From: Mytilus californianus
Taxonomy: Eukaryota
DNA length: 64,000 nt
Assembly: GCF_021869535.1 (NCBI RefSeq)
Contig: NW_026262723.1
Coordinates: forward strand, 83,514,001 to 83,578,000
Reading direction: 5' to 3'
In this document: one piece after another, positions 1 to 64,000 of the stretch
Position numbering within the stretch: position 1 is the first letter of the stretch
Layout of the letters: each line of letters begins with the position of its first letter
Notes under the pieces: model-generated
Seen by the model: the letters and a program-made list of their open reading frames with translations, nothing else
Database searches by the model: none
What the model was told of the DNA's origin: nothing
Position numbers and translations under genes: made by a program

Positions 1-2322
1 TATATTTATCCTGCAATCAGCTAACTATTGTACAAATAACAGGTACACAAATAAATTTTTGCTTTATTTGTACTTGTACAAATAAAGTCTCCTGTTACCC
101 CGCTTCCATGTTGAGCAAGCGGTAATGTGGATATTTCTTTTTGCGTACCAGTTCATTTTGGGGTCCTCGTCGCAGTCCGCGTTTAAACTATGTCGATTTC
201 TTAGAAAAACTAGAGACAATGATTTAGATTTTAACAACTAAAGTTTCAAGTGTTGGGTGTAAATTTCAGGATAAAAACAATATATGTACATTGTCGGAAA
301 ATATAAAATTTATTTGTACTCGCTACGAAACAGGAGAAAAGCTCGGCGAGCCTCGCTTTTCGTCCTGTTTCTAAAGCTCATACAAATAAATTTTATATTT
401 TCCGACAATGTACATATATTGTATATTTATATTTGCATCAATATTGCGAAATTCCCTACCTTTGGACAATAACATAGAAATTTTACAGTAAAATTGGAAA
501 TGAAAAGAGAAAAAAGTATGGTCAGAAAGAATATCAGACTTGCTATGAATATGGCTGGATCACAACATCAACGATGCTTTGATTTTTAATGTCAATCATT
601 GGGATGGCCAACTCGGCAACTGATTACCACAATTGCATTTTGTTTATTTAGTCTTAAGGGATTAAAATCGGGATAATATATAAAAAGTCCGACTGGCTAA
701 AAATAATTTTGAAAGCCCTGGTTCAAATATCATGTAAATTGTTGAGATTCCCGTCCCTTAACCATACAGTTTCTTGTTTGACATGCACAGTTAATTGAAT
801 TATATATAGAGTGAGTCTTCAATGATAAATATTTACGGGGTCTTTGTTTGGGAAATCTTCGTACATGTAACAGCATCCTGTTACAATTATTTCTTGTTTT
901 TTTTTCCCTTATTGTCATTCTGCTGTTTGGCATTGGCCAAGATCATATCTCATTGCACTGTTCACAACGAAGCTGTATGAAATCTTCTTGGAAGTACAAC
1001 TGCCAATATTAGAAAGTAGGACGGCATGATTTCTATATCAACAGTTTAAGTACTTTGAGCATTATTCAGTAACTGTGAGTATTCTTTAGTGTTGGTCAAC
1101 TTGTACCTATATTATTGCTGTCCATAATACCGATATTATACTTTTAAGTACCCTTTCTCTAAACAGTCTTGTGTTTATTGATTAATTGTTGTTTGCTTAA
1201 CGCCCGACCACATATATTTCATGCATATTTATAACGAGAACAAATTAACAGCACAATAGGTAGGTTCTGCATGGTATGAGCTGACCGAGATAAAGGACGG
1301 GAAATTTAGGGACCCCTCAGAGAGTTCTTGAAACATCCCCACTCAGACAGAATGTGACTGAGAATTTAAACATCCCGTACAGCCAAACGGACGCCCCACT
1401 TCAAGGGTTTTACTAGATGTGAAGAAATTCAGGAACGACCACATTGTTTTACCACACATCTAGGTGTCATATTTATTAATAATTTGTAAATGGAATAAGC
1501 ATGTTGATAAACAGTAATTACTGATCCAGAAACTAGGAAGCAGCTAAATGTTTTGACGCGAACATAAATTCAGACTAAAAAGGGAATATTTGGAAAATTT
1601 ATATAATCTTTATTCGACTGATATTTCAATATTCATCATAAGATAATTGTGGGAAAATAAATTCTGATCGGTTAGAAAATAATTCAAATTGAGACTGCTC
1701 ATATAGTTACTGGATTACCAAATTATGCTAGCCGAAACGCTACTTGCAGGAAGATTTGGGAAAATTAAGCGGAAGGCGGGAGGTAAAAAAAATGGCTCTG
1801 TTTTAACAATCAGGCTCCAGATTATCTACCCGACTTGATTCCAGAATTGGTATCTGATATTAGTTATTATAATTTACAGACACAATATCGCTATTCAAGT
1901 GAATCATTCTCATCATCCATATCATTGTGGGACACTTTGTACATCAATATTAGACAGATTACTAACTTTTCATTGTGCATATTTTACACTGAAAGAATAA
2001 AGAACCTTCAAGCTATGTTTACTCTGGAGATTGCTTACTATCTGTATAACATACAAGGCTGCGAAACCGGTGTTGCACTCTTCAATCTGATTTGTTTAAT
2101 GCAAACTTAGTAAAAATGTTAATTGTTTTTGTGGTTTTATCAATGAAGATGCTAAACATTATTTATTATACTGTAACAATTATTCGGCACTAAGGCTTTT
2201 AATGAAATCAATGTTTTTGCTGTCAATATTACAACTGAATTATTGCTTTCTAGAGATGAGACTTTGCGTTCTGACGAAAATGATCGTGTTTTATCTGTAC
2301 AAACGTATATAAAAAGTACCAA

Positions 2323-5211
2323 CACGGTGTATATTCATAACGCTTCCTTTCCGATAGAATCGGCGTTTTTGCTTCCTTTCCGAATCAGAAAACGCGTCCT
2401 TTCGGAGTTCCGATGACGACATCGCACAGGAGCACGAGCTAAAAGTGATTAAACCATTGTGGTGACGTCAGCCTATTAATTTACCGTAGATTCTTTTTCT
2501 AGAATCAACGCTTCCTAAATCTGCCGCTGAAATTGACCCACCAAATTAGATTCAATTGTTTCCTTTGTGTGCCTAATTTCATTAAGTTTGAATTGGCTAA
2601 TTTACTGATTTCTGTTGGAATAAATTTAAAAATTTACCTTTATTTTTTGTAATTTGTATATGCCTTCACTGGGAATCGAACCCTTCCTTGAAATCTGTTA
2701 TGTGTGACTGACATCAACACATTGACGAAACCTCTCGGCTACCAATGGGTTACACTATAGATGTCTATTTTATATATTTAAATGAACATCTGATATACAT
2801 CGGTTCATCGGACACACAGGGCTTGTACCTTTATATAGACACAATAGGCAGTCGTATAGTATGAGTTGGTAGCCGCGAGGTTAGCATGGTTAAAATCAAT
2901 GAGTTAAAGATAGGGATTTGTCGGTTTAGGTTCGAATCCTTGTATTCTCTCTGTTGTTCCAATTCTTAAATGATCCTGGTTTTTTTCTAATTTTGCATGT
3001 TATAGTGGATATTTTTGTAATAATAGCGAGTTTTACCGGTTTTTTTTTTTATATTATTATTGGCTATTTCACATGTTTGAAACAAAAATGATTTCATGGT
3101 TTCTTTTTCAAGAATCCACGCTTATCCATTGTATCTATATAACATAATGCTGCCGTCAAGAGGTAAGTTAAATAAAAATATGTAGCTCACGGAACTTTGC
3201 CGAATGTTTTGTCTTAATTTATACCAAGTTGATTTCATTAAAAAAATAATATAAACCAGTTTAAACAGTTCCACAATCTCAGCGTCGTTGACGATTACCG
3301 ATAAAAAATACATTTGTTTCCTCAGAAACTATTTTAAAATGCATGAAGCATATTGATTTGCAAACTTTTCCGTGATTATATTTTTACTTATCAAATGGTT
3401 TTACCTTGTCTAGCTAACCTGAAACATCCGTATAACTCTTTTTTAAAAAAAACAAGGAAACTCTTCCTTTCCGATAAATCAGTCCCAGCGTCAATTTTGG
3501 AAACGCTTACTTTCGGAGTCTAAGGAAACGACTCCTTTTTCAGTTCCGATAAATCAGTCCCAGCGTCAATTTTGGAAACGCTTACTTTCGGAGTCTAAGG
3601 AAACGACTCCTTTTTCAGATTCACGTATAAGTAATGTTATTTTTAAATAAAAATGTAGCCGTACGCGCAGGCTAAGAAGTAAGCACGACTTTAACTTATT
3701 GTTTTTACGATATAAAAAGTATAAGATATGGACTTTGTGACAATGAGACAACATTTCATTAATATAGAACATGGTAAAATGTCACCGTGAATGATCACAT
3801 TTTCGGTCAAGGTTGCATCTCCCATATCCTTTCTTATACATTAGCAAAATTGTAAGGCAGAACTTTGTATTTTGGCATTATTTAAAGAATAAAGGGCAGA
3901 TTCTCAATGAAATGCACATATATATACTGTTACTTTCAGCCGAAAAAAATCAATTCTAAAAGAAAAAAGAGAGGACTCTGCCGGGCTTCGTGCACCGAAG
4001 AGAGCAAAGGTAACTTTTATATCTGAAGAAAACCAGACAATGCCAGACACATGTCTGGATTTGTAATTATCTTAGAACGTCACATGTTTGCATGCATGGG
4101 TGTTATCATGTCGATTATGTAATAGGACGCAGTTTTGTAAATCCTGAGTTGACAGACAAGACAATTCACATGATTCCTTAAGCAATGAAGTCGGGAAAAT
4201 CAAAAGTTATCAATTTAAGTTTACACAGATCTAATTTTGTTGCATAAATGTTCATTTTAAAATATTTTTACAACATAATGCTGATCAATGCTTATATGAG
4301 ATCCATCATTTTGATTTTTATAAGTCCCGGGACACCAAAATGTTTAAGCAGAGATGCATCTATCCACAGTCTGACCGTTGGTATAAACATTTTTAATTTA
4401 TCTGAAAGGATGCGTTTCCTAGTAACTGTTATCTCAAAGGAAGCGTTTCCAAACTCTGAAAGGAGGCGTTTTGGTTGATGTTCAGAAAAAAAAACAGATT
4501 TTGCATGCTTGAAAAGGTTAGGAATCTTATAATATATACAAAATGAAAACTCAGAACTTATATTATAATCTAATTAATTGTATATTGTGTTAAACGGTCA
4601 ATTGTTCTTGCATTCATGACTTTTATTTTTGATAAACTTGTTGTACTCGTCGACGCTCAGTCGGAAAGCAAGCCCTTATCTGTTTTTACTTGCCATTGGA
4701 GTCAGAAATAGATGTCTTTCTATCTTTTAAGCATGTGTCTGATTTTTAAATAAAACTGAGACTACTATAACACATGTGTTGTAGTAGTCTCAGAAGAAAA
4801 TAATACCCAAATTGGCCGTCCTTTAACAAATACGGTACAGTAAAATGTAGTCTGTTAGTTTTTTCTTCTTTTTTTTTCACAGATAACCAAAAATTATAAC
4901 GTTATATATATATAACCTATAAAAAAATAATAACGTATCTGTTGTAGTGTAAATCCGTATGCTTTCTGTAATCGATTGAAGACATTAGCAAATCTTATTT
5001 TGGATACTTGTTTATGTACTTTGTTCCGTCACCTATCAATTCTTTCAAGAATATTAGTATTTCATTGATAAATTGGCATAAAGGACACCTACCATTCAAT
5101 CGTTGTAATCTTTTTCTGTGTAGTATCGGAAAGGACGCGTTTTCTGACTCGGAAAGGAAGCAAAAACGCCGATTCTATATCGGAAAGGAAGCGTTATGAA
5201 TATACACCGTG
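2323..5211. mobile_element. Non-autonomous DNA transposon with ~85-bp imperfect TIRs starting CACGG (CMC/Chapaev-like)
   Basis: 2323-2407 (cacggtgtatattcataacgcttcctttccgat...) is the reverse complement of 5126-5211. The motif cttcctttccga/cggaaaggaag recurs subterminally and internally (3466-3617, 4435-4470). No transposase ORF and no clear TSD. Confidence 0.75.
3471..3617. repeat. ~75-bp tandem duplication inside the TIR element
   Basis: ccgataaatcagtcccagcgtcaattttggaaacgc... starts at both 3471 and 3546. Confidence 0.9.
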
Positions 5212-5434
5212 GTTACTAAGTTCACTAACTGGTGTCTAATCCATTAGTCTTTTTGAACATTAAAATGTGTTTAAACTAAACCAAAACTACTTAACATTTT
5301 GATCCATATCATTAGTGTAAAGATTAGGTAAAATAAACATACCACTAAAAGGTACAAGTAAAATCACTTATAAAGATGCTCACAGTAAATGTGAAAGATT
5401 GATTTGACTATTCTGTTTGTGTCTCTCTAGGTCA

Positions 5435-5754
5435 TACACTGTAAAATGGTGTTTAGATCCTAAACACATTTCTAAGCACATCTTTTGTGCACTTTTTTAC
5501 ATGTTTAGATCTAAACGTGTCTCAGTACAATGTGTTCAGGATTGTGTTTAGAATCGTGTTTAGCTTAGAAATAAGTGTTTAATTTCTAAACACTTTCAGT
5601 TTTAAACACAATAAAAGTGTTTAAATTCAAGACATGTTTAGATATTATGTGCTTACTGAGAAATGTGTTTAGAAATTAAACACAATCCTAAACACGTTTA
5701 GATCTAAATATGTGATACAAGTGTTTAATTTCTAAGCACGACTTTTACAGTGTA
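5435..5754. mobile_element. MITE, ~320 bp, TIR TACACTGTAAAA
   Basis: tacactgtaaaa at 5435-5446 and ttttacagtgta at 5743-5754; interior rich in gtgttta/taaacac motifs. Confidence 0.8.
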
Positions 5755-6040
5755 TACAATAGCTCCTCGCGTGTTCAGGTACTTGCACGACTTTTACAGT
5801 GTATACAATAGCTCTTCACGTGTTCAGGTACTTGCACGACTTTTACAGTGTATACAATAGCTCTTCACGTGTTCAGGTACTTGCACGACTTTTACAGTGT
5901 ATACAATAGCTCTTCACGTGTTCAGGTACTTGCACGACTTTTACAGTGTATACAATAGCTCTTCACGTGTTCAGGTACTTGCACAACTTTTACAGTGTAT
6001 ACAATAGCTCTTCACGTGTTCAGGTACTTGCACAACTTTT
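5739..6040. repeat. 49-bp minisatellite, ~6 copies
   Basis: Unit cgacttttacagtgtatacaatagctcttcacgtgttcaggtacttgca at 5739, 5788, 5837, 5886, 5935, 5984. Confidence 0.95.
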
Positions 6041-6049
6041 AAAATTTTT

Positions 6050-6130
6050 GGTTTGAGCGTTCTTGATGAAAGTAAATAAAAAAAAGAACTTCGGACGCAC
6101 CAAACGTTATAGAATGTTATTTTCAACTCT
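6050..6130 (+). pseudogene. Degenerate hammerhead/retrozyme fragment (UUC class)
   Basis: tgagcgttcttgatgaaagtaaat...cttcggacgc matches the hammerheads at 13477-13520 and 13825-13868. Stem I (gcgttc/ggacgc) is retained, but the core is mutated (TTGATGA) and stem II is lost. Confidence 0.7.
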
Positions 6131-6360
6131 GAAAATAAAAATCAATTAAGGTTCTTTTAAAATCAACTTGCTGATAAGAAATCAGGTCTATCATCAACTG
6201 CTGAATTTAAAAGTATATTTTATTTATTAACGTTATAAACAAGAGCATACATGATCTTGCTAATTGCCCTCCCCAAAAAAACAACAAACAAACAATAAAA
6301 AAAAACATAAAACACACCAAGCATAATGGTTGAACAACAGGATGATAACCTTCATTAATA

Positions 6361-6490
6361 CAGTGGCGGATCCAGGGGGAAAAGGGGGGTGGTTCCGGGG
6401 GTCGGAACCCCCTTCTTTTGACGATCAATGCTTTTGAATGGAGACATATGGTTGGAACCCCTCTTTTAAAAATGGCTGGATCCGCCCCTG
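6361..6490. mobile_element. Short MITE with TIR CAG(T/G)GGCGGATCCAG
   Basis: cagtggcggatccag at the left end and ctggatccgcccctg at the right end; a related fragment lies near 11320-11472. Confidence 0.8.
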
Positions 6491-6642
6491 CAATATGTCT
6501 CATAAGCCAAATATTTAAGCAATTTTGTCATTTAGTTCAGTGGCCTAGAACTTAAACATGAATTGCCATTTTTTTAATATTCCGATTATAGCGTCCTGGG
6601 ACTGACCTTTGAATTTAAGATAGAATTTTTTATTCAGTAGCT

Positions 6643-7026
6643 TTATAATCCTGGTACCTTTGATAACTATTTACACCACTGGGTGGATGCCGCTGCTGGT
6701 GAACGTTTCGTCCCCGAGGGTATCACCAGCCCAGAAGTCAGCACTTCGGTGTTGACATGAATATCAATTATATGGTCATTTTTATAAATTTCCTGTTACA
6801 AAACTTTGAATTTTTCGGAAAACTAAGGATTTTCTTATCCCAGGAATAGATTACCTTAGCCGTATTTGGCACAACTTTTTGGAATTTTGGGTCCTCAATG
6901 CTCTTCAACTTTGTACTTGTTTGGCTTTATAACTATTTTGATCTGAGCGTCACTGATGAGTCTTATGTCGACGAAACGCGCGTCTGGCGTATTAAATTAT
7001 AATCCTGGTACCTTTGATAACTATTT
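6643..7026 (+). mobile_element. Retrozyme (non-autonomous ribozyme retroelement): one 354-bp monomer plus a 30-bp terminal direct repeat
   Basis: ttataatcctggtacctttgataactattt at 6643 and 6997 (period 354). Contains a type I hammerhead. Near-identical to 38557-39059. Confidence 0.85.
6947..6990 (+). ncRNA. Type I hammerhead ribozyme (minimal, palindromic stem III)
   Basis: Stem I GCGTCA/TGGCGT; CTGATGA 6953-6959; stem II GTC..GAC; GAAA 6973-6976; C-GCGC-G; GTC cleavage triplet ending 6984. Confidence 0.88.
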
Positions 7027-7297
7027 GAACATTCCACGGTCTTTTTTCGTTTACTTTGATTGCATTTTTCGATCTGACGATGCTAGCACAAAATGATGAA
7101 CGAAGTACAATGCCAACATAAACACTAAACATTTCTTCAACGTGTACAATACATGAATAAAAAGTATAAAATGCACTATTTTTTATTTATTTCTAATTTA
7201 CAGGACAGAATACAGATCCTCAAACATACATTATCATTGTTTCTGAAGGGCAACGTTTTTTCCATCAGGAACCAGATGAGTTATTTCCTTGAATGAC

Positions 7298-7480
7298 TTA
7301 ATGACATACCCTTCCGGAGCGCTTATATCACCCCCGGTTTTTGGTGGGGTTCGTGTTGCTCAGTCTTTAGTTTTCTATGTTGTGTTTTGTGTACTGTTGT
7401 TTGTCTTTGGTCTTTTTTTTTGCCATATATTTTGGTATCTTTCGCCTCTCTTTTTAACATACCACATTTTTAACTAACTA
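7298..7480 (+). repeat. Dispersed SINE-like/retroelement 3' tail fragment
   Basis: acccttccggagc...gttgctcagtc...gtgttttgtgtactgttgtttg recurs at 31357-31560. Confidence 0.7.
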
Positions 7481-7647
7481 AGTTTTGCTCTGTTTAGTAC
7501 AGATCTTGCAAATGTGAACCGTTAACAAACGACGTAGTTCCCATAAGTAATAACAGTGACACGTTCTGAAAGAGTAAGACGTAACAGCAAGGTTTAGAAA
7601 TCTTCTGTGTTAAATAGCACTAAGTAAGGCGTGGTGTATAGATAATA

Positions 7648-7653
7648 TTTATT
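7648..7653 (-). terminator. Candidate polyadenylation signal of dehydratase copy 1
   Basis: AATAAA on the minus strand about 260 nt after the stop. Confidence 0.4.
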
Positions 7654-7912
7654 TCCAATAGAGGAACCCATTGCAGGCAAACATCAGTACAATTATTAGA
7701 TAAATACATATGAATTATACAAATTACAAACTTTAAATAAGAAATATCTTAAATCTGGAATATATCATTATATTCAGAGTTTCTTGAGCATGTGCCAGAA
7801 ACAGCACTATATTCCAGACGTAGATAAAAAGGAAAAAAATGATACGGGAGTGATTGTCCAATTTAAACCAATGTTGTTTGGTAAACTGCTTGGATCCGTT
7901 GAACATACGATA

Positions 7913-9208
7913 TTAAAAAGGCATGTGAGCTTTTTCAGGAACTTTTCTGTTAATATTCTTGTCTGCTTGTTCCTTTGACTGTTTTTCTGTACGCTCATAA
8001 GGACGTTTAAGAGTATCATGACAAAGAGTAACTCCAAATCCTGGACGATCTGGTAAATCTATAAATCCATCCTTTGGAAGTGGTTCATCTACGAAAAGAT
8101 TGCCAAAATATGGTGTAATTTTGTCTGCTTTTGGGCTAAGATTTATGAATTCGGCTACAGGACAATTCCGAAACGCATACTGCAGATGGTAGGAATACAC
8201 GCTTGATCCATGGGGAATTATGATTGTATCATATGGAGAAGCCATGGCACACACTCGACGCGCCTCGGTAATACCTCCGAGCCAAGTTATATCTGGCTGC
8301 AGAATATCAACACACCCTGCGGTAATTAGTTGCTGAAATCCGTATCTACTGTATTCATGCTCTGCTGTGGTCAACATTACGCTACTTCCGCGTAAGGCGC
8401 TACGAACCTCGTTATATCCAGTGTAATTATCTGGTGGTAGAAACTCTTCCATCCATTTCAGCCCGTATTTTTCAAGTTCTTTAGCTAATTTAATTGCATA
8501 TGGCACAGTAAGAGCCATGTAACAGTCTAACATAAGCGGAAAGTTTGGACCAACCTTCTCTCTCCAATTCTTAAAGAACTCCACATTTTTACGGAAACCT
8601 TCATCGCCTGCTGCTGGCCCGTATGGACATGGTACTTTCGCACCGACGAAACCAAAGTCTTTAGCTATATCTGGTCGTGCTGTTGTACAGTAGACTGGAA
8701 GTCTATCTTTTGTTTTCCCGCCAAGTAAAGCATAAACTGGTTCCTTTCGGATTTTTCCCAATAAATCCCAGATAGCAATATCTACGGCGCTTATTGCCTG
8801 AACAGACAAACCTTTTCTTCCATAATTCCAGGTAGCACGAAACATTTGATCCCAAATAAGCTCAACATCTCGAGGATCTTGACCTTCGACAAAACGACTT
8901 AAATGTTTTTCAACTATATAACACCCAGGTTCTCCGCCAATAGTGATCCCGACACCTGTCGTTCCATCCGTGGCTTCCACCTCGACTACAAGGGATCCAA
9001 GCGCATTAATACCCCATGATTTTCTGGTCGCTGAATACTGTTCGTAACCCGACATTGGATTAGCGACAGGGGTCGGGAACCCGTTAATCCAGTGATCGTC
9101 TTGCACATCATGACAGTCGGCTCCCTGGTCTCCTAGCGACTGCTGCTCAGTAACAAAGGCTCGAACAGCTTTAATTCTGGGGAAATCTCTGCACTTATTG
9201 TTCGACAT
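7913..9208 (-). CDS. rhmD: L-rhamnonate dehydratase-like protein, copy 1 (enolase/mandelate racemase superfamily), 431 aa, intronless CDS
   Basis: Uninterrupted ORF colinear with RhmD/fungal LRA3-LGD1 as recalled: GADCHD, RKSWGINALG, YGRKGL, metal ligands LDCY/WMEEF/AEHEY, QPD-IPHGSS Asp-His dyad, AEF, PGFGV. The symbol is a family label, not proven orthology. Confidence 0.92.
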   Translation of the reverse strand: MSNNKCRDFPRIKAVRAFVTEQQSLGDQGADCHDVQDDHWINGFPTPVANPMSGYEQYSATRKSWGINALGSLVVEVEATDGTTGVGITIGGEPGCYIVEKHLSRFVEGQDPRDVELIWDQMFRATWNYGRKGLSVQAISAVDIAIWDLLGKIRKEPVYALLGGKTKDRLPVYCTTARPDIAKDFGFVGAKVPCPYGPAAGDEGFRKNVEFFKNWREKVGPNFPLMLDCYMALTVPYAIKLAKELEKYGLKWMEEFLPPDNYTGYNEVRSALRGSSVMLTTAEHEYSRYGFQQLITAGCVDILQPDITWLGGITEARRVCAMASPYDTIIIPHGSSVYSYHLQYAFRNCPVAEFINLSPKADKITPYFGNLFVDEPLPKDGFIDLPDRPGFGVTLCHDTLKRPYERTEKQSKEQADKNINRKVPEKAHMPF

Positions 9209-9336
9209 GATGAACCTTTTTTGATGAATTGCAATCTTCCGATGGTTAACAGGTGTAGTTATCAGTACGTACGTGGCTATGTAAATTCATCCTATGCTTA
9301 TTTGTCAACAACACCTTACCTATCAAATACTAGCTT

Positions 9337-9346
9337 TATTTATATA
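9337..9346 (-). promoter_or_regulatory. Candidate TATA box of dehydratase copy 1
   Basis: Minus strand reads TATATAAATA about 130 nt upstream of the ATG. Confidence 0.45.
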
Positions 9347-12164
9347 AAGGTATCTTATAGTTGATAAACACCGTCCGTGGGAAAGATAGAGATAGATGGG
9401 GCAATTGATAATGGAGATTAAATAAAGAGCTCATTGAAGGTCGCATCAGTCGGCCCGATAAATTACGGGGCAACAGTTAATTAAAGTCCACAATATAAAC
9501 AATCATATGGAAAGCAGTTGATAATTTATCCTTCATTCTGTTATTTTTGTTATGTTATGTTTTTATCGTTTTAACAATTATTGATAAATGTTATTGTTAA
9601 TTCACAGCGTCTGGTATTTATGGAAGTCATTTATTCGCTTATATTTTTTATAGTTTGAAATAATACAAAATTGTGTCTTTATTTATTCTTTATTTTCATC
9701 TCTGTTTTACCGTTTTTGTATTGCAGAAGGGTTATCTGTTCATGCCATTGAAGTACACTCGGAAGTACAGCTGTTTATAGCAAAGTGTAGGACGTTGGGA
9801 TTTTTATATCACAAATCATCAAGTACTTTTTAGTACTTTGAGTGTGCTTCAGTAATTGAATGCATTCTTGATCTTTCTTGAAAGGTATTATTTGGTGTTG
9901 GTCCAATTGAACTGGTGTTTTTGTTCGTGAGGCATTACGTTTATCGTACCAAATCTAACAGGACATGGCTTAGAAGATATACATCACACACAGCCAATCG
10001 GACACCCTCCTTATCATTGGTTTTACCGCCAGATGGAATAAGTCCAGGTGATCATATAGTGCTACCCAAGTCAACTAATTGGGGTAACATAATCCCCCGC
10101 CCCCTGAAAAAAAGAAACATTACATACAATAATTGAACAAAAACATTAAGATAATAAACTTTATCAATATTTGTAATACGGCAATAATAATGTAAACTGT
10201 GTGTGAGATGCCACTTCTTATTAGATATATATTCCTGCAGTTGGAATCATAATGCGAAAAAAAAACTCGAGTACAGCCAAAACGACTAATGTGACACAGC
10301 TGCTTATGTGAAGCGGCGAAAATGTTTTATTATAAATGAAATAGTTGACATATGGCACATTTAACTTGTTTAAATGTGAGGTAGGAAACAACTGTTCAAT
10401 GAAAGAAATGTTATTGCCTGGTCGTTTATTTAAGGCTGAGGTTGCAATTTCAGGCCATTAAAATTTACCAGTGATATATTAATTTTATCCTTAGAAAGTC
10501 AGTATTTCCTGTCTTTGAATTATTTCTCAATGCATGTAATTGCATATAATTTTGTAGGTGTAGCTTATTCAGAAGGTACGATTCAGAACATCAATAAATA
10601 AAGCGGTTGAGTCATATAAGCTTATATTAAACTCCAAATCGACGGTCAATTATTTGCGCCTTTAATTGAAATCTTTTTCCTTCCGTTCAAGTCGTTTGAT
10701 AGCTGAGCGTGCAGTTTTGTTTGTACATTGCATGGTAGCTATCGTGAATCTATAAACAGATAATATGATAGTTCAAATATGTTGATAAGTTTTCTTACGA
10801 TAACCAAATTCACCAGATAGTTTAATTTATATTTAACCTATAGCTGTACAATGTAACCTATGGGAATGCAACAAGAGTATAAATCTCAATAACCGAAAAT
10901 TATACCATAGCTATCTATGGTATAATTTTCACAATTATACCATGGTTTTGTTGTATTTGGTATTCGAAAAGAAAAAAAGGAAGATAGCAAGGCCTATTCG
11001 AGGCCGCCTGATTTTTTTTAAATAGGAACAACAGAGTCAGTGTAGGGGCCACTAAGCTAAACCGCCCGCTTTGCACCAGCCGATATAAATGAATGCCTAG
11101 GGTGGGAATCGAACCCACATACACCAACTCCGTTGTCCTATATTTTTAAATGAACGAAAATTCGATTCAAGAACAAAGTTTTAAAAAAAAAGTATATATA
11201 AATATATTATTATATTATACTTGAAAATATAATTCGATTTTCGGTTATTGAGATGTATACTTGGATTGTAGTCCCTTAGGATCAACTGTATAGCTACATG
11301 TAAAGGTTGAAATTTGCCGTGGCGGCTTTTTAAGGGGGAGGAAGGGGGAAGGCATGCCCCTTTCAAGAAGCTTTATATATGGTAAATGCATAGATATTTC
11401 GTTTTATTACTCCAAATATTGGATGGCTAGACCCCCCCCCCCCCCCTCCTTTTCAAAATCCTGGATCCGTATCCGATTTTATATACATCTTAATTTAACG
11501 ATTTGCTTAAGTAATAACTATAATGTTGGGCCGTTAAGAATAGAAAGCGTCTGGTTACTCTAAATAAAGGTGAACTTTTGTTTAAATTATCTATAGTCTA
11601 CATGTGATTTTTAATGATCTTTAATCGTGATCATTTTGAAATCCTTTTTAATTAGATTCAATTAAATGAACAACTTGGGCTTCTGGTACAAATTAAAACA
11701 TGGAATGATTCATCCAAACTCTCAGAAAGATTCTTGTGAATTAAATTTCCACAGAATTATAAATTAATACCAAAAACTTAAAAACATTTCAAATATTTTG
11801 ATAAAATAAAATAAAAAACTAACCCTTTGCAGTTCAACTTTAAATCTGGGTTCCAGAAATCTTTCAAACTATATCTTGCGTCCATATACATACAGAACAT
11901 ATAATTCCTTCAACAGTTTTTAGTCTGTAACGTTACCCGTCACCAATGTAGATGTGCATCCATCGCTGTCGAAAAATCTTGTCCAACTGATTTCCCCGCT
12001 GTTTCAGAAGCCCGTGCGTATTTTATAAAGTAGGCGGAGCTTAATGTGTAAGGTCCTAAAAGGGTAATTTGACCGATTCTTATCAAAATTATTTTTGAAG
12101 TTAATAAACAAAAATATATGAAATATACATTTTTAAACAACAACATATGCAATAGGTTAAAACA

Positions 12165-12345
12165 GATATTTCATATATTTTGGTTAGTTTTGTGGTGTTT
12201 CGTAAATTATACCATAGTTTTTTGTTGAAACCCCTCGGCAACCTCACTCGACTTCGTCTCGTGAGGTTATTGCCGGGGGTTTCAACAAAAGCTATGGTAT
12301 AATTTACGAAACACCACAAAACTATTCAAAAGATATGAAATATCT
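12165..12345. mobile_element. Foldback/palindromic MITE
   Basis: ~63-bp arms 12185-12247 and 12261-12324 are near-perfect inverted repeats; the flanks (gatatttcata/tatgaaatatc) are also inverted. Confidence 0.8.
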
Positions 12346-12944
12346 ATAACATATCAAGGTCAGACTAACAACGATAGTGTTGATACAATTATAATATAAG
12401 AAATAAATCAGAGATTTGTTGAGGTAAACGCAAATTAGACAGATCATGCACGGAGACCAAAACATCAACATTTAAAAGCGCATTAAATCGGCGGATGTTG
12501 GGTCTTCATTTGACACTTACTTTAATCCAAAGTTAAAATTGATCGATGTTCTGTATAATTTTATTTTTGCTGCATTTTTTCTGAATAAAATCGATTCCGT
12601 ACTTCGAGTTTGTGACATGCATATATGTTTTACTTAATACATTTATTCTTTTCTGAATTCTATCTATAAATTTCTTTCTAGCATTACTCAAAACAATGTT
12701 TCTTTGCACCTGTACATGACTTTATTGTATGAAATCTTCTTGCAAGCAAATCAGCCGTTTTTTTGTGTGCAATAAGACATATTTCCTATATCGGCGGTTG
12801 GAATACTTTCAAGTTATGCATGCTAAGTGTTACTGCAAGCATTGTTTGATATGGTGACTTTCGTTTTTAGGTGTGTTTATGTCATATGCATACAATACTA
12901 AAATTATTATTTCATTTTTGTTGTTTTGTTTTTGTCGTGTAAGT

Positions 12945-13395
12945 GATCATAATTTAGAAATTGAATTAGGACGTTATAAAAAAATTCAAAGAGAACACAG
13001 ACTGTGCAAAGTTTGTAAAGTTTTAGATGATGAGGAACACTTTTTCCTTCATTGCCAAATTAACAGTAATGTAAGACATTCCCTTATAAATGCAATTAAA
13101 ACCCATTATCCTAATTTTAACCAGCTTGACTCAAACTCTAAACTTAAAACTATTCTAGATCCCAATAAAAATATTTTGTCTAGTGTTGTAGACTATATAA
13201 AGCAATCTATGGAATTGCGAAAATAAGGTCCACATTGGTCAATTATTATATATATATATATATATTATTAATATCAACTTGACTTGTTTAAAACATTTAT
13301 CATGTATTATGTTTCTTGTCACTTGTGTATACAATGTACTATGTTTGCTTTTTAGCCCGCCAGGGTTTCATGTTTTGCAATAAAGTTTATATGTA
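12945..13395 (+). mobile_element. 3' fragment of a non-LTR retrotransposon (C-terminal CCHC-like region)
   Basis: RVSDHNLEIELGRY..RLCKVC..DEEHFFLHC resembles a LINE ORF2 C-terminus; followed by an AT-rich 3' UTR with aataaa. Confidence 0.75.
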
Positions 13396-13404
13396 TACAG
13401 TTTG

Positions 13405-13868
13405 ATCCTTTTTGGTGATATAACTCTTCAACTGTTTCGATTCTTATACAACTTTGGTTCTCAAATATTCGGCTTTGAGTGTTCCTGATGAAGGTAAATC
13501 CAGAAAATCGCTCCGGACCCATGAAATTCATAACGTGTTGTTTTCATTTTTGACAGCACTGGGTCGATACCTCTGCTGGTGGACTATCATTCCCCGAGAG
13601 TATCAACAGCTCAGTAGTCAGTATTTCGGTACTGACATGATTTATTACAAAGTTCTCTAAAATTGTCCGTTTATAAATTTGGAAATTTTAAAGAAACTAA
13701 GGTTCCAACTCCTTCAGGCAGAGTTGAACTTAGATGGATTTGGCAATTTTTAGGTCCTTTTTGGTCATACAACTCTTCAACTGTTTCGGTTCTTACAATA
13801 TTTGGCTAACAGATATTCGGCTTTGAGTGTTCCTGATGAAGATAAATCCTTAAAAGTGCTTCGGACGC
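13405..13868 (+). mobile_element. Retrozyme of a second class (348-bp period) with two degenerate hammerheads
   Basis: CTGATGA at 13485 and 13833 (period 348). The middle is homologous to the 354-bp class (cactgggtcgat...gctggtgga...gtcag..ttcgg..tgacatga). Confidence 0.8.
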
Positions 13869-14210
13869 ATGGAAATATCAAGCAATTAGAAACGAAAGAC
13901 CTACCATTTCTGGCTGACAACAAATGGAAATATCAAGCAAGTAGAAACGAAAGACCTATCATTTCTGGCTGAGGACAAATGGAAATATCAAGCAAGAAGA
14001 AACGAAAGACCTACCATTTTTGGCTGAGGACAAAGGGAAATATCAAGCAAGCACAAACGAAAGACCTACCATTTCTGGCTGAGGACAAATGGAAATATCA
14101 AGCAAGCACAAACGAAAGAACTACCATTTCTGGCTGAGGACAAATGGAAATATCAAGCAAGTACAAACGAAAGACCTATCATTTCTTGCTGAGGACAACT
14201 GAAATATCAA
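13869..14210. repeat. 55-bp minisatellite, ~6 copies
   Basis: Unit atggaaatatcaagcaagtagaaacgaaagacctaccatttctggctgaggacaa at 13869, 13924, 13979, 14034, 14089, 14144. Confidence 0.95.
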
Positions 14211-14242
14211 ATTAAATTGTTTAAGAATGTTTTTTGAAAACA

Positions 14243-14248
14243 TTTATT
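14243..14248 (-). terminator. Candidate polyadenylation signal of dehydratase copy 2
   Basis: AATAAA on the minus strand about 33 nt after the stop. Confidence 0.5.
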
Positions 14249-14280
14249 TCAAACGACCTCATTGTTACAAGGAAGAACAC

Positions 14281-15597
14281 TTAAAATGGCATATGCGCTT
14301 TTTCCACAACAGCCTTCTTAATATTTCGGTCTGCTTGTTCTTGGCTTTGTTCCTCTGTTCTCTGATAGGGACGTCTGAGTGTATCGCGACAAAGAGTTAC
14401 ACCAAATCCAGGACGATCTGGTAAATCAATGAATCCGTTAGCTGGCAGAGGTTCGTCTAGGAAAAGACCACTAAAGAATGGGGATATTGTATCAGCCTTT
14501 GGACTTAAATTGATAAATTCAGCAATTGGACAGTTTTGAAAAGCATATTGTAGATGGTATGAATACACACTTGATATATGAGGAATTACCATAATATCAT
14601 AAGGAGATGCCATTGCGCATATCCTACGTGCTTCGGTAATACCTCCGAGCCAAGTGATGTCTGGCTGAAGAATATCTACACATCCTCTTGAAATCAACTG
14701 TTCAAATCCATATCTGCTGTACTCATGCTCCCCTGTAGTAAGAAGGACAGTGCTGCCGCGCATTGAATCACGAACATCGCTGTATCCGGTGTAATTATCT
14801 GGCGGAAGAAATTCTTCGATCCACTTCAGTCCATATGTTTCTAGTGCTTTTGCGAGTTTGATAGAATACGGTACAGTCAATGCCATGTAACAGTCTAACA
14901 TTAAAGGAAAATCAGGTCCGACCTTTTCCCGCCAGTTCTTGAAAAATTCTACATTCTTTCGAAAACCTTCATCACCAGCTGATGGCCCATAAGGACACGA
15001 AACCTTTGCCCCTACAAATCCAAGCTCTTTTGCAATGTCTGGTCGCGTAGTCGTGCAATAAACAGGGAGTCTCTGTTTAGTTTTACCGCCAAGCAAGGCA
15101 TATACTGGCTCTTGTCTAATTTTTCCAATCAAATCCCAAAGCGCAAGATCAACTGCGCTTATTGCTTGAACCGATAGCCCTTTCCTACCGTAATTCCACG
15201 TCGCCCGAAACATCTGGTCCCACATAAGTTCAACATCTCTGGGGTCCTGACCTTCAATGAATCGACTAAGATGATGTTCCACTATGTAGCATCCAGGTTC
15301 TCCACCGATTGAGATCCCCACACCAGTCGTACCGTCAGTGGCTTCAACTTCGACAACTAAGGAGCCAAGTGCGTTAATGCCCCATGATTTCCATGTGGCT
15401 GCATACTGATCATATCCCGACATAGGATTTGCAATTGGTGTTGGATATCCATTAATCCAGTGTTTATCATCAACGTCATAACAGTCTGCTCCTTGGTCCT
15501 TTCCTTTGTCATCACTGGCATTGTTGTCAGAAATGTAAGCTCGGACTGCTTTTATACGAGGAAATTTCCGACATGTTGTCTTAATTATAGTAGTCAT
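14281..15597 (-). CDS. rhmD: L-rhamnonate dehydratase-like protein, copy 2, 438 aa, intronless CDS
   Basis: Paralog of copy 1 over its whole length, with the same EKAHMPF C-terminus. True start is probably Met44 of the listed ORF (MTTIIKTT): homology starts there, and a pyrimidine tract plus CAG acceptor sits 21 nt upstream at 15619-15621. Confidence 0.9.
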   Translation of the reverse strand: MTTIIKTTCRKFPRIKAVRAYISDNNASDDKGKDQGADCYDVDDKHWINGYPTPIANPMSGYDQYAATWKSWGINALGSLVVEVEATDGTTGVGISIGGEPGCYIVEHHLSRFIEGQDPRDVELMWDQMFRATWNYGRKGLSVQAISAVDLALWDLIGKIRQEPVYALLGGKTKQRLPVYCTTTRPDIAKELGFVGAKVSCPYGPSAGDEGFRKNVEFFKNWREKVGPDFPLMLDCYMALTVPYSIKLAKALETYGLKWIEEFLPPDNYTGYSDVRDSMRGSTVLLTTGEHEYSRYGFEQLISRGCVDILQPDITWLGGITEARRICAMASPYDIMVIPHISSVYSYHLQYAFQNCPIAEFINLSPKADTISPFFSGLFLDEPLPANGFIDLPDRPGFGVTLCRDTLRRPYQRTEEQSQEQADRNIKKAVVEKAHMPF

Positions 15598-18500
15598 TTT
15601 ACAACCAAGCTTGAAAACCTGATAAATAAGTATAATGATAAAAAACATCTGATAGTGAAAGATAACGTATGCCATCTCACGGACAGCAAAGTTGATGATA
15701 AACAGATGAATAATTTTCTTAACCAAAAGGTCAGATGCGATATTGTCAATTTCCTTTTCTTATCAACTTTTTTTAATAAAATCAATATGAAAACAGCTTG
15801 GTAGCCAAAATATACTTTGATGGATTGTAAAGTTGGATGCCTTCCTTCGGAAATGCATGTCATTCATGTAACGAACAATTCCTCCGATAAAAACGCTTCC
15901 CCCTCTTTTTATGCCGAATTCATAGAACAGAAACAAACTTCAAGTACTTTCAAAGCGGTTTGTGTTTGTACCGGCCGACAAAACAGCCAACATGTGGTGC
16001 TGGTATGCCGTAAATACTACATGGACGTTCTTAAGAATGAGATTTTAAATTCTTCTACATTCAAGTCCGTGCGCTCCACAGAGAGTCATATAGTAAACAA
16101 GCATATCAAAACCACATCACAGCTTAAGGCCTCTTCTGAACAATTGAAGGTCCCTACTAAGGATTGGTTACCTAAACTACACACAAAAAAGTCAAATATC
16201 GTATCATCTCGGCCTCTAGTAAGTGATCTACAACTGATCTTTCAGTGCCTTTTTTTTTAAACTAGTTCCATAACTAATATCAAAGAATCTATCATTAACT
16301 TTTGTAATAAAATATATGAAAATAGTGGAATTAACTAATTTTGGAGTGTAAAAAATTCCTTGGATGTTTTAGATAAATTACGTGCTTTTGATAGTCCTTT
16401 TGATTCTGTTGACAGTTTTGACTTTTCAACTCTTTACACTACACTTCCACACAATCTTATCAAACAAAAGTTTTCCTATTTAATTAACTGGTCGTTTGGT
16501 AAATCTGAATGCAAATATATTTGCTGCAACTCATTTAAAGCCTTCTTCTCTAATGAGAAAGGTAAATATGCTAGATATACTTACTGGAGGTGTGATGAGA
16601 TGATTGAAGCTGTTAATTTTCTCCTTTATAACAATTATGTACGTTTCGGCAATAAAGTTTATCGACAGGTAGTATGTATTCCTATGGGCACCAATTGCGC
16701 CCCTTTAATATCAGACTTGTTCTTGTACTGTTATGAATCACAGTTTATGACCAAACTCAGTACAGACCCGTCTAAATTGCATTTAATTGATAAATTCAAC
16801 AACACTTACCGTTATCTTGATGATATTTTTTCGTTAAATAATCAAGAATTTTTTAAATATCCTGCCGAAATTACTCAAAGGAACTTACTCTAAATAATTC
16901 AAATGTAAATGGTAATAACTGTCCTGTCCTAGATGTAGATATTTCAGTTTCACACGGGAAACTCTACACTTAAATTTACGACAGAAGGGACGATTTTTCG
17001 TTCCCTATTGTTAATTTTCCTTTTCTGGACGGTGATGTTCCTTTGGCACCATCTTACGGTGTTTATATATCACAACTCGTTCGCTACGCCCGTGTCTACT
17101 GTGACGTTTTGGATTTCAATGAACGTAATCTATGTATTACTGGTAAATTATAAGTCAGGGATTTCGTTACCACAAATTACTTAAAACCTTTACTAAATTC
17201 TTCCATAGATATAAAGATTTGGTTTTGAAGATTGGTTGTACCTGTAGAAAACTCATTTCAAACGGGATAGCAAATCCTAATTTTTACGAAGATGTTGTTT
17301 ACCGAGCCCGGAAATTTAGAAACGATCCGGGTAAACATATCGATCCTTTAAATAAACTTATTCTAAAAGGGTACCAATTCAACACTGTAATTAGATCTTT
17401 GAATATTGTTTTTATTGGTATTAAAATTGATTTTGTTATCAGTAAATTAAAATCAAACTAAGTATTATTTTTATATGTATATACATATGCATATTCATGG
17501 CTCTACAAGCTGTCGATACCTGTATCTTGGCATTGCACAAGGTCGTGTATTTCTCTGACTGTTTATGACGTCTTTACACTAAATCTATTGAATGTTGGAT
17601 GTGTACTGATTGATATTTTAGTCTTAGATGCATGATTTTTTATTGGTTGTTATTGGCTTTGAACAACTAGCTGTCAGTAACTACGAGTACTCTCAGATCT
17701 GTACTTAGTGTCTTTTTGTTGTGGGGATGTATAAATACCCTGGCACGTCCACTCTGTGTTTTTGTTACTTGTTTTTGCTTTGTATCTATCTGATGAGTTA
17801 AACCCTTTTCAACTGATTTTTATAGTTTGTTCATATGTTGTACTGTTACACCACTGTCCAAGATTAGGGGGAGGGTTGGGCACCCGCTAACATGTTTAAC
17901 CCCGCCACATTCTGTATGTGCCTGTCCCAAGTCAGGATCCTGTAATTCAGTGGTTGTCGTTTGTTGCTGTATATCATATTTGTTTTTCGTTTATTATGTT
18001 GTACATAAATCAGGCCATTAGTTTTCTCGTTTGAATACTTTTACATTTGTCATTTCGGGGCCTTCTATGGCTGACTATGCGGTATTGGCTTTGCTCATTG
18101 TTGAAGGCCGTACGGTGACCTATAGTTGTTAATTTCTGTGTCATTTGGTATCTTGTGGAGAGTTGTCTCATTAAGGAAATGTTTTATCATGATTTACTCC
18201 TTTTTAGACTGTAATATTCAGTTTTCTGTCTATGAAGAAATAACATAAAAAATGTGGTGCACACTGAATAACTCGCGTAGCGGGTTATTCAAAAGTGTGC
18301 ACCACATTTTTTATGTTATTTCGAATAGACAAAAAAAGTATTACAGTCATTCCTTATAATTTAATTCTAAAAATTCGTAAGGGTTCCGCGGAACCCAGTG
18401 TCTCGCCTACTTTTCTGTTAATCGCAGGCTCAACAAAAATGAGGAAGTAAATCAATAAAAATATTCCCCTTGATACTATCTTCTGATTGTAAGAAGCTTC

Positions 18501-19054
18501 TGTCCAAGTTTGGTAAAAATCCAGGAGAGTTTATGAATCTAATAAATGTTTAAAAACTTTAACTGCAGACTGAATGTAATGTTAATTGGAAGAAAACAAA
18601 TTTCCTTCTAGATACTAGCATTTGATCATAAACAAGCTTCTGTCCAAGTTTGGTTCAAATCCAAAATAGTATAAGAAAGTTATTAAAATTTTAAAAACTT
18701 TAACCACAGAGTGAATATGTTGTTTCCTGGCAGAAAATCTAAGTCCATTTAAAAGTAAAATACGGAAAAAATGGATTTATTTTTTTACAAAATTTCCTTC
18801 TAGATACTAGCTTTTGATCATAAGCAAGCTTCTGTCCAAGTTTGGTACAAATCCAAAATAGTATAAGAAAGTTATTAAAATTTTAAAAACTTTAACCACA
18901 GAGTAAATATGTTGTTTCCTGGCAGAAAATCTAAGTCCATTAAAAGTAAAATAAGGAAAAAATGGATTTATTTTTTTACAAAATTTACTCCTAGATACTA
19001 TCTTATGATCATAAACAAGCTTCTGTCCAAGTTTGGTACAAACCCAGGATAGTT

Positions 19055-21412
19055 CTTCTTCTTCTTCTTCCATATACTGCCCACATTCAACATGATGAAT
19101 ATTCTGGCAAGTTGCGCATGATTAAAAACAGGTTAAAAACAGGATAAAAACAAATTGTTCTGTTGATTTAGTTTGTGGTTTTGGTGACTTGAGACTTGAA
19201 TATCTCAAGAGACTTTGCTGTGGCGGTATCTGGTGGCAGTTTGTTCCAATCCTTGACGGTGTTTATGAAGAAGGACCATTTCCTACAGTCTTTGGTGGCT
19301 GGCTGTAATAGGTAAGTATGTTGTCCTGTCCGGTTTGAGCTTCTTGTTGGTTTTTGTAGATATTTATTCTTGTCTATGGCTACAAGGTCGTTTGTTATTT
19401 TGTAACACATGATGAGTCGTGCTTCTTTTCGTCTTGTTTGTAAGCTTTTCCATCCTAATTCATTTATCATGTTGCTGACACTTGATCTATTTCTATGTCT
19501 GCTGGTTACATATCGTGCAGCTCTTCTTTGTACCTTTTCAATTTTATCTATGTGGTTTTGCTGGTACGGGTCCCATACTGTCGTGGCGTATTCCATTTGC
19601 GGTCTTACTAATATTTTATAGGCATGCTCTTTGATGGATTTTGAGCTAATGTGGAGGTTTCGATGTAGGAAACCAAGGCTTCGGCTGGCTTTTCCTGTGA
19701 TGTTGTTTATATGTTCTCCCCAATCTAGATCATTTGCGATGGTGCAGCCTAGGTATTTAGTTGATGTTTCATGCACCAGAGTATGGCCGTGGAGTTTATA
19801 GTCCCACTTGGTTGGCTTTTTCTTTTTTGTAACAGTGAGGACACTACATTTTTCAGGATGGAACTCCATTTTCCAGAGTTCTTCCCATTTTGCCAGTTTG
19901 TCCAGGTCTTCTTGGAGTTTATGGCAGTCGCTGTCTGATGAAATTGTCAAATAGACCACAGTATCGTCCGCAAACAGTCTCACTGTGGAGTGTAAGCCTT
20001 CTGGTAGGTCGTTGATGTAGAACAGAAAAAGACTGGGTCCTAATACTGATCCTTGCGGTACTCCGGATTCTACTTTTACTTTGTCAGATGTTTCGCCTTC
20101 AACAACTACTACCTGGGTTCTATTGGTGAGAAATTCCTTTATCCATTTGTTTGTTTTACTTCGGATGCCATAATGGTGTAATTTATGGAGGAGTAAGCTG
20201 TGGGACACCTTATCAAAAGCTTTTGAAAAGTCAAGTATTAGCAGATCTGATTGTTTTCCGTTTTCCAGGTTTTTTGTGATGTCATCGATACATTCAAGGA
20301 GTTGTGTTTCGCATGATCTTTTACTTCTGAAGCCGTGTTGTAATGGGTATAGTATGTTATTTACCTCTGCATGTTTCATGATGTTACTGGTGACTATGTG
20401 TTCTATTATTTTGCAGCAAATACATGTTAGGGATATTGGCCTATAGTTAGCTGCTATGTATTTCTGGCCTTTCTTATATGCCGGAGTGACATTTGCAGTT
20501 CGCCAGTCATCGGGTATCTTTCCTTCCTCCATTGAAAAATTGTATATGATGGTTAAGATTGGAGCAATTTCACTGGCTAGTTCTTTCAGAATCATTGGCT
20601 TGATGTTGTCTGGTCCAGCAGCCTTGTGTGGTTTTAGATTTTTCAGCTGTTTTTCCACTCCATTAATTGTGATGATTATTTGTTCGCTGTCTGGATAATT
20701 TTCTGGTAGATCTGACATGAGTTTTTTCTTTTCAAAATCTCGTTTACTGATTGGACATGCAGCAGTGAAGACTGATTGAAATTGATCATTTAGAATATTT
20801 GCTTTATTTATTGGGTCAGTTTCTAATTTCCCATTTCTTCTAAGTGGTGCTACTCCATTTTTATCACTTTTCTTGTGTTTGATATAGGTCCAGAATCTTT
20901 TTGTTGGTGAACGGATGTCCTCGTTATCTTCTGGAGTTATTATGTCTTCTATATACTTCCAATAGGCTTGTCTTGATTTTCTTTGGATGGTTTGTTTCAG
21001 TTGTTTAAATCTTTTATCATCAGTAGCATGGTTTGATTTCTTTTTCTTTTTATAAGCTCGGTCTCTTCGTCTCATAAGTTTTTTGATTTCCTGGGTTATC
21101 CATGGGTTTTTGTCCTTAGTCTTGCATACTTTGGAAGGTATATGCTGGTTAGTACTGCTTTCTAGGTCTTCTTTGAACATGTTCCAGAGTATATTGATGT
21201 TTGTCTTCTTGTTCAGGCTTTCTTTTTGAATTTTGATATAAAGCAAATTCATATCCTCTTTTATGCTGTCCCATTTAGCTCTTCTATACAGTTGGATTTT
21301 TCTTGGCTTTTGTTTGTTTGTCATTGGATTGGTGTTCATTTCTGCATACACAATATCATGGTCTGAAATTCCTGGAATGACATCAAGTCTCATCATTTTA
21401 CTAGGACAGTTG
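19055..21412 (-). mobile_element. 5'-truncated LINE (CR1/L2-like group) with (GAA)n tail
   Basis: Carries the RT ORF; 3' tail gaagaagaa at 19055-19070; candidate TSD TAGTT at 19050-19054 and 21438-21442, with a short target-like filler at the 5' junction. Confidence 0.92.
19168..21396 (-). CDS. LINE ORF2 remnant: end of the APE endonuclease plus a complete reverse transcriptase, 742 aa open
   Basis: PGISDHD, NYRPISL, QHGFR, DFSKAFDKV, GVPQGSVLGP, LFADD motifs; no stops. Confidence 0.93.
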   Translation of the reverse strand: MMRLDVIPGISDHDIVYAEMNTNPMTNKQKPRKIQLYRRAKWDSIKEDMNLLYIKIQKESLNKKTNINILWNMFKEDLESSTNQHIPSKVCKTKDKNPWITQEIKKLMRRRDRAYKKKKKSNHATDDKRFKQLKQTIQRKSRQAYWKYIEDIITPEDNEDIRSPTKRFWTYIKHKKSDKNGVAPLRRNGKLETDPINKANILNDQFQSVFTAACPISKRDFEKKKLMSDLPENYPDSEQIIITINGVEKQLKNLKPHKAAGPDNIKPMILKELASEIAPILTIIYNFSMEEGKIPDDWRTANVTPAYKKGQKYIAANYRPISLTCICCKIIEHIVTSNIMKHAEVNNILYPLQHGFRSKRSCETQLLECIDDITKNLENGKQSDLLILDFSKAFDKVSHSLLLHKLHHYGIRSKTNKWIKEFLTNRTQVVVVEGETSDKVKVESGVPQGSVLGPSLFLFYINDLPEGLHSTVRLFADDTVVYLTISSDSDCHKLQEDLDKLAKWEELWKMEFHPEKCSVLTVTKKKKPTKWDYKLHGHTLVHETSTKYLGCTIANDLDWGEHINNITGKASRSLGFLHRNLHISSKSIKEHAYKILVRPQMEYATTVWDPYQQNHIDKIEKVQRRAARYVTSRHRNRSSVSNMINELGWKSLQTRRKEARLIMCYKITNDLVAIDKNKYLQKPTRSSNRTGQHTYLLQPATKDCRKWSFFINTVKDWNKLPPDTATAKSLEIFKSQVTKTTN

Positions 21413-21695
21413 GTTATAAGAAAGTTATTAAAAAAGTTAGTTTAAGAAAGTTATTAAAATTTTAAAAACTTTAACCACAGAGTGAATGTAATATTTCCCG
21501 GCAGAAAAACTAAGTCCATTTATAAGTAAAATACGGAAAAAATGGAATTTTATTTTTACAAAATTTACTTCTGGATACTATCTTATGATCATAAACAAGC
21601 TTCTGTCCAAGTTTGGTAGAAATCCAGGATAGTTTAAGAAAGTTATTAAAATTTCAAAAACTTTAACCACAGAGTGAATATTTGTGGACGCCGCC

Positions 21696-21726
<31 letters not shown>

Positions 21727-22015
21727 CCGACGGAATGTAGGATCGCTATGTCTCGCTTTTTCGACTAAAGTCGAAGGCTCGACAAAAAGGAGTAAATCAT
21801 GATAAAACCGTTGATGACGTCACGGTCACATGACAAAATTATGTCTATGAGCTGATATACAAAATACTTTCAGCCAATCAGAAGACGTGTTACATCCAAA
21901 ATTAAATTATTTGGCAATCAAAACACATCTTCTTATTTTTATAATTAAGACATATTAATTAAAAGTTTTTTTTTACTAATTATAAACCTTATTGGTACGG
22001 TAATACAATTCAAAC

Positions 22016-22405
22016 CAGAAAACTAACGGCCTAATTTATAGTAATCCAATTTATGAAAAACCGATATGACAGACAGTGGTGTAACAGCTTAACATAAGAA
22101 CAAACCGTACAAATCAGTTGCAAATAGCTTAACTCAATAGATCAATAAGAAGCACAAAAACCTATCCCCCCCCCCCCCCTCGCCAAAAAAAAACAACTTA
22201 CAATTAACACAAAACACCGATATAAGAGTTACTGAAAGCTAGTTCAAAGTCAATTACAACTTATTAATAAATCATGTAAGTTATCTCAGGCTAAAGCATC
22301 AATCAGTAAATATCCAACAGTTTTAGTGTAAAGACGTCATAAACAGTCTGAGAAACGCATGACCTTTTGCAATGCCAGAATATAAGTAAATAGCATATAG
22401 ATGCC
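22016..22405 (-). repeat. Inverted, diverged copy of the PLE 3' tail
   Basis: tagtgtaaagacgtcataaacagtc (22325-22349) is the reverse complement of 17557-17581; similarity continues on both sides. Confidence 0.8.
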
Positions 22406-22752
22406 AACTTATATTATATAATTCAAAAACAAAATCAATGTAAGTACAGGTAAGAACAAAATTCAAAGTTTTAGTAAAATATTAAATTGATAACCTTTAA
22501 GAACAAATTTATTCAAAGCATTAATGAGCTTAGATGGATCGTATCTAAATTTGTGGGCTCTATAAATAATATCACCGTAAAATTAGAATGTGATATCCCA
22601 TTTTTGATTTTAAAAAAACTACAGATACAACAAAACTTCCTTACCAAATCTTTGTATCTATGAAAATATTTAGTTAAAACAATTATTGATTTGTGATAAC
22701 GTTATCCCTTCCTTATTAATTTACCAGCTATCATAAATTACGTTAATCAAAA

Positions 22753-23193
22753 TATAAAACGCGACTACAAACACTGGCATAACGAACAAGTTAAGTAGGA
22801 CTTCGTGACATTCTGAAACCGAAATTGTTGACAAAACGAAGATATTTGATTCTTAGGACGTAAAATATGTGTACATTTCAAAATTTGAAGCTGTTTTTGT
22901 AATTTATAATAAATTTTGGTCAAATCACCTTTTTTCCACAATCAATATATCTTTTATTAATTATACTTTTCTCATAAATATTATTGCCATACTTAAGATA
23001 TTTAAGCTGCTGACAAAATGTTCATTCATTCGTGTCTTTTTTTGCTCCAATGCTGTCTACAATACTTCAGAAAACAATTTCATATAATAGGACTAAATAT
23101 CAATACTTTGTTTGTGACACCGATGGCTTACTGTAGATATTATATTAGATTTTATCAAATGATATGTAACAACTAACAATTACTCTACTTTAG
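22753..23193 (+). promoter_or_regulatory. Candidate TATA box, non-coding first exon and 5' UTR intron of the dehydrogenase
   Basis: TATAAAA at 22753-22759; possible donor GTAAAA at 22860; acceptor tactctactttAG ending 23193, 8 nt before the ATG. Confidence 0.45.
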
Positions 23194-23201
23194 CCAGAGA
23201 G

Positions 23202-26200
23202 ATGACCACCACTATTCCAAAAACTATGAAAGCTCTTGTGAAAACGAAAGAAGGTAGTTCTTTTGAATACAAGGATGTACCTGTTCCTGAGCCTAAAGAT
23301 GACGAAGTCTTACTTAAAGTAGATGCAATTTCAGTTTGTGGATCCGACATATCTTTGTACATGTGGAATGAAGTTGCAAGAGTTATAGCCACGGTGCCGT
23401 TTATACCAGGACACGAATGTGCAGGAACAGTTGTTAAATGTGGACCAAAAGCCGACATCGCTGTAGGAACAAAAGTTGGAGTTGAGAACCACTACTTTTG
23501 TGGAAGTTGTTTCCAATGCAAGAATGATTGTCGTGAAATTTGTAAAAACATGGGACAGTTTGGACATGGCAAGAAAACGGAGCATGGTGCATGTTCAGAG
23601 TATACCATAGTCTCAGCGAAGTATTTGTATCAGCTTACGAGAAATTTAAGTAAGTGGAAAAAACACCCACTTATATCCTATATATTGACCCTTAGATTAA
23701 ACGTTCTAAATATAGTCCATTTATATAGTAACAGTTGATAAAGTTTTTACATTTAAATCTCGCTGGCCTCTTGGTTGGCAAAATAGTATATTTTCGTGGC
23801 TAAAACTATTTAAAATACCTATAACAGTTACTATTGAAAATAAATCAGTTTAATTTAATAAAATAAAATCAAATAATTTTATTGGTGTAAATTCCAATAC
23901 AGGAATGATACCAGCTGACATTTACAAAATACAAAAACAAAAATAAACAACAAAAAAAGACATATACAAAGACATTTTTTCTCAATGATAAGAGACGCAT
24001 ATTTTATAATATAACTACATTGCGTGGAGGTATTATTCATAATATGTGCTATCAAGCTATTACAATAAGCGTTAATACTATAACAGTTCTCAACAACATT
24101 ATGTTTGCTTTATTAAAATAAATGTTCTTATCATGCATATCGCTTATTCCAGCTACACATACATTACATATGTCAGTAACATTACTTTTACTTTAATATG
24201 ACTTTGAGGCACTTTACACACAAAGCTAGATTTCGTTTTATATCGACACACAATTTCAGAAAACAAAAGAACAATTCCGTAGTTCGTGAAATTGAAGTAC
24301 ATGAATACCAATACAAACATATTTTTAGATATCAACTGAGTTACTGCCGTCTGATAGTATTCAAATAATAAAAACCTTTTTTTTTTTTTCATAAAGTTGA
24401 CAATTTTTACATCCACTTCATTTGTACTTTGGTGGATATATAGTTTTCTCATTGGCAATCATACCACATCTCCTTATTTTTATATTATACACTAAGTCTA
24501 TAAAATATCTTGTCACTGAAGCACGCTGTGTTGAAGCATCGGGGTGGGGACCCTTAGTAATATCTGTTCATAACATAAATTCACGAATGCGTATATTTTA
24601 AGGACCATTCTGTTTTCCCAGATTAGCATTTCATATGCCTATGGTCTATCTTTATCGCTTTTCTTGTCAGTTTGGAATCATTAAAGACTTTACTTTTTGT
24701 TTAAGGTTTTTATGTGGGTTTGAGATGTATATTCTAGTATCCTGATCATGTGATGCAATTAATTATACATTGCTTACCGCCACTAGTAGACAATGGTTGT
24801 CTTTTGTATCAACTGTGAAAGGATAGATATAAGAAGATGTGGTATGAGTGCCAATGAGACAACTCTCCATCCAAGTCACAATTGGTAAAAGTAAACCATT
24901 ATAGGTCAAAGTACGGCCTTCAACGCGGAGCATAGGCTCACACCGAACAGCAAGCTGTAAAGGGCCCTAAAAATGACTAATGTAAAACCATTCAAACAGG
25001 AAAACCAACAGTCTAATCTATATAAAAAACGAGAAACACTTATGAACCACATCAACAAACGACAACCACTGAACAACAGGTTCCTGTACAGAATGGCCCA
25101 CATCAACAAACGACAACCACTGAACATCAGGTTCCTGTACAGAATGGCCAACATCAACAAACGACAACCACTGAACAACAGGTTCCTGTACAGAATGGCA
25201 TTGGGATAATTTCTTCATTAATTAAAAGCTTTTATAAAACAAATAAATGTAGAGTAAATTATTAACCATATTTCAGACGCGGATCAAACAGCTATGCTAG
25301 AGCCGCTAGGTGTGGCACATAATGCCGTTGAGAGATTAGATGTTGCAGGTGAAGATGCTCTTATCATCGGGTGTGGACCAGTTGGATTGTTAGCTGGAAT
25401 GGTGGCTAAAGCTGAAGGAGCTAAAAGGTGGTTTACTTAATTTATTCTATTGAACGAAAGATTGAACACGGTGTTTAAGGTTTATAGGAATTTCAGATTG
25501 ATTTGCATTCCATTTGACATCAGTAAGAGATTGTTCACAACACCACCATACAACACACACAAACAACCCCTACCATAAAGAAAAACTCATATGCAAAACA
25601 AGGACAAGCAAATAAACAATTAACAAAACATAAGAACAGAAAGAATAGAAATAAAAACAAAACAAAAGAGGCAATTAAATTTTCCAATAAAAGTCTTGAA
25701 TAAAAACTTTCTGAATTATTTTATAACAATGAGAATGAAATTTTCAGTTTGAATTCTTGGATTTTTTTCAAAATAATATACTGCTCGCGAAAAAAAAAAG
25801 AAACTGCATTTCTCAATATATTTCAAACATTAACTTTATATATTTGCAATTACGATAACTGAACAAGTTTATGTTTTTGAATGTTGCAAAGGTTGGCATT
25901 CATTCATTCATTCATATCTTTAATTCCTCACAAATGAGATTAAATGAACATGCAATTAGTGAATATAAGTAAATGTCATAATAACAAACAAAATATCAGT
26001 ATGAAAGCAAAAGGAATAAGGTAGATACATAATAGATAAATGATTTGTTTATACAAGCAACATTAAAAGTATTTATGCAGTAACATATCATGTATTGGCA
26101 CGCCTAATATCACTGTCTCAGAGATCGACTATATTCTGCTACACACTGGACAACAGTTTGAGAAACTGAACAGATTCATCCATGTTGGAAAAATGTGTCA

Positions 26201-29200
26201 GTGTCGACCGAGTAATACCGAGTAATATAACATTTGAAACAAGATTTCGTCGTCATACATGCTTAATTCACAGCAAAGCTGTACTGAACCTGTCTTTAAC
26301 CCGATTTAACCAATTGTTTAACTGTATCCTATCAACTGCACTATAAACGATAGACTTTCAAATTGTTCCATCTTCAATATAACCATAGATGTATAAACCC
26401 ATCTATGATATAACCAAGAAGGTAAATAACAAGTCCATACTGTTTTAAAATGTCAATGATATCAGTAATAAATCCATAGTGCTTCCTTTAAGTGTCTAAA
26501 AAGAATGTAAACAATCTGGTGAGGAATATTCTTTTAGAAAGAAAGGAAATGTCTAAGGTACACAGTTTTTGTAGGAATTTGAGTTTTCTTTTGTCAATTT
26601 ATCCTTACAATGACTACATGACATCAATGAATAAATACAGACATGAATATATGTATACACAGAGCAAAAGATGTACACTGATTACAATTATACTGATTGT
26701 ATTTAGCCAGGAGAGCACACATGGGAATTTATATATCTAATGAAGGTACACAGCTTTCTCAATTTAGATTTTTTGGTTAAATTCATAAGTTCCTTAATCG
26801 TCAATATATTTGGGCGAGATACATTCTTTTTCTCAATACATGTGTTTCTTTTTTCTGGCATATTTTTACTTCATAATATAATGAAACTCATCTCCAAGAT
26901 CTTTTGAATTACACAATTTACAAGTTCGTCTATCTCTCTGAATATTTGTCCATCTCCCTATCTCAATAGCTAATTTATGGTTGATGGTTCTAAAGTTGCG
27001 TAAAGTGTAAATATCGCGAAATTCTCTCTCAAAGACAAAAGTATCCTTAAAAATTCGATAATTTAATGTCTTCGAACATGCTTGCACATTTGAAAACCAG
27101 TGCATGTTTGTTGAAACTGGATCTTGGGGTGATCTTCTGATGGTATTCTTTAACCAAATGTCACTTATATGTATGTTTGAGATAACCACACAGAAGATAA
27201 TCCTGTTTCATTAAAAATAGATTCTGTATAATTTAACCAACTAAAATTTACATCATTTTCATTTGACAGCTTATGCAGTAGTTTATAAATGGTAGATGAT
27301 AATTTAGTTGGTTAACCACATACTGCAACTGTGTTGCAAAGTCAAGCAGATAACATTCTGCTGTACACTATAGCCAAAAAATTTTTTTTAATAAGAACAC
27401 ACATCCTATACTGTATCTGCCGTACCGATAGCCAGTTATGTAGGATGTGATCACCACAAAGACATAATAATGTTTGGTTATGTCTACAGTGTCCGTTAGC
27501 AAAGTTCTGTGTATCATTAGACATCAGATCTCTGTGAGCAGATAGACGCTAATTTATTCGTGGCTGCGCAATCTAGTGAAAATTAGATCTCCGCACTTGC
27601 TCACTTTTTATTCTTGGATAATGGTCGCTCGTTAATTAGAGATTAAAAAAATGATTTTACACCATATTTAAAAAAAATACCCACACAGTTTTCCTTCAAA
27701 TCAATATTTCACAACAATTGACACATTAAAACATGCATAGACATGCACACACCCTAAAAGTAAATATATGTTTAAGTAAATACAGACTCCCGGTGCCTCA
27801 GACGTTTCTAATTTATTGTGATCGCTTCCAAATTAAAGAATAGAACTGGTATTTTAATAGTATACATATATACGAGTACACAGCTCAACACGATGAAGAG
27901 CAGTGGACACATTTTCCTGGAAGTTACTCCAATAATTCCTGGAAGTGTTACTCCAATAATTCCTGGAAGTTACTCCAATAATTCCTGGAGTTACTCCAAT
28001 AACTAATCCAATTAAAACGTTTTTACACCTGTAACTTTGCCTTAAAATTTGTTGGTAAATAACTTATTGTATGATTTAACTACAGGCTAATTGGAGCAGA
28101 TATTGACCCGAACAGACTCGAGCTAGCCAAGAAAGTGGGATTTGACGTAACAGTCAATACCAAAGAAAAAGACCTGAAAGAGGTAAGACATAATTACCTA
28201 TATGATATTGTGAGTTTTTAACTATATGATATTGTGAGTTTTTAACTATATGATATTGTGAGCTTAAATCAGTCTCAAATGCTTTATATCTTTGTCTAGA
28301 TCTCAGTCTTAGAATTATTTTGGAACCTTTTTTCATTGTGTTCTTAACAGTGAATTTGCTTAGCTGAAACCACCTTACTTTTTACAGTTTGTTATGGAAT
28401 TTACAGAAGGTGATGGTTTTGGACGTGTTTGTGAATGTTCCGGAGCCCCTGTAATGGTTAATGCTAGCTTTTCTTTACTAAGGAAGGGTGGAACGATGGT
28501 TATGGTCGGACTACCTAAACAACCACTGCATGTAGAGAATGTTCTACAGGATATTGGTGAGCTATGTTGTGGAGACAGTTAGCAAAATGACACCTACTCC
28601 GAAAATAATGAGTCGCTTCATTTTATAAAGTGTGTAATTGTAATAAAGATTGTATATCTGCCCAAGTTGACCTTAGATTGGTTTGGTTCTTTCAGCCCTT
28701 TTAAAGGGTTTGATGTCCTAAAACCATTTATATTTGTGAGTTTTTAAACTTTTGTTGTCCTCGATCGCATTTGATTATGGTTATGAGCAAAGAAAGCAAT
28801 AAACCCTTACCTGTCCTTCCCTCAATACATGAATGTATGACTTAAACAATTTAAGAGGACTCTTTACAGTAACTGAATGACTTCTCAAATTTTCTAGAAT
28901 ATATACTGCCAAGAAAATCTTAAGTTGATTATTTTAGCATACTTATCGCAACCAAAATTAATAAAAACAGTAAGTTGCATATATAACTACGTCTTTTGAT
29001 CTCTGGTGGATAGTGGTATCATTGGCAATCATACCACTTCTTCTTTGTTTTATGTAAGAATCAAACAATCATAGCTATTTTTTAAGGAAAGATAATATAT
29101 GATTTGTTCTGAATGTATCATAATTATTGATTTCGTTGTAGTATTCAAGGCTTTAACTCTAAGAACTGTACACGGCAGACGTATATTTCACACATGGAGG

Positions 29201-29344
29201 AACACTGAAGCTCTCGTTGCGGACGGCAAAGTCGATGTAAACGCACTGATCTCACACAGATTCCCAATGTCGAAGTTTGAAGATGCATTCCAAGTATTGT
29301 TTAGTGGAAAAGGTTGCAAAATTGTGTTGTATCCAAGTGAATAA
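23202..29344 (+). CDS. tdh: Zn-dependent L-threonine 3-dehydrogenase-like protein (MDR family), 5 coding exons, 355 aa
   Basis: Exons 23202-23649, 25277-25427, 28086-28182, 28388-28556 and 29142-29344. All GT-AG, phases consistent, 1068 nt in total. Motifs: VCGSD, GHE, CxxCxxCx7C, GCGPVG, GADID, GRRIFHTW, ISHRFP, GCKIVL. AATAAA at 29348 and 29394. Confidence 0.9.
24830..25090 (-). repeat. SINE-like copy of the PLE 3' tail
   Basis: gaagatgtggtatgagtgccaatgagacaactctcc...gtacggccttcaac is the reverse complement of the tail ending at 18172/21940; a similar copy lies at 30820-31260. Confidence 0.8.
25041..25200. repeat. 51-bp tandem repeat, 3 copies
   Basis: Unit atggcccacatcaacaaacgacaaccactgaacatcaggttcctgtacaga. 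Confidence 0.9.
25899..27200 (-). mobile_element. Degraded LINE 3' fragments in dehydrogenase intron 2
   Basis: ORF 26866-27189 has NHKLAIEIGRW..RTCKLC..GDEFHY (LINE ORF2 C-terminus); (GAAT)n tail at 25899-25914. Confidence 0.65.
27927..28005. repeat. ~22-bp minisatellite, ~4 copies
   Basis: ggaagttactccaataattcct repeats. Confidence 0.85.
28197..28262. repeat. 24-bp tandem repeat, 3 copies
   Basis: ctatatgatattgtgagtttttaa repeats in dehydrogenase intron 3. Confidence 0.85.
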
Positions 29345-32300
29345 TTGAATAAATTAAAGAATTATATATAAAGGTGTAAACTTTTAGAAAATTAATAAAA
29401 TATGTTGAAATATCTTGTGTATTTACAGAGGAATCCAGAATTTAACAGACCCAATATTCAAGTGTCTTCTCAAACCTGTGGTAGTTTTTGTTACATCGAC
29501 CTTTAACCTGCTGACCCAAAAACAAGTTTAATTTCTTGTTCTTTTCAAAGGGGCATTTACAAGCTATTAAAGGTTGATGTAAGTTGGACATAGATTCAAA
29601 AGATATTATATTTTGGAAACAAAATGTTGTCATTATTTCGGTCTTTCAGTTGCTGCTGTGACTTTGACCCTCGACAAAGTAACTTGATATCAAAAGGTGC
29701 CTGTATCTACCCAAGGCGTATTATCCACAAACGTATCAGTTAAAATCTTATTAATTGCCGCGAAAAGGGCACTTTTTCCCAAGTTTCAGACATTGACCTT
29801 TGACCTACTGAAAAAAAAATAATCAAAAGATGGTCTTGTTCTTTCTTCGGGTCTTTTTCTTAGCTAAGTTTGGTGGAGGTTTGACATATGGTTCAAAATA
29901 TATTATTCGGAAAAATGCAATTTCAGTATATCTATTGCTACTCTGACCTTAAATAGGAATCTTGTTCATCCCATGAGGCACTCTCAAACTAATTTTGGTA
30001 AAAGTTGGACAAATGGCTCAAAAGATTACTGGAAACCGGCAACATTTTGTCCAAATTTTAGTGTTGTTGGTTTCAGATCCATTCCTTTAGTAAGAACTTT
30101 TGTCAGAGGCTTTCAAAGATATTCTTACAATTTTATCCAAAGATAGATGTTGTCTCGCTAGCAATCATTCCACATCTTCCTAATTTTTTTTATAAAGCTT
30201 TAATATCTAAAAGGTGACATTTTTGTATCATCTCCAGAAGCGACATGTACCGCGGTACAAATGTGGCAGTATGTATGACATAATATCCCTTTGCTGTGAG
30301 GTAATGTAAACCCGCCTGGTTACCTCAATGCAGACCAATGTGCATAATCGCCATGAAAAAAGGATGACCCATTTTGCCATCATAGGTTAAAGTGTCAACT
30401 AACAGAAAACCGACTACGCCACTGATGCAAATTTTATTTACCGGTACTCCAATTTTAATTTAAAAATCCACTGAATTAAAAATTCTATACTTTTATCAGG
30501 ATTTTAAACTTTTTCAATCAAGGAATAGTCTTTTTTTTTTGCGTGTCAATTCATACTGGCATCCACAGAAACACAGTTGTATACCAAGAGGCAAACAAAG
30601 ATCAAGTTTATCAATGTGATATAACATACACGGATTTTAGACCTATCATAAGAGAAAATTATTAGAATTGGGAGCAAACTTTCTACTAATAAATTACATG
30701 CAATTAAACCTGAAATTGTAAACACTTTGAATGATTTAACTAATAGAAAAAAGTGTGTTATTTCTAGGTGTCGAATCGAACACACTAAAATAACATCAAG
30801 TACACAGTTAGTATAAAAATAAGGAGATGTGGTATGATTGTCAATAAGACACATATCCACCAAAGTTCAAATGAAGTGGATGTAAGGAATTATAGTCAAC
30901 CGAATGGCCTTCAACAATGAGAAAAACCCATACCGTATATTTGGCTTTAAAGGGCCCGACAAGAAAAATGTGAAACAATTCAATTGAGAAAACTAACCGC
31001 TTAATTTATAACAAAACAATTTACGAAAAACAAATATGACCGACAAAAACCCACGACAACCACTGAATTACAGGTTCATGACTTGTGACAGGCACATAAA
31101 AAATGTGGCGGTGTGAAACATGTTTGGAGGCGCCAACCCTTCCCTAACCTGGGGGCAGTGGTGTAACGGCACAACACGAAAACAAATTTTACAAAACAAT
31201 AAACATAAAACAACAACAATCCATGACCACTCAATTACAGGCTCCTAACTTGGGACATACACGTTTTATTTTTAACAAAAAAGCTGAAACGCGCATTTAT
31301 TTGGCCCCAAACTGTGTTGATTCTAGTGCCAGTGTAAGTCTTATGTAGGAAGGATTTGCTTACCCTTCCGGAGCACCTAAGATCACTGCTGGTTTTTGAT
31401 AGAGTTGCTCAGTCATTAGTTATCCATGTTGTGTTTTGTGTACTGTTGTTTGTGGTTTGTCGTTTTATTGACATGGCATTGTCAGTTTGTTTTCGACTTA
31501 CGAGTTTGAATATCCCTTTGGTATCTATCTCCTCTCTTTTACTGCCTATTTTGACATAATAAAGACGCTTGGATTTTTACCAAAAGTTCAGATTGATACA
31601 TTCCCTGACAGATAACTTCTAGTGATTTCAATTGAATGCTACAAAGAAAATACGATATTATAAAGATGCGAAACGAAATATGCTATAGAAAGTATGTTAC
31701 ATTGTTTTTTTTACACTATTTTGCAGTTATATTATTCATGCCATTAATTAAATCATTTGCAAAGGATTAATTCTTAGCTAAAATTGGTGACTGAAAACAA
31801 CTTGAAACGTTCCTTTTATTTCTTGTCCATTCATAAGGACAAATAATTAAGTAAATAGTTCTGTTTTGTCATTAATTTGTGAAATTGTGCAGAAAAATAT
31901 GTATAATTTGCCATGTAATGGTGCAGAAGAGATTGAAATGGCCATAGTTGATAACATCTACGCCACTGGTGTTTGGTTGGTCTCAATAGCAATCATACCA
32001 CATTTTATGTTTTATAAAGCCGCAGTTTATTTTCTAAAGTGTGATGGTTTGGTCTCACCTCCAGGAGCGACATTGTCCCTGTGCTGTTAGTTAATTTAAA
32101 CTCACCAGGTCACCTAGATACAGATCGAGCTGTTAGAGCAAACTTTAACAAACTCTATGTGCATAATCGCCATCAAAACTGTTTGATTTTGATTCCTGAA
32201 GCTCTAAACCTTGACAACGCTAAAGACGCCGATGAAAATGTATTCACTCCAAATTTTTAATTAAAAACACACTGACTTAAAAATTCTATACTATTCAGGA

Positions 32301-32640
32301 GTTTACATATTCTCAATCAAGGAATAGTTTTTGTTTTGGGTGTCAATTCATACTGGCATCCACAGAAAGTAAACCAGGAGGCAAAATGATACCCATTGTC
32401 GCGAAACAGTGCTGTGACGCGACTTTTAATAAGAAATAAGCAATCAATCAGATCAATATTACTTAGTTCGTCATTTCAGCCATTGAAGCAAATGTAAAGA
32501 AAAAGAGAAGTAAAATAAGGTATCCCGTCTGCTGTCTGTATTATCTTCCAGAAATTTATTTCCGGAACAGTTATTGTACTTTCCAGGAATAGATGATAAT
32601 AGTAGGGATATGCTGCATTCGTCACAACGGTTTTAAATAA

Positions 32641-33185
32641 TAAAATTGAGAATGGAAATGGGGAATTTGTCAAAGAGACAACAACCCGACCAAAGAGCAG
32701 ACAACAGCCGAAGGCCACCAATGGGTCTTCAATGCAGCGAGAAAATCCCGCACCCGGAGGTGGTCCTCAGCTGGCCCCTAACTAAAATTGTCTGCTAGTT
32801 CAGTGAAAATGGACGTCACACTAAACTCCAAAACATATAAATGAACTAAAATTAAAAAACATACTAGACTAACAAAGGCCAGAGGCTCCTGAATTGGGAC
32901 AGGCGCAAAAATGCGGCGGGGTTAAACATGTTTTGTGAGATCTCAATCCTCCCCCTATACCTCTAGCCAATGTAGAATAAAGAAACACATAGCAATACGC
33001 ACAGTTAAACTCAGTTCAAAAGAAGTCCGAGTCCGATGTCAGAATAGGTAACAAAAGAAACTAAGCAAATTGACAATGATACATAAATGAACAAAGGACT
33101 ACTAGCAGTTACTGACATGCCAGCTCCAGACCTCAATTAAACTGATTGAAAGATTATGTCTTCATCATATGAAAATCAAGTACAA
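32641..33185 (-). repeat. Retroelement 3' tail fragment of a related PLE-like family
   Basis: Shares the core aacatgtttaaccccgcc...gcctgtcccaa.tcagga with 17890-17940 but has a different 3' end. Confidence 0.65.
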
Positions 33186-33724
33186 TAAATAAGTATGCAT
33201 AATAACCACAAAACCACAAAAGCGTCCGACAAGTTACTAGTATGCAACAATTTAAATTCAAAGAAAAACACAATTTGTCAATTATTAAAAATACTTTAAA
33301 GACATACACCATACCAATGTACACCTAAATCTGTTCATACTATCTATCTTCTATTGTATAAACAAGATGTATCATTTATGATATTTGTACCTTTTGTTTG
33401 GATTTATGTCCGTCTATAAAATATAGAAAATTATAACATTGTTATTACAACTGGGAAGTTAACAAGCGGGACAAACGCATAATTTACACAATATTGCTTA
33501 TTTATGACCAACCTCTATGGGACCTCTCACCTTTCTTTTTTTTATTTAAATCCAAGTTCAGTCTTTCATCCGTGTGACAGTGGGGATTCGTTAGCGTTAT
33601 GCAGTATGAATTGTAAAGTAAATATATATAAATTGCATAATTTAAAATACTGCTTTCACGTAGGACAAGTCTAACCCACAGGAAACGCTTTACCTGTTTT
33701 CCTAAAGGATATTGACATCCAATT

Positions 33725-36700
33725 ATGAGTTTACCTAGAGGGGTCGTAAGAAATGAAGATTATTTAGGACTTAAAAGCGAACTTCTCCGGAATAACAAAC
33801 TATTTGTGGATCCTGATTTCTCACCTAGTACATCATCACTTACATTCTCTGGCTTTCAGCCTCGGATTTCAGGAATACGGAGCGTTATTTGGAAACGTCC
33901 CAGGGTGAGTAGCATTTGTTGACATTGTCTTGCTAAATCTTATGAACAGGTGATGAACTAAATGTATATGGTTTTATTTGTCAATATTATAGTTATCGAA
34001 ACTTTACGGGATATTGCACTATATAAAATTAGTTTATTCTCATGTATATATACTAGTAATCAATATCTATATATATCAACATTGGTAGATTTAAACCTTG
34101 GAAGCCTTAAAGAGATTGTAATCAATAATTCGCCGGTGACATATGAGTTTTTTTATGAATCGTTTCAGTAAATTTCTTCCTCGTTTTATAATGGTTCAAT
34201 TGTTAATTTCCGAAATGAAATCGTTATAATATATAATGAACGGAAACAAAAATAAGGAAACTTTATACTTTTGTAAGTTTCCATAACAAAATTGCAGCAA
34301 ACATTGTACTTTCTATGGTGGCTTTGCTATCAGATTTTACATTGCAAAAATTTAATTATTGATATGTGTCATTGACAAATAAAAATATTATAACTATATA
34401 TCAGATGAAACGAAAAACTGGTTTCGTCTATGATAAACCAGTAATAGTATGGATGTCTCAATGTAGAATCTGCTCAAAGTAGAACTTACATGTAAATGAT
34501 AACAAAACAAAACAAAAACTACATTCTACCAGACAATAATTGCTGCCTTGTGCCAGATTTAAGTCTAATTCAATAGCCAGATGTACAGATCGACAGACGT
34601 TTAAATAATTAATTTGTATTGCACCTGAACTAAAGATTTTTTTTTCAGGTTTTTCAGACATTAATTTTCAATATAAAAGTGAGGTTATAACAAACAAACC
34701 AGCATAAATTTTCTTTATTGTCAAACCTATTTTCTATTCATTTTTATTCGAATGTTACCGATTTTCGTTGATTTCGTGGCTATAGGAAACACGAATGAAA
34801 TGTTCAAATAACTTTAGATTGTCTGTAGTTTGCATACTAACATTTTCAAAACCACTAAATCAAATATCCACGAAAATACATTTTTCCCCATTCCACGAAT
34901 ATACATTTTTTCCCCAATCCACGAAAATACAATTTTTCCCCAATCCACGAAAATACATTTTTTTCCCAATCCACGAAAATTGGTAATAACGAAAATAAAT
35001 GAATCCACGGTATTGCTTTAATTAATGCCAAAAAACAACGCGTTGGAAATACAACCTCTTAGGAGGTAGCTAGAATATACACATAAAGCACTCTACCTTC
35101 CTTACAAAATCGACATCCGATTTCTTTTTATTTTTTTATCTGTTGAAGAATCCAGACATCCATGGGTCACACACTATAATACCATTGTGTATTTTGCTGA
35201 TTGGTTTATTGATTGTTGAATATTTGAAGTCCAGTGACAATTATTTCATGCATTTTCAGGACGAGTGGTTTCTTGAAAATAGCATTTTTTTTTACTTCGA
35301 CATTTGTAATCTATGCATATTCAGACGGTACATCTATAAGATATATATAAATATAGCCAGGAAAAAAATAACTTTTTATTGTTTTGTATCAAAAGAGCTA
35401 CATACCAAGTTTATGTTTTATGTCACACCTTTCAATAGGATGTTAAGGTATACAAATAAAGGTCACGTTATCTATTGATCTTTTTGATTTTCGTTTACTA
35501 TAAAGCAAAATGTATATTATACAAATCATTAACATTCTTTGCAAGTCCTTTGTTTTTTAAGTCCATATTTTTCAAAAAAATATTTTTTAAAATGTCGACG
35601 TTATTGCCGACTATGCACATCACAAATTGTGACGCAAAAATAGACTTTGCCGCCCACATGTAATGCGGCGTTCACACATTGCCGATTATGGCTCCCGTTT
35701 GAGATCAGATAGCGCTAAGACACGAAAAGTTTAAAAATCGGATCACTATCCTCATTGATCTGGAATGTCCTAACATTGTCTTAACGAAGTCGTATAGGTT
35801 CGTAACAGTTTCGTACGGATCGGATATGGTCCGGAGAGGTCGGCCAAGCACACCGAGAGGTAGGTGCGTCCCGTAACATTCGGGGAAACTCAGCCGATTT
35901 TGTCTAGTCGGAAAACAATCTTAACTATATCGTGACAGATTCTGATGTATCGTATTGAAATCGTAACCACGTTCTGTGTTTTCTGGACGTTGTCCTCTGG
36001 AACGTGCGTGATCTGGAGAAATTTGTCATTGCTGTCATTTTGCCGATTGAGTCCAGATTGCATCCAGATCTTGCTGAATGCGAACCGTCTCTGCCGAAAC
36101 CGTTGCGGAAAAATCACGTTATTGATACGAAATTCGACAATGATACCCACGTCAGAGTCCCGACACTGAATTACAGAACACAATACGACTGAGTCCAGAT
36201 AAAGCCGTGTGCAATGCAGTACAGCAGGCTGTGGTAGGATTGCATTCCGACAGTACCTGATCATCCCGAATATGGCGACAGTTTTCTAACGGATATTTTC
36301 CGTCAGCGTCGGTTCACTGTCTGGTCACTGTCTGATGATCTCTGTCGGATCACATTCGGTAAAATCGGGACGCTGTCGGGTCAGATTCGGTCGTTTTGTA
36401 CCATGCAAAAGATACAAATCGGATTAGAATCGGATTAGAATCGGATTGAGAACGGGATAATCGGGACAAATTCGGTTGGAAACGGCTGGATTTGGACGCT
36501 TCCTGAACAATATCTGATTGTTGTCGTGATTCAATAAATGTTTTTACAAATTATAATTAAAGTCTGAATTTCCTGCCACGATTCACAGGATCTTGATCAG
36601 ACTTTTGACAAATTTTAATCGGGAATGGTCCTGTCAAGGACGGCAGTAAAAATCGTGAATGTGTGACCCCAGCTTAACTGCAAAATGTCATGAAAATGTC

Positions 36701-39700
36701 AACGTCATATTTAAATAACATTTTTATTATTTTTTTAAATATAATTGCTGATGTTGTCATTAAGTCCCAAAAACGGAGATTTTATTATTGTTCTTCCTAC
36801 TAATATTATTTCATTATCATATTAGTAAAAAAAGACCAATCGTCCAGATGATGAATCGAATGGTGACCCCCACTTCAAAATTATTAGATATATCTGTCTC
36901 ATGAATCTAAGTGACAAATTACTACTGTCGTAGATTTATTGTCATATTTACTATTTCACACTTTCATGAAATATTATTTTTATCACCAGTTTTTATTGCC
37001 GAGGGATCTTCTGAGACAAAATGATGAATATGCGATTGTGTTAATGAGGATGCTAGTAAACTGTGTATGGTTTCTAATACATGTGATTTAATTAAACTCT
37101 AGGGTCACATCAATTTGTAGAAAGACAGCCTTATCTTGTACTGAATCTTCTAGCACAACGCAGAAGCCTTTTTATTAGAATTCAGATTCAAAATGCTAAC
37201 CAAATAAGCTATAGACCAACATGCAATATAGATTGGTTCAATCGAATTAATATATAGATCTCTGATTTCGTTATCTTATATTTACGAACAGGCGAGTTAA
37301 TATAGGTCATAGTTTTAATCAGATTGAAGTTGGTTCAGAAATCCACAAACGAGTTTTTCTACATATGTCGTGTCGACTTCAATGTGAAATTAAGTCAACT
37401 ATGGTCGTACTTAGGTTGGGCAGTCGGAATTCAAGCTTCAATTTTGTCTTTTACTTCAAAGTAGGCGGTCGAAACAGTTTTCATTCAATAAAAAGTGAAT
37501 GGTTTCTGTATGTTTGAAACAAAACAAAGTATCTCTTCTCTCACCGAAGGTGGTTTACCGTAAACTGTATGACACTACCATGTTTTGAACTTCGTTCAGA
37601 CACCACTGAACGTTAAGGGCATACGATACAGTTTTGATCCCACGGTGAATTTTTGACTTCTGTAATAACATCTGTAAGTTCATCTCTACAGAAATGTGCT
37701 TTGAATTTGTGTAACACTTCTTTGGAAATGATTCATTTATTCACATTTTCATGATTGTAGTAAAAAAAAACGACATTTTTTGCTGTAAATTTATCAAACT
37801 TAAAAAAAATTTCATCGGTGATTTGTTTATAAATATTGGCACAAATAATCTTCATACATAATCAAGCCAAATGTCATTTTTAAAAAGAAGGGTCCATGAA
37901 CTCGTTTTGAAGTTAAATCAGTCTGAATAATAAAAATAGTCGAAAAATACATCTTTCCCCGATATGTCACAGTTTAACGTCGGGAAAAAATAACATTTTA
38001 TGTTAGCAACATCATTACCTCCCCTTTTTAACTGTATCGTATGCCCTCGCGTATGCCCTTAAAGCCCAATTCAATGTCTTGTCGAACCTGGGTTATTGTG
38101 GTGCTGATTTTAGTGCATATTTAGTGAGCTGCGCGTATAATCAACAACAGATGTTTGAACCTATGTATAATACTTTTTATCAACTTAGTTATGATTTTGA
38201 CCTTATATGTCGGGACTATGATGGCAATAAACCATATATCAACTCTTATATGTTACGCTGGGGACTTTACTGAAACTAAGGAACAGCTTACGAAAGGCAG
38301 TATGATGATACAACTTTTGTTCACACTCAAATAAAGAAAACATAGGTTTTTTTTTCAGGTTTCTGGATCTTCATATGAATGTTTTTATAATTCAGTGTTA
38401 TAATAAGAAGGAAGACTTGTTCATTGTTTCCTTATTTAGTCTGATGGAACTAATTTATAAAACACGGACGTCCTTTCCGTCTTGAAATTAATGCCTGACA
38501 ACACAAAGGTCCAAATTCAAATCAATCATATATATGCACACACGATTGCTCGTATCTTTTGGAATTTTGGGTCCTCAATGCTCTTCAACTTTGTACTTGT
38601 TTGGCTTTATAACTATTTTGATCTGAGCGTCACTGATGAGTTTTATGTAGACGAAACGCGCGTCTGGCGTATTAAATTATAATCCTGGTACCTTTGATAA
38701 CTATTTACACCACTGGGTCGATGCCGCTGCTGGTGGACGTTTCGTCCTCGAGGGTATCACCAGCCCAGTAGTCAGCACTTCGGTGTTGACATGAATATCA
38801 ATTATATGGTCATTTTTATAAATTTCCTGTTACAAAACTTTGAATTTTTCGGAAAACTAAGGATTTTCTTATCCCAGGAATAGATTACCTTAGCCGTATT
38901 TGGCACAACTTTTTGGAATTTTGGGTCCTCAATGCTCTTCAACTTTGTACTTGATTGGATTTATAACTATTTTGATCTGAGCGTCACTGATGAGTCTTAT
39001 GTAGACGAAACGCGCGTCTGGTGTATTAAATAATAATCCTGGTACCTTTGATAACTATTATAGGATCAGTAAAACAGAGACACATATATAGTACTTAAAG
39101 TCGGTCATCATTTCATTCCCTTGACCCTTGAACACTAGAAACCGATTCCATTGGGTGTTTGGTCAAGTTTTTAACAAAGGAAGACAAACGATAGCCATAC
39201 AACTTAAACTAAGTAACATGAGCCTAACAAACACTTGCCACTTCCCCAATATTAAAAACAGATTTATCATATATATACTAGTATGAAGATTCAGCCATAT
39301 GTATTGATTGATTGATTGTTGCTTGTTTAACGTCAGTGGCAAATATTTCATGTATATTTTAGAAGGTTCTGGAGAAAAACTATAACTAATACACATTAGA
39401 ATGCACTGATAGGGACGAAAAGCAAAGAATTTAGTTATGTTCCTTTTACAATAATATTCCGTTTGTTTTCTTGGTATAGCAAAGTCTACTTCGTGTACAA
39501 CCATACATTATTTTATCATTTTTACTAAAGATGCGTATCAATGCGTGATATGCTTATTTTTTTGTAGCATACTTTGAATTGCTTAGGCTTTGTTCTATAT
39601 ATGTCACAGTAGGTCTCAGAAGATTAAGCATTGTAAGCACTGCTTGCAAAGTAGCTAAGCTCATAAGGGCATAGATTAAGGTCGTGTTATGAGGGTCGTA

Positions 39701-42700
39701 ATGGGGGTACCTTCATGACGAACAACGGTAAAAAATCCTACCAAATGACGTTAACGGTAATTTTTGGTGCATGACGAAAAAATGTACATTTTCTTTATGA
39801 CGATAAAAAAAAAATCGACTGATTTTGACGAATCACGTTAATTTTTTTCCAAAAATAACGGTAACGGATAATTATTTAAGACCTTTGACGAATCACGTTA
39901 ATTTTTTTCCAAAAATAACGGTAACGGATAATTATTTAAGACCTCTGACGAATCACGATAGGGATATTTTGACGAATCACGATAAAATTTTAACCGATTT
40001 GACGCTAACGATAGCTGAAAATGACCGTTTGACGCATACAATGCTTTATTCTTTGATTCGCATAGTATACATTTCCTTCCAGGACCTGGTTGTCAACCCT
40101 AGATTCGTAAAAGCCGGACTTTCAAGGCATGATTTATACCAAGGAGTTTTAGGTGAGTCAGATAGAGATGGTTTGAAACAAATGGTATTTACATTAGTTT
40201 TACTAATGGTTAGTGAAACAAAGATGATATATTATACTTGATTAGGAAAGGGATGTTACTTTTACAACCAATTATGTGAAGAAAAAGAACCTGGTTCACA
40301 ATACTATCCTTCATCTGCTTTGTTTTATTAACAGTGCTATGTTGTTAAGTTTGTAGTCACACACCCTATAACCAGCTATCCTACAACAGAAAGAATAGTA
40401 CCCGTGTTCCCGATTGCCAATTAGAACCATTGCTTTTTTAGCTCACCTGGCCGAAAGGCCAAGTGAGCTTATCTCATCACTTGGCGTCCGTCTCCGTCGT
40501 CGTCGTCCGTCGTCGCCGTCGTTAACTTTTACAAAAATCTTCTTCTCTGAAACTACTGGGCCAAATTTAACCAAACTTGGCCATAATAATTATTGGGGTA
40601 TTTAGTTTTAAAAATGTGTCCGATGACCCCGCCAGCCAACCAAGATGGCTGACATGGCTAAAAATAGAAGATATGGGTAAAATGCAAGTTTTGCCTATTA
40701 TTTTGAAAACCAATATAAATAGAGAAAATCTGACACGAACAAAAATATTCCTAATGTTGAGCTCTACCTATTGTTTATTCACGTCAAAACTGTCAAACGA
40801 CTTCTTATAGGAGTTATTGCCCTTAAAAGATGAAGTTTACCATTTTTAAAAATTGTTGCCTATTATCTCGAAAATTATAATAGATAAACAGAAACTTTAA
40901 ATAGCAAAAATGATCAGCAAGACAAGATCTACAAATAAGCCTATTGGCCGAAATCTTAAGTCGACTCGTTATTTCCCTTTGAGGATAATTTTTAACATTT
41001 TTTTGCATTTTTTGCCTATTATCTTGAAAACAATAATAGATAAATAGAAACTTTAGAAAGGAAAATTATCTGCAGGATAAGATCTACAAATATGTCAACA
41101 TGACTGAAATTGTCAGTTATCTTTTAATAGAGTTATTCCCCTTCAATGATGATTTTTACTAAAAAGTGGCTATTGTTGAAGATGCAGGTCTTAAGAGCCT
41201 TTAGTTTCTATAGTGTATGCAGATTTTTGACTGGCGTTCCGATAGCCATTGAATCCGGTTGTACAATGCGGCTGGTTTTGATCTGTTTTGATACCTGTTA
41301 CATCTGCAGTACCGATAACCGATAATAATATTGTGTGCAAACCTGTGTCCATATTCACAGTTACATTTTCATTGACCATTGACCTGTACAACTACTCACG
41401 AAATCGTTTTAAAGTAAAGATGTTAGGAAATGATACCACGAGGACATTATTTATATAATAAGGAGATGTGGTATGATTGCCAATAAGACGACTACTATCC
41501 ACCAGAGATTGTTTGATTGAATAATCGCTTAACGTCCAGTGGCAAATATGTCATGCATCTACATATTTTCCCATAGTAGATCAAGAAATATAAAATAACA
41601 GATATTTAATTGAAGTGAAATCACTATAAAGTTTGTACTAGAGAAGAAAGTTAAGTAGGCATTGAATATTAAAGCGTATTAATCATCATGCAGTTAATGT
41701 TATATATATGTATATATGTCAAATTTCCTAATTGAGAAACGTGATACAACATCAAACACCGCTCGAGCTGAGCCATAAATGTGATGCTGTGTTAGACTAT
41801 ATAATTACATGGTTGAGATCGTACACCTAAGCAGTCATNNNNNNNNNNNNNNNNNNNNNNNNNNNNNNNNNNNNNNNNNNNNNNNNNNNNNNNNNNNNNN
41901 NNNNNNNNNNNNNNNNNNNNNNNNNNNNNNNNNNNNNNNNNNNNNNNNNNNNNNNNNNNNNNNNNNNNNNNNATGATATAGGCTATCCTTTCATAGACGT
42001 CTTCTTTGATTTATTATGTTGTTGGGCTGTTGTCTCTTTCGTTAGATACTTTACAGTCCTTTATTCACAAAATAAGTTTTTTTTTTCTTTCCGTTTATAT
42101 TTTCTTTCACAAGCTATTTATATGTTGAAATATTTCAGGAAACTGTTGGTTCATAGCAGGGGCAGCTGTGGTTTCTACTATACCTAAATTATTGTTTAGA
42201 TGTGTACCAACAGACCAGGACTTTGACAAAGACTATGCAGGTATGTTTAGATGTGTACTAATAGACCAAGACTTTGACAAAGACAATGTAGGTATGTTTA
42301 GATGTCTACCAATAGACCAAGACTTTGCCAAGACTATGCAGGTATGTTTAGATGTGTATCAATAGATCAAGACTTTGACAAAGACTATGCAGTTATGTTT
42401 AGATGTGTACCAATAGACCAAGATGTTGACAAAGACTATGCAGGTATGTTTAGATGTGTACTAATAGACCAAGACTTTGACAAAGACAATGTAGGTATGT
42501 TTAGATGTCTACCAATAGACCAAGACTTTGCCAAGACTATGCAGGTATTTTTAGATGTGTATCAATAGATCAAGACTTTGACAAAGACTATGCAGTTATG
42601 TTTAGATGCGTACCAATAGACCAAGATGTTGACATAGACTATGCAGGTATGTTTAGATGTGTACCAACAGATCAAGACTTTGACATAGACTATGCAGGTA

Positions 42701-45700
42701 TGTTTAGATGTGTACCAACAGATCAAGACTTTGACAAAGACAATGCAGGTATGTTTAGATGTGTACCAACAGATCAAGACTTTGACAAAGACTATGCAGG
42801 TATGTTTAGATGTGTACCAACAGATCAAGATGTTGACAAAGACTACTGGTATTTATGATTTTTAAATAGATGTCATTGCATAAAATGTAAGAAACATACT
42901 GGAATTAACAGCAAGGATTAAACAAAGGGAATTTCATAAATTTAAGAAATGTACAGAAAGGATTAGCAGGTATTGAAATGGGAAAACTTGAGCTGACTGG
43001 TTTACTGGAAGACCCTTTAGGAAAATTCTGTTCTGTCCTGACTTTTTTCTGCTGGAGCCTTAATGAAAAGTTTATGATATTATGACCTGACTGCATATAT
43101 TTCTGATGGAACCCATGTGGAATAAGTTTCATGATCGAAATCATCTATTGATCCCTTATAGGAGTTATTGCCCTTGAAAGATGATTTTTACAATTTTTTT
43201 TAGTTTTTTGCAGAAACTATCATAGATAGAGTGAAACTTTACATGGCAAAAATTGTTCAGCAAAGTAAGACCTACAAATGAATCGACATGACTGAAATTG
43301 TCAATTAAACCCTTATAGGAATTAATACCCTTGCAAGACAATTTTTTGTTTTTGTTTGCAGGAACTATGACAGATAGAAACTTCAACAACAAAAATGTTC
43401 AGCAAAGTTAGACCTACAGACTGAAAATGTTAATTGACACCTTATAGTTTTCCCCTTCAAAGACTATTCTTACCATTGTTTTTGTTTTTTGAAGAAACTA
43501 TGATAAAAACTTTAAATAACAAAAATGTTCAGAAAAGTAATAACTACAAATAAGTCAAGACCTACAAATAAGACATGACCGAAATCGTCAATTGATCCCT
43601 GATAGGAGTTATTGCCCTTGAAAGAAGATTTTTACCCATTTTTTTAGTTTTTAGCAGAAACTATGATAGATACAGAGAATCTTTAAAATCCAATATTGAT
43701 CAGCAAAGTAAGACCTACAAATAGTCAAATAACCAACATTGTCAATTAACTCCTTATATTAAAGAGTTATTGCCCTTAAAAGATATTTTTTTCCATTTTT
43801 TTTTGGTTTTTTGAATAAACTATTATAGATAGAGAGAAAATTTAAATGGCATGTTCAAACATGCATTAATATACATTAAATAGAAAAATAATCATTGATG
43901 CAAGATCTTCACATAAAATTCCAGGTGAGGGATTCAGGCTCTTAGGAGCCTCTAGTTTAGTACATGGACACCTTTTTCTTCCTATATAGTTTTAGCAAAT
44001 TGATGACATTGATGCAATTATGATCAACAATCAAAGAAAAGTGTCCCGTTATAAAAATGATGCAGGAAAATGTCCTTTTCTTTCCTTCCAAATTTAGATA
44101 ATAACATAACTATTTTTTACAGGTTTATTTCATTTTAACTTTTGGTGGTATGGTAAATGGGTGGAGGTCATCATTGATGATTTGCTACCAACAGATGGCA
44201 TGCAGCTGATATATGCCAGAAACAGGAGTGATCCAGATGAATTTTGGCCAGCCCTCCTAGAGAAAGCTTATGCTAAGTATGTTACTTTGTGTAATGTGAT
44301 ATATCAAGTTGTAAGTTGTTATGGTCAAATTGCTTTTACTTTTTACAGGGTAACAGATACAGAACTATAGATTTTTGTAGAACTGTGATAATGTTTTTTT
44401 TTTTAAATTATTTTTGCTTGTTTTATTTATGAATTGGAGGTAGGGTCCTCTTCCTCACTGATAATACTTATATTTACACTTTGTATAGTGTTTCTTGCTC
44501 TCTTACATATACCAGGGGTATACTATTGCTTCACATTTTGTAGATTGCGAGGTAATTATGAAGCATTAGATGGTGGAAAATTACAGGATGCCATAGTAGA
44601 TATGACTGGTTCAATATCAGAATATATCGACCTGAAAGACAAATCAAAGATACCAAATAATTTATATGATCTAGTATGGAAAAGTTATCAGATGAATTCC
44701 TTGATGGGTGCTAGTATTCATGTAAGTTATTGGCAAAATTTAAATTAGATGAATATTTTTTAACACTCCAGAAATTGCTGATACATACATTTATAAATTG
44801 AAGCAATGATTGTTTTACTCCCCAATAGCTAGCATTGTATCTTTTAAAGATAATCAATGAACTTTGACTGAAAAGTAGATAATTTTGTTGAATAGAAATG
44901 TTCTTTATTGTTTATTTGTCAATAATTAATCAGATACATGTATGCTTAATAGATAACTTTACGGAGGAGTTTCGGTGACAGATGTTTGTGTGCCTACATT
45001 TTTAATTCACATTGTCTACATGATTTTTAAGTGTTCTAACTGTTTGAGTTCAATTTGAACAGTAAGCATTGATTTATATTTTTACTGGATGTAGATATGT
45101 GGTAATAGTATCACTATAAACAGTCCATCATGTCCCAACTCTGGCTTTAATGTGAGTATAGTCACATACTCAATACCCACATATATATGTAACTTTAACC
45201 TGAACCATAACCTACTAGTTCCTATAAAGAGAAAGATGACTGTACAAAATACATATGAAATGGTGGCTGGGATATTTTGTAGTTGCCAGAAAATTCCAAA
45301 ACACCAGAAGTTGAGATGACCAATGGTTTGTTCATGGGACATGCTTACAGCATAACAGGAATTGCTTCGGTATGTTTATAGAGATTTTTTGATAATTAGG
45401 TCCGAGTACACAGTTATTTCGTAGTGCATTTCTTTTAGACAATAAATGAAAATAAAAAAAATCCCACCTGCGCTTTCTCAATAATATTTTTACAGTGTGT
45501 TGTACTACTTTTGGGACAAATTATATCAAAATTATAGAAAACTTCATCGGCTCTAACTCAAAATATGGACAATTCTATGTTAAGGGGGTCTTGAAATCTT
45601 TTGACAGCTTCCGAAGTGCTAATTTTTAACCTTTTTCAGCTGGACCAAATCACTACTTTACTTTACAATTCATGACCCAAATTATTTTACAGTGTAATTT

Positions 45701-48700
45701 CATCCCCCTACTTGCTATTTGAGGCATAAAACATGAAGGAATACATTTGGAAGGGGTACTAAAAAAATTGGCAAGCAACACACTGTCCACACTAGGGACT
45801 TTATTCGTGGACAACGAAAATCAAAGGACGATAACTGTGTACTCGGACCTAATAGGATAGAAAAATTTGATCAATCTTAATAAAACTTGGTATGACTAAA
45901 GCTTAATAAATTATGAGACTGCTGACAAAGTTTCATGGCAATAGGATATATATTATAGACAATATGATAAATTCTATATTCAACTTCGCGTGTTAAATTT
46001 TGACGTTTAAATTGAAAAATTTCAACTATCGACATTTGGGGCTTTAAAAATTAAAATATTGCAAAACATTACATTTTAAAGGGCTTTATATATGACATAT
46101 TATGTATTTAAAGCAATAGAATACTCATTTGATTTATCAGACTTATCACAATTATTTAAAAGTCAAATTTATATGAGCCTGTGCCAAAAAATGGAGGTTT
46201 TCCAATGAAGGGGGGCCTTACATGAAGATGTATTATTTTCCAGCAATTTTAAATTTGTGGAGTTTTTTGGTTATAAATAATCCTTACATATGTATTAAAT
46301 GTACTTTAAATGGAAAGAAAAATTACAAATAGCATACCATATTAGTATAAAAGGGTCTTAAGCCAAGTAAGACTGAAAATAATTTAGGGTCAATTTAGGC
46401 CGTAGCACATATTTACATTTAAAAATGCATACTGAAGCTATAGGAAATAAAAATTTGTGTCTCTTTTATAATTTCTATACTCAGGTTACATGATACAATA
46501 AATCTGAGAATAAAGGGACTCTTGCATTCTACTTTTTTTGCAGACAGTATGGTCTGATACAAAGATTTTTCACTTTTTAGTGAAAAACTCGCATGCAATT
46601 TTAGCCTCAGCAGGCTTATATTTGAACCACTTGCTATTTAACATAAGAAAAGAAAGATACTATGTGAAATGAAACAGGTACAAAAGACATTGTGAAGTGC
46701 TTTTAATACAAATTTAGTGAAATCTTTATTATGGACTTCAACTTTTATGTACCTAGGTCCTCACATTTAACTTGATCCAAACAGGCCGTTACACGAGGGT
46801 CATTTATACAACACATTTTGCACATATTGTCTGAGATAATCTTATTTTCTGTAGATTCAGAGTTCACAAATGAGTAATACAACTGGGTTAAAGCATAGAA
46901 ACACAAATATTGACACAGGAAAACCTGTCACATAGAAAGTCAGAATGCCATTTATGCATCAAAATTGAAAAAGCTTTGAAATGCTTATTTTGACCATATA
47001 ATGCCAAAATGGGTAATTTTTGCAGAATTTCTATCAAATAAAAGTTTAAATCCTTTAGTTTCATGCTATCTGACAAATTGACACCATTAAATCATTCAGG
47101 GAAGTTGCCAAAGTACAGATTCTATATTTACTGATTTCGCCTCTTAGGTCCGAGTACACAGTTATTTCGTAGTGCATTTCTTTTAGACAATAAATGAAAA
47201 TAAAAAAAATCCCACCTGCGCTTTCTCAATAATATTTTTACAGTGTGTTGTACTACTTTTGGGACAAATTATATCAAAATTATAGAAAACTTCATCGGCT
47301 CTAACTCAAAATATGGACAATTCTATGTTAAGGGGGTCTTGAAATCTTTTGACAGCTTCCGAAGTGCTAATTTTTAACCTTTTTCAGCTGGACCAAATCA
47401 CTACTTTACTTTACAATTCATGACCCAAATTATTTTACAGTGTAATTTCATCCCCCTACTTGCTATTTGAGGCATAAAACATGAAGGAATACATTTGGAA
47501 GGGGTACTAAAAAAATTGGCAAGCAACACACTGTCCACACTAGGGACTTTATTCGTGGACAACGAAAATCAAAGGACGATAACTGTGTACTCGGACCATT
47601 ATATCTGTTCTTATATGCTTACTACTTTTTTTTTTTTAAATATAAATGAAGATACAATAGTAGTACATGTATTAACCTTTAATTAGAAAATGTATAATAT
47701 CCTTTGTGATGGATTATATCTTTTGTGATGGATTATATCCTTTCAAGATAAAAATATCAAATCTTGCAACACTGGATTTCAAATTACCAGACCAATTGTC
47801 CTTAACATGCTAGCTAAGCATTACAATTTTTGTTGCACTTTCGTCATAACATTTATTAACACAACCATTTTTTTGTTGTTGTATAATTGGATCAAAATTA
47901 CACATTTAATGGTAGATCTTTGATGTTATTGATTGTTACTTATGTAATGTTCAGTGGCAAATATTTCATGCATATTCAGATGATGACAAATTGACAATTA
48001 ATTCAACAAGTAGGTTCTGCAAGGTAGGTCATCCAAGATGGAGGACAGGAAATTTAGACTGCCACTAGAAAATGTGGAAATGTTGGATAGGGGCAGCAAT
48101 TGTGCCTTGCAACAGGCTACCTATGGTTGATGTTAATGAAGTTACCTCACAGTATTAGAAAACTATTATATATGCATGCAAGTGTCATTCAGAAAACATT
48201 TATGACAGTCAATCATATGATTAGAAAAATGACTTGTGTACAAGGGAAAAATAATTTTGATATTTATGAATTTTCACACAGGTCCCATACAGAGGCAATA
48301 ATATACAGTTGTTACGTCTTAGAAATCCATGGGGCAGATCAGAATGGAAGGGAGACTGGTCTGATCAGTAAGTTGCTTAGTTTTCTCTTAAAAATTGATA
48401 GGTCAGAAAAAGGAGGGAGGCAAATTTGCCTGATAAGTGTGTTGTATATAGGACTCTTTGTGTTATTTTTTGTTATGATTCACAATACTGAATTCTTCAT
48501 TTTTACTTTGAACTGATCCTAAAATCTCTTGCACTCAAGAACATGAATCATTTTATAATTTATATATTGCATATAACAATGACAAAATTTGACCACCCAA
48601 GGACAAAGTTCCTCAGAGATTTTTACAAGTAGTTAGAATAATCTAGTATTTATAGTACTTTTTGAATTGATTAAATAAGACAAATTTTAAAATATAACTA

Positions 48701-51700
48701 TTTGTTTAATGTATTAAGCAGACAAAAAAAATAGATATAAATCAGTCTGGTCAGACAACTACAGAGGGAATTTTTCAAGTAAAAGTATAACATTAATCAT
48801 TTGTTTTAATATGTTATTTTACTAGTTATAAAATTAACAGAACAGGATTTTTATTGTTTTCTTTTGACAGCTGTTACACTTTTCACTAAGAAATTTTACT
48901 ACAAATAATTGTTAGTTTTATTGAATTATGCATGACTTAAATGTATATTTTTCTTGTCACTTTTTTGGTGAAAATGGCTAATGGTATTTTGCAGCTCAGA
49001 TGAAATCAGGAACATCTCACAAGATGCAAGGACAAAACTCGGAATAGTCATTAGAGACGATGGAGAATTCTGGTAATTCTTGAAAAATATTCTACTCACA
49101 AAGATGTTTGCTTTTTTTCACAAAATAATGTATCTTAAACTTTTATATCACAACCCCCTCAATCAACTTTAGCTCATTCCTTGTTTGGATTTCAGTTGAT
49201 CTACAAAAATAAGGTTGTCATTAAAATTCAAAATTTGTAATCAAGTTAAAATTTTATGAAATATCTATCGTTACTACATTCATAACTCGCAAACACACAT
49301 GATTCAAACATTACCATAACCAAGATCATTCATGTGTGCATGCTTCAGTTTATCAGCGGGTACTAAACACCCGCACTGAAATTAAAGCATGGGGTGGTGG
49401 TGGGAAAGTTGACTGGTTAGTATAAATATTTCATAAAATTTTAACTTGATTACAAATTTTTAAATTTTATTTCAATTATTTATACCTACCAGTCAGAATC
49501 AGAATCAGTCAGAGTCCAATTGCTCTAGTTTAGATATGCCTTGATATTTTTCAATGAAGAATCAGGATAAGCTTATTTAATCACTTGAACGATCCATTTA
49601 GAAATAGTTTGTGACGTTACAGCCTTATGCAGTTCACATATAGAAAGAAACAGTTTTCCCTGCTGGTCTTTAATATCTTAAATACTTCTAAATTTCTTGG
49701 TTCTTTCCAAAAATTGTCACAGACATATGAAAGAATCTAACTTCTTATTGTCTGTGAATGCAGGAACAACAATTTTTGAATTTATATGATTTTGTCGATC
49801 CTGCTTCGCCAAACCACATCTAATAAATGTAATGCCTTTTTGTTGTATCCTTATAAAGGAATGGTTCACTCTGAGAGACTGAAAATCGCCACATCTCCTG
49901 AAATAGAGATTAGAAAGACAGTTTTAAATGTCAATTGCTTCAAATCAATATTTTCAATAGGTTCAAAAGGTTCTTTCTGCAATAAGCTTAAAACCAACTG
50001 CAAATCCTATTTAGGTAATAATTTTGTGGTAGGCGGTCTAGAATTAAAAACCCCTTTTATAAGTCTTAATGTAATATATGGATGTTGACCTACTACAGTA
50101 TTATCAACTTGAGGTAAAACATTGGAGAGCATAGACCTGTACCCTGCAATAGTCCTGTATTGCAATCCATTTTCAAACAGATGGGCTAAAAAATCTGCTA
50201 CCTGATTTAAAGATGCATTATGGGGATTTCCCTTGTACTACACCATGCAGCTACAGTACTTCTTGAATTTTGCACTATAGTCTTTCTGAGTACCTTTCCT
50301 CCATGAAGCTGAAAGTAAATTTCTAGCTTCTTTTTAAAAGCCTTCTGCTTGGAAAGGTCTGTCGATAGAAGCCAAGCAGGCAGACTGAATACCCCCAGGT
50401 CTGGATGAAAAATTTGAGACCTTGTTGAAGTTATTCCCGATACTTAAGTGTCTCCTTGGCCACAAAGGAGCTATAGGGAGAATCTGACACTGGAACTGCC
50501 TCATATATTGCAATATCTTGGGTATCAGGAAATTTGGGGATATGAGTAGGCATACATTTTCTCCGAAGATATTGTCAGGACATCCAAGGTAAAAGCTTGA
50601 GGATGTGGAATCCATGAGCAAAAAACTTTCATCTGACAGTTGTCTGCCAAGGCAAATAAATACATCAGAGGTTGGTCCCACATGAAAAAAAATTCTCTAC
50701 AATTTGAGTGTTCAGTGACCACTCTGTATGAAGAATTTTGTTCCTGCTCAGGTGATCTGCAATTATGTTTTTCTTTCCCATTATATGAGCTACTTTCAGG
50801 GTTATATTGGATTGAATTTCTTAAGTCCAAAGTTCCCAGGTTTTGTAACTCAACTGAGGTGATTTGGTCCCCCTTGTTTGTTGATGTACTGGACCACAGT
50901 TGTGTTGTCTGATCTAATCAGTACCGATTTCCCTATCATATATTTTAGAAAATATTTGATTGTAAGCACTACTGCTTCCAATTCCAAGTAATTTATGTGT
51001 TTCTTGCTTTTAGAAACAGACCATTCCCGCTGAAAAGTTTTCTTGTCCATTACACCCCATATCCTGTTTTTGAAGCATCTGTAGTTATGGTTATACAAGT
51101 CTGTTGAGGTTGCAAAGAGAGGCTTTCGGCATGTTCTCTGAATTTAGCCACCAAATCAGATGAGATTTGAGATGTTGCATAACTGGGACTTGTGTTTTGA
51201 ACTCTTGACATGCTGGTCTCCAAAAAGAGAGAAGATGGAGTTGAATTGGTCTCATGTACAAACGAGCATTTGGAATTAGTTCTATACATGTGGCCATTAT
51301 CCCCAAAAGATGAAGAAAATCTTAAGCTGTTATAGTACTTGGATTTCTTTCACTATTTTTTTGAGAGTCTAGATTCAACTTGTCTATTCGTTCCTGTGTT
51401 TGGAATATTAACCCTTTTTCTAGGTCGTAAAGCACCCCTAAATAAATCAATTTCTGACTGGGAACCAGTTTGGACTTTTCTTTGTTCACTATGAACACTA
51501 GTGATACCAAGACATTCTGCTCGATCTAGGCATAGATGTGCTTTTTGTTGGTTTATTATAAACCAATCGTCCAGATATACTACTAATCTTATATTTGTCG
51601 TTCTCAAGTAGGCTGCCACTACGGACACTATTTTTGTAAAGACTCGTGGGGCAGATGTTGGACCGAAGCACAGAGCTTTGAATTGAAATGCTTGATTTTG

Positions 51701-54700
51701 AAGGTAAAATCTTAGAAACTGGCTATGACTTGAAAATATTGGGACACGTAAATACGCATTACTTAGGTTGAGCGTTATGGCCCAATCTCCTGGTTTTACT
51801 ATAATCAACACTTTGCTCAGTGAATCCATCTTGAAATGTTTTTTCTGAAGATACCCGTTGAGAGGTCTCAGATTTATGACTGGTCTCATCTTCCCATTTT
51901 TTTGGGGGACCAGAAAAAATGTGCTGTAAAAACCTGATTGAATTTGTTCTCTCTGAACCTGTTCTATTGCATTTTTTTCTATTAAAATATTGACCTCTTG
52001 TAAGTAAAATGTCCATATTTTTTTGAGATACTATTTTGTTTTATTCCCTGCATATTGGTTTCTTTATGAACTCTAATTTGTAACCTTTTTCTGTTACAGA
52101 CAAAACGCATTGGTCGTTTGTTATCTTTTTTCCAATTTTCTAGAAAAAATCTGAGATGACCCCTTACTGGTATCTTGTCTTGATTTTGAAATAAAATTAC
52201 CTGTATCTCTGAGTCAGCTGGTTGTTTCTTGGGGATACGAAAAGAACCCCAGGAACCTGTACCACTGTTTGATGTCTTGGAATCTTTGTTTTTCTTGTCT
52301 TTATTTCCAAAGCCACCTCTCTGTAAAGACTTATTAGAGGAATTTATAGTAGACTGTCTATTTATAGACAGTTTCTTATAATTATTGAAATTATTATAAG
52401 TAGAAGTTCCTGCAAACTTTGATTGTTTATTTGACCAACAATCATGACTTTCATAGTCCAACTTTCTTTTGTTGCCTTTGTGATATTTCGGGTAACAAAT
52501 CTTCCAATTGTTCCCTTTGCTCTTTTCTTTTCTCAAGTTGTTTTTCAAGACCTTGTCCAAAAACACCATCTTCAGAAAGTGGTAGATTCCTTTAATAGCT
52601 TGCATATCATTTAAATTATTTATGCCTGCATCTGTTGAAGCACATTTCCTTCGAATCATATGATGAAAAGCTCCAGCTCTACCTATCTGGTCAAGAGATT
52701 TGGTTGACATAGCAAATGAATCTTTCACTAATTGACAATTTTCTTCACTAGCATTGTAATTTTCTAAATTACCCAAAAAAGTGCCCAAGGCTTGTTGCAT
52801 ATAAGAAATAGAAATAATTCCCATTCTGGAAGCTACCTGTCCAGAATAGGCTAGCTTCTCAATTTGTTTCAAAGGTTGAGAAAATAACTCTGATTTCATG
52901 GATTTGCCAAAGTCTGCAAACAAGCCTATATAAAATGTGTACTTTGTTAAACATTTGAATTTGTGGTTTACCTATACCTATGAAATCCAGATAAATTGGT
53001 ATCCCTCGAATAATAGTAAATCCACAGTAGTTTGATAATTCAAAACAGGGTAAGTGATACATGGTATGTGATACAATACAGGCATATGTGCAGGTTATGT
53101 GACATAGGTTTCAATGTACATGTAACAACTATGTCAGATATCCAACAGATAAACAATACCTCATTGCAGAGCTAAAAACCATACCTGACCACTATAATAC
53201 AATCAGATGATTTTTTTTCTTGCACTATTTCAAACATTAGAAAGACAAGAAAAGAATATATGAAACAACTGAAGAAGCAAGATGATACCATACTTGACCA
53301 AAGTTTTTTTTTTATCACACTACTGTTTTAAATTTCTGTAGAGCACTCATGGAATAACTGTTTATTTGTGTTGAAGTATTGTGTGATAGCACTCATGGCA
53401 CAAATGTTTATTTGACTGTGATTGAATATTGTGTGGTATCACTCATGGCATAACTGTTTATTTGACTGTGATTGAGTGTTGTGTTGTAGCACTCATGGCA
53501 CAACTGTTTATTTGACTGTGATTGAGTATTGTGTGGTAGCACTCATGGCATAACTGTTTATTTGACTGTGATTGAGTGTTGTGTTGTAGCACTCATGGCA
53601 CAACTGTGTATTTGACTGTGATTGAGTACTGTGTTGTAGCACTCATGTCACAACTGTTAATTTGACTGTGATTGAGTGTTGTGTGGTAGCACTCAATCAT
53701 GGCACAACTGTTTATTTGTGTTGAAGTATTGTGTGGTAGCACTCATGGCATAACTGTGTATTTGACTGTGATTGAGTGTTGTGTGGTAGCACTCATGGCA
53801 CAACTGTTTATTTGACTGTGATTGAGTATTGTGTGGTAGCACTCATGGCACAACTGTGTATTTGACTATGATTGAGTATTGTGTGGTAGAACTCATGGCA
53901 CAACTATTTATTTGACTGTGATTGAGTATTGTGTGGTAGCACTCATGGCACACCTGTTAATTTGACTGTGATTGAGTATTGTGTGGTAGCACTCATGGCA
54001 CAACTGTGTATTTGACTATGATTGAGTATTGTGTGGAAGAACTCATGGCACAACTGTTTATTTGACTGTGATTGAGTATTGTGTGGTAGCACTCATGGCA
54101 CAACTGTGTATTTGACTATGATTGAGTATTGTGTGGTAGAACTCATGGCACAACAGTTAATTTCACTGTGATTGAGTGATGTGTGGTAGCACTCATGGCA
54201 CAACTGTTTATTTGACTGTGATTGAGTGTTGTGTGGTAGCACTCATGGCACAACTGTGTATTTGACTATGATTGAGTATTGTGTGGTAGCACTCATGGTA
54301 CAACTGTTAATTTGACTGTGATTGAGTATTGTGTGGTAGCACTCATGGCACAACTGTTAATTTGACTGTGATTGAGTGTTGTGTGGTAGCACTCATGGCA
54401 CAACTGTTTATTTGACTGTGATTGGGTATTGTATGGTAGCACTCATGGCACAACTGTGTATTTGACTGTGATTGAGTATTGTGTGGTAGAACTCATGGCA
54501 CAACTGTTAATTTGACTGTGATTGAGTGTTGTGTGGTAGCACTCATTGCACAACCGTTAATTTGACTGTGATTGAGTGTTGTGTGGTAGTACTCATGGCA
54601 CAACTGTTAATTTGACTGTGATTGAGTGTTGTGTGGTAGCACTCAATCATGGCACAACTGTTTATTTGACTGTGATTGAGTATTGTGTGGTAGCACTCAT

Positions 54701-57700
54701 GGCACAACTGTGTATTTGACTATGATTGAGTATTGTGTGGTAGAACTCATGGCACAGCTGTTTATTTGACTGTGATTGAGTATTGTGTGGTAGCACTCAT
54801 TGCACAACCGTTAATTTGACTGTGATTGAGTGTTTTGTGGTAGTACTCATGGCACAACTGTTAATTTGACTGTGATTGAGTGTTGTGTGGTAGCACTCAA
54901 TCATGGCACAACTGTTTATTTGTGTTTAAGTATTGTGTGGTAGCATTCATGGCATAACTGTGTATTTGACTGTGATTGAGTGTTGTGTGGTAGAACTCAT
55001 GGCACAACTGTTTATTGACTGTGATTGAGTATTGTGTGGTAGCACTCATGGCACAACCGTTAATTTGACTGTGATTGAGTGTTGTGTGGTAGCACTCATG
55101 GCACAACTGATTGAGTATTGTGTGGTAGCACTCATGGCACAACTGATTAAGTATTGTGTGTTAGCACTCATGGGACAACTGTGTATTTGACTATGATTGA
55201 GTATTGTGTGGTAGAACTCATGACACAACTGTTAATTTGACTGTGATTGAGTGTTGTGTGGTAGCACTCATGGCACAACTGTGTATTTGACTATGATTGA
55301 ATATTGTGTTGTAGAACTCCTGGCACAACTGTTTATTTGACTGTGATTGAGTATTGTGTGGTAGCACTCATGGCACAACTGTTAATTTGACTGTGATTGA
55401 GTATTGTGTGGAAGCACTCATGGCACAACCGTTAATTTGACTGTGATTGAGTGTTGTGTGGTAGTACTCATGGCACAACTGTTAATTTGACTGTGATTGA
55501 GTGTTGTGTGGTAGCACTCATGGCACAACTGTTAATTTCACTGTGATTGAGTATTGTGTGGTAGCACTCATGGCACAACTGTTAATTTCACTGTGATTGA
55601 GTGATGTGTGGTAGCACTCATGGCACAACTGTTTATTTGACAGTGATTGAGTATTGTGTGGTAGCACTCCTGGTACAACTGTGTATTTGACTATGATTGA
55701 GTATTGTGTGGTAGAATTCATGTCACAACTGTTTATTTGACTGTGATTGAGTATTGTGTGGTAGCACTCATGGCACAACTGTCAATTTCACTGTGATTGA
55801 GTGATGTGTGGTAGCACTCATGGCACAACTGTTAATTTGACTGTGATTGAGTATTGTGTGGTAGCACTCATGGCACAACCGTTAATTTGACTGTGATTGA
55901 GTGTTGTGTGGTAGTACTCATGGCACAACTGTTAATTTGACTGTGATTGAGTGTTGTGTGGTAGCACTCAATCATGGCACAACTGTTTATTTGTGTTGAA
56001 GTATCGTATGGTAGCACTCATGGCATAACTGTGTATTTGACTGTGATTGAGTGTTGTGTGGTAGCACTCATGGCACAACTGTTTATTGACTGTGATTGAG
56101 TATTGTGTGGTAGCACTCATGGCACAACCGTTAATTTGACTGTGATTGAGTGTTGTGTGGTAGCACTCATGGCACAACTGTTTATTTGACTGTGATTGAG
56201 TATTGTGTTGTAGCACTCATGGCACAACTGTGTATTTGACAGTGATTGAGTATTGTGTGGTAGAACTCATGGCACAACTGTGTATTTGCCTATGATTGAG
56301 TATTTTGTGGTAGAACTCATGGCACAACTGTTTATTTGACTGTGATTGAGTATTGTGTGGTAGCACTCATGGCACAACTGTTAATTTCACTGTGATTGAG
56401 TATTGTGTGGTAGCACTCATGGCACAACTGTTTATTTGACTGTGATTGAGTACTGTGTTGTAGCACTCATGGCACAACTGTGTATTTGACTGTGATTGAG
56501 TGTTGTGTGATAAAACTCATGGCACAACTGTTAATTTGACTGTGATTGAGTGTTGTGTGGTAGCACTCATGGCACAACTGTGTATTTGACTATGATTGAG
56601 TATTGTGTTGTAGAACTCATGGCACAACTGTTAATTTGACTGTGATTGAGTATTGTGTGGTAGCACTCATGGCACAACTGTTAATTTGACTGTGATTGAG
56701 TGTTGTGTGGTGGCACTCATGGCACAACTGTGTATTTGACTATGATTGAGTATTGTGTTGTAGAACTCATGGCACAACCGTTAATTTGACTGTTATTGAG
56801 TATTGTGTGGTAGCACTCATGGCACAACTGTTAATTTGACTGTGATTGAGTATTGTGTTGTAGCACTCATGGCACAACTGTTTATTTGACTGTGATTGAG
56901 TGTTGTGTGGTAGCACTCATGGCACAACTGTTTATTTAACTGTGATTGAGTATTGTGTGGTAGCACTCATGGCACAACTGTGTATTTAACTATGATTGAG
57001 TATTGTGTGGTAGAACTCATGTCACAACTGTTAATTTGACTGTGATTGAGTGTTGTGTGGTAGCACTCATGGCACAACTGTTTATTTGACTGTGATTGAG
57101 TATTGTGTTGTAGTACTCATGGCACAACTGTTAATTTGACTGTGATTGAGTGTTGTGTGGTAGCACTCAATCATGGCACAACTGTTTATTTGTGTTGAAG
57201 TATTGTGTGGTAGCACTCATGGCATAACTGTGTATTTGACTGTGATTGAGTGTTGTGTGGTAGCACTCATGGCAGAACTGTTTATTGATTGTGATTGAGT
57301 ATTGTGTGGTAGCACTCATGGCACAACCGTTAATTTGACTGTGATTGAGTATTGTGTGGTAGCACTCATGGCTCAACTATTTATTTGACTGTGATTGAGT
57401 ATTGTGTGGTAGCACTCATGGGACAACTGTGTATTTGACTATGATTGAGTATTGTGTGGTACAACTCATGGCACAACTGTTAATTTGACTGTGATTGAGT
57501 GTTGTGTGGTAGTACTCATGGCACAACTGTGTATTTGACTGTGATTGAGTATTGTGTTGTAGAACTCATGGCACAACTGTTTATTTGACTGTGATTGAGT
57601 ATTGTGTGGTAGCACTCATGGCACAACTGTTAATTTGACTGTGATTGAGTATTGTGTTGTAGCACTCATGGCACAACTGTTTATTTGACTGTGATTGAGT

Positions 57701-60700
57701 ATTGTGTGGTAGTACTCATGGCACAACTGTTTGACTGTGATTGAGTATTGTGTGATAGCACTCATGGCACAACCGTTAATTTGACTATGATTGAGTGTTG
57801 TGTGGTAGCACTCATGGGACAACTGTTTATTTGACTGTGATTGAGTATTGTGTGGTAGCAATCATGGGACAACTGTGTATTTGACTATGATTGAGTATTG
57901 TGTGATAGAACTCATGGCACAACTGTTAATTTTTGTTTGAGTATTGTGTGATATTTTCTATGTCATTTTATTTCAACAGGATACCATTCATAGATGTATT
58001 AAGAAACTTTGATGAAATCCAATTGTGTCACTTACAGCCAGATTCATTAACATCAGAAATAGCCAATGATGAGGTATTTGTATAGAGTTTTGAAATTTAG
58101 GTTAAGGACTGATATTTATTACTAAAACAGAATTATAATACCCCTTTCTATGAAGTAGTTGAGGTTGTACAGTTTTTGAACTGTCTGTCTGTCATTCAGT
58201 AATTTCTGTCAGTATGACCTTCAGTCGGTCATTCATTTTTTCGTTTCTGGATGCTATGGTATCATATAATGAGTGAAAGATCCCTATTGAATTTGAGGTC
58301 AACACATACAAGGCCAAGGTTGTTACAAAGTTACTAAAATATACTGAAATTTGTGCAAAAACGTGGTTTCTTGGTGTAAAATCAAATAATACAGATGGGA
58401 TTGCAACCTTACTTTTATATATTGTCATATATAATATAGGTAGATCCCTATAAATCATATATAATATAGGTAGATCCCTTAAAGGTCTATTTCTAAGTTA
58501 TAAAGCATAATTGACATAATTTCTGCATAAAAGTGGTTTTCGGATGCTAAATCGAGTACTACATTTGGGATTACAAACTTGATAGGATATATATTGTCAT
58601 ATATAATGTGATTTTGACTTTGCTAATGTCTAAGGTCAAAAGGTCAATGGTGCAGAAAAGTGGTTTGAGGATGTATTATATGGGATTGATACCTTACTTG
58701 TATATGTGGTCACATATAATAAGAGAATGAATGGAAGATTCAAGTCACTTGGGCTAAGGTCAAGGTTATACTTACTAAAAATAGATTATAGTGAGACAAT
58801 ATTTCTATTTTAAATTAATATTTGGGTGAGGGGTATGTGAGCTTGCTCACTAAAGGTTCTGAAAAAGATTCAGATGTACAAATTTCTTTGTTAAATATGA
58901 TAAGTGGTATCAACTTGTCAATTATAGATGTTAACACACTGTAAGCCAAGGCCAATATATTTTTATGAAGGCCAGTGGGACCCTTAAACTTTCATTCAAT
59001 GGTCATCTTTTGGAACCACTAGAAATCAAGGAAGAGCAGAGGATATAAAAAATTGAACTTTTGCATCTGACAAATGCTGTTCAAAGGATTAAAACAAGCT
59101 AAAAAAAAGTAAAAGTACAATTTTTTGCTCCTGCTTATTGTGTAGTATTGAAATTTTAACAATAGACTTTCCAGAGATTGTTAGACCTATGGACTTATTT
59201 TACAGAGAAAACAAAATTGGGAAGTAACAGTTTACCATGATGCTTGGATAAGAGGACTTACTGCTGGAGGTTGTGGCAATCATCCATACCAAGGTAAAAA
59301 TAATAAATTATGTCAATACTGAATTCAAAAGCAACAACATATATATGTAAAGTAAATGATTAAAGTAAGGGGAGATAATCTTCTTCTGTGGACTGACTGT
59401 CAGAATTCAAACCAATTGTCCCCATTACAGTACAAGAGATTGGTTGGTATTAGACTTAAACCTTAAAAATAGAGAACATTACTGTTGCATATGTTGTATC
59501 CAACATCTTGACTTAGTAGGGGAGATAATTAACTGTTGTAGATATTTACAGTTATCCCAGCAAAGTTGAGTCAGATCTTTGGTGAGAACTTATTATGAAA
59601 GAGATTCATAATTATAATCAAAGTTCAAGGTCACTGTTTCAAAAATAGAAATTTTAAAGGTAAATTGTTTGTAGGCAAAATCTTATTTTTTACTTGCTTA
59701 ATTGAATTGAAACTTATACTGATTAAAAGGTATTAGTTTTTTAATTTTTTGGTCATTTTTTTGGTCAAAGTTTAAGATTGCTGTTACTAAAAGGTCAAAA
59801 GTCAAATTTAAAGCTACTAGAATAGACTAAAAATATAGAAATAAGAGGTGCATTACTTCTGAGTGATTACTTGCTGGATTTTAATTAAACTTGTACAAGT
59901 AATTGATAAGTAAGAAAGGGAAAACACTTGCTGATTTTGAGGTCAATTGGTCAAAGGTTACAGTCCCACTTACACAAATAGAAAGCTTTACAGGTATGAA
60001 ATTCTTGGTTTCTTGAATATATCCCAAGACAAGCTTATATTTTTCAGGAACATTTATATTGGGCATGTGACTCCAAGTCCTTGCAGGTTAACCAGGTTTA
60101 GGTGAACCCCTGACCATTTTCACTAGAAAAAATCATGAAATAGAACTATTTCTTATATTACAGTAATGTAATTGGGCATGTGACTCCCAAGTCCTTGCCG
60201 GTTAACCATGTTTAGGGGAACCCCTGCCCATTTTCACTAGAAAAATCATGAAATAGAACTTTCTTGTTTTACAGCAATGTAATTGGGTATGTGTCTCCCT
60301 CAACCTGGCTGGTGTTCCAAAAAGATTTTCTGTATATAAGGGCTTTAGAGAGAGTAATATATACTGTATATTTTTTGTTTTCTTTTAATCAATTCTGGTA
60401 TTATTGGATATGTCTGGGACCTTCCATCAATATATAGTGTAGTTTGGGGAACATAGGTGTATCATGCCAACTCTACTTGTTTTTATTGATCCTTCAGAAA
60501 AAATACTCAAAAGTTAAAAGTCTGGTGGACATTTACATTTTCAGTAGGAAAATTAAATCCTGGTAATGTTCTTCTTAAAATATTTCCACCTCTTTACTAA
60601 TATTTAAGATTTAAGTTTTGTCACACAAGGATTAAGGATGTCTTATTTGATTATGTTAATTTTGAAATGTTCATGCACAAATTAGTGCCATTATTCACCT

Positions 60701-62724
60701 CTGATGTCTTGATTTCTTGCTTCTTCCATTGGACTCTATGTGAAATACGTAACATATAATGTGCCTGTCTACATTTAAAATTGATTTTAATTCAATCAAA
60801 CATCAGTTTTATCATTTTGATCTAAAAGTATATATAGTTTATCCCATTACCATTTACAAGCCGCATTAATAATATGTCTGATATTCATAGAAAGTTGACA
60901 TTTTACACAGCTTTAGATAAGCATGCCATGTTATGGTTTCAGTATAGATTATATATTGTAAGAAAATTTGTGTCATTTGATATGCATATGTAACCATAAG
61001 AATTAGGTAATAACACATATAAATGCGTGTAGAAATAAGAGTTTGTATTTGTTCATTGCTTAAATGCTTCACAAACATGGTGCTACATCATTTGCACACA
61101 ATCAAACCAATGATTATAGAAACTGTGTTGGAAATTACTAAGATGTTTACCTGTGAATTTCTTTTCAGATCTTTACTGGAAAAATCCTCAGTTTTTTATA
61201 AGACTAAAAGATGTGGATATTACAGACAGTTCTGGGTTATGCACCCTGATTGCAACTTTGACAGAGAAAGAAATGAATAATAAATCATCTGTTGCTATAG
61301 GATTTGATGTGTATAAGGTAACTATGTAGGTTTAATGATCTTTAATAGAAAAAAGGTCTAATAAATATCAGAATATATAAGGGTTACAGTTCTCATTTCT
61401 AAAAAAAAGGAAAAAAATTACAATACATTTTTGTTCAACTAAATTATCTGAGTTATCTCCCATTATAAGGCAATTTCTACAATTGCTAAAATAATGTTCT
61501 GTTTCTGAAATAAAAGTCTCTACCATAAGATGAAATTATGAACTATTTCTGCAGCAAAATTAGCTATTTTAGTGAAAATCTGGACTGACAATATGCAGTC
61601 ATTTGTGATCCAAAATGACAGATTACTATGCGATCACAAAGGTCCATATTCAAAAATTATATTTGAAAAAGTATATATAATTAAATGTTCATTGTACAGC
61701 TAAATGTTGAGTGTAACTTCTAGCCACAGATCTTATTCAGACAATTCAGAGAGTTTTATTTAAATTTGAACATGTATAACCTGATTTTTGTACAGTTGAG
61801 AGAGTTTCAAAGGAGACCACTAGATGGAGAATCAGCTCCAAGAAATGCTTTAATTCTACGAAAAAGATCAGGGGTTTATGAATACAATCGTGAAGTCACA
61901 AGAAGATTTGAGTTAGACCCTGGTGTATATGCTTTAATACCTAGTACATTTAAGGCACATGATGAAGCCAAATTTATGCTCAGGTTGTACACAGAGAAAG
62001 CAGCTGACAGTGGGTAAGTTGATTTTTTTTTACTAAATTATAAATTAACTCATAAAAGTGATCAGATTTGGTGTATATATATGTAAGATTACATCAAATA
62101 CACTACCATGGACAAACACAAATGAGTTCACTGTATATCTGCAGTGACAGTTATTGTCATAGCATAAGTAAACTTAAGATCACACAACGGTCAAGGGTAA
62201 AAGATAGTACAAATAAACAATCTGAATCCTATTTTGGAATAGCACAATTGGATTTGGATAGTTTAATTGTTGTTGATGAGATATCAATGCTTTTCTTAAT
62301 TTAAGTGATTTCCAAGAATAGACATACTAGAAAGTAATTTATTGTAATAATAATTGTCATTAGACATACGTTTTGGAATTATCAGAATACAATATAAAGC
62401 AAGCTTTGCCTGCAGTATAATAGATCTGTGGAGTACTGATTAATTAATTTAATTTCGTAGGTACCAATTTTCGTGGATAAAGGAAAAATTATATTTTCCT
62501 GGATATTTGATTTCATGGTTTTATGAAAGTCTGCAAACAAGCCTATAGAAAATATTTACTTCATTGAACATTTAAATTCGTGGTTCACCTAAACCCCAAA
62601 AAAAACATGAAAATTGGTATCCAACGAATAATAATGAATCCACATTAACCTTTTTGTCATTTTTTATTTTTGTCAATTTTGTCAACATTTCAGGCTACTG
62701 GAAGAAGATGATAAAAATGAACTA
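33725..62724 (+). CDS. Calpain (CysPc + C2-like domain III), at least 13 exons, 505 codons; 3' end may lie outside the window
   Basis: Exons 33725-33904, 40083-40152, 42139-42240, 44123-44276, 44544-44721, 45283-45369, 48282-48367, 48995-49072, 57980-58073, 59206-59293, 61169-61317, 61796-62013, 62694-62724. All GT-AG and in phase. Catalytic QGVLGNCWF, GHAYS and LRNPWG; also [40 protein letters not shown]. Confidence 0.92.
35663..36676. mobile_element. PIF/Harbinger-like non-autonomous element
   Basis: Imperfect TIRs gcggcgttcacacatt and aatgtgtgaccccagc with TAA/TTA-like flanks; higher GC than the surroundings; no transposase recognised. Confidence 0.6.
37617..38058. mobile_element. 442-bp Kolobok-like MITE (possible solo long direct repeat)
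   Basis: TTAA at 37613-37616 and 38059-38062; TIR gggcatacgatacagtt / aactgtatcgtatgccc, with a small duplication of the right terminus. Confidence 0.8.
38627..38670 (+). ncRNA. Type I hammerhead ribozyme
   Basis: GCGTCA-CTGATGA-GTTT(TATGT)AGAC-GAAA-CGCGCG-TC/TGGCGT; all core nucleotides intact. Confidence 0.88.
38981..39024 (+). ncRNA. Type I hammerhead ribozyme
   Basis: GCGTCA-CTGATGA-GTCT(TATGT)AGAC-GAAA-CGCGCG-TC/TGGTGT; core intact, one extra G-U pair in stem I. Confidence 0.88.
39826..39965. repeat. 60-bp tandem duplication within a probable MITE
   Basis: tgacgaatcacgttaatttttttccaaaaataacgg... at 39826 and 39886, partial at 39946. Confidence 0.85.
40434..41170 (+). mobile_element. 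HINE 5' portion
   Basis: T-run, agctcac/gtgagct inverted repeat around a ggcc-gaaa-ggcc hairpin, (CGT)n microsatellite, and ~135-bp internal units. Confidence 0.8.
41839..41972. other. Assembly gap (134 N)
   Basis: Run of N. Confidence 1.
42195..42848 (+). repeat. 51-bp minisatellite derived from the end of calpain exon 3 and its splice donor; 12 intronic copies plus the exonic template
   Basis: Unit gtatgtttagatgtgtaccaacagatcaagactttgacaaagactatgcag. Units 1-4 (203 bp) are repeated as units 5-8; units 2 and 6 are 50 bp. Confidence 0.95.
43138..43957 (+). mobile_element. HINE 3' portion
   Basis: Same ~135-bp units as 40434-41170; ends ggtgag...aggctc-ttag-gagcct hairpin-ctagtt. Confidence 0.75.
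45399..47597. mobile_element. Non-autonomous Kolobok(P)-like element with 451-bp long direct repeats, each bounded by TIRs
   Basis: 45399-45849 and 47147-47597 appear identical; each has ggtccgagtacacagttat...ataactgtgtactcggacc. ATTA flanks both outer ends (45395-45398, 47598-47601). The 1.3-kb core is non-coding. Confidence 0.85.
49225..53120 (-). mobile_element. Degenerate DIRS1-like tyrosine-recombinase retrotransposon in calpain intron 8
   Basis: Gag-like region (52500-52920); RT ([29 protein letters not shown]); RNase H ([29 protein letters not shown]); MTase-like segment; YR remnant ([10 protein letters not shown]). Many frameshifts. Inverted repeats 49231-49264/49426-49459 and 49411-49426/49479-49494 at the 3' end. 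Confidence 0.88.
53345..57950. repeat. 50-bp satellite array, ~4.6 kb (about 90 units), with higher-order structure
   Basis: Unit gtgattgagtattgtgtggtagcactcatggcacaactgtttatttgact; a diagnostic variant block recurs at 53691, 54895, 55966 and 57165. Confidence 0.97.
60058..60300. repeat. ~113-bp tandem duplication
   Basis: tgggcatgtgactcc(c)aagtccttgc...cattttcactagaaaaaatcatgaaatagaac occurs twice, plus a partial third copy. Confidence 0.85.
62425..62645. mobile_element. MITE family member (tgtgga...tccaca ends)
   Basis: Shares aaagtctgcaaacaagcctata and aattggtatcc..cgaataata..aatccaca with 52885-53030, and the end motif with 34750-35012. Confidence 0.65.
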
Positions 62725-64000
62725 GTAAGTATAGTATTTGTTATCAGTTTATAATATATAAAGGATGGTTTCCCTTAACAGACATAAAAATGTCCTATTC
62801 TCATAATGAATTATACATAGAAGTTTCTGATAAAAAATAATATATTTTTTTATTAATGGTGCTTTCCATAGTTATTAGCTGTTTTGCAGTTGATTAAATA
62901 TATAAAAGTAGGCCCAAGACCACAATTAATGACCCCGCTTTTCGTTGTCCACGAATATAGTTCCTTTTAATTAGAGTGTATTTTTTCTTAATTTTTTTCC
63001 TTTCCCTTCCTCACTCATTTCTTAGTTTTTTTTGGGTGGAAATGAAAGAAGAGAGGTGAAATAAACTTTTGGATGTTGTATTTTAACTGATTTTGAAAGG
63101 AAAGAGTGAGTAGGCCAGGTGCAAAAAGGTGATGTTTACAGTTTTCGGAACATCTCTTGACTTGTCCATAGGGGTATGGATGTGTATTGGCTAAATTTGT
63201 AAGAGTGATTGGTTCAATCTTTCTGAATTTTGGATATATTTTTGGACTAGTACTATACATTACACACACAAAAGATTTGACAAAAATGCTTGGTGCAATT
63301 TAAAAAAAAAAAAAAAAAAACGTTATAAAGAACTAATAGAGGAATTTAATTGTGGTCTGTGGCCTAGGAGGTGAATTCAGGAAATATTGAATTTGTACTT
63401 TGACAACTTCCCTGAATGATCTATTGGTATTAATTTGTCAAACTACATGAGAATAAATGATTTCTACTTTTATTTGATAGAAATTTTGTAAAAAAATGAC
63501 TTTTCAGCCTACATGCCCAAAATTGAACTTTTTCAGTTGTTTCAATATTTTTACAAAAGTAGCATGCTTACTTTCTTTCTGACAGATTTTTCAGGTTTTC
63601 TATTTGTGTTTGTGGTATCTAATGTAGATGTTTAACTCATTTTTGAACACTGAACACAAAAAAAAAGTAGATAAAATCAGAATAAGAGTGCAAAATGTGC
63701 TGCTTTAATGGTCTTAGTCTAACGGTCAGTATGAAGCAAGTGAAAAATGAGGTTCTATGCACATACAAGTTCAATTCCTTTTAGTAGATTTCACTGAATC
63801 TGTATCAAAAGCACTTATTACTGGTTGTTTGGCCTTGTCTGTTTCACAGACTACCTTTGTTTTCTTTTGTTTGATAACTAGTGGTTAAAATATTGGCCTT
63901 TTGAGGCTGAAGTTTCATGCCGGTTTTAAAAAGTACAGTAAATAACTTTGCATCAGGCCATACTATCTACATTTATAGTTGGAAGTGACAGTCTTGTTAC

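What the first reader, a model, noticed from the sequence alone, without database searches (positions are those of the whole stretch)
7913..15597. Tandem intronless microbial-type sugar-acid dehydratase genes embedded in an animal genome
Seen: two full-length, intact, intronless ORFs of the RhmD/LRA3/LGD1 type. They are surrounded by host-type TEs, have candidate TATA/AATAAA signals, and sit next to intron-rich genes. Both share a ~28-aa C-terminal extension ending EKAHMPF. Established: this subgroup dehydrates L-rhamnonate or L-galactonate in bacteria and fungi, and is distinct from ENOSF1 (L-fuconate dehydratase), the usual animal member. Inference: horizontal acquisition, or retroposition of an old opisthokont gene, followed by duplication. 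This could let a filter feeder catabolise algal or bacterial rhamnose/galacturonate-derived acids, a pathway not well described in animals.
Basis: partly seen in the sequence, partly recalled or inferred. Interest (0 to 1): 0.75.

Follow-up and report, generated by a model that had tools for sequence, protein, structure and literature searches.

The report
Old animal sugar-acid dehydratase, duplicated in tandem
These are two intact, single-exon copies of an L-rhamnonate-dehydratase-type enzyme gene that molluscs, annelids, brachiopods, sponges and choanoflagellates all inherited from a common ancestor, so this is an ordinary old animal gene that lost its introns and was duplicated locally, not a recent bacterial import.

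Summary
Two intact intron-free ORFs lie head-to-tail on the minus strand: A at 7913-9208 (431 aa) and B at 14281-15597 (438 aa). They are 82% identical. Both score above NCBIfam's curated cut-off for L-rhamnonate dehydratase, and the model of A superposes on solved RhmD structures.

Recent horizontal transfer is not supported. Orthologs at 67-87% identity occur across molluscs, a brachiopod, annelids, a flatworm, sponges, choanoflagellates and protists. The window pair nests among bivalves in an ML tree. Neither eukaryote nor animal monophyly is rejected.

The sponge gene has 13 introns and the choanoflagellate gene 11, two of them at identical position and phase. The flatworm gene has 3 introns, one shared with the choanoflagellate. 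All seven mollusc, annelid and brachiopod genes checked have a single coding exon. Introns were therefore lost wholesale in an old lophotrochozoan ancestor.

The C-terminal tail ending in MPF is found throughout the eukaryotic clade and is absent from the closest bacteria.

The duplication is old: synonymous sites are saturated and the flanks are unalignable. Copy A keeps every conserved site. Copy B has lost three near-invariant active-site-region residues and had no RNA reads in three data sets, yet its lineage shows omega 0.14.

The family is already annotated in many mollusc genomes. Interest is low to moderate.

The parts
7913..9208 (-). Copy A: single-exon CDS, 431 aa, L-rhamnonate-dehydratase-type enolase-superfamily enzyme. 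It keeps all conserved sites.
   Evidence: ORF. NF011968 515 bits against cut-off 393. No departures at 143 near-invariant columns. AF2 model pLDDT 92.7; best fold match A. vinelandii RhmD with target-normalised TM 0.96 and rmsd 1.5 A. Small run sets of the same organism, probably RNA, hold 0.90-0.92 of its words.
7916..7993 (-). Copy A C-terminal tail (residues 406-431): helix 408-419 followed by an extended end finishing in MPF.
   Evidence: Present in all eukaryotic orthologs aligned. Absent from 79 bacterial relatives. Predicted ordered, pLDDT 86-98.
14281..15597 (-). Copy B: single-exon CDS, 438 aa, paralog of A. Catalytic core kept, capping-domain residues changed.
   Evidence: ORF. NF011968 506 bits. 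82% identity to A. 93% identity to P0004, with dN/dS 0.14. DNA contigs of run X15 confirm the sequence. No RNA reads in X21, X22 or X17.
15478..15480 (-). B codon 40, TAT (Tyr), where orthologs have His. This is the equivalent of Salmonella RhmD His33.
15391..15393 (-). B codon 69, TGG (Trp), where orthologs have Arg. This is the equivalent of Salmonella RhmD Arg59. The B-type ortholog P0004 has Thr here.
14575..14577 (-). B codon 341, ATA (Ile), replacing the Gly that follows the catalytic His (PHG to PHI).
9209..14280 (.). 5.1-kb spacer between the two copies. It is unrelated to either flank of the other copy and partly made of high-copy host repeats.
   Evidence: No A/B similarity outside the CDS. 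DNA word depth reaches 1.9e5 at 13400-13599.
16360..21396 (.). Repeat and retroelement block upstream of B: a weak RT fragment at 16360-16893 and a LINE-type RT ORF at 19168-21396 (minus strand).
   Evidence: RVT_1 E 1e-38 and a weak 0.006 hit. Depth 1e5-1e6.
23202..29344 (+). Intron-bearing Zn-dependent MDR gene, best match L-threonine 3-dehydrogenase. It lies head-to-head with copy B, and this neighbour is conserved in other bivalves.
   Evidence: Exon ORFs. NCBIfam tdh is the best model on four exon pieces. The orthologous gene lies head-to-head about 2.1-2.2 kb from the dehydratase in Dreissena and Pinctada.

Best explanation
These are two tandem paralogs of an ancient nuclear gene for an Mg2+-dependent acid-sugar dehydratase of the L-rhamnonate dehydratase (RhmD/LRA3) family. 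The gene was already present, with spliceosomal introns, in the common ancestor of choanoflagellates and animals. It survives in sponges and spiralians. It lost all coding introns at once, most simply by retroposition or cDNA-mediated replacement, in an ancestor of molluscs, annelids and brachiopods. It was then duplicated in tandem in the bivalve lineage that includes this genome. Repeats have since filled the spacers, and a third copy just outside the window has decayed.

Copy A is the canonical enzyme. By homology, a His-Asp dyad (H333/D306) abstracts the C2 proton of L-rhamnonate or a similarly configured acid sugar (L-mannonate, L-lyxonate). The enediolate is stabilised by Mg2+ held by D228/E254/E283, and the 3-OH then leaves to give the 2-keto-3-deoxy acid.

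Copy B keeps that core but has replaced the equivalents of RhmD His33, Arg59 and Gly330. It is therefore probably altered in substrate recognition, or impaired, and it is weakly expressed or not expressed in the samples examined.

Shown here: family membership, fold, conserved catalytic residues, phyletic spread, intron patterns, age of the duplication, and selection on the B lineage. Inferred: the actual substrate, the mechanism of intron loss, and the functional state of B.
For: Family. NF011968 scores 515 and 506 bits against a cut-off of 393. Solved RhmDs are the best sequence hits, at E 1e-136 to 1e-112, and the best fold hits, with target-normalised TM 0.92-0.96. The Mg ligands and the His-Asp dyad, mapped through the Salmonella chain, are intact in both copies.

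Vertical history. Named orthologs occur in about 20 molluscs, Lingula, Owenia, Capitella, Macrostomum, 4 sponges and Salpingoeca. The window clade (100/99) sits inside a bivalve group, and Spiralia has support 97/80. AU tests do not reject eukaryote monophyly (p 0.54) or animal monophyly (p 0.42). The tail is present in all eukaryotic orthologs and in none of 79 bacterial relatives. CDS GC3 is 33%, like the host genome. Bacterial promoter and terminator motifs are not enriched.

Introns. Amphimedon has 13 and Salpingoeca 11, all GT-AG, and two are shared in position and phase. Macrostomum has 3, one shared with Salpingoeca. The CDS is a single exon in Haliotis, Dreissena, Lingula, Owenia, Pecten and Pinctada.

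Duplication. pS is 0.79 (saturated) and dN is 0.12, with no similarity in the flanks. B has its own ortholog, P0004, with dS 0.25, dN 0.036 and omega 0.14.

Not contamination. The locus lies on a contig that extends beyond 83.5 Mb. Gene B has single-copy DNA depth and is bounded by host repeats.
Against: No enzyme assay exists for any animal member, so the substrate is inferred from bacterial and fungal homologs at 45-50% identity. Within the ingroup, an Acidobacteriota/Chloroflexota/Gemmatimonadota clade sits in an unresolved polytomy with the eukaryotic lineages, so the deep origin and the direction of any ancient transfer are open. Fungal LRA3 sequences could not be added to the tree. No cnidarian, ecdysozoan or deuterostome ortholog appeared among the best 120 hits, so many losses must be assumed. 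Absence was not tested exhaustively. Expression of A rests on word shares in runs whose RNA status is partly guessed. Retroposition cannot be distinguished from other routes to complete intron loss.
Confidence: 0.85

Rival explanations
1. Recent horizontal transfer: a bacterial or fungal rhamnonate dehydratase gene entered this mollusc lineage and was then duplicated.
For: The ORFs are intronless. The family is best known from bacteria and fungi. The best bacterial relatives reach 58-66% identity.
Against: Animal, choanoflagellate and protist orthologs are closer (67-87%) than any bacterium. The window pair nests among bivalves. Sponge, flatworm and choanoflagellate orthologs carry introns at shared positions. 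The tail is shared with all eukaryotic orthologs and absent from bacteria. Codon composition matches the host.
Confidence: 0.02
2. Assembly contamination: the ORFs belong to a microbe or food organism and not to the animal genome.
For: None beyond the microbial flavour of the family name.
Against: The locus lies at 83.5 Mb on a chromosome-scale contig. It sits between high-copy host repeats and next to intron-bearing genes. DNA contigs run from gene B into its flanks at single-copy depth. Orthologs sit at comparable loci in chromosome-scale assemblies of other molluscs, and the same Tdh-like neighbour is found in two of them.
Confidence: 0.01
3. An ancient inter-domain transfer lies at the root. 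The whole holozoan and protist clade (or, in reverse, its bacterial sister clade) originated by a transfer between an Acidobacteriota/Chloroflexota-like bacterium and an early eukaryote, followed by vertical descent. This is compatible with the best explanation for everything inside animals.
For: The closest prokaryotic relatives form one well-supported clade (100/100) of Acidobacteriota, Gemmatimonadota and Chloroflexota, not a mitochondrial or archaeal-type lineage. The solved fungal enzyme is only 46% identical, less than those bacteria, so fungal LRA3 and the holozoan gene may not be one opisthokont lineage.
Against: The branching order at the base is unresolved. The direction cannot be told. 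Fungal sequences were not in the tree. The fungal structure aligns over 425-427 columns, against 402-414 for the bacterial ones, which may reflect a related C-terminal extension.
Confidence: 0.4
4. Copy B is a decaying, effectively non-functional duplicate whose reading frame happens still to be open.
For: B departs at four of the 143 near-invariant columns. Three of these departures are in the active-site region: His33-equivalent to Tyr, Arg59-equivalent to Trp, and Gly after the catalytic His to Ile. A departs at none. Two of the four, at the His33 and Gly330 equivalents, are absent from its 93%-identical ortholog P0004. There were no RNA reads over B in two RNA-seq samples and one probable transcriptome contig set. 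No TATA-like site lies upstream.
Against: The 438-codon frame is intact. dN/dS against P0004 is 0.14 at dS 0.25. Four departures lie within the range seen in other orthologs (median 1, maximum 7). Only about 6% of each raw run was read, and the tissues are unknown, so missing reads are weak evidence.
Confidence: 0.25

Closest known systems
Bacterial L-rhamnonate dehydratase RhmD/YfaW (E. coli, S. typhimurium, A. vinelandii; PDB 2i5q, 2p3z/3cxo, 2oz3)
   Same: Two-domain enolase-superfamily fold (target-normalised TM 0.94-0.96, rmsd 1.5-1.9 A). 45-50% identity. Same Mg ligands and His-Asp dyad. Above the NCBIfam equivalog cut-off.
   Different: The window genes are eukaryotic nuclear genes. They carry a 26-aa ordered C-terminal tail that the bacterial proteins lack. 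No operon partners (aldolase, transporter, regulator) lie nearby. The substrate is untested.
Fungal LRA3 L-rhamnonate dehydratase (Gibberella zeae, PDB 2p0i/3fxg; Scheffersomyces and Aspergillus LRA3/LraC of the non-phosphorylative rhamnose pathway)
   Same: A eukaryotic member of the same family. 46% identity. The structural alignment is longer (425-427 columns) and may include a C-terminal extension.
   Different: It is less similar than the Acidobacteriota/Chloroflexota clade (58-66%). According to the literature, fungal genes sit in LRA1-4 clusters; no such cluster is seen here.
'L-rhamnonate dehydratase-like' genes annotated in other animals (Haliotis, Dreissena, Pecten, Ruditapes, Mercenaria, Lingula, sponges)
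   Same: Direct orthologs at 67-79% identity with the same tail. The mollusc, brachiopod and annelid genes also have a single-exon CDS.
   Different: This genome has two intact tandem copies plus a decayed fragment, and one copy has altered capping-domain residues. The sponge and flatworm genes keep introns.
ENOSF1 / L-fuconate dehydratase (FucD), the enolase-superfamily member usually cited in animals
   Same: Same superfamily and the same general chemistry (acid-sugar dehydration).
   Different: A different family. No fuconate dehydratase model appeared among the NCBIfam hits, and all the best structural matches are RhmDs.

Membership tests
L-rhamnonate dehydratase (RhmD/LRA3; NCBIfam NF011968) | Whole-protein score above the curated equivalog cut-off (393 bits) | tested here: met
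   A scores 515.4 bits and B 506.2 bits, with full-length matches to positions 3-394 of 395.
L-rhamnonate dehydratase (RhmD/LRA3; NCBIfam NF011968) | Enolase-superfamily architecture: N-terminal capping domain plus a (beta/alpha)7beta barrel, with closest fold match to solved RhmDs | tested here: met
   Pfam MR_MLE_N plus MR_MLE_C. The AF2 model has pLDDT 92.7. The top 18 Foldseek hits are all RhmD entries, with target-normalised TM 0.92-0.96.
L-rhamnonate dehydratase (RhmD/LRA3; NCBIfam NF011968) | Mg2+ ligands Asp226, Glu252 and Glu280 (Salmonella numbering; residue roles recalled from Rakus et al. 2008, a paper not held here) | tested here: met
   Mapped through the 2p3z chain (chain index = native + 2). 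They correspond to D228, E254 and E283 in A and the equivalent residues in B. They are invariant in 56 aligned sequences.
L-rhamnonate dehydratase (RhmD/LRA3; NCBIfam NF011968) | His329-Asp302 catalytic dyad | tested here: met
   H333 and D306 in A, and H340 with its Asp in B, are invariant. In B the Gly after the His is replaced by Ile.
L-rhamnonate dehydratase (RhmD/LRA3; NCBIfam NF011968) | Conserved capping-domain residues equivalent to His33 and Arg59 (substrate contacts, from memory and not verified in a held paper) | tested here: inconclusive
   A keeps both (H33, R62). B has Tyr and Trp. Their role in substrate binding could not be confirmed from a source here.
L-rhamnonate dehydratase (RhmD/LRA3; NCBIfam NF011968) | Catalytic activity on L-rhamnonate | not testable with these tools
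   An enzyme assay is needed. No animal member is described in the 51 papers that mention the enzyme.
Non-phosphorylative L-rhamnose pathway (LRA1-LRA4 or RhmD/RhmA gene cluster) | Co-located dehydrogenase, lactonase and 2-keto-3-deoxy-L-rhamnonate aldolase genes | tested here: not met
   The window neighbours are repeats, a Tdh-like MDR gene and unrelated intron-rich genes. The sister bacterial loci do carry an ABC sugar transporter and an SDR. A genome-wide search for partner genes was not made.
Recently acquired horizontally transferred gene | Nests within a donor clade, is absent from related animals, and has foreign composition | tested here: not met
   The pair nests in bivalves. The gene is present across Spiralia, sponges and choanoflagellates. 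GC3 is 33%, like the host.

The most novel reading that the evidence does not exclude
The lophotrochozoan RhmD-like gene is an ancient retrogene that replaced its intron-rich parent more than 500 million years ago. In bivalves it has stayed locked head-to-head with a bacterial-type, Zn-dependent threonine-dehydrogenase-like gene as a small co-regulated catabolic module for deoxy-sugar acids from algal or bacterial food. In this lineage a tandem copy (B) has been retooled, through changes at the His33, Arg59 and Gly330 equivalents, for a different acid sugar. This would be a piece of carbohydrate catabolism that sponges and spiralians kept and most other animals lost.
Probability: 0.2. Interest if true: 0.5.

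Novelty: new member of a known kind. Interest (0 to 1): 0.3.

Why it matters
The result removes a tempting false positive for animal HGT, and it gives a worked example of why 'intronless and microbial-looking' is not enough to claim transfer. It also leaves some small positive points.

A RhmD-type dehydratase is an ancestral holozoan gene retained in sponges and spiralians, yet none of the 51 papers in the library that mention the enzyme discusses an animal member.

Its complete intron loss can be placed on the lophotrochozoan stem.

All eukaryotic members share an ordered C-terminal tail of unknown role.

The gene has a conserved divergent neighbour in bivalves.

One paralog here has changed residues that are conserved in at least 97% of orthologs. 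These points make a cheap enzymology project (substrate screens of A against B) well defined, and they bear on how filter feeders use rhamnose-rich algal and bacterial polysaccharides.

Tried and rejected
(1) The primary RhmD structure paper (Rakus et al. 2008) could not be read. Other held papers gave no residue-level detail. Residue roles are therefore from memory, and only their positions were mapped here.

(2) The ESM Atlas look-up returned only generic MR/MLE clusters and said nothing about animal distribution.

(3) Literature searches found no paper on animal rhamnonate dehydratases. One search was badly ranked and uninformative.

(4) Reads could be laid only once and on at most 6 kb, so only gene B was examined. 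No RNA reads fell on it. This is no support for expression, but it is not evidence of silence. Gene A expression rests on word shares.

(5) Bacterial-type promoter and terminator scans showed no excess over shuffles.

(6) The Tdh-like neighbour was considered as a pathway partner. Its best model is L-threonine 3-dehydrogenase and about 217 bits were summed over four exon pieces, below the cut-off. No functional link is shown.

(7) A genome-wide search for LRA1, LRA2 and LRA4-type partners was not run, because the candidate Pfam families (SDR, amidohydrolase-2, HpcH/HpaI, DHDPS, FAH) all have unrelated animal members and would not discriminate.

(8) The large representative-protein search and a homodimer prediction for the tail were not run, as they were not needed for the verdict.

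(9) Earlier-findings look-up by words found nothing.

(10) The 134 N in the window were left untouched.
Full report
**Observation**

Two uninterrupted ORFs lie on the minus strand. A is at 7913-9208 (431 aa). B is at 14281-15597 (438 aa from the first ATG; the mechanical ORF runs on to a TTG at 15726). They are 82% identical in protein. At the nucleotide level only the coding parts align, 7913-9130 with 14281-15498 at 75.5%, and there is no similarity in the flanks.

Both carry Pfam MR_MLE_N and MR_MLE_C. Both match NCBIfam NF011968, the L-rhamnonate dehydratase equivalog, over its full length at 515 and 506 bits against a curated cut-off of 393. The next models (galactonate, mannonate and talarate dehydratases) score below 150 bits.

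A search of the whole assembly (1.65 Gb; the window is at 83.51-83.58 Mb of contig C143) finds only these two copies. It also finds a decayed fragment about 8.6 kb beyond the window's low end, on the same strand. That fragment is 39-41% identical and has four stops.

**Family and mechanism**

The best solved relatives by sequence are the L-rhamnonate dehydratases of Azotobacter vinelandii (2oz3, E 4e-136), Gibberella zeae (3fxg/2p0i) and Salmonella/E. coli.

An AlphaFold2 model of A, built on a 56-sequence alignment, has mean pLDDT 92.7 and pTM 0.92. Its 18 best Foldseek matches in the PDB are all RhmD entries. The target-normalised TM-score is 0.96 with rmsd 1.5 A to 2oz3, and 0.94 to the Salmonella enzyme.

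I counted along the printed alignment to the Salmonella chain, where chain index equals native numbering plus 2. On that mapping, the residues I recall from Rakus et al. 2008 as Mg2+ ligands (Asp226, Glu252, Glu280) and as the catalytic dyad (His329-Asp302) correspond to D228, E254, E283, H333 and D306 of A. All are invariant in the 56-sequence alignment and present in B. The paper itself is not held, so the residue roles are from memory while the mapping is computed.

By homology the enzyme should abstract the C2 proton of L-rhamnonate, or of a similarly configured acid sugar, with the His of the dyad. The Mg2+ should stabilise the enediolate, and the 3-OH should then leave. The true substrate in animals is untested.

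**Is it foreign?**

It is not. The word-index protein search returned 5,480 relatives, and the best 120 are all of eukaryotic type. Named records come from:
- about twenty molluscs (Haliotis, Dreissena, Sinanodonta, Ruditapes, Mercenaria, Pinctada, Pecten, Argopecten, Mizuhopecten, Patella, Lottia, Gigantopelta, Pomacea, Lymnaea, Biomphalaria and others, plus the chiton Liolophura);
- the brachiopod Lingula;
- the annelids Owenia and Capitella;
- the flatworm Macrostomum;
- four sponges;
- the choanoflagellate Salpingoeca rosetta;
- a pelagophyte, and several EukProt protists.

These are 64-87% identical to A. Many are already labelled 'L-rhamnonate dehydratase-like' by NCBI.

The closest prokaryotic relatives, found by scanning one genome per GTDB species, are MAGs of Acidobacteriota (Pyrinomonadaceae, Blastocatellia, Vicinamibacteria), Gemmatimonadota and Chloroflexota at 58-66%. 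Pseudomonadota and Planctomycetota follow at about 50%.

**Trees**

A quick tree of 143 sequences and a careful tree of 67 (LG+C20+F+G4 PMSF) agree:
- The window copies form a clade (100/99) with four unnamed sequences from public read and metagenome assemblies.
- That clade lies in a group with Dreissena, Sinanodonta, Pinctada, Pecten and Capitella (87/93).
- Gastropods form their own clade (99/88).
- All spiralians group together (97/80).

Sponges, choanoflagellates, other protists and the Acidobacteriota/Chloroflexota clade (100/100) form an unresolved base. AU tests do not reject a single eukaryotic clade (p 0.54; the constrained tree is 1.07 log-likelihood units better). They also do not reject a single animal clade (p 0.42).

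Composition agrees with long residence. GC3 of both copies is 33%, like the surrounding 30-36% GC genome. Bacterial promoter and terminator motifs are at chance level.

**Introns**

I mapped annotated proteins back onto their genomic loci with an exact spliced matcher.
- The Amphimedon gene has 14 exons and the Salpingoeca gene 12. All introns are GT-AG.
- Two introns fall at the same position and phase in both (A residues 241 phase 0 and 288 phase 2). The expected number of chance coincidences is about 0.11.
- The Macrostomum gene has three introns, one at the same position and phase as a Salpingoeca intron (344 phase 0).
- The coding sequence is a single exon in Haliotis, Dreissena, Lingula, Owenia, Pecten and Pinctada, as in this window.

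The gene was therefore an ordinary intron-bearing nuclear gene before animals arose. The intron-free state is a shared, ancient condition of molluscs, annelids and brachiopods, best explained by one wholesale loss (retroposition or cDNA-mediated conversion).

**The C-terminal tail**

The roughly 26 residues after the conserved RPY motif, ending in M/L-P-F, are present in every eukaryotic ortholog inspected, including the choanoflagellate and the sponge. None of 79 bacterial relatives has it; they stop 0-15 residues after RPY.

The model predicts it as ordered: a helix at 408-419 and then an extended end, with pLDDT 86-98. The fungal structure aligns over 425-427 columns, against 402-414 for the bacterial ones, so fungi may have a comparable extension.

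The tail is a marker of the eukaryotic clade, not of this duplication. Its role is unknown.

**The duplication and the two copies**

Synonymous differences between A and B are saturated (pS 0.79) while dN is 0.12, so the duplication is old and both copies have been under constraint. B has its own ortholog, P0004 (93% identical). For that pair dS is 0.25, dN is 0.036 and omega is 0.14, and similarity extends about 120 nt upstream of the ATG. The duplication therefore predates that speciation, and the B lineage has been under purifying selection.

I defined 143 alignment columns in which at least 97% of 105 other eukaryotic sequences share one residue. Departures from them are:

| Sequence | Departures | Details |
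|---|---|---|
| A | 0 | none |
| B | 4 | H40Y, R69W, G341I, G376S |
| P0004 | 3 | includes R69T |
| other orthologs | median 1, maximum 7 | |

Three of B's changes fall exactly on the equivalents of Salmonella His33, Arg59 and Gly330, the residue after the catalytic His. This agrees with the separate first-stage note s1-279550. The His and Gly changes are not shared by P0004.

**Reads**

I laid reads on 12000-17999.
- A DNA run of the same organism covers gene B at single-copy depth (14-38) with four single-base differences. None is at the altered codons.
- The flanks reach depths of 1e4-1e6, which is typical of host repeats.
- Two raw RNA-seq runs, one from the same organism and one from a sister species (about 6% of each read), and one small contig set gave no reads over 14000-15399.

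That same small contig set, and three others like it, hold 0.90-0.92 of the sampled words of gene A. An on-record RNA run holds 0.43. A is therefore probably transcribed. B was not seen, but this is weak negative evidence.

My reading is that A is the working canonical enzyme. B is either retooled for another substrate or beginning to decay.

**Context**

Upstream of B there is a repeat block with a LINE reverse-transcriptase ORF (RVT_1, E 1e-38). Beyond it, head-to-head with B, lies an intron-bearing Zn-dependent MDR gene at 23202-29344. Its exon pieces best match L-threonine 3-dehydrogenase.

The orthologous MDR gene lies head-to-head about 2.1-2.2 kb from the dehydratase in Dreissena (68% identity) and Pinctada (77-80%). 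It is not within 10 kb in Pecten, nor within 3-4 kb in Haliotis, Lingula or Owenia. This is a conserved divergent gene pair in three bivalve lineages. Whether the pairing is functional is unknown.

In the sister bacterial clade the dehydratase sits beside an ABC sugar transporter and an SDR, or beside a GFO/IDH/MocA oxidoreductase and an amidohydrolase. That is the usual setting of an acid-sugar catabolic enzyme.

**Novelty and verdict**

Fifty-one papers in the held library mention rhamnonate dehydratase, and none discusses an animal member. The gene is nevertheless routinely annotated in mollusc genomes.

This is a new member, a lineage-specific tandem pair, of a known and widely annotated family. 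The HGT reading fails. The points worth keeping are the ancient complete intron loss, the tail shared across the eukaryotic clade, the conserved Tdh-like neighbour, and the altered paralog B. Interest is low to moderate.

Noticed in passing
window 23202-29344 (+), with L005:1-1889 and L096:1-7818: A bacterial-type Zn-dependent MDR gene (best model L-threonine 3-dehydrogenase) with introns lies head-to-head with dehydratase copy B. The same divergent pair, about 2.1-2.2 kb apart, exists in Dreissena and Pinctada. It is not within 10 kb in Pecten.
   Followed up: partly
G000:C143:83505368-83505700 (L003:1498-1830), about 8.6 kb below the window start, minus strand: A third, decayed dehydratase fragment covering A residues 126-235, 39-41% identical with four stops. 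The locus was therefore once at least a three-copy tandem array.
   Followed up: partly
L016, L027, L040 (Acidobacteriota) and L053, L066 (Chloroflexota): In the closest bacterial clade the dehydratase is flanked by an ABC permease fused to a periplasmic sugar-binding domain and by an SDR. In the Chloroflexota it is flanked by a GFO/IDH/MocA oxidoreductase and an amidohydrolase. These look like acid-sugar catabolic operons.
   Followed up: partly
window 19168-21396 (-), 16360-16893 (+), 13400-13800: A 742-aa LINE-type reverse-transcriptase ORF, a weak RT fragment, and short segments with DNA word depth of 1e5-1e6. These are very high-copy host repeats, some of them transcribed in the RNA runs.
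   Followed up: partly
L097 (Macrostomum lignano) 2001-4525: The flatworm ortholog keeps three introns, one at a position and phase shared with Salpingoeca. Its first donor reads GC in the annotated model. It is also the longest branch among the animal sequences.
   Followed up: partly
tree rows P0079, P0097, P0105 and P0109, P0114, P0118: Two well-supported clades of unnamed or EukProt sequences fall inside or beside the animal groups, one with the spiralians and one near the sponges. Their organisms were not identified.
   Followed up: no
window 15586 (T>C in DNA run X15 and one RNA read of X22): A variant that would change B codon 4 from Ile to Met. It is the only non-synonymous difference reported within gene B in the reads.
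   Followed up: no

Follow-up and report, generated by a model that had tools for sequence, protein, structure and literature searches.

We estimate at about 50% the probability that copy 2, one of two tandem paralogs in a 64,000-nucleotide stretch of the Mytilus californianus genome (hereafter the window), encodes a transcribed and selectively maintained paralog of a conserved animal enzyme of the L-rhamnonate dehydratase type that would still be active but on a different substrate, its distal pocket having become less polar. A functional shift is favoured over decay because copy 2 is under purifying selection, because its substitutions are focused on the active site, and because a duplicate in a scallop carries convergent R59W and G330A changes.

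Gene structure and genomic context

Copy 1 and copy 2 are two uninterrupted open reading frames, both on the minus strand, and their proteins share 82% identity. The copy 2 coding sequence was defined from its open reading frame together with Pfam, NCBIfam and AlphaFold2 (AF2)/Foldseek evidence.

14281..15597, minus strand: copy 2 coding sequence (CDS), RhmD-family paralog with a putatively remodelled pocket, 438 amino acids, single exon, stop codon included
7913..9208, minus strand: copy 1 CDS, canonical reference paralog, 431 amino acids, uninterrupted open reading frame, highly constrained
14243..14248, minus strand: AATAAA polyadenylation-type signal of copy 2, 35 nt past the stop codon

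In M. galloprovincialis, a transcript contig includes a spliced 5'UTR exon located about 4 kb 5' of the coding exon. The gene order calpain, Zn-alcohol-dehydrogenase, copy 2, copy 1 is kept in M. edulis, and annotated orthologs of both copies were found in M. edulis, M. galloprovincialis, M. coruscus and M. trossulus, with 93–99% identity; copy 2 of M. californianus and that of M. coruscus are 98% identical. A 455-amino-acid gene model starting at an upstream ATG (P0123) was rejected as the conserved start, the extension having no ATG or being interrupted by stop codons in the congeners. The M. californianus genome as a whole measures 1.65 Gb, is AT-rich and contains many retroelements.

Family membership and fold

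In the enolase superfamily, the chemistry resides in the barrel: Mg2+ polarises the carboxylate, a His-Asp dyad takes the alpha-proton and protonates the leaving 3-OH, and the enediolate is stabilised by a Glu. Specificity is determined by the capping domain, whose 20s and 50s loops close over the substrate at its distal part. The absence of a Lys-x-Lys base on strand 2 is a trait of the rhamnonate dehydratases (RhamD).

The Pfam domains MR_MLE_N (PF02746) and MR_MLE_C (PF13378) were found in both copies, and both score above the curated cutoff of 393 bits for the NCBIfam L-rhamnonate dehydratase equivalog NF011968 (506.2 bits for copy 2 and 515.4 for copy 1). Copy 2 was modelled with AF2 at a pLDDT of 92.1 and a pTM of 0.92, low confidence being confined to about residues 21–40, which correspond to the 20s-loop region, and Foldseek superposed the model on solved RhmD structures with TM scores of 0.93–0.96 and rmsd values of 1.5–2.3 Å. 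Copy 2 can thus be assigned, from its sequence and predicted fold, to the mandelate racemase subgroup of the enolase superfamily, with the N-terminal capping domain, the modified TIM barrel, the three carboxylate Mg ligands (ends of barrel strands 3, 4 and 5) and the His-Asp dyad (ends of strands 7 and 6) all recognisable.

A homolog search returned family members with 64–77% identity in molluscs, a brachiopod, annelids, a flatworm, sponges and choanoflagellates, and because of this spread the family appears to be an old holozoan gene. A recent microbial insertion was ruled out by the presence of the family in sponges, choanoflagellates, annelids, brachiopods and many molluscs. Isofunctional L-rhamnonate dehydratases convert L-rhamnonate by dehydration to 2-keto-3-deoxy-L-rhamnonate and are distinguished, according to their annotation, by His33 and Arg59 as substrate ligands in the capping domain; at these positions copy 2 carries Tyr40 and Trp69, and for this reason it should not be named an isofunctional L-rhamnonate dehydratase. 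Among the matches listed, the literature on rhamnonate dehydratase dealt with bacteria, fungi, bioinformatic methods and, in one study, zebrafish ENOSF1, with no animal RhmD-type member, and a literature search found no paper naming rhamnonate dehydratase together with Mytilus. To our knowledge, the animal members of the enolase superfamily besides enolase and ENOSF1 are essentially unstudied. The case of copy 2 is a variant within a well-known family and no novel kind of system.

Substituted pocket residues and intact catalytic core

Both copies were aligned with E. coli K-12 RhmD (L001:8210-9415, 401 amino acids). Tyr40, Trp69 and Ile341 of copy 2 align with H29, R55 and G326 of the current 401-amino-acid E. 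coli protein, which are H33, R59 and G330 in the older 405-amino-acid numbering of the original prediction, also used below. His33 and Arg59 are presumably the substrate-contacting residues of RhmD (UniProt/HAMAP annotation), and the primary source for these roles is reportedly the study of Rakus et al. 2008. The positions of the substituted and catalytic residues, the latter assigned from the alignment, are as follows.

15478..15480, minus strand: Tyr40 codon TAT (GADCYD), His33 position in the 20s loop of the capping domain, CAT to TAT; also Tyr in M. coruscus
15391..15393, minus strand: Trp69 codon TGG (ATWKSW), Arg59 position in the 50s loop; copy 1 codon AGA
14575..14577, minus strand: Ile341 codon ATA (PHI), Gly330 position adjoining the catalytic His; GGA to ATA, two nucleotide changes
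14524..14526, minus strand: Ile358 codon (V347I), two residues ahead of Glu349; fifth change on the branch carrying the Tyr/Trp/Ile (Y/W/I) substitutions
14470..14472, minus strand: Ser376 codon AGT, position 365 (E. coli 405-amino-acid numbering)
14893..14895, minus strand: Asp235, predicted Mg ligand (D226)
14815..14817, minus strand: Glu261, predicted Mg ligand (E252)
14728..14730, minus strand: Glu290, predicted Mg ligand (E280)
14659..14661, minus strand: Asp313 of the predicted Asp-His dyad (D302)
14578..14580, minus strand: His340, predicted catalytic general base/acid (H329)
14518..14520, minus strand: Glu360 of the AEF motif (E349), end of strand 8, predicted transition-state stabiliser

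The corresponding motifs of copy 1 are GADCHD, ATRKSW and PHG, and the differences between the copies described in the original prediction are exact in the sequence. Its further claims that the Tyr and Trp occupy the His33 and Arg59 positions of RhmD, and that the Mg ligands, the Asp-His dyad and the Glu of the AEF motif are unchanged in an intact open reading frame, were borne out by the alignment.

Conservation was assessed on a set of 120 homologs, E. coli RhmD and both window copies. His33 is kept in 111/112 sequences, Arg59 in 117/120 and Gly330 in 121/123. Besides the window's copy 2, the only sequences to deviate are M. galloprovincialis copy 2, with Thr for Arg, and a scallop paralog with Trp for Arg and Ala for Gly, and the six catalytic residues show no variation wherever the residue is present. 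The substitutions of copy 2 are no random variation. At a conservation of at least 97% the alignment has 141 columns; copy 1 agrees with all of them and copy 2 departs from four (H33Y, R59W, G330I and G365S). At position 365 the Gly is invariant in 118/118 eukaryotic homologs and E. coli has Asp; the position is polymorphic or variable among close relatives, an RNA-seq contig from run X9 having Gly there. The crystal structure of Gibberella zeae RhmD naturally has Ala at position 330, which is therefore not strictly diagnostic.

Expression of copy 2

RNA-seq run X9, labelled 'mollusc metagenome', yielded a contig of 1,256 nt covering positions 14327–15581, with 21 differences from the window, none of them in the Y/W/I codons; the read depth of this run was zero in the flanks adjoining the CDS (13900–14304 and 15601–15924). 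Copy 2 is thus transcribed, the X9 contig alone showing it. Fourteen further runs of one organism, presumed to be RNA from their small size, contained 0.3–0.6 of the sampled copy 2 words, like copy 1. Of the raw RNA-seq runs X21 and X22, each sampled at about 6%, one had no reads on the copy 2 CDS and the other a handful, about one-fold depth, and in small transcriptome-sized runs under the organism label of M. californianus itself copy 1 was present and copy 2 was not among the matches listed. Expression of copy 2 is probably weak or restricted in pattern.

Selection on copy 2

Synonymous sites are saturated between copy 1 and copy 2 (nucleotide identity 74%, dN 0.12), so the duplication is older than the genus Mytilus and no dN/dS figure is given for this pair. 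Branch dN/dS values were obtained by fitting pairwise Nei-Gojobori distances to the species tree. Copy 1 has values of 0.00–0.07 on every Mytilus branch, and the evolutionary rate of copy 2 is 2–4 times that of copy 1. On the long internal branch of copy 2, which includes the Y/W/I stem, dN/dS is 0.08, and the terminal values are 0.08 in M. coruscus, 0.09 in M. edulis and 0.15 in M. trossulus, with about 0.84 on the M. galloprovincialis branch. The comparison of M. californianus with M. coruscus copy 2 lies entirely after the fixation of Y/W/I and comprises 8 nonsynonymous and 14 synonymous substitutions (1022 and 292 sites, respectively), giving a dN/dS of 0.16 and a rejection of neutrality (binomial p = 3.6e-5) that rests on these 22 substitutions; the independent copy 2 allele from run X9 gave 0.17. 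Given these low values, both on the branch and after fixation, general relaxation or decay does not explain the M. californianus lineage: a few substitutions entered the most conserved positions, and the remainder of copy 2 stayed constrained.

History of copy 2 across Mytilus

Copy 2 of M. edulis is canonical, with H/R/G at positions 33/59/330, and that of M. coruscus (P0125) has Y/W/I, as in M. californianus. M. galloprovincialis copy 2, examined in two genome models, one ENA contig and the 438-amino-acid Logan contig protein P0001, has H/T/G together with I64M, G88V, F254C, N352D and L353V, and further polymorphic changes. In M. trossulus, copy 2 keeps H and R and is a pseudogene: codon 214 has become an in-frame stop and seven nucleotides (CDS nt 770–776) are deleted; it is not annotated as a gene. 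Parsimony with copy 1 as outgroup maps H33Y, R59W, G330I, V347I and G365S to the common stem of M. californianus and M. coruscus, and four of these five resolved changes fall in columns that are 100% conserved across the family. The Y/W/I triplet, present in M. coruscus and in the X9 contig, is not private to the M. californianus haplotype, which together with the dN/dS of 0.16 answers the reservation attached to the original prediction that the substitutions might be haplotype-specific and evolving at a dN/dS near 1.

Copy 2 is evolutionarily labile: it is canonical in M. edulis, carries a different set of changes in M. galloprovincialis and is a dead gene in M. trossulus, and there is no single conserved new pocket, since the congeners carry R, T or W at position 59. 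This lability weakens the simple story of one new specificity. Thus, of the neofunctionalisation originally proposed, the functional shift is favoured over decay by selection, clustering and the scallop parallel, but the idea of one simple new specificity has lost ground. The M. trossulus pseudogene shows that one congener, at least, can do without copy 2; combined with the differing states of M. edulis and M. galloprovincialis, this indicates that the canonical copy 2 function is dispensable in the genus, a setting where loss and innovation are both expected.

Parallel changes in a scallop and clustering at the active site

Among the 120 homologs, the sole deviant outside Mytilus is LOC110459260 of Mizuhopecten yessoensis (P0023), with H/W/A at the three positions. 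It sits 7 kb from a canonical twin of 426 amino acids to which it is 92% identical, and Pecten maximus has one gene at the corresponding locus. Polarised with Pecten, the scallop variant has accumulated 28 amino-acid changes, including R59W, G330A, W305M, E253D, F254Y, N352D and L353M, against 4 in its twin. The pair has a pairwise dN/dS of 0.13 with a dS of 0.33; three-point synonymous branch lengths are unreliable for this trio (dS to Pecten about 1), and the amino-acid asymmetry and the pairwise dS were used instead. Fifteen of the 29 scallop substituted sites also changed in the Mytilus copy-2 lineage, an overlap well above expectation (p = 3e-6, uncorrected for rate heterogeneity), and when the comparison is confined to columns with at least 95% conservation, both lineages have sites 59, 330 and 352 in common (p = 0.002). 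The scallop tandem duplicate is recent and independent of the Mytilus duplication, and its R59W and enlarged residue 330 are convergent with copy 2.

We delimited an active-site shell formed by the 20s and 50s loops and the neighbours of the six catalytic residues, together about 16% of the protein; it was defined post hoc, so the following p-values are descriptive. Changes fell in the shell in 4/5 cases on the M. californianus and M. coruscus stem (p 0.003), in 5/8 on the M. galloprovincialis branch (p 0.004) and in 11/26 in the scallop variant (p 0.001). No such enrichment was seen on the M. trossulus pseudogene branch (1/8) or on the older copy-2 stem (2/34), and the contrast between the remodelled lineages and these two control branches is still informative despite the post hoc definition.

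Alternative explanations

Copy 2 could have no dehydratase activity and be retained for a non-catalytic role, as a hetero-oligomer partner of copy 1 or as a binding or regulatory protein. The two residues annotated as substrate ligands are lost, and Trp69 may abolish catalysis if Arg59 is needed to bind any substrate; the persisting purifying selection requires some function, and the tandem, 82%-identical paralogs belong to an oligomeric family, with 2 to 10 identical chains per PDB entry. We nevertheless consider this somewhat unlikely, given that the substitutions cluster at the mouth of the active site and not on surfaces, and that the six catalytic residues are kept in M. californianus, M. 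coruscus, M. galloprovincialis and the scallop variant, although the divergence elapsed lends the latter observation little power. If copy 2 were instead a redundant duplicate in early loss, Y/W/I would be loss-of-function changes and the gene would be set to follow the disrupted M. trossulus copy, with its stop at codon 214 and 7-nt deletion. The faster rate of copy 2 relative to copy 1, the few RNA reads and the M. galloprovincialis branch, where dN/dS is about 0.84 and the changes at conserved sites are polymorphic, are in line with such a fate. However, the open reading frame is intact in four species, dN/dS is 0.08 on the Y/W/I branch and 0.16 after it with neutrality rejected, the clustering at the active site in the Y/W/I lineage has no counterpart on the true pseudogene branch, and the same positions changed in parallel in the scallop, all of which make early loss unlikely.

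It is quite unlikely that the substitutions are simply tolerated and that copy 2 still acts on L-rhamnonate, or on whatever copy 1 uses, perhaps with altered kinetics. The NCBIfam equivalog score is barely lower than that of copy 1 (506 against 515 bits) and Ala330 occurs naturally in the Gibberella zeae enzyme, but exchanging Gly for the beta-branched Ile beside the catalytic His is a far more drastic step than exchanging it for Ala, and His33 and Arg59 are constant in all the other full-length homologs examined save paralogs from duplicated loci.

Proposed mechanism and comparison with known systems

Our preferred reading therefore remains that copy 2 would still be catalytic, with a distal pocket of lower polarity, and that specificity would be what changed. 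The three carboxylates would hold Mg2+, the His340-Asp313 dyad would take the alpha-proton of a bound 2-hydroxy-carboxylate and help the loss of its 3-OH, and Glu360 would stabilise the enediolate. In the common ancestor of M. californianus and M. coruscus, polar residues predicted to line the distal pocket were exchanged for bulky hydrophobic ones (H33Y, R59W, G330I), so that the bulk of Ile341 now adjoins the catalytic His. Substrate preference would most likely have shifted to a less hydroxylated or otherwise less polar acid, the type of reaction being unchanged. In mandelate racemase, the non-polar part of the substrate sits in a hydrophobic pocket formed by the 20s-loop flap (PMC9835602), which shows that the scaffold is able to bind non-polar substituents. 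The comparison is an analogy only: mandelate racemase belongs to the same superfamily subgroup and has the same His-Asp dyad, but it is only distantly related to copy 2, has a second Lys base and racemises instead of dehydrating.

Closer relatives of copy 2 are RhmD/YfaW of E. coli and Salmonella (PDB 2i5q, 2p3z, 3cxo), with about 49% identity over the full length, the same two-domain fold (Foldseek TM 0.93–0.95, rmsd about 2 Å) and identical Mg ligands, dyad and Glu349. Unlike these enzymes, copy 2 has Tyr/Trp/Ile in place of His33/Arg59/Gly330 and a C-terminal extension of about 25 residues. Its gene is eukaryotic, as seen in the polyadenylation signal and, for M. galloprovincialis, in the spliced 5'UTR. 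The fungal LRA3 and Gibberella zeae rhamnonate dehydratases (PDB 2p0i, 3fxg) are eukaryotic family members at 45–46% identity and a TM score of 0.94, but they retain His33 and Arg59. Copy 1 and the Mytilus orthologs (XP_071129408.1, XP_063445323.1) share the length class and the C-terminal tail of copy 2, their tandem neighbour, whereas copy 1 keeps the H/R/G that copy 2 has lost. Scallop LOC110459260 is likewise a derived tandem copy, with R59 changed to W, a larger residue 330, changes at the ends of barrel strands, an intact core and an average dN/dS below 1; it differs in keeping His33, in having Ala at 330, in the additional W305M, E253D, N352D and L353M, and in stemming from a much younger duplication (92% identity, dS 0.33).

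Implications

The enolase superfamily is a textbook case of new specificities arising on a fixed catalytic scaffold. Here a single genus offers a natural series consisting of the canonical paralog, a canonical copy 2 in M. edulis, two differently remodelled copy 2 forms and a pseudogene, and the scallop provides an independent replicate at the same two positions. With this series and the scallop, the residues that determine specificity and the speed of a shift after duplication become testable with few recombinant proteins. The automatic name 'L-rhamnonate dehydratase-like' should not pass to copy 2. Tentatively, bivalves may have repeatedly and independently turned tandem duplicates of an ancestral animal enzyme of the rhamnonate dehydratase type into a new isofunctional class, whose hallmarks would be Arg59 to Trp and an enlarged residue 330. 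The substrate of this class would be a 2-hydroxy or deoxy acid of lower polarity, which might come from the algal diet. If true, this would be a new animal activity of the enolase superfamily, reached by convergent remodelling of the active site.

Start codon, gene structure and neighbouring loci

Four features of the genome around the dehydratase pair are considered here:

Window 15598–15648: upstream extension of copy 2 in the public gene model P0123
Window 15925–16250: high-copy repeat directly upstream of copy 2
Window 23202–23738 and beyond (also L010:4443–8759): Zn-dependent alcohol/threonine-dehydrogenase-like gene adjoining copy 2
G000:C143:83505368–83505700 (own contig coordinates; locus L004), ~8.6 kb before the window start: degenerate dehydratase-like fragment

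In the public model of copy 2 (455 aa), translation begins at an ATG further upstream, which lengthens the protein by 17 hydrophobic residues. Because this extension is interrupted or lacks an ATG in M. coruscus, M. edulis and M. galloprovincialis, the conserved start is that of the 438-aa form. In a run of genomic size, contig depth over the repeat is in the tens of thousands. The repeat overlaps the region (beyond ~15723) in which the M. galloprovincialis 5′UTR has lost its alignment to the window and, within the stretch around copy 2 examined for read depth, is the only place where many RNA reads were found.

The label "intronless microbial-type" for the pair (window 7913–15597) needs qualifying. 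Only the coding part of the dehydratase genes is a single exon; an M. galloprovincialis transcript carries a 5′UTR intron of ~4 kb (L011:5513–5555/9638–), and the family was found in sponges, choanoflagellates, annelids, brachiopods and many molluscs.

Moving away from copy 2, the Zn-dependent dehydrogenase-like gene is followed by a calpain gene, an order that is kept in M. edulis; in M. coruscus and M. trossulus, too, the dehydratase locus has the Zn-dependent gene beside it. The degenerate fragment shares 35–39% identity with dehydratase residues 126–242, contains four stop codons and may be what remains of a third enolase-superfamily copy of much greater age.

Duplicated dehydratases in a scallop and other mussels

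The loci compared were (residues in the older 405-aa E. coli RhmD numbering):

L008:10001–11281 and L008:18263–19543: Mizuhopecten yessoensis tandem pair
L013:4046–5355: M. trossulus copy 2 ortholog, flanked by the Zn-ADH gene and copy 1
L011:10001–11317 and L005: M. galloprovincialis copy 2

The Mizuhopecten yessoensis pair, whose members are 92% identical, is of independent origin; in Pecten maximus, the corresponding locus (L009) holds a single gene adjoining a Melibiase_2 gene. Changes are concentrated in the upstream Mizuhopecten copy (28 versus 4 in its twin) and include R59W, G330A, W305M, E253D, F254Y, N352D and L353M.

In M. trossulus, copy 2 survives only as a pseudogene, with an in-frame stop at codon 214, a 7-nt deletion (CDS nt 770–776) and no gene called at the locus; His33 and Arg59 are both still present. 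The M. galloprovincialis copy 2 branch has a dN/dS of ~0.84, and R59T, I64M, G88V, F254C, N352D and L353V are fixed, while further substitutions at conserved or semi-conserved sites (e.g. W134C, S142A) vary between the sampled sequences. With its changes clustered on the active-site face, M. galloprovincialis copy 2 may have undergone a second remodelling, different from the first.

What the first reader, a model, noticed from the sequence alone, without database searches (positions are those of the whole stretch)
38557..39059. Complete double-hammerhead retrozyme in sense orientation inside calpain intron 1
Seen: two hammerheads with intact cores exactly 354 nt apart, on the same strand as the calpain pre-mRNA (intron 33905-40082). 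Established: minimal type I hammerheads with palindromic stem III cleave efficiently as tandem dimers and release monomers that circularise. Inference: calpain transcription could generate a 354-nt (circular) RNA without its own promoter, and co-transcriptional cleavage could compete with exon 1-2 splicing. The insertion would then be a cis-regulatory, probably polymorphic, modifier of calpain expression.
Basis: partly seen in the sequence, partly recalled or inferred. Interest (0 to 1): 0.7.

Follow-up and report, generated by a model that had tools for sequence, protein, structure and literature searches.

The report
Ordinary mussel retrozyme copy in intron
The two self-cutting hammerhead RNA motifs are real, but they belong to one slightly worn copy of a mussel jumping element that was described in 2020 and has thousands of copies, and nothing found here shows that it affects the calpain gene whose intron it sits in.

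Summary
Two type I hammerheads lie on the + strand at 38627-38670 and 38981-39024. They would cut after C38664 and C39018, exactly 354 nt apart. They sit in a 503-bp element (38557-39059) of 1.42 head-to-tail units. The element is sense-oriented in the 6,178-nt first coding intron (33905-40082) of a + strand calpain gene.

It is a member of the published Mytilus non-LTR retrozyme family (Cervera & de la Peña 2020, construct Mg353). This genome holds 4,686 exact matches to the hammerhead, 2,346 of them in this subfamily.

Like 30 other arrays examined, it ends about 41 nt past a cleavage site and is truncated at the 5' end. That is the signature of a retro-copy.

The regulatory reading has no support:
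- The copy's private substitutions weaken a helix in each flanking hammerhead.
- None of about 34 RNA reads over the private markers carries this locus's letters, and the intron flanks have zero RNA depth.
- The insertion is not recent. It also appears in contigs of another sample of the same species, and its 3' junction appears under a second species label.
- The family cleaves slowly, at about 0.1 per min.

Earlier notes of this scan report several sense-oriented intronic retrozymes elsewhere in this genome. The element is already known, and interest is low.

The parts
38557..39059 (+). Whole retrozyme insertion: 503 bp, 1.42 head-to-tail units, 38% G+C, no ORF longer than 66 aa
   Evidence: The flanks 38050-38556 and 39060-39300 are single-copy in the genome.
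38557..38664 (+). 5'-truncated partial unit (unit positions 247-354) carrying most of the first hammerhead
   Evidence: Own BLAST of the monomer against the loci. 5' ends vary among 31 arrays.
38627..38670 (+). Type I hammerhead 1, predicted cut between 38664 and 38665. A private C>T at 38642 turns a C-G pair of helix II into U-G.
   Evidence: Rfam RF00163 at 30.1 bits. The private letter is seen in 1 of 87 aligned family segments. The catalytic fold scores -3.1 kcal/mol against -5.7 for the family type.
38665..39018 (+). Full 354-nt monomer that double cleavage would release. Its private markers are T38748, A38954 and A38959.
   Evidence: The linear fold is no more stable than shuffles (z = -0.11).
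38712..38790 (+). Best-conserved internal domain: a long imperfect hairpin (38712-38769) plus a UUCG-capped hairpin (38771-38790)
   Evidence: These are the only parts kept in the centroid fold. They are the best-conserved stretch in the diverged relative at 13.5 kb, which has one two-sided pair change (C-G to U-A) in the UUCG hairpin. The same stretch is present in the published Mg353 construct.
38981..39024 (+). Type I hammerhead 2, predicted cut between 39018 and 39019. A private C>T at 39022 turns a C-G pair of helix I into U-G.
   Evidence: Rfam RF00163 at 31.1 bits. The private letter is seen in 3 of 88 aligned family segments. The catalytic fold scores -0.9 kcal/mol against -5.7 for the family type.
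39019..39059 (+). 3' tail (unit positions 1-41), the fixed 3' terminus shared by the family's insertions
   Evidence: 28 of the 31 arrays listed end at unit position 40-45, two at 48-50 and two at 28-29.
33725..33904 (+). Calpain coding exon 1 (ATG at 33725, 60 codons)
   Evidence: Peptidase_C2 profile positions 1-32
33905..40082 (+). Host intron, GT...AG, 6,178 nt. The element starts 4,652 nt from the donor. Its cleavage sites lie 1,418 and 1,064 nt before the acceptor.
40083..40154 (+). Calpain coding exon 2
   Evidence: profile positions 34-56. RNA depth is about 8 with the first mate on the - strand, which is as expected for a + strand mRNA in most stranded libraries.

Best explanation
This is an ordinary passenger copy of the known Mytilus non-LTR retrozyme, the roughly 350-nt family whose members are transcribed, cut by their hammerheads, ligated into circular RNA and copied back into DNA. 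The copy was made by reverse transcription that started at a fixed point about 41 nt past the cleavage site, on a circular or multimeric template. It ran 1.42 times round and stopped, leaving a 5'-truncated unit, one full unit and the 41-nt tail. It landed in the sense direction in the first coding intron of a calpain gene, is no longer young, and has picked up six private substitutions. Two of these weaken a helix of each flanking hammerhead. If calpain pre-mRNA or the excised lariat is cut here at all, the cut is slow and mostly follows commitment to splicing. The contribution to the cell's large retrozyme RNA pool would be negligible, and no effect on calpain expression is expected. Shown: the anatomy, family membership, copy number, shared termini, private changes, presence in other samples and absence of locus-marked RNA reads. 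Inferred: the copying mechanism and the lack of effect on the host gene.
For: Hammerheads and 354-nt spacing. Family size: the monomer search gave 2,522 first-look candidates, and the scored ones are mostly 94-98% identical, on many chromosome-sized contigs and often in arrays. There are 4,686 exact hammerhead matches and 2,346 of this subfamily, with none in the reversed controls. The published M. galloprovincialis family has about 5,000 type I hammerheads in 350-390-bp repeats, two hammerhead variants, kobs about 0.1 per min, abundant circRNA and RtcB-type ligation (PMC7229834). The Mg353 construct in its supplement shows the same hammerhead apart from loop 2, and the same central domain. 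Retro-copy signature: a fixed 3' end at unit position about 41-45 and scattered 5' ends in 31 arrays of 0.5-7.75 units. Age: all 5 arm-to-arm differences are private to this locus. Presence elsewhere: contigs of run X2 reach 27 nt into the element at both junctions with no mismatch, and a contig of X9 (another species label) covers 39034-39330 with 1 difference. RNA: 0 of 10 reads carry T38748, 0 of 24 carry A38954 and 0 of 20 carry A38959. The intron flanks are at depth 0 and exon 2 at about 8.
Against: The RNA test is weak. Only about 6% of one run was read and the library's selection method is unknown. With about 2,300 sibling units, an average copy would contribute far fewer than one of the roughly 34 informative reads. 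The data therefore exclude only a share above about 8% of the family RNA, not any expression at all. The junction contigs reach 27 nt into the repeat, which is below the tool's 31-nt bridging rule, and contigs drop rare alleles, so an empty allele is not excluded. Both hammerhead cores are intact and the helix changes are wobble pairs, so cleavage may still occur. No target-site duplication was found and no autonomous partner with a matching end was identified, so the copying mechanism remains inferred.
Confidence: 0.88

Rival explanations
1. One reading: calpain transcription drives the element, the two hammerheads cut the nascent intron, and this competes with exon 1-2 splicing. The insertion would then be a polymorphic cis-modifier of calpain expression.
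For: Sense orientation, intact cores and a complete monomer between two cleavage sites. There is a precedent: the intronic CPEB3 ribozyme lowers expression of its host gene, and its half-life is matched to the transcription time to the next exon (PMC10919898). A fast ribozyme in an intron abolishes splicing (Fong et al. 2009, as cited in PMC2995048). In Xenopus, retrozymes are mildly depleted from introns (bioRxiv 10.64898/2026.07.22.740005).
Against: The family's rate of about 0.1 per min (PMC7229834) gives a half-life of about 7 min, whereas only 1.1-1.4 kb remain to the acceptor. Slow hammerhead cleavage of an intron left splicing intact. Both flanking hammerheads carry helix-weakening private changes. 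There are no locus-marked reads and no intron-flank reads. The insertion has about 1.7% post-insertion change per site and is seen in two further samples, with no empty site listed. About 43% of Xenopus retrozymes are intronic, and earlier notes report other sense intronic copies in this genome.
Confidence: 0.04
2. The copy is a silent but productive circRNA source: host read-through or the excised lariat yields the 354-nt circle in useful amounts without affecting calpain.
For: The geometry allows it. Family RNA is present in the RNA run on both strands, and the promoter of the family is unknown (PMC7229834).
Against: None of about 34 informative reads carries the locus markers, and the intron flanks have zero depth. 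The 3' hammerhead's catalytic fold is predicted to be barely stable, at -0.9 kcal/mol. Calpain exon depth is modest in the sample read.
Confidence: 0.06
3. It is not a retro-copy but a small piece of satellite DNA, duplicated locally by slippage or unequal crossing-over.
For: The units are tandem head-to-tail. No target-site duplication or poly(A) was found. Some arrays are long, up to 7.75 units.
Against: Thousands of dispersed copies on many contigs share the same 3' end and have scattered 5' ends. The flanks are unique. The family's circular RNAs and the proposed cDNA route are published (PMC7229834).
Confidence: 0.02

Closest known systems
Mytilus galloprovincialis non-LTR retrozyme (construct Mg353; HHR A/B variants), Cervera & de la Peña, Nucleic Acids Res 2020 (PMC7229834)
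   Same: It has the same hammerhead: identical core, helix II stem and ACGCGCGU helix III. The unit is about 350 nt with low G+C, the units lie head-to-tail, and the central domain is the same. The genome-wide count of about 4,700 motifs compares with about 5,000 published.
   Different: Loop 2 reads UUAUG here and UUUUG in the cloned Mg353. The roughly 40 nt after the cleavage site also differ, so this is the sister variant of the one cloned.
Amphibian satellite 2 / axolotl retrozymes (type I hammerheads that act as double hammerheads)
   Same: Type I topology, a very short helix III closed by a palindromic tetraloop, units of 330-350 nt, and circRNA products.
   Different: According to PMC7229834, the amphibian motifs have a single base pair in helix III and need dimers for good rates. 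Invertebrate motifs like this one have two pairs and cleave as single motifs. There is no sequence similarity outside the core.
Penelope-like elements (PLEs) with minimal hammerheads in their terminal repeats
   Same: Partial tandem insertions, 5' truncation, type I hammerheads and co-occurrence in the genome. GIY-YIG copies are abundant here (1,480 first-look candidates), including a family with an intact 755-aa frame in 3,927-bp tandems.
   Different: The PLE family sampled carries a different hammerhead, with a GGUGCC/GGCACC helix II and a CAUG loop, and shows no other similarity to this retrozyme. No parent or partner was identified.
Intronic self-cleaving ribozymes with a host-gene role (CPEB3 HDV-like ribozyme; conserved mammalian intronic hammerheads)
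   Same: A sense-strand self-cleaving motif inside an intron of a protein-coding gene.
   Different: Those are single-copy and conserved at orthologous positions, and the CPEB3 ribozyme's rate is matched to its distance from the next exon. This one is a multicopy transposon insertion with a slow motif close to the acceptor and no sign of conservation for function.

Membership tests
Hammerhead ribozyme, type I (Rfam RF00163) | Conserved catalytic core: C3 U4 G5 A6 N7 G8 A9, G12 A13 A14, the A15.1-U16.1 pair, and H17 at the cleavage site | tested here: met
   Read directly: CUGAUGA at 38633-38639, GAAA at 38653-38656, A38656-U38663 and C38664. The second motif has the same at +354.
Hammerhead ribozyme, type I (Rfam RF00163) | Three helices with helix I open (type I), scoring at or above the curated gathering score | tested here: inconclusive
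   The full-length model match has the right topology, but scores 30.1 and 31.1 bits against a gathering score of 34. Helix I has 6 pairs including wobbles, helix II has 4 pairs, and helix III has 2 pairs plus a GCGC loop. The catalytic fold is not the predicted minimum-energy fold of the isolated motif.
Hammerhead ribozyme, type I (Rfam RF00163) | Self-cleavage activity | not testable with these tools
   Cleavage was shown for a sister genomic copy of the family (kobs about 0.1 per min, PMC7229834), not for this copy.
Metazoan non-LTR retrozyme | Head-to-tail repeats of 150-450 bp, each carrying a type I hammerhead | tested here: met
   A 354-nt unit in 1.42 copies here, and 0.5-7.75 units at other loci
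Metazoan non-LTR retrozyme | Low G+C (<45-50%), no LTR/PBS/PPT, no coding capacity | tested here: met
   G+C is 38%. The only terminal repeat is the overlap of the units. The longest ORF touching the element is 66 aa. PBS and PPT were not searched for formally.
Metazoan non-LTR retrozyme | Many dispersed genomic copies | tested here: met
Metazoan non-LTR retrozyme | Expressed as linear and circular monomer RNA | tested here: inconclusive
   Family-level reads are present in RNA run X21, but none is attributable to this locus. Circularity cannot be seen on a reference that already holds 1.4 units. Circles are shown for the family in PMC7229834.
Mytilus Mg353-type retrozyme family | Sequence homology to the published construct | tested here: met
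   Compared by eye with the construct printed in the paper's supplement. The hammerhead is identical apart from loop 2, and the central domain shares long identical runs.

The most novel reading that the evidence does not exclude
The sense-oriented dimer is cut in calpain pre-mRNA often enough to lower or modulate exon 1-2 splicing, or to seed a locus-specific 354-nt circRNA. It would then be a natural example of a transposon-borne hammerhead acting as a cis-regulator of an animal gene.
Probability: 0.04. Interest if true: 0.55.

Novelty: already known. Interest (0 to 1): 0.12.

Why it matters
It matters little as a discovery. The element family, its ribozyme, its circular RNAs and its likely retrotransposition route were published in 2020, and intronic copies are common. 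There are two small useful points. First, for this 354-nt subfamily the insertions share a fixed 3' end about 41 nt past the cleavage site and have variable 5' ends. This fits priming at one site on a circular or multimeric RNA. Second, the copy has private markers (T38748, A38954, A38959) that would allow a locus-specific test of whether host-gene read-through feeds retrozyme circles. A measurable effect of such copies on host genes would be of moderate interest for transposon-host biology.

Tried and rejected
- The Rfam gathering scan of the whole window found nothing. The motifs fall just below the curated threshold and appear only in the E-value scan.
- My first motif pattern had the wrong spacer length and found nothing. 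It was corrected.
- BLAST suggested that several arrays begin exactly at the cleavage site, which would have pointed to a self-cleaved linear template. Reading the flanks showed 9-21 more element bases upstream in each case, so I dropped that idea.
- A simple search for target-site duplications found nothing convincing.
- The monomer fold is no more stable than shuffled sequence (z = -0.11). The isolated hammerheads do not fold into the catalytic shape as their minimum-energy structure. Thermodynamic prediction therefore neither supports nor refutes activity.
- I looked for a second, empty copy of the site in the assembly. Both flanks are single-copy.
- I looked for an autonomous partner via GIY-YIG copies. 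The PLE family sampled has an unrelated hammerhead and no shared terminus.
- I attempted covariation analysis of the internal domain. Only two diverged relatives were at hand, which is too few.
- A genome-wide test of orientation bias in introns was not possible without gene annotation.
- The joined exon model of calpain was not searched.
- The N stretch near 41.8-42.0 kb was left alone.

Full report
**Observation**

The + strand carries two type I hammerheads. Rfam Hammerhead_1 matches its full model at 38627-38670 (30.1 bits) and at 38981-39024 (31.1 bits), with E about 1e-5 on the 801 nt searched. Both scores are under the curated gathering score of 34, so the default whole-window scan reported nothing.

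Read directly, the first motif has:
- helix I at 38627-38632 / 38665-38670;
- CUGAUGA at 38633-38639;
- helix II at 38640-38643 / 38649-38652, with a 5-nt loop;
- GAAA at 38653-38656;
- helix III of two pairs (A38656-U38663 and C38657-G38662) closing a GCGC loop;
- C17 at 38664.

The second motif is the same, shifted by 354. The predicted cuts therefore fall after 38664 and after 39018.

The 32-nt motif occurs three times in the window and never in 100 shuffles. The third occurrence is at 6953-6984. The flanking direct repeat, 38557-38705 against 38911-39059, is 97% identical at a spacing of 354. It has 5 differences in 149 positions.

**Host gene**

A calpain gene lies on the + strand.
- Exon 1 runs from the ATG at 33725 to 33904 and is followed by GTGAGT.
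- The acceptor AG ends at 40082, and exon 2 is 40083-40154.
- Four exon pieces, searched one by one by reference, match Pfam Peptidase_C2 collinearly at profile positions 1-32, 34-56, 103-140 and 142-195.

The element is therefore sense-oriented in a 6,178-nt intron. It starts 4,652 nt from the donor, and its cleavage sites lie 1,418 and 1,064 nt before the acceptor. Whether this is literally intron 1 depends on 5'-UTR exons that I did not examine.

**What it is**

The 354-nt monomer finds 2,522 first-look candidates in the window's own 1.65-Gb genome. The scored candidates are mostly 94-98% identical. They lie on many chromosome-sized contigs, often in arrays. The hammerhead pattern has 4,686 exact matches against 0 for the reversed control. 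The hammerhead plus the first 21 nt of its tail has 2,346 matches at up to 2 mismatches.

This is the mussel retrozyme of Cervera & de la Peña 2020 (PMC7229834). That paper reports:
- about 5,000 type I hammerheads in repeats of 350-390 bp in Mytilus galloprovincialis;
- two hammerhead variants, with 2,880 and 1,681 motifs;
- co-transcriptional cleavage at about 0.1 per min;
- abundant circular RNA in gonad and mantle;
- circularisation by an RtcB-type ligase rather than by the ribozyme.

The Mg353 construct printed in the paper's supplement has the same hammerhead apart from loop 2, and the same central domain (compared by eye). The copy in the window belongs to the sister variant, with loop 2 UUAUG. 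Earlier notes of this scan call the genome a mussel and report many retrozyme arrays in it. I used these as leads only.

**How the copy arose**

I mapped the monomer on 30 other loci and on the window. The 31 arrays listed hold 0.5 to 7.75 units.
- Their 3' ends are fixed. 28 of the 31 arrays end at unit position 40-45, in the sequence ending GATAACTATT(T). Two more end at 48-50, probably by chance extension. Two are shorter, ending at 28-29.
- Their 5' ends are scattered across the unit.
- BLAST suggested that several arrays begin exactly at the cleavage site. The flanks showed 9-21 more element bases upstream in each case, so there is no excess of starts at the cut.
- I found no convincing target-site duplication.

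A fixed 3' end, 5' truncation and passage through the 354/1 junction fit reverse transcription primed at one place on a circular or multimeric RNA. This is the model proposed in PMC7229834. A 2026 preprint attributes the copying to Penelope-like elements in vertebrates (10.64898/2026.07.22.740005).

GIY-YIG copies are abundant in this genome, with 1,480 first-look candidates. They include a family with an intact 755-aa frame in 3,927-bp tandems. That family's hammerhead and terminus are unrelated to this retrozyme, so no partner was identified.

**State of this copy**

Six positions differ from nearly all of the family segments aligned from the other fetched loci: 38642T, 38748T, 38954A, 38959A, 39022T and 39032A. 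All five differences between the two arms are among them. The arms were therefore identical at insertion, and the copy has since changed at about 1.7% of sites.

Two of the private changes hit hammerhead helices:
- 38642 turns a C-G pair of helix II into U-G in the first motif;
- 39022 turns a C-G pair of helix I into U-G in the second motif.

The nearest-neighbour energy of the catalytic secondary structure falls from -5.7 kcal/mol for the family type to -3.1 and -0.9 kcal/mol. Such energies ignore tertiary contacts, so this is a hint of weakening and no proof of inactivity. The palindromic ACGCGCGU of helix III can pair between the two motifs, as in a double hammerhead.

**Reads**

In RNA run X21, about 6% of the run was read.
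- The intron flanks (38000-38538 and 39078-39231) have depth 0.
- Exon 2 has depth about 8 with the first mate on the - strand. This is as expected for a + strand mRNA in most stranded libraries.
- Reads do pile on the element, but 501 of 509 fit only in part.
- At the markers inside the monomer, every read carries the family letter: 10 of 10 at 38748, 24 of 24 at 38954 and 20 of 20 at 38959.
- About 140 of the reads come from a transcript elsewhere that holds only a 52-nt terminal fragment (38656-38707).

This test excludes the locus as a major source, with an upper bound of about 8% of family RNA from about 34 independent reads. It cannot exclude an average contribution of about 1 in 2,000.

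In DNA contigs:
- a second sample of the same species (X2) covers 38000-38583 and 39033-39329 with no difference;
- a run under another species label (X9) covers 39034-39330 with one difference.

These contigs reach 26-27 nt into the repeat, just under the tool's 31-nt bridging rule. However, both flanks are single-copy in the genome. No joint skipping 38557-39059 was among those listed. 'Probably polymorphic' is therefore not supported, though an empty allele is not excluded.

**Would cutting matter?**

The CPEB3 ribozyme shows that an intronic ribozyme can lower host expression when its half-life matches the transcription time to the next exon (PMC10919898). Two other results, as summarised in PMC2995048, point the other way. 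A hammerhead that cut an intron left splicing as efficient as before (Dye et al. 2006). Only a fast ribozyme abolished splicing (Fong et al. 2009).

The family rate of about 0.1 per min gives a half-life of about 7 min under in vitro conditions. Only 1.1-1.4 kb remain to the acceptor. I infer that most cleavage, if any, follows commitment to splicing.

In Xenopus, about 43% of retrozymes overlap introns. Earlier notes of this scan report several sense intronic copies elsewhere in this genome, none with a shown effect (unchecked by me).

**Verdict**

The element is an ordinary, somewhat worn member of a published family. The cis-regulatory reading rests on possibility alone, and the evidence available leans against it. 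Novelty: already known. Interest: low.

Noticed in passing
window 6643-7026 (+): A second copy of the same retrozyme subfamily, 1.08 units long, with a single hammerhead (6953-6984, helix II variant GUCG). It has the same 3' end as the calpain copy and is 98% identical to its monomer.
   Followed up: partly
window ~13395-13900 (+): An old, diverged relative (71-81% identity) with the same 1.4-unit layout. It has two decayed hammerhead-like motifs 348 nt apart, at 13485 and 13833. The central hairpin domain is its best-conserved part, and one pair of the UUCG hairpin changed on both sides (C-G to U-A). It lies between the two sugar-acid dehydratase genes noted by earlier readers.
   Followed up: partly
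window 39690-40078, with a 60-nt tandem duplication at 39824-39943: The 390 nt just upstream of the exon 2 acceptor belong to another very high-copy repeat, with contig word depths of 10^4-10^5 in three DNA runs. Some RNA reads also fall on it. A second, moderately repeated stretch lies at 39232-39385.
   Followed up: no
L036-L055 (e.g. G000:C110:55838761-55862602): A Penelope-like element family with an intact 755-aa frame, in tandem at 3,927-bp spacing. A minimal hammerhead (helix II GGUGCC/GGCACC, CAUG loop) lies about 1.1 kb downstream of the start of the GIY-YIG match. It is unrelated in sequence to the 354-nt retrozyme.
   Followed up: partly
RNA run X21, reads fitting only window 38656-38707: About 140 reads come from a transcript elsewhere in the genome that contains only the last 9 nt of the hammerhead plus the 43-nt tail. 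This is a strongly 5'-truncated retrozyme insertion inside something well expressed.
   Followed up: no
window ~41830-41976: A masked N stretch inside the calpain gene. It lies between exon 2 and the exon at 44161, where the catalytic-cysteine part of the domain (profile positions 57-102) should be.
   Followed up: no
L056 (G000:C2:28707926-28711192): A decayed GIY-YIG copy with a 0.5-unit retrozyme insertion 700 nt upstream and two diverged (74-80%) retrozyme-like stretches downstream. This may be chance proximity or a hint of a related Penelope-like terminus.
   Followed up: no
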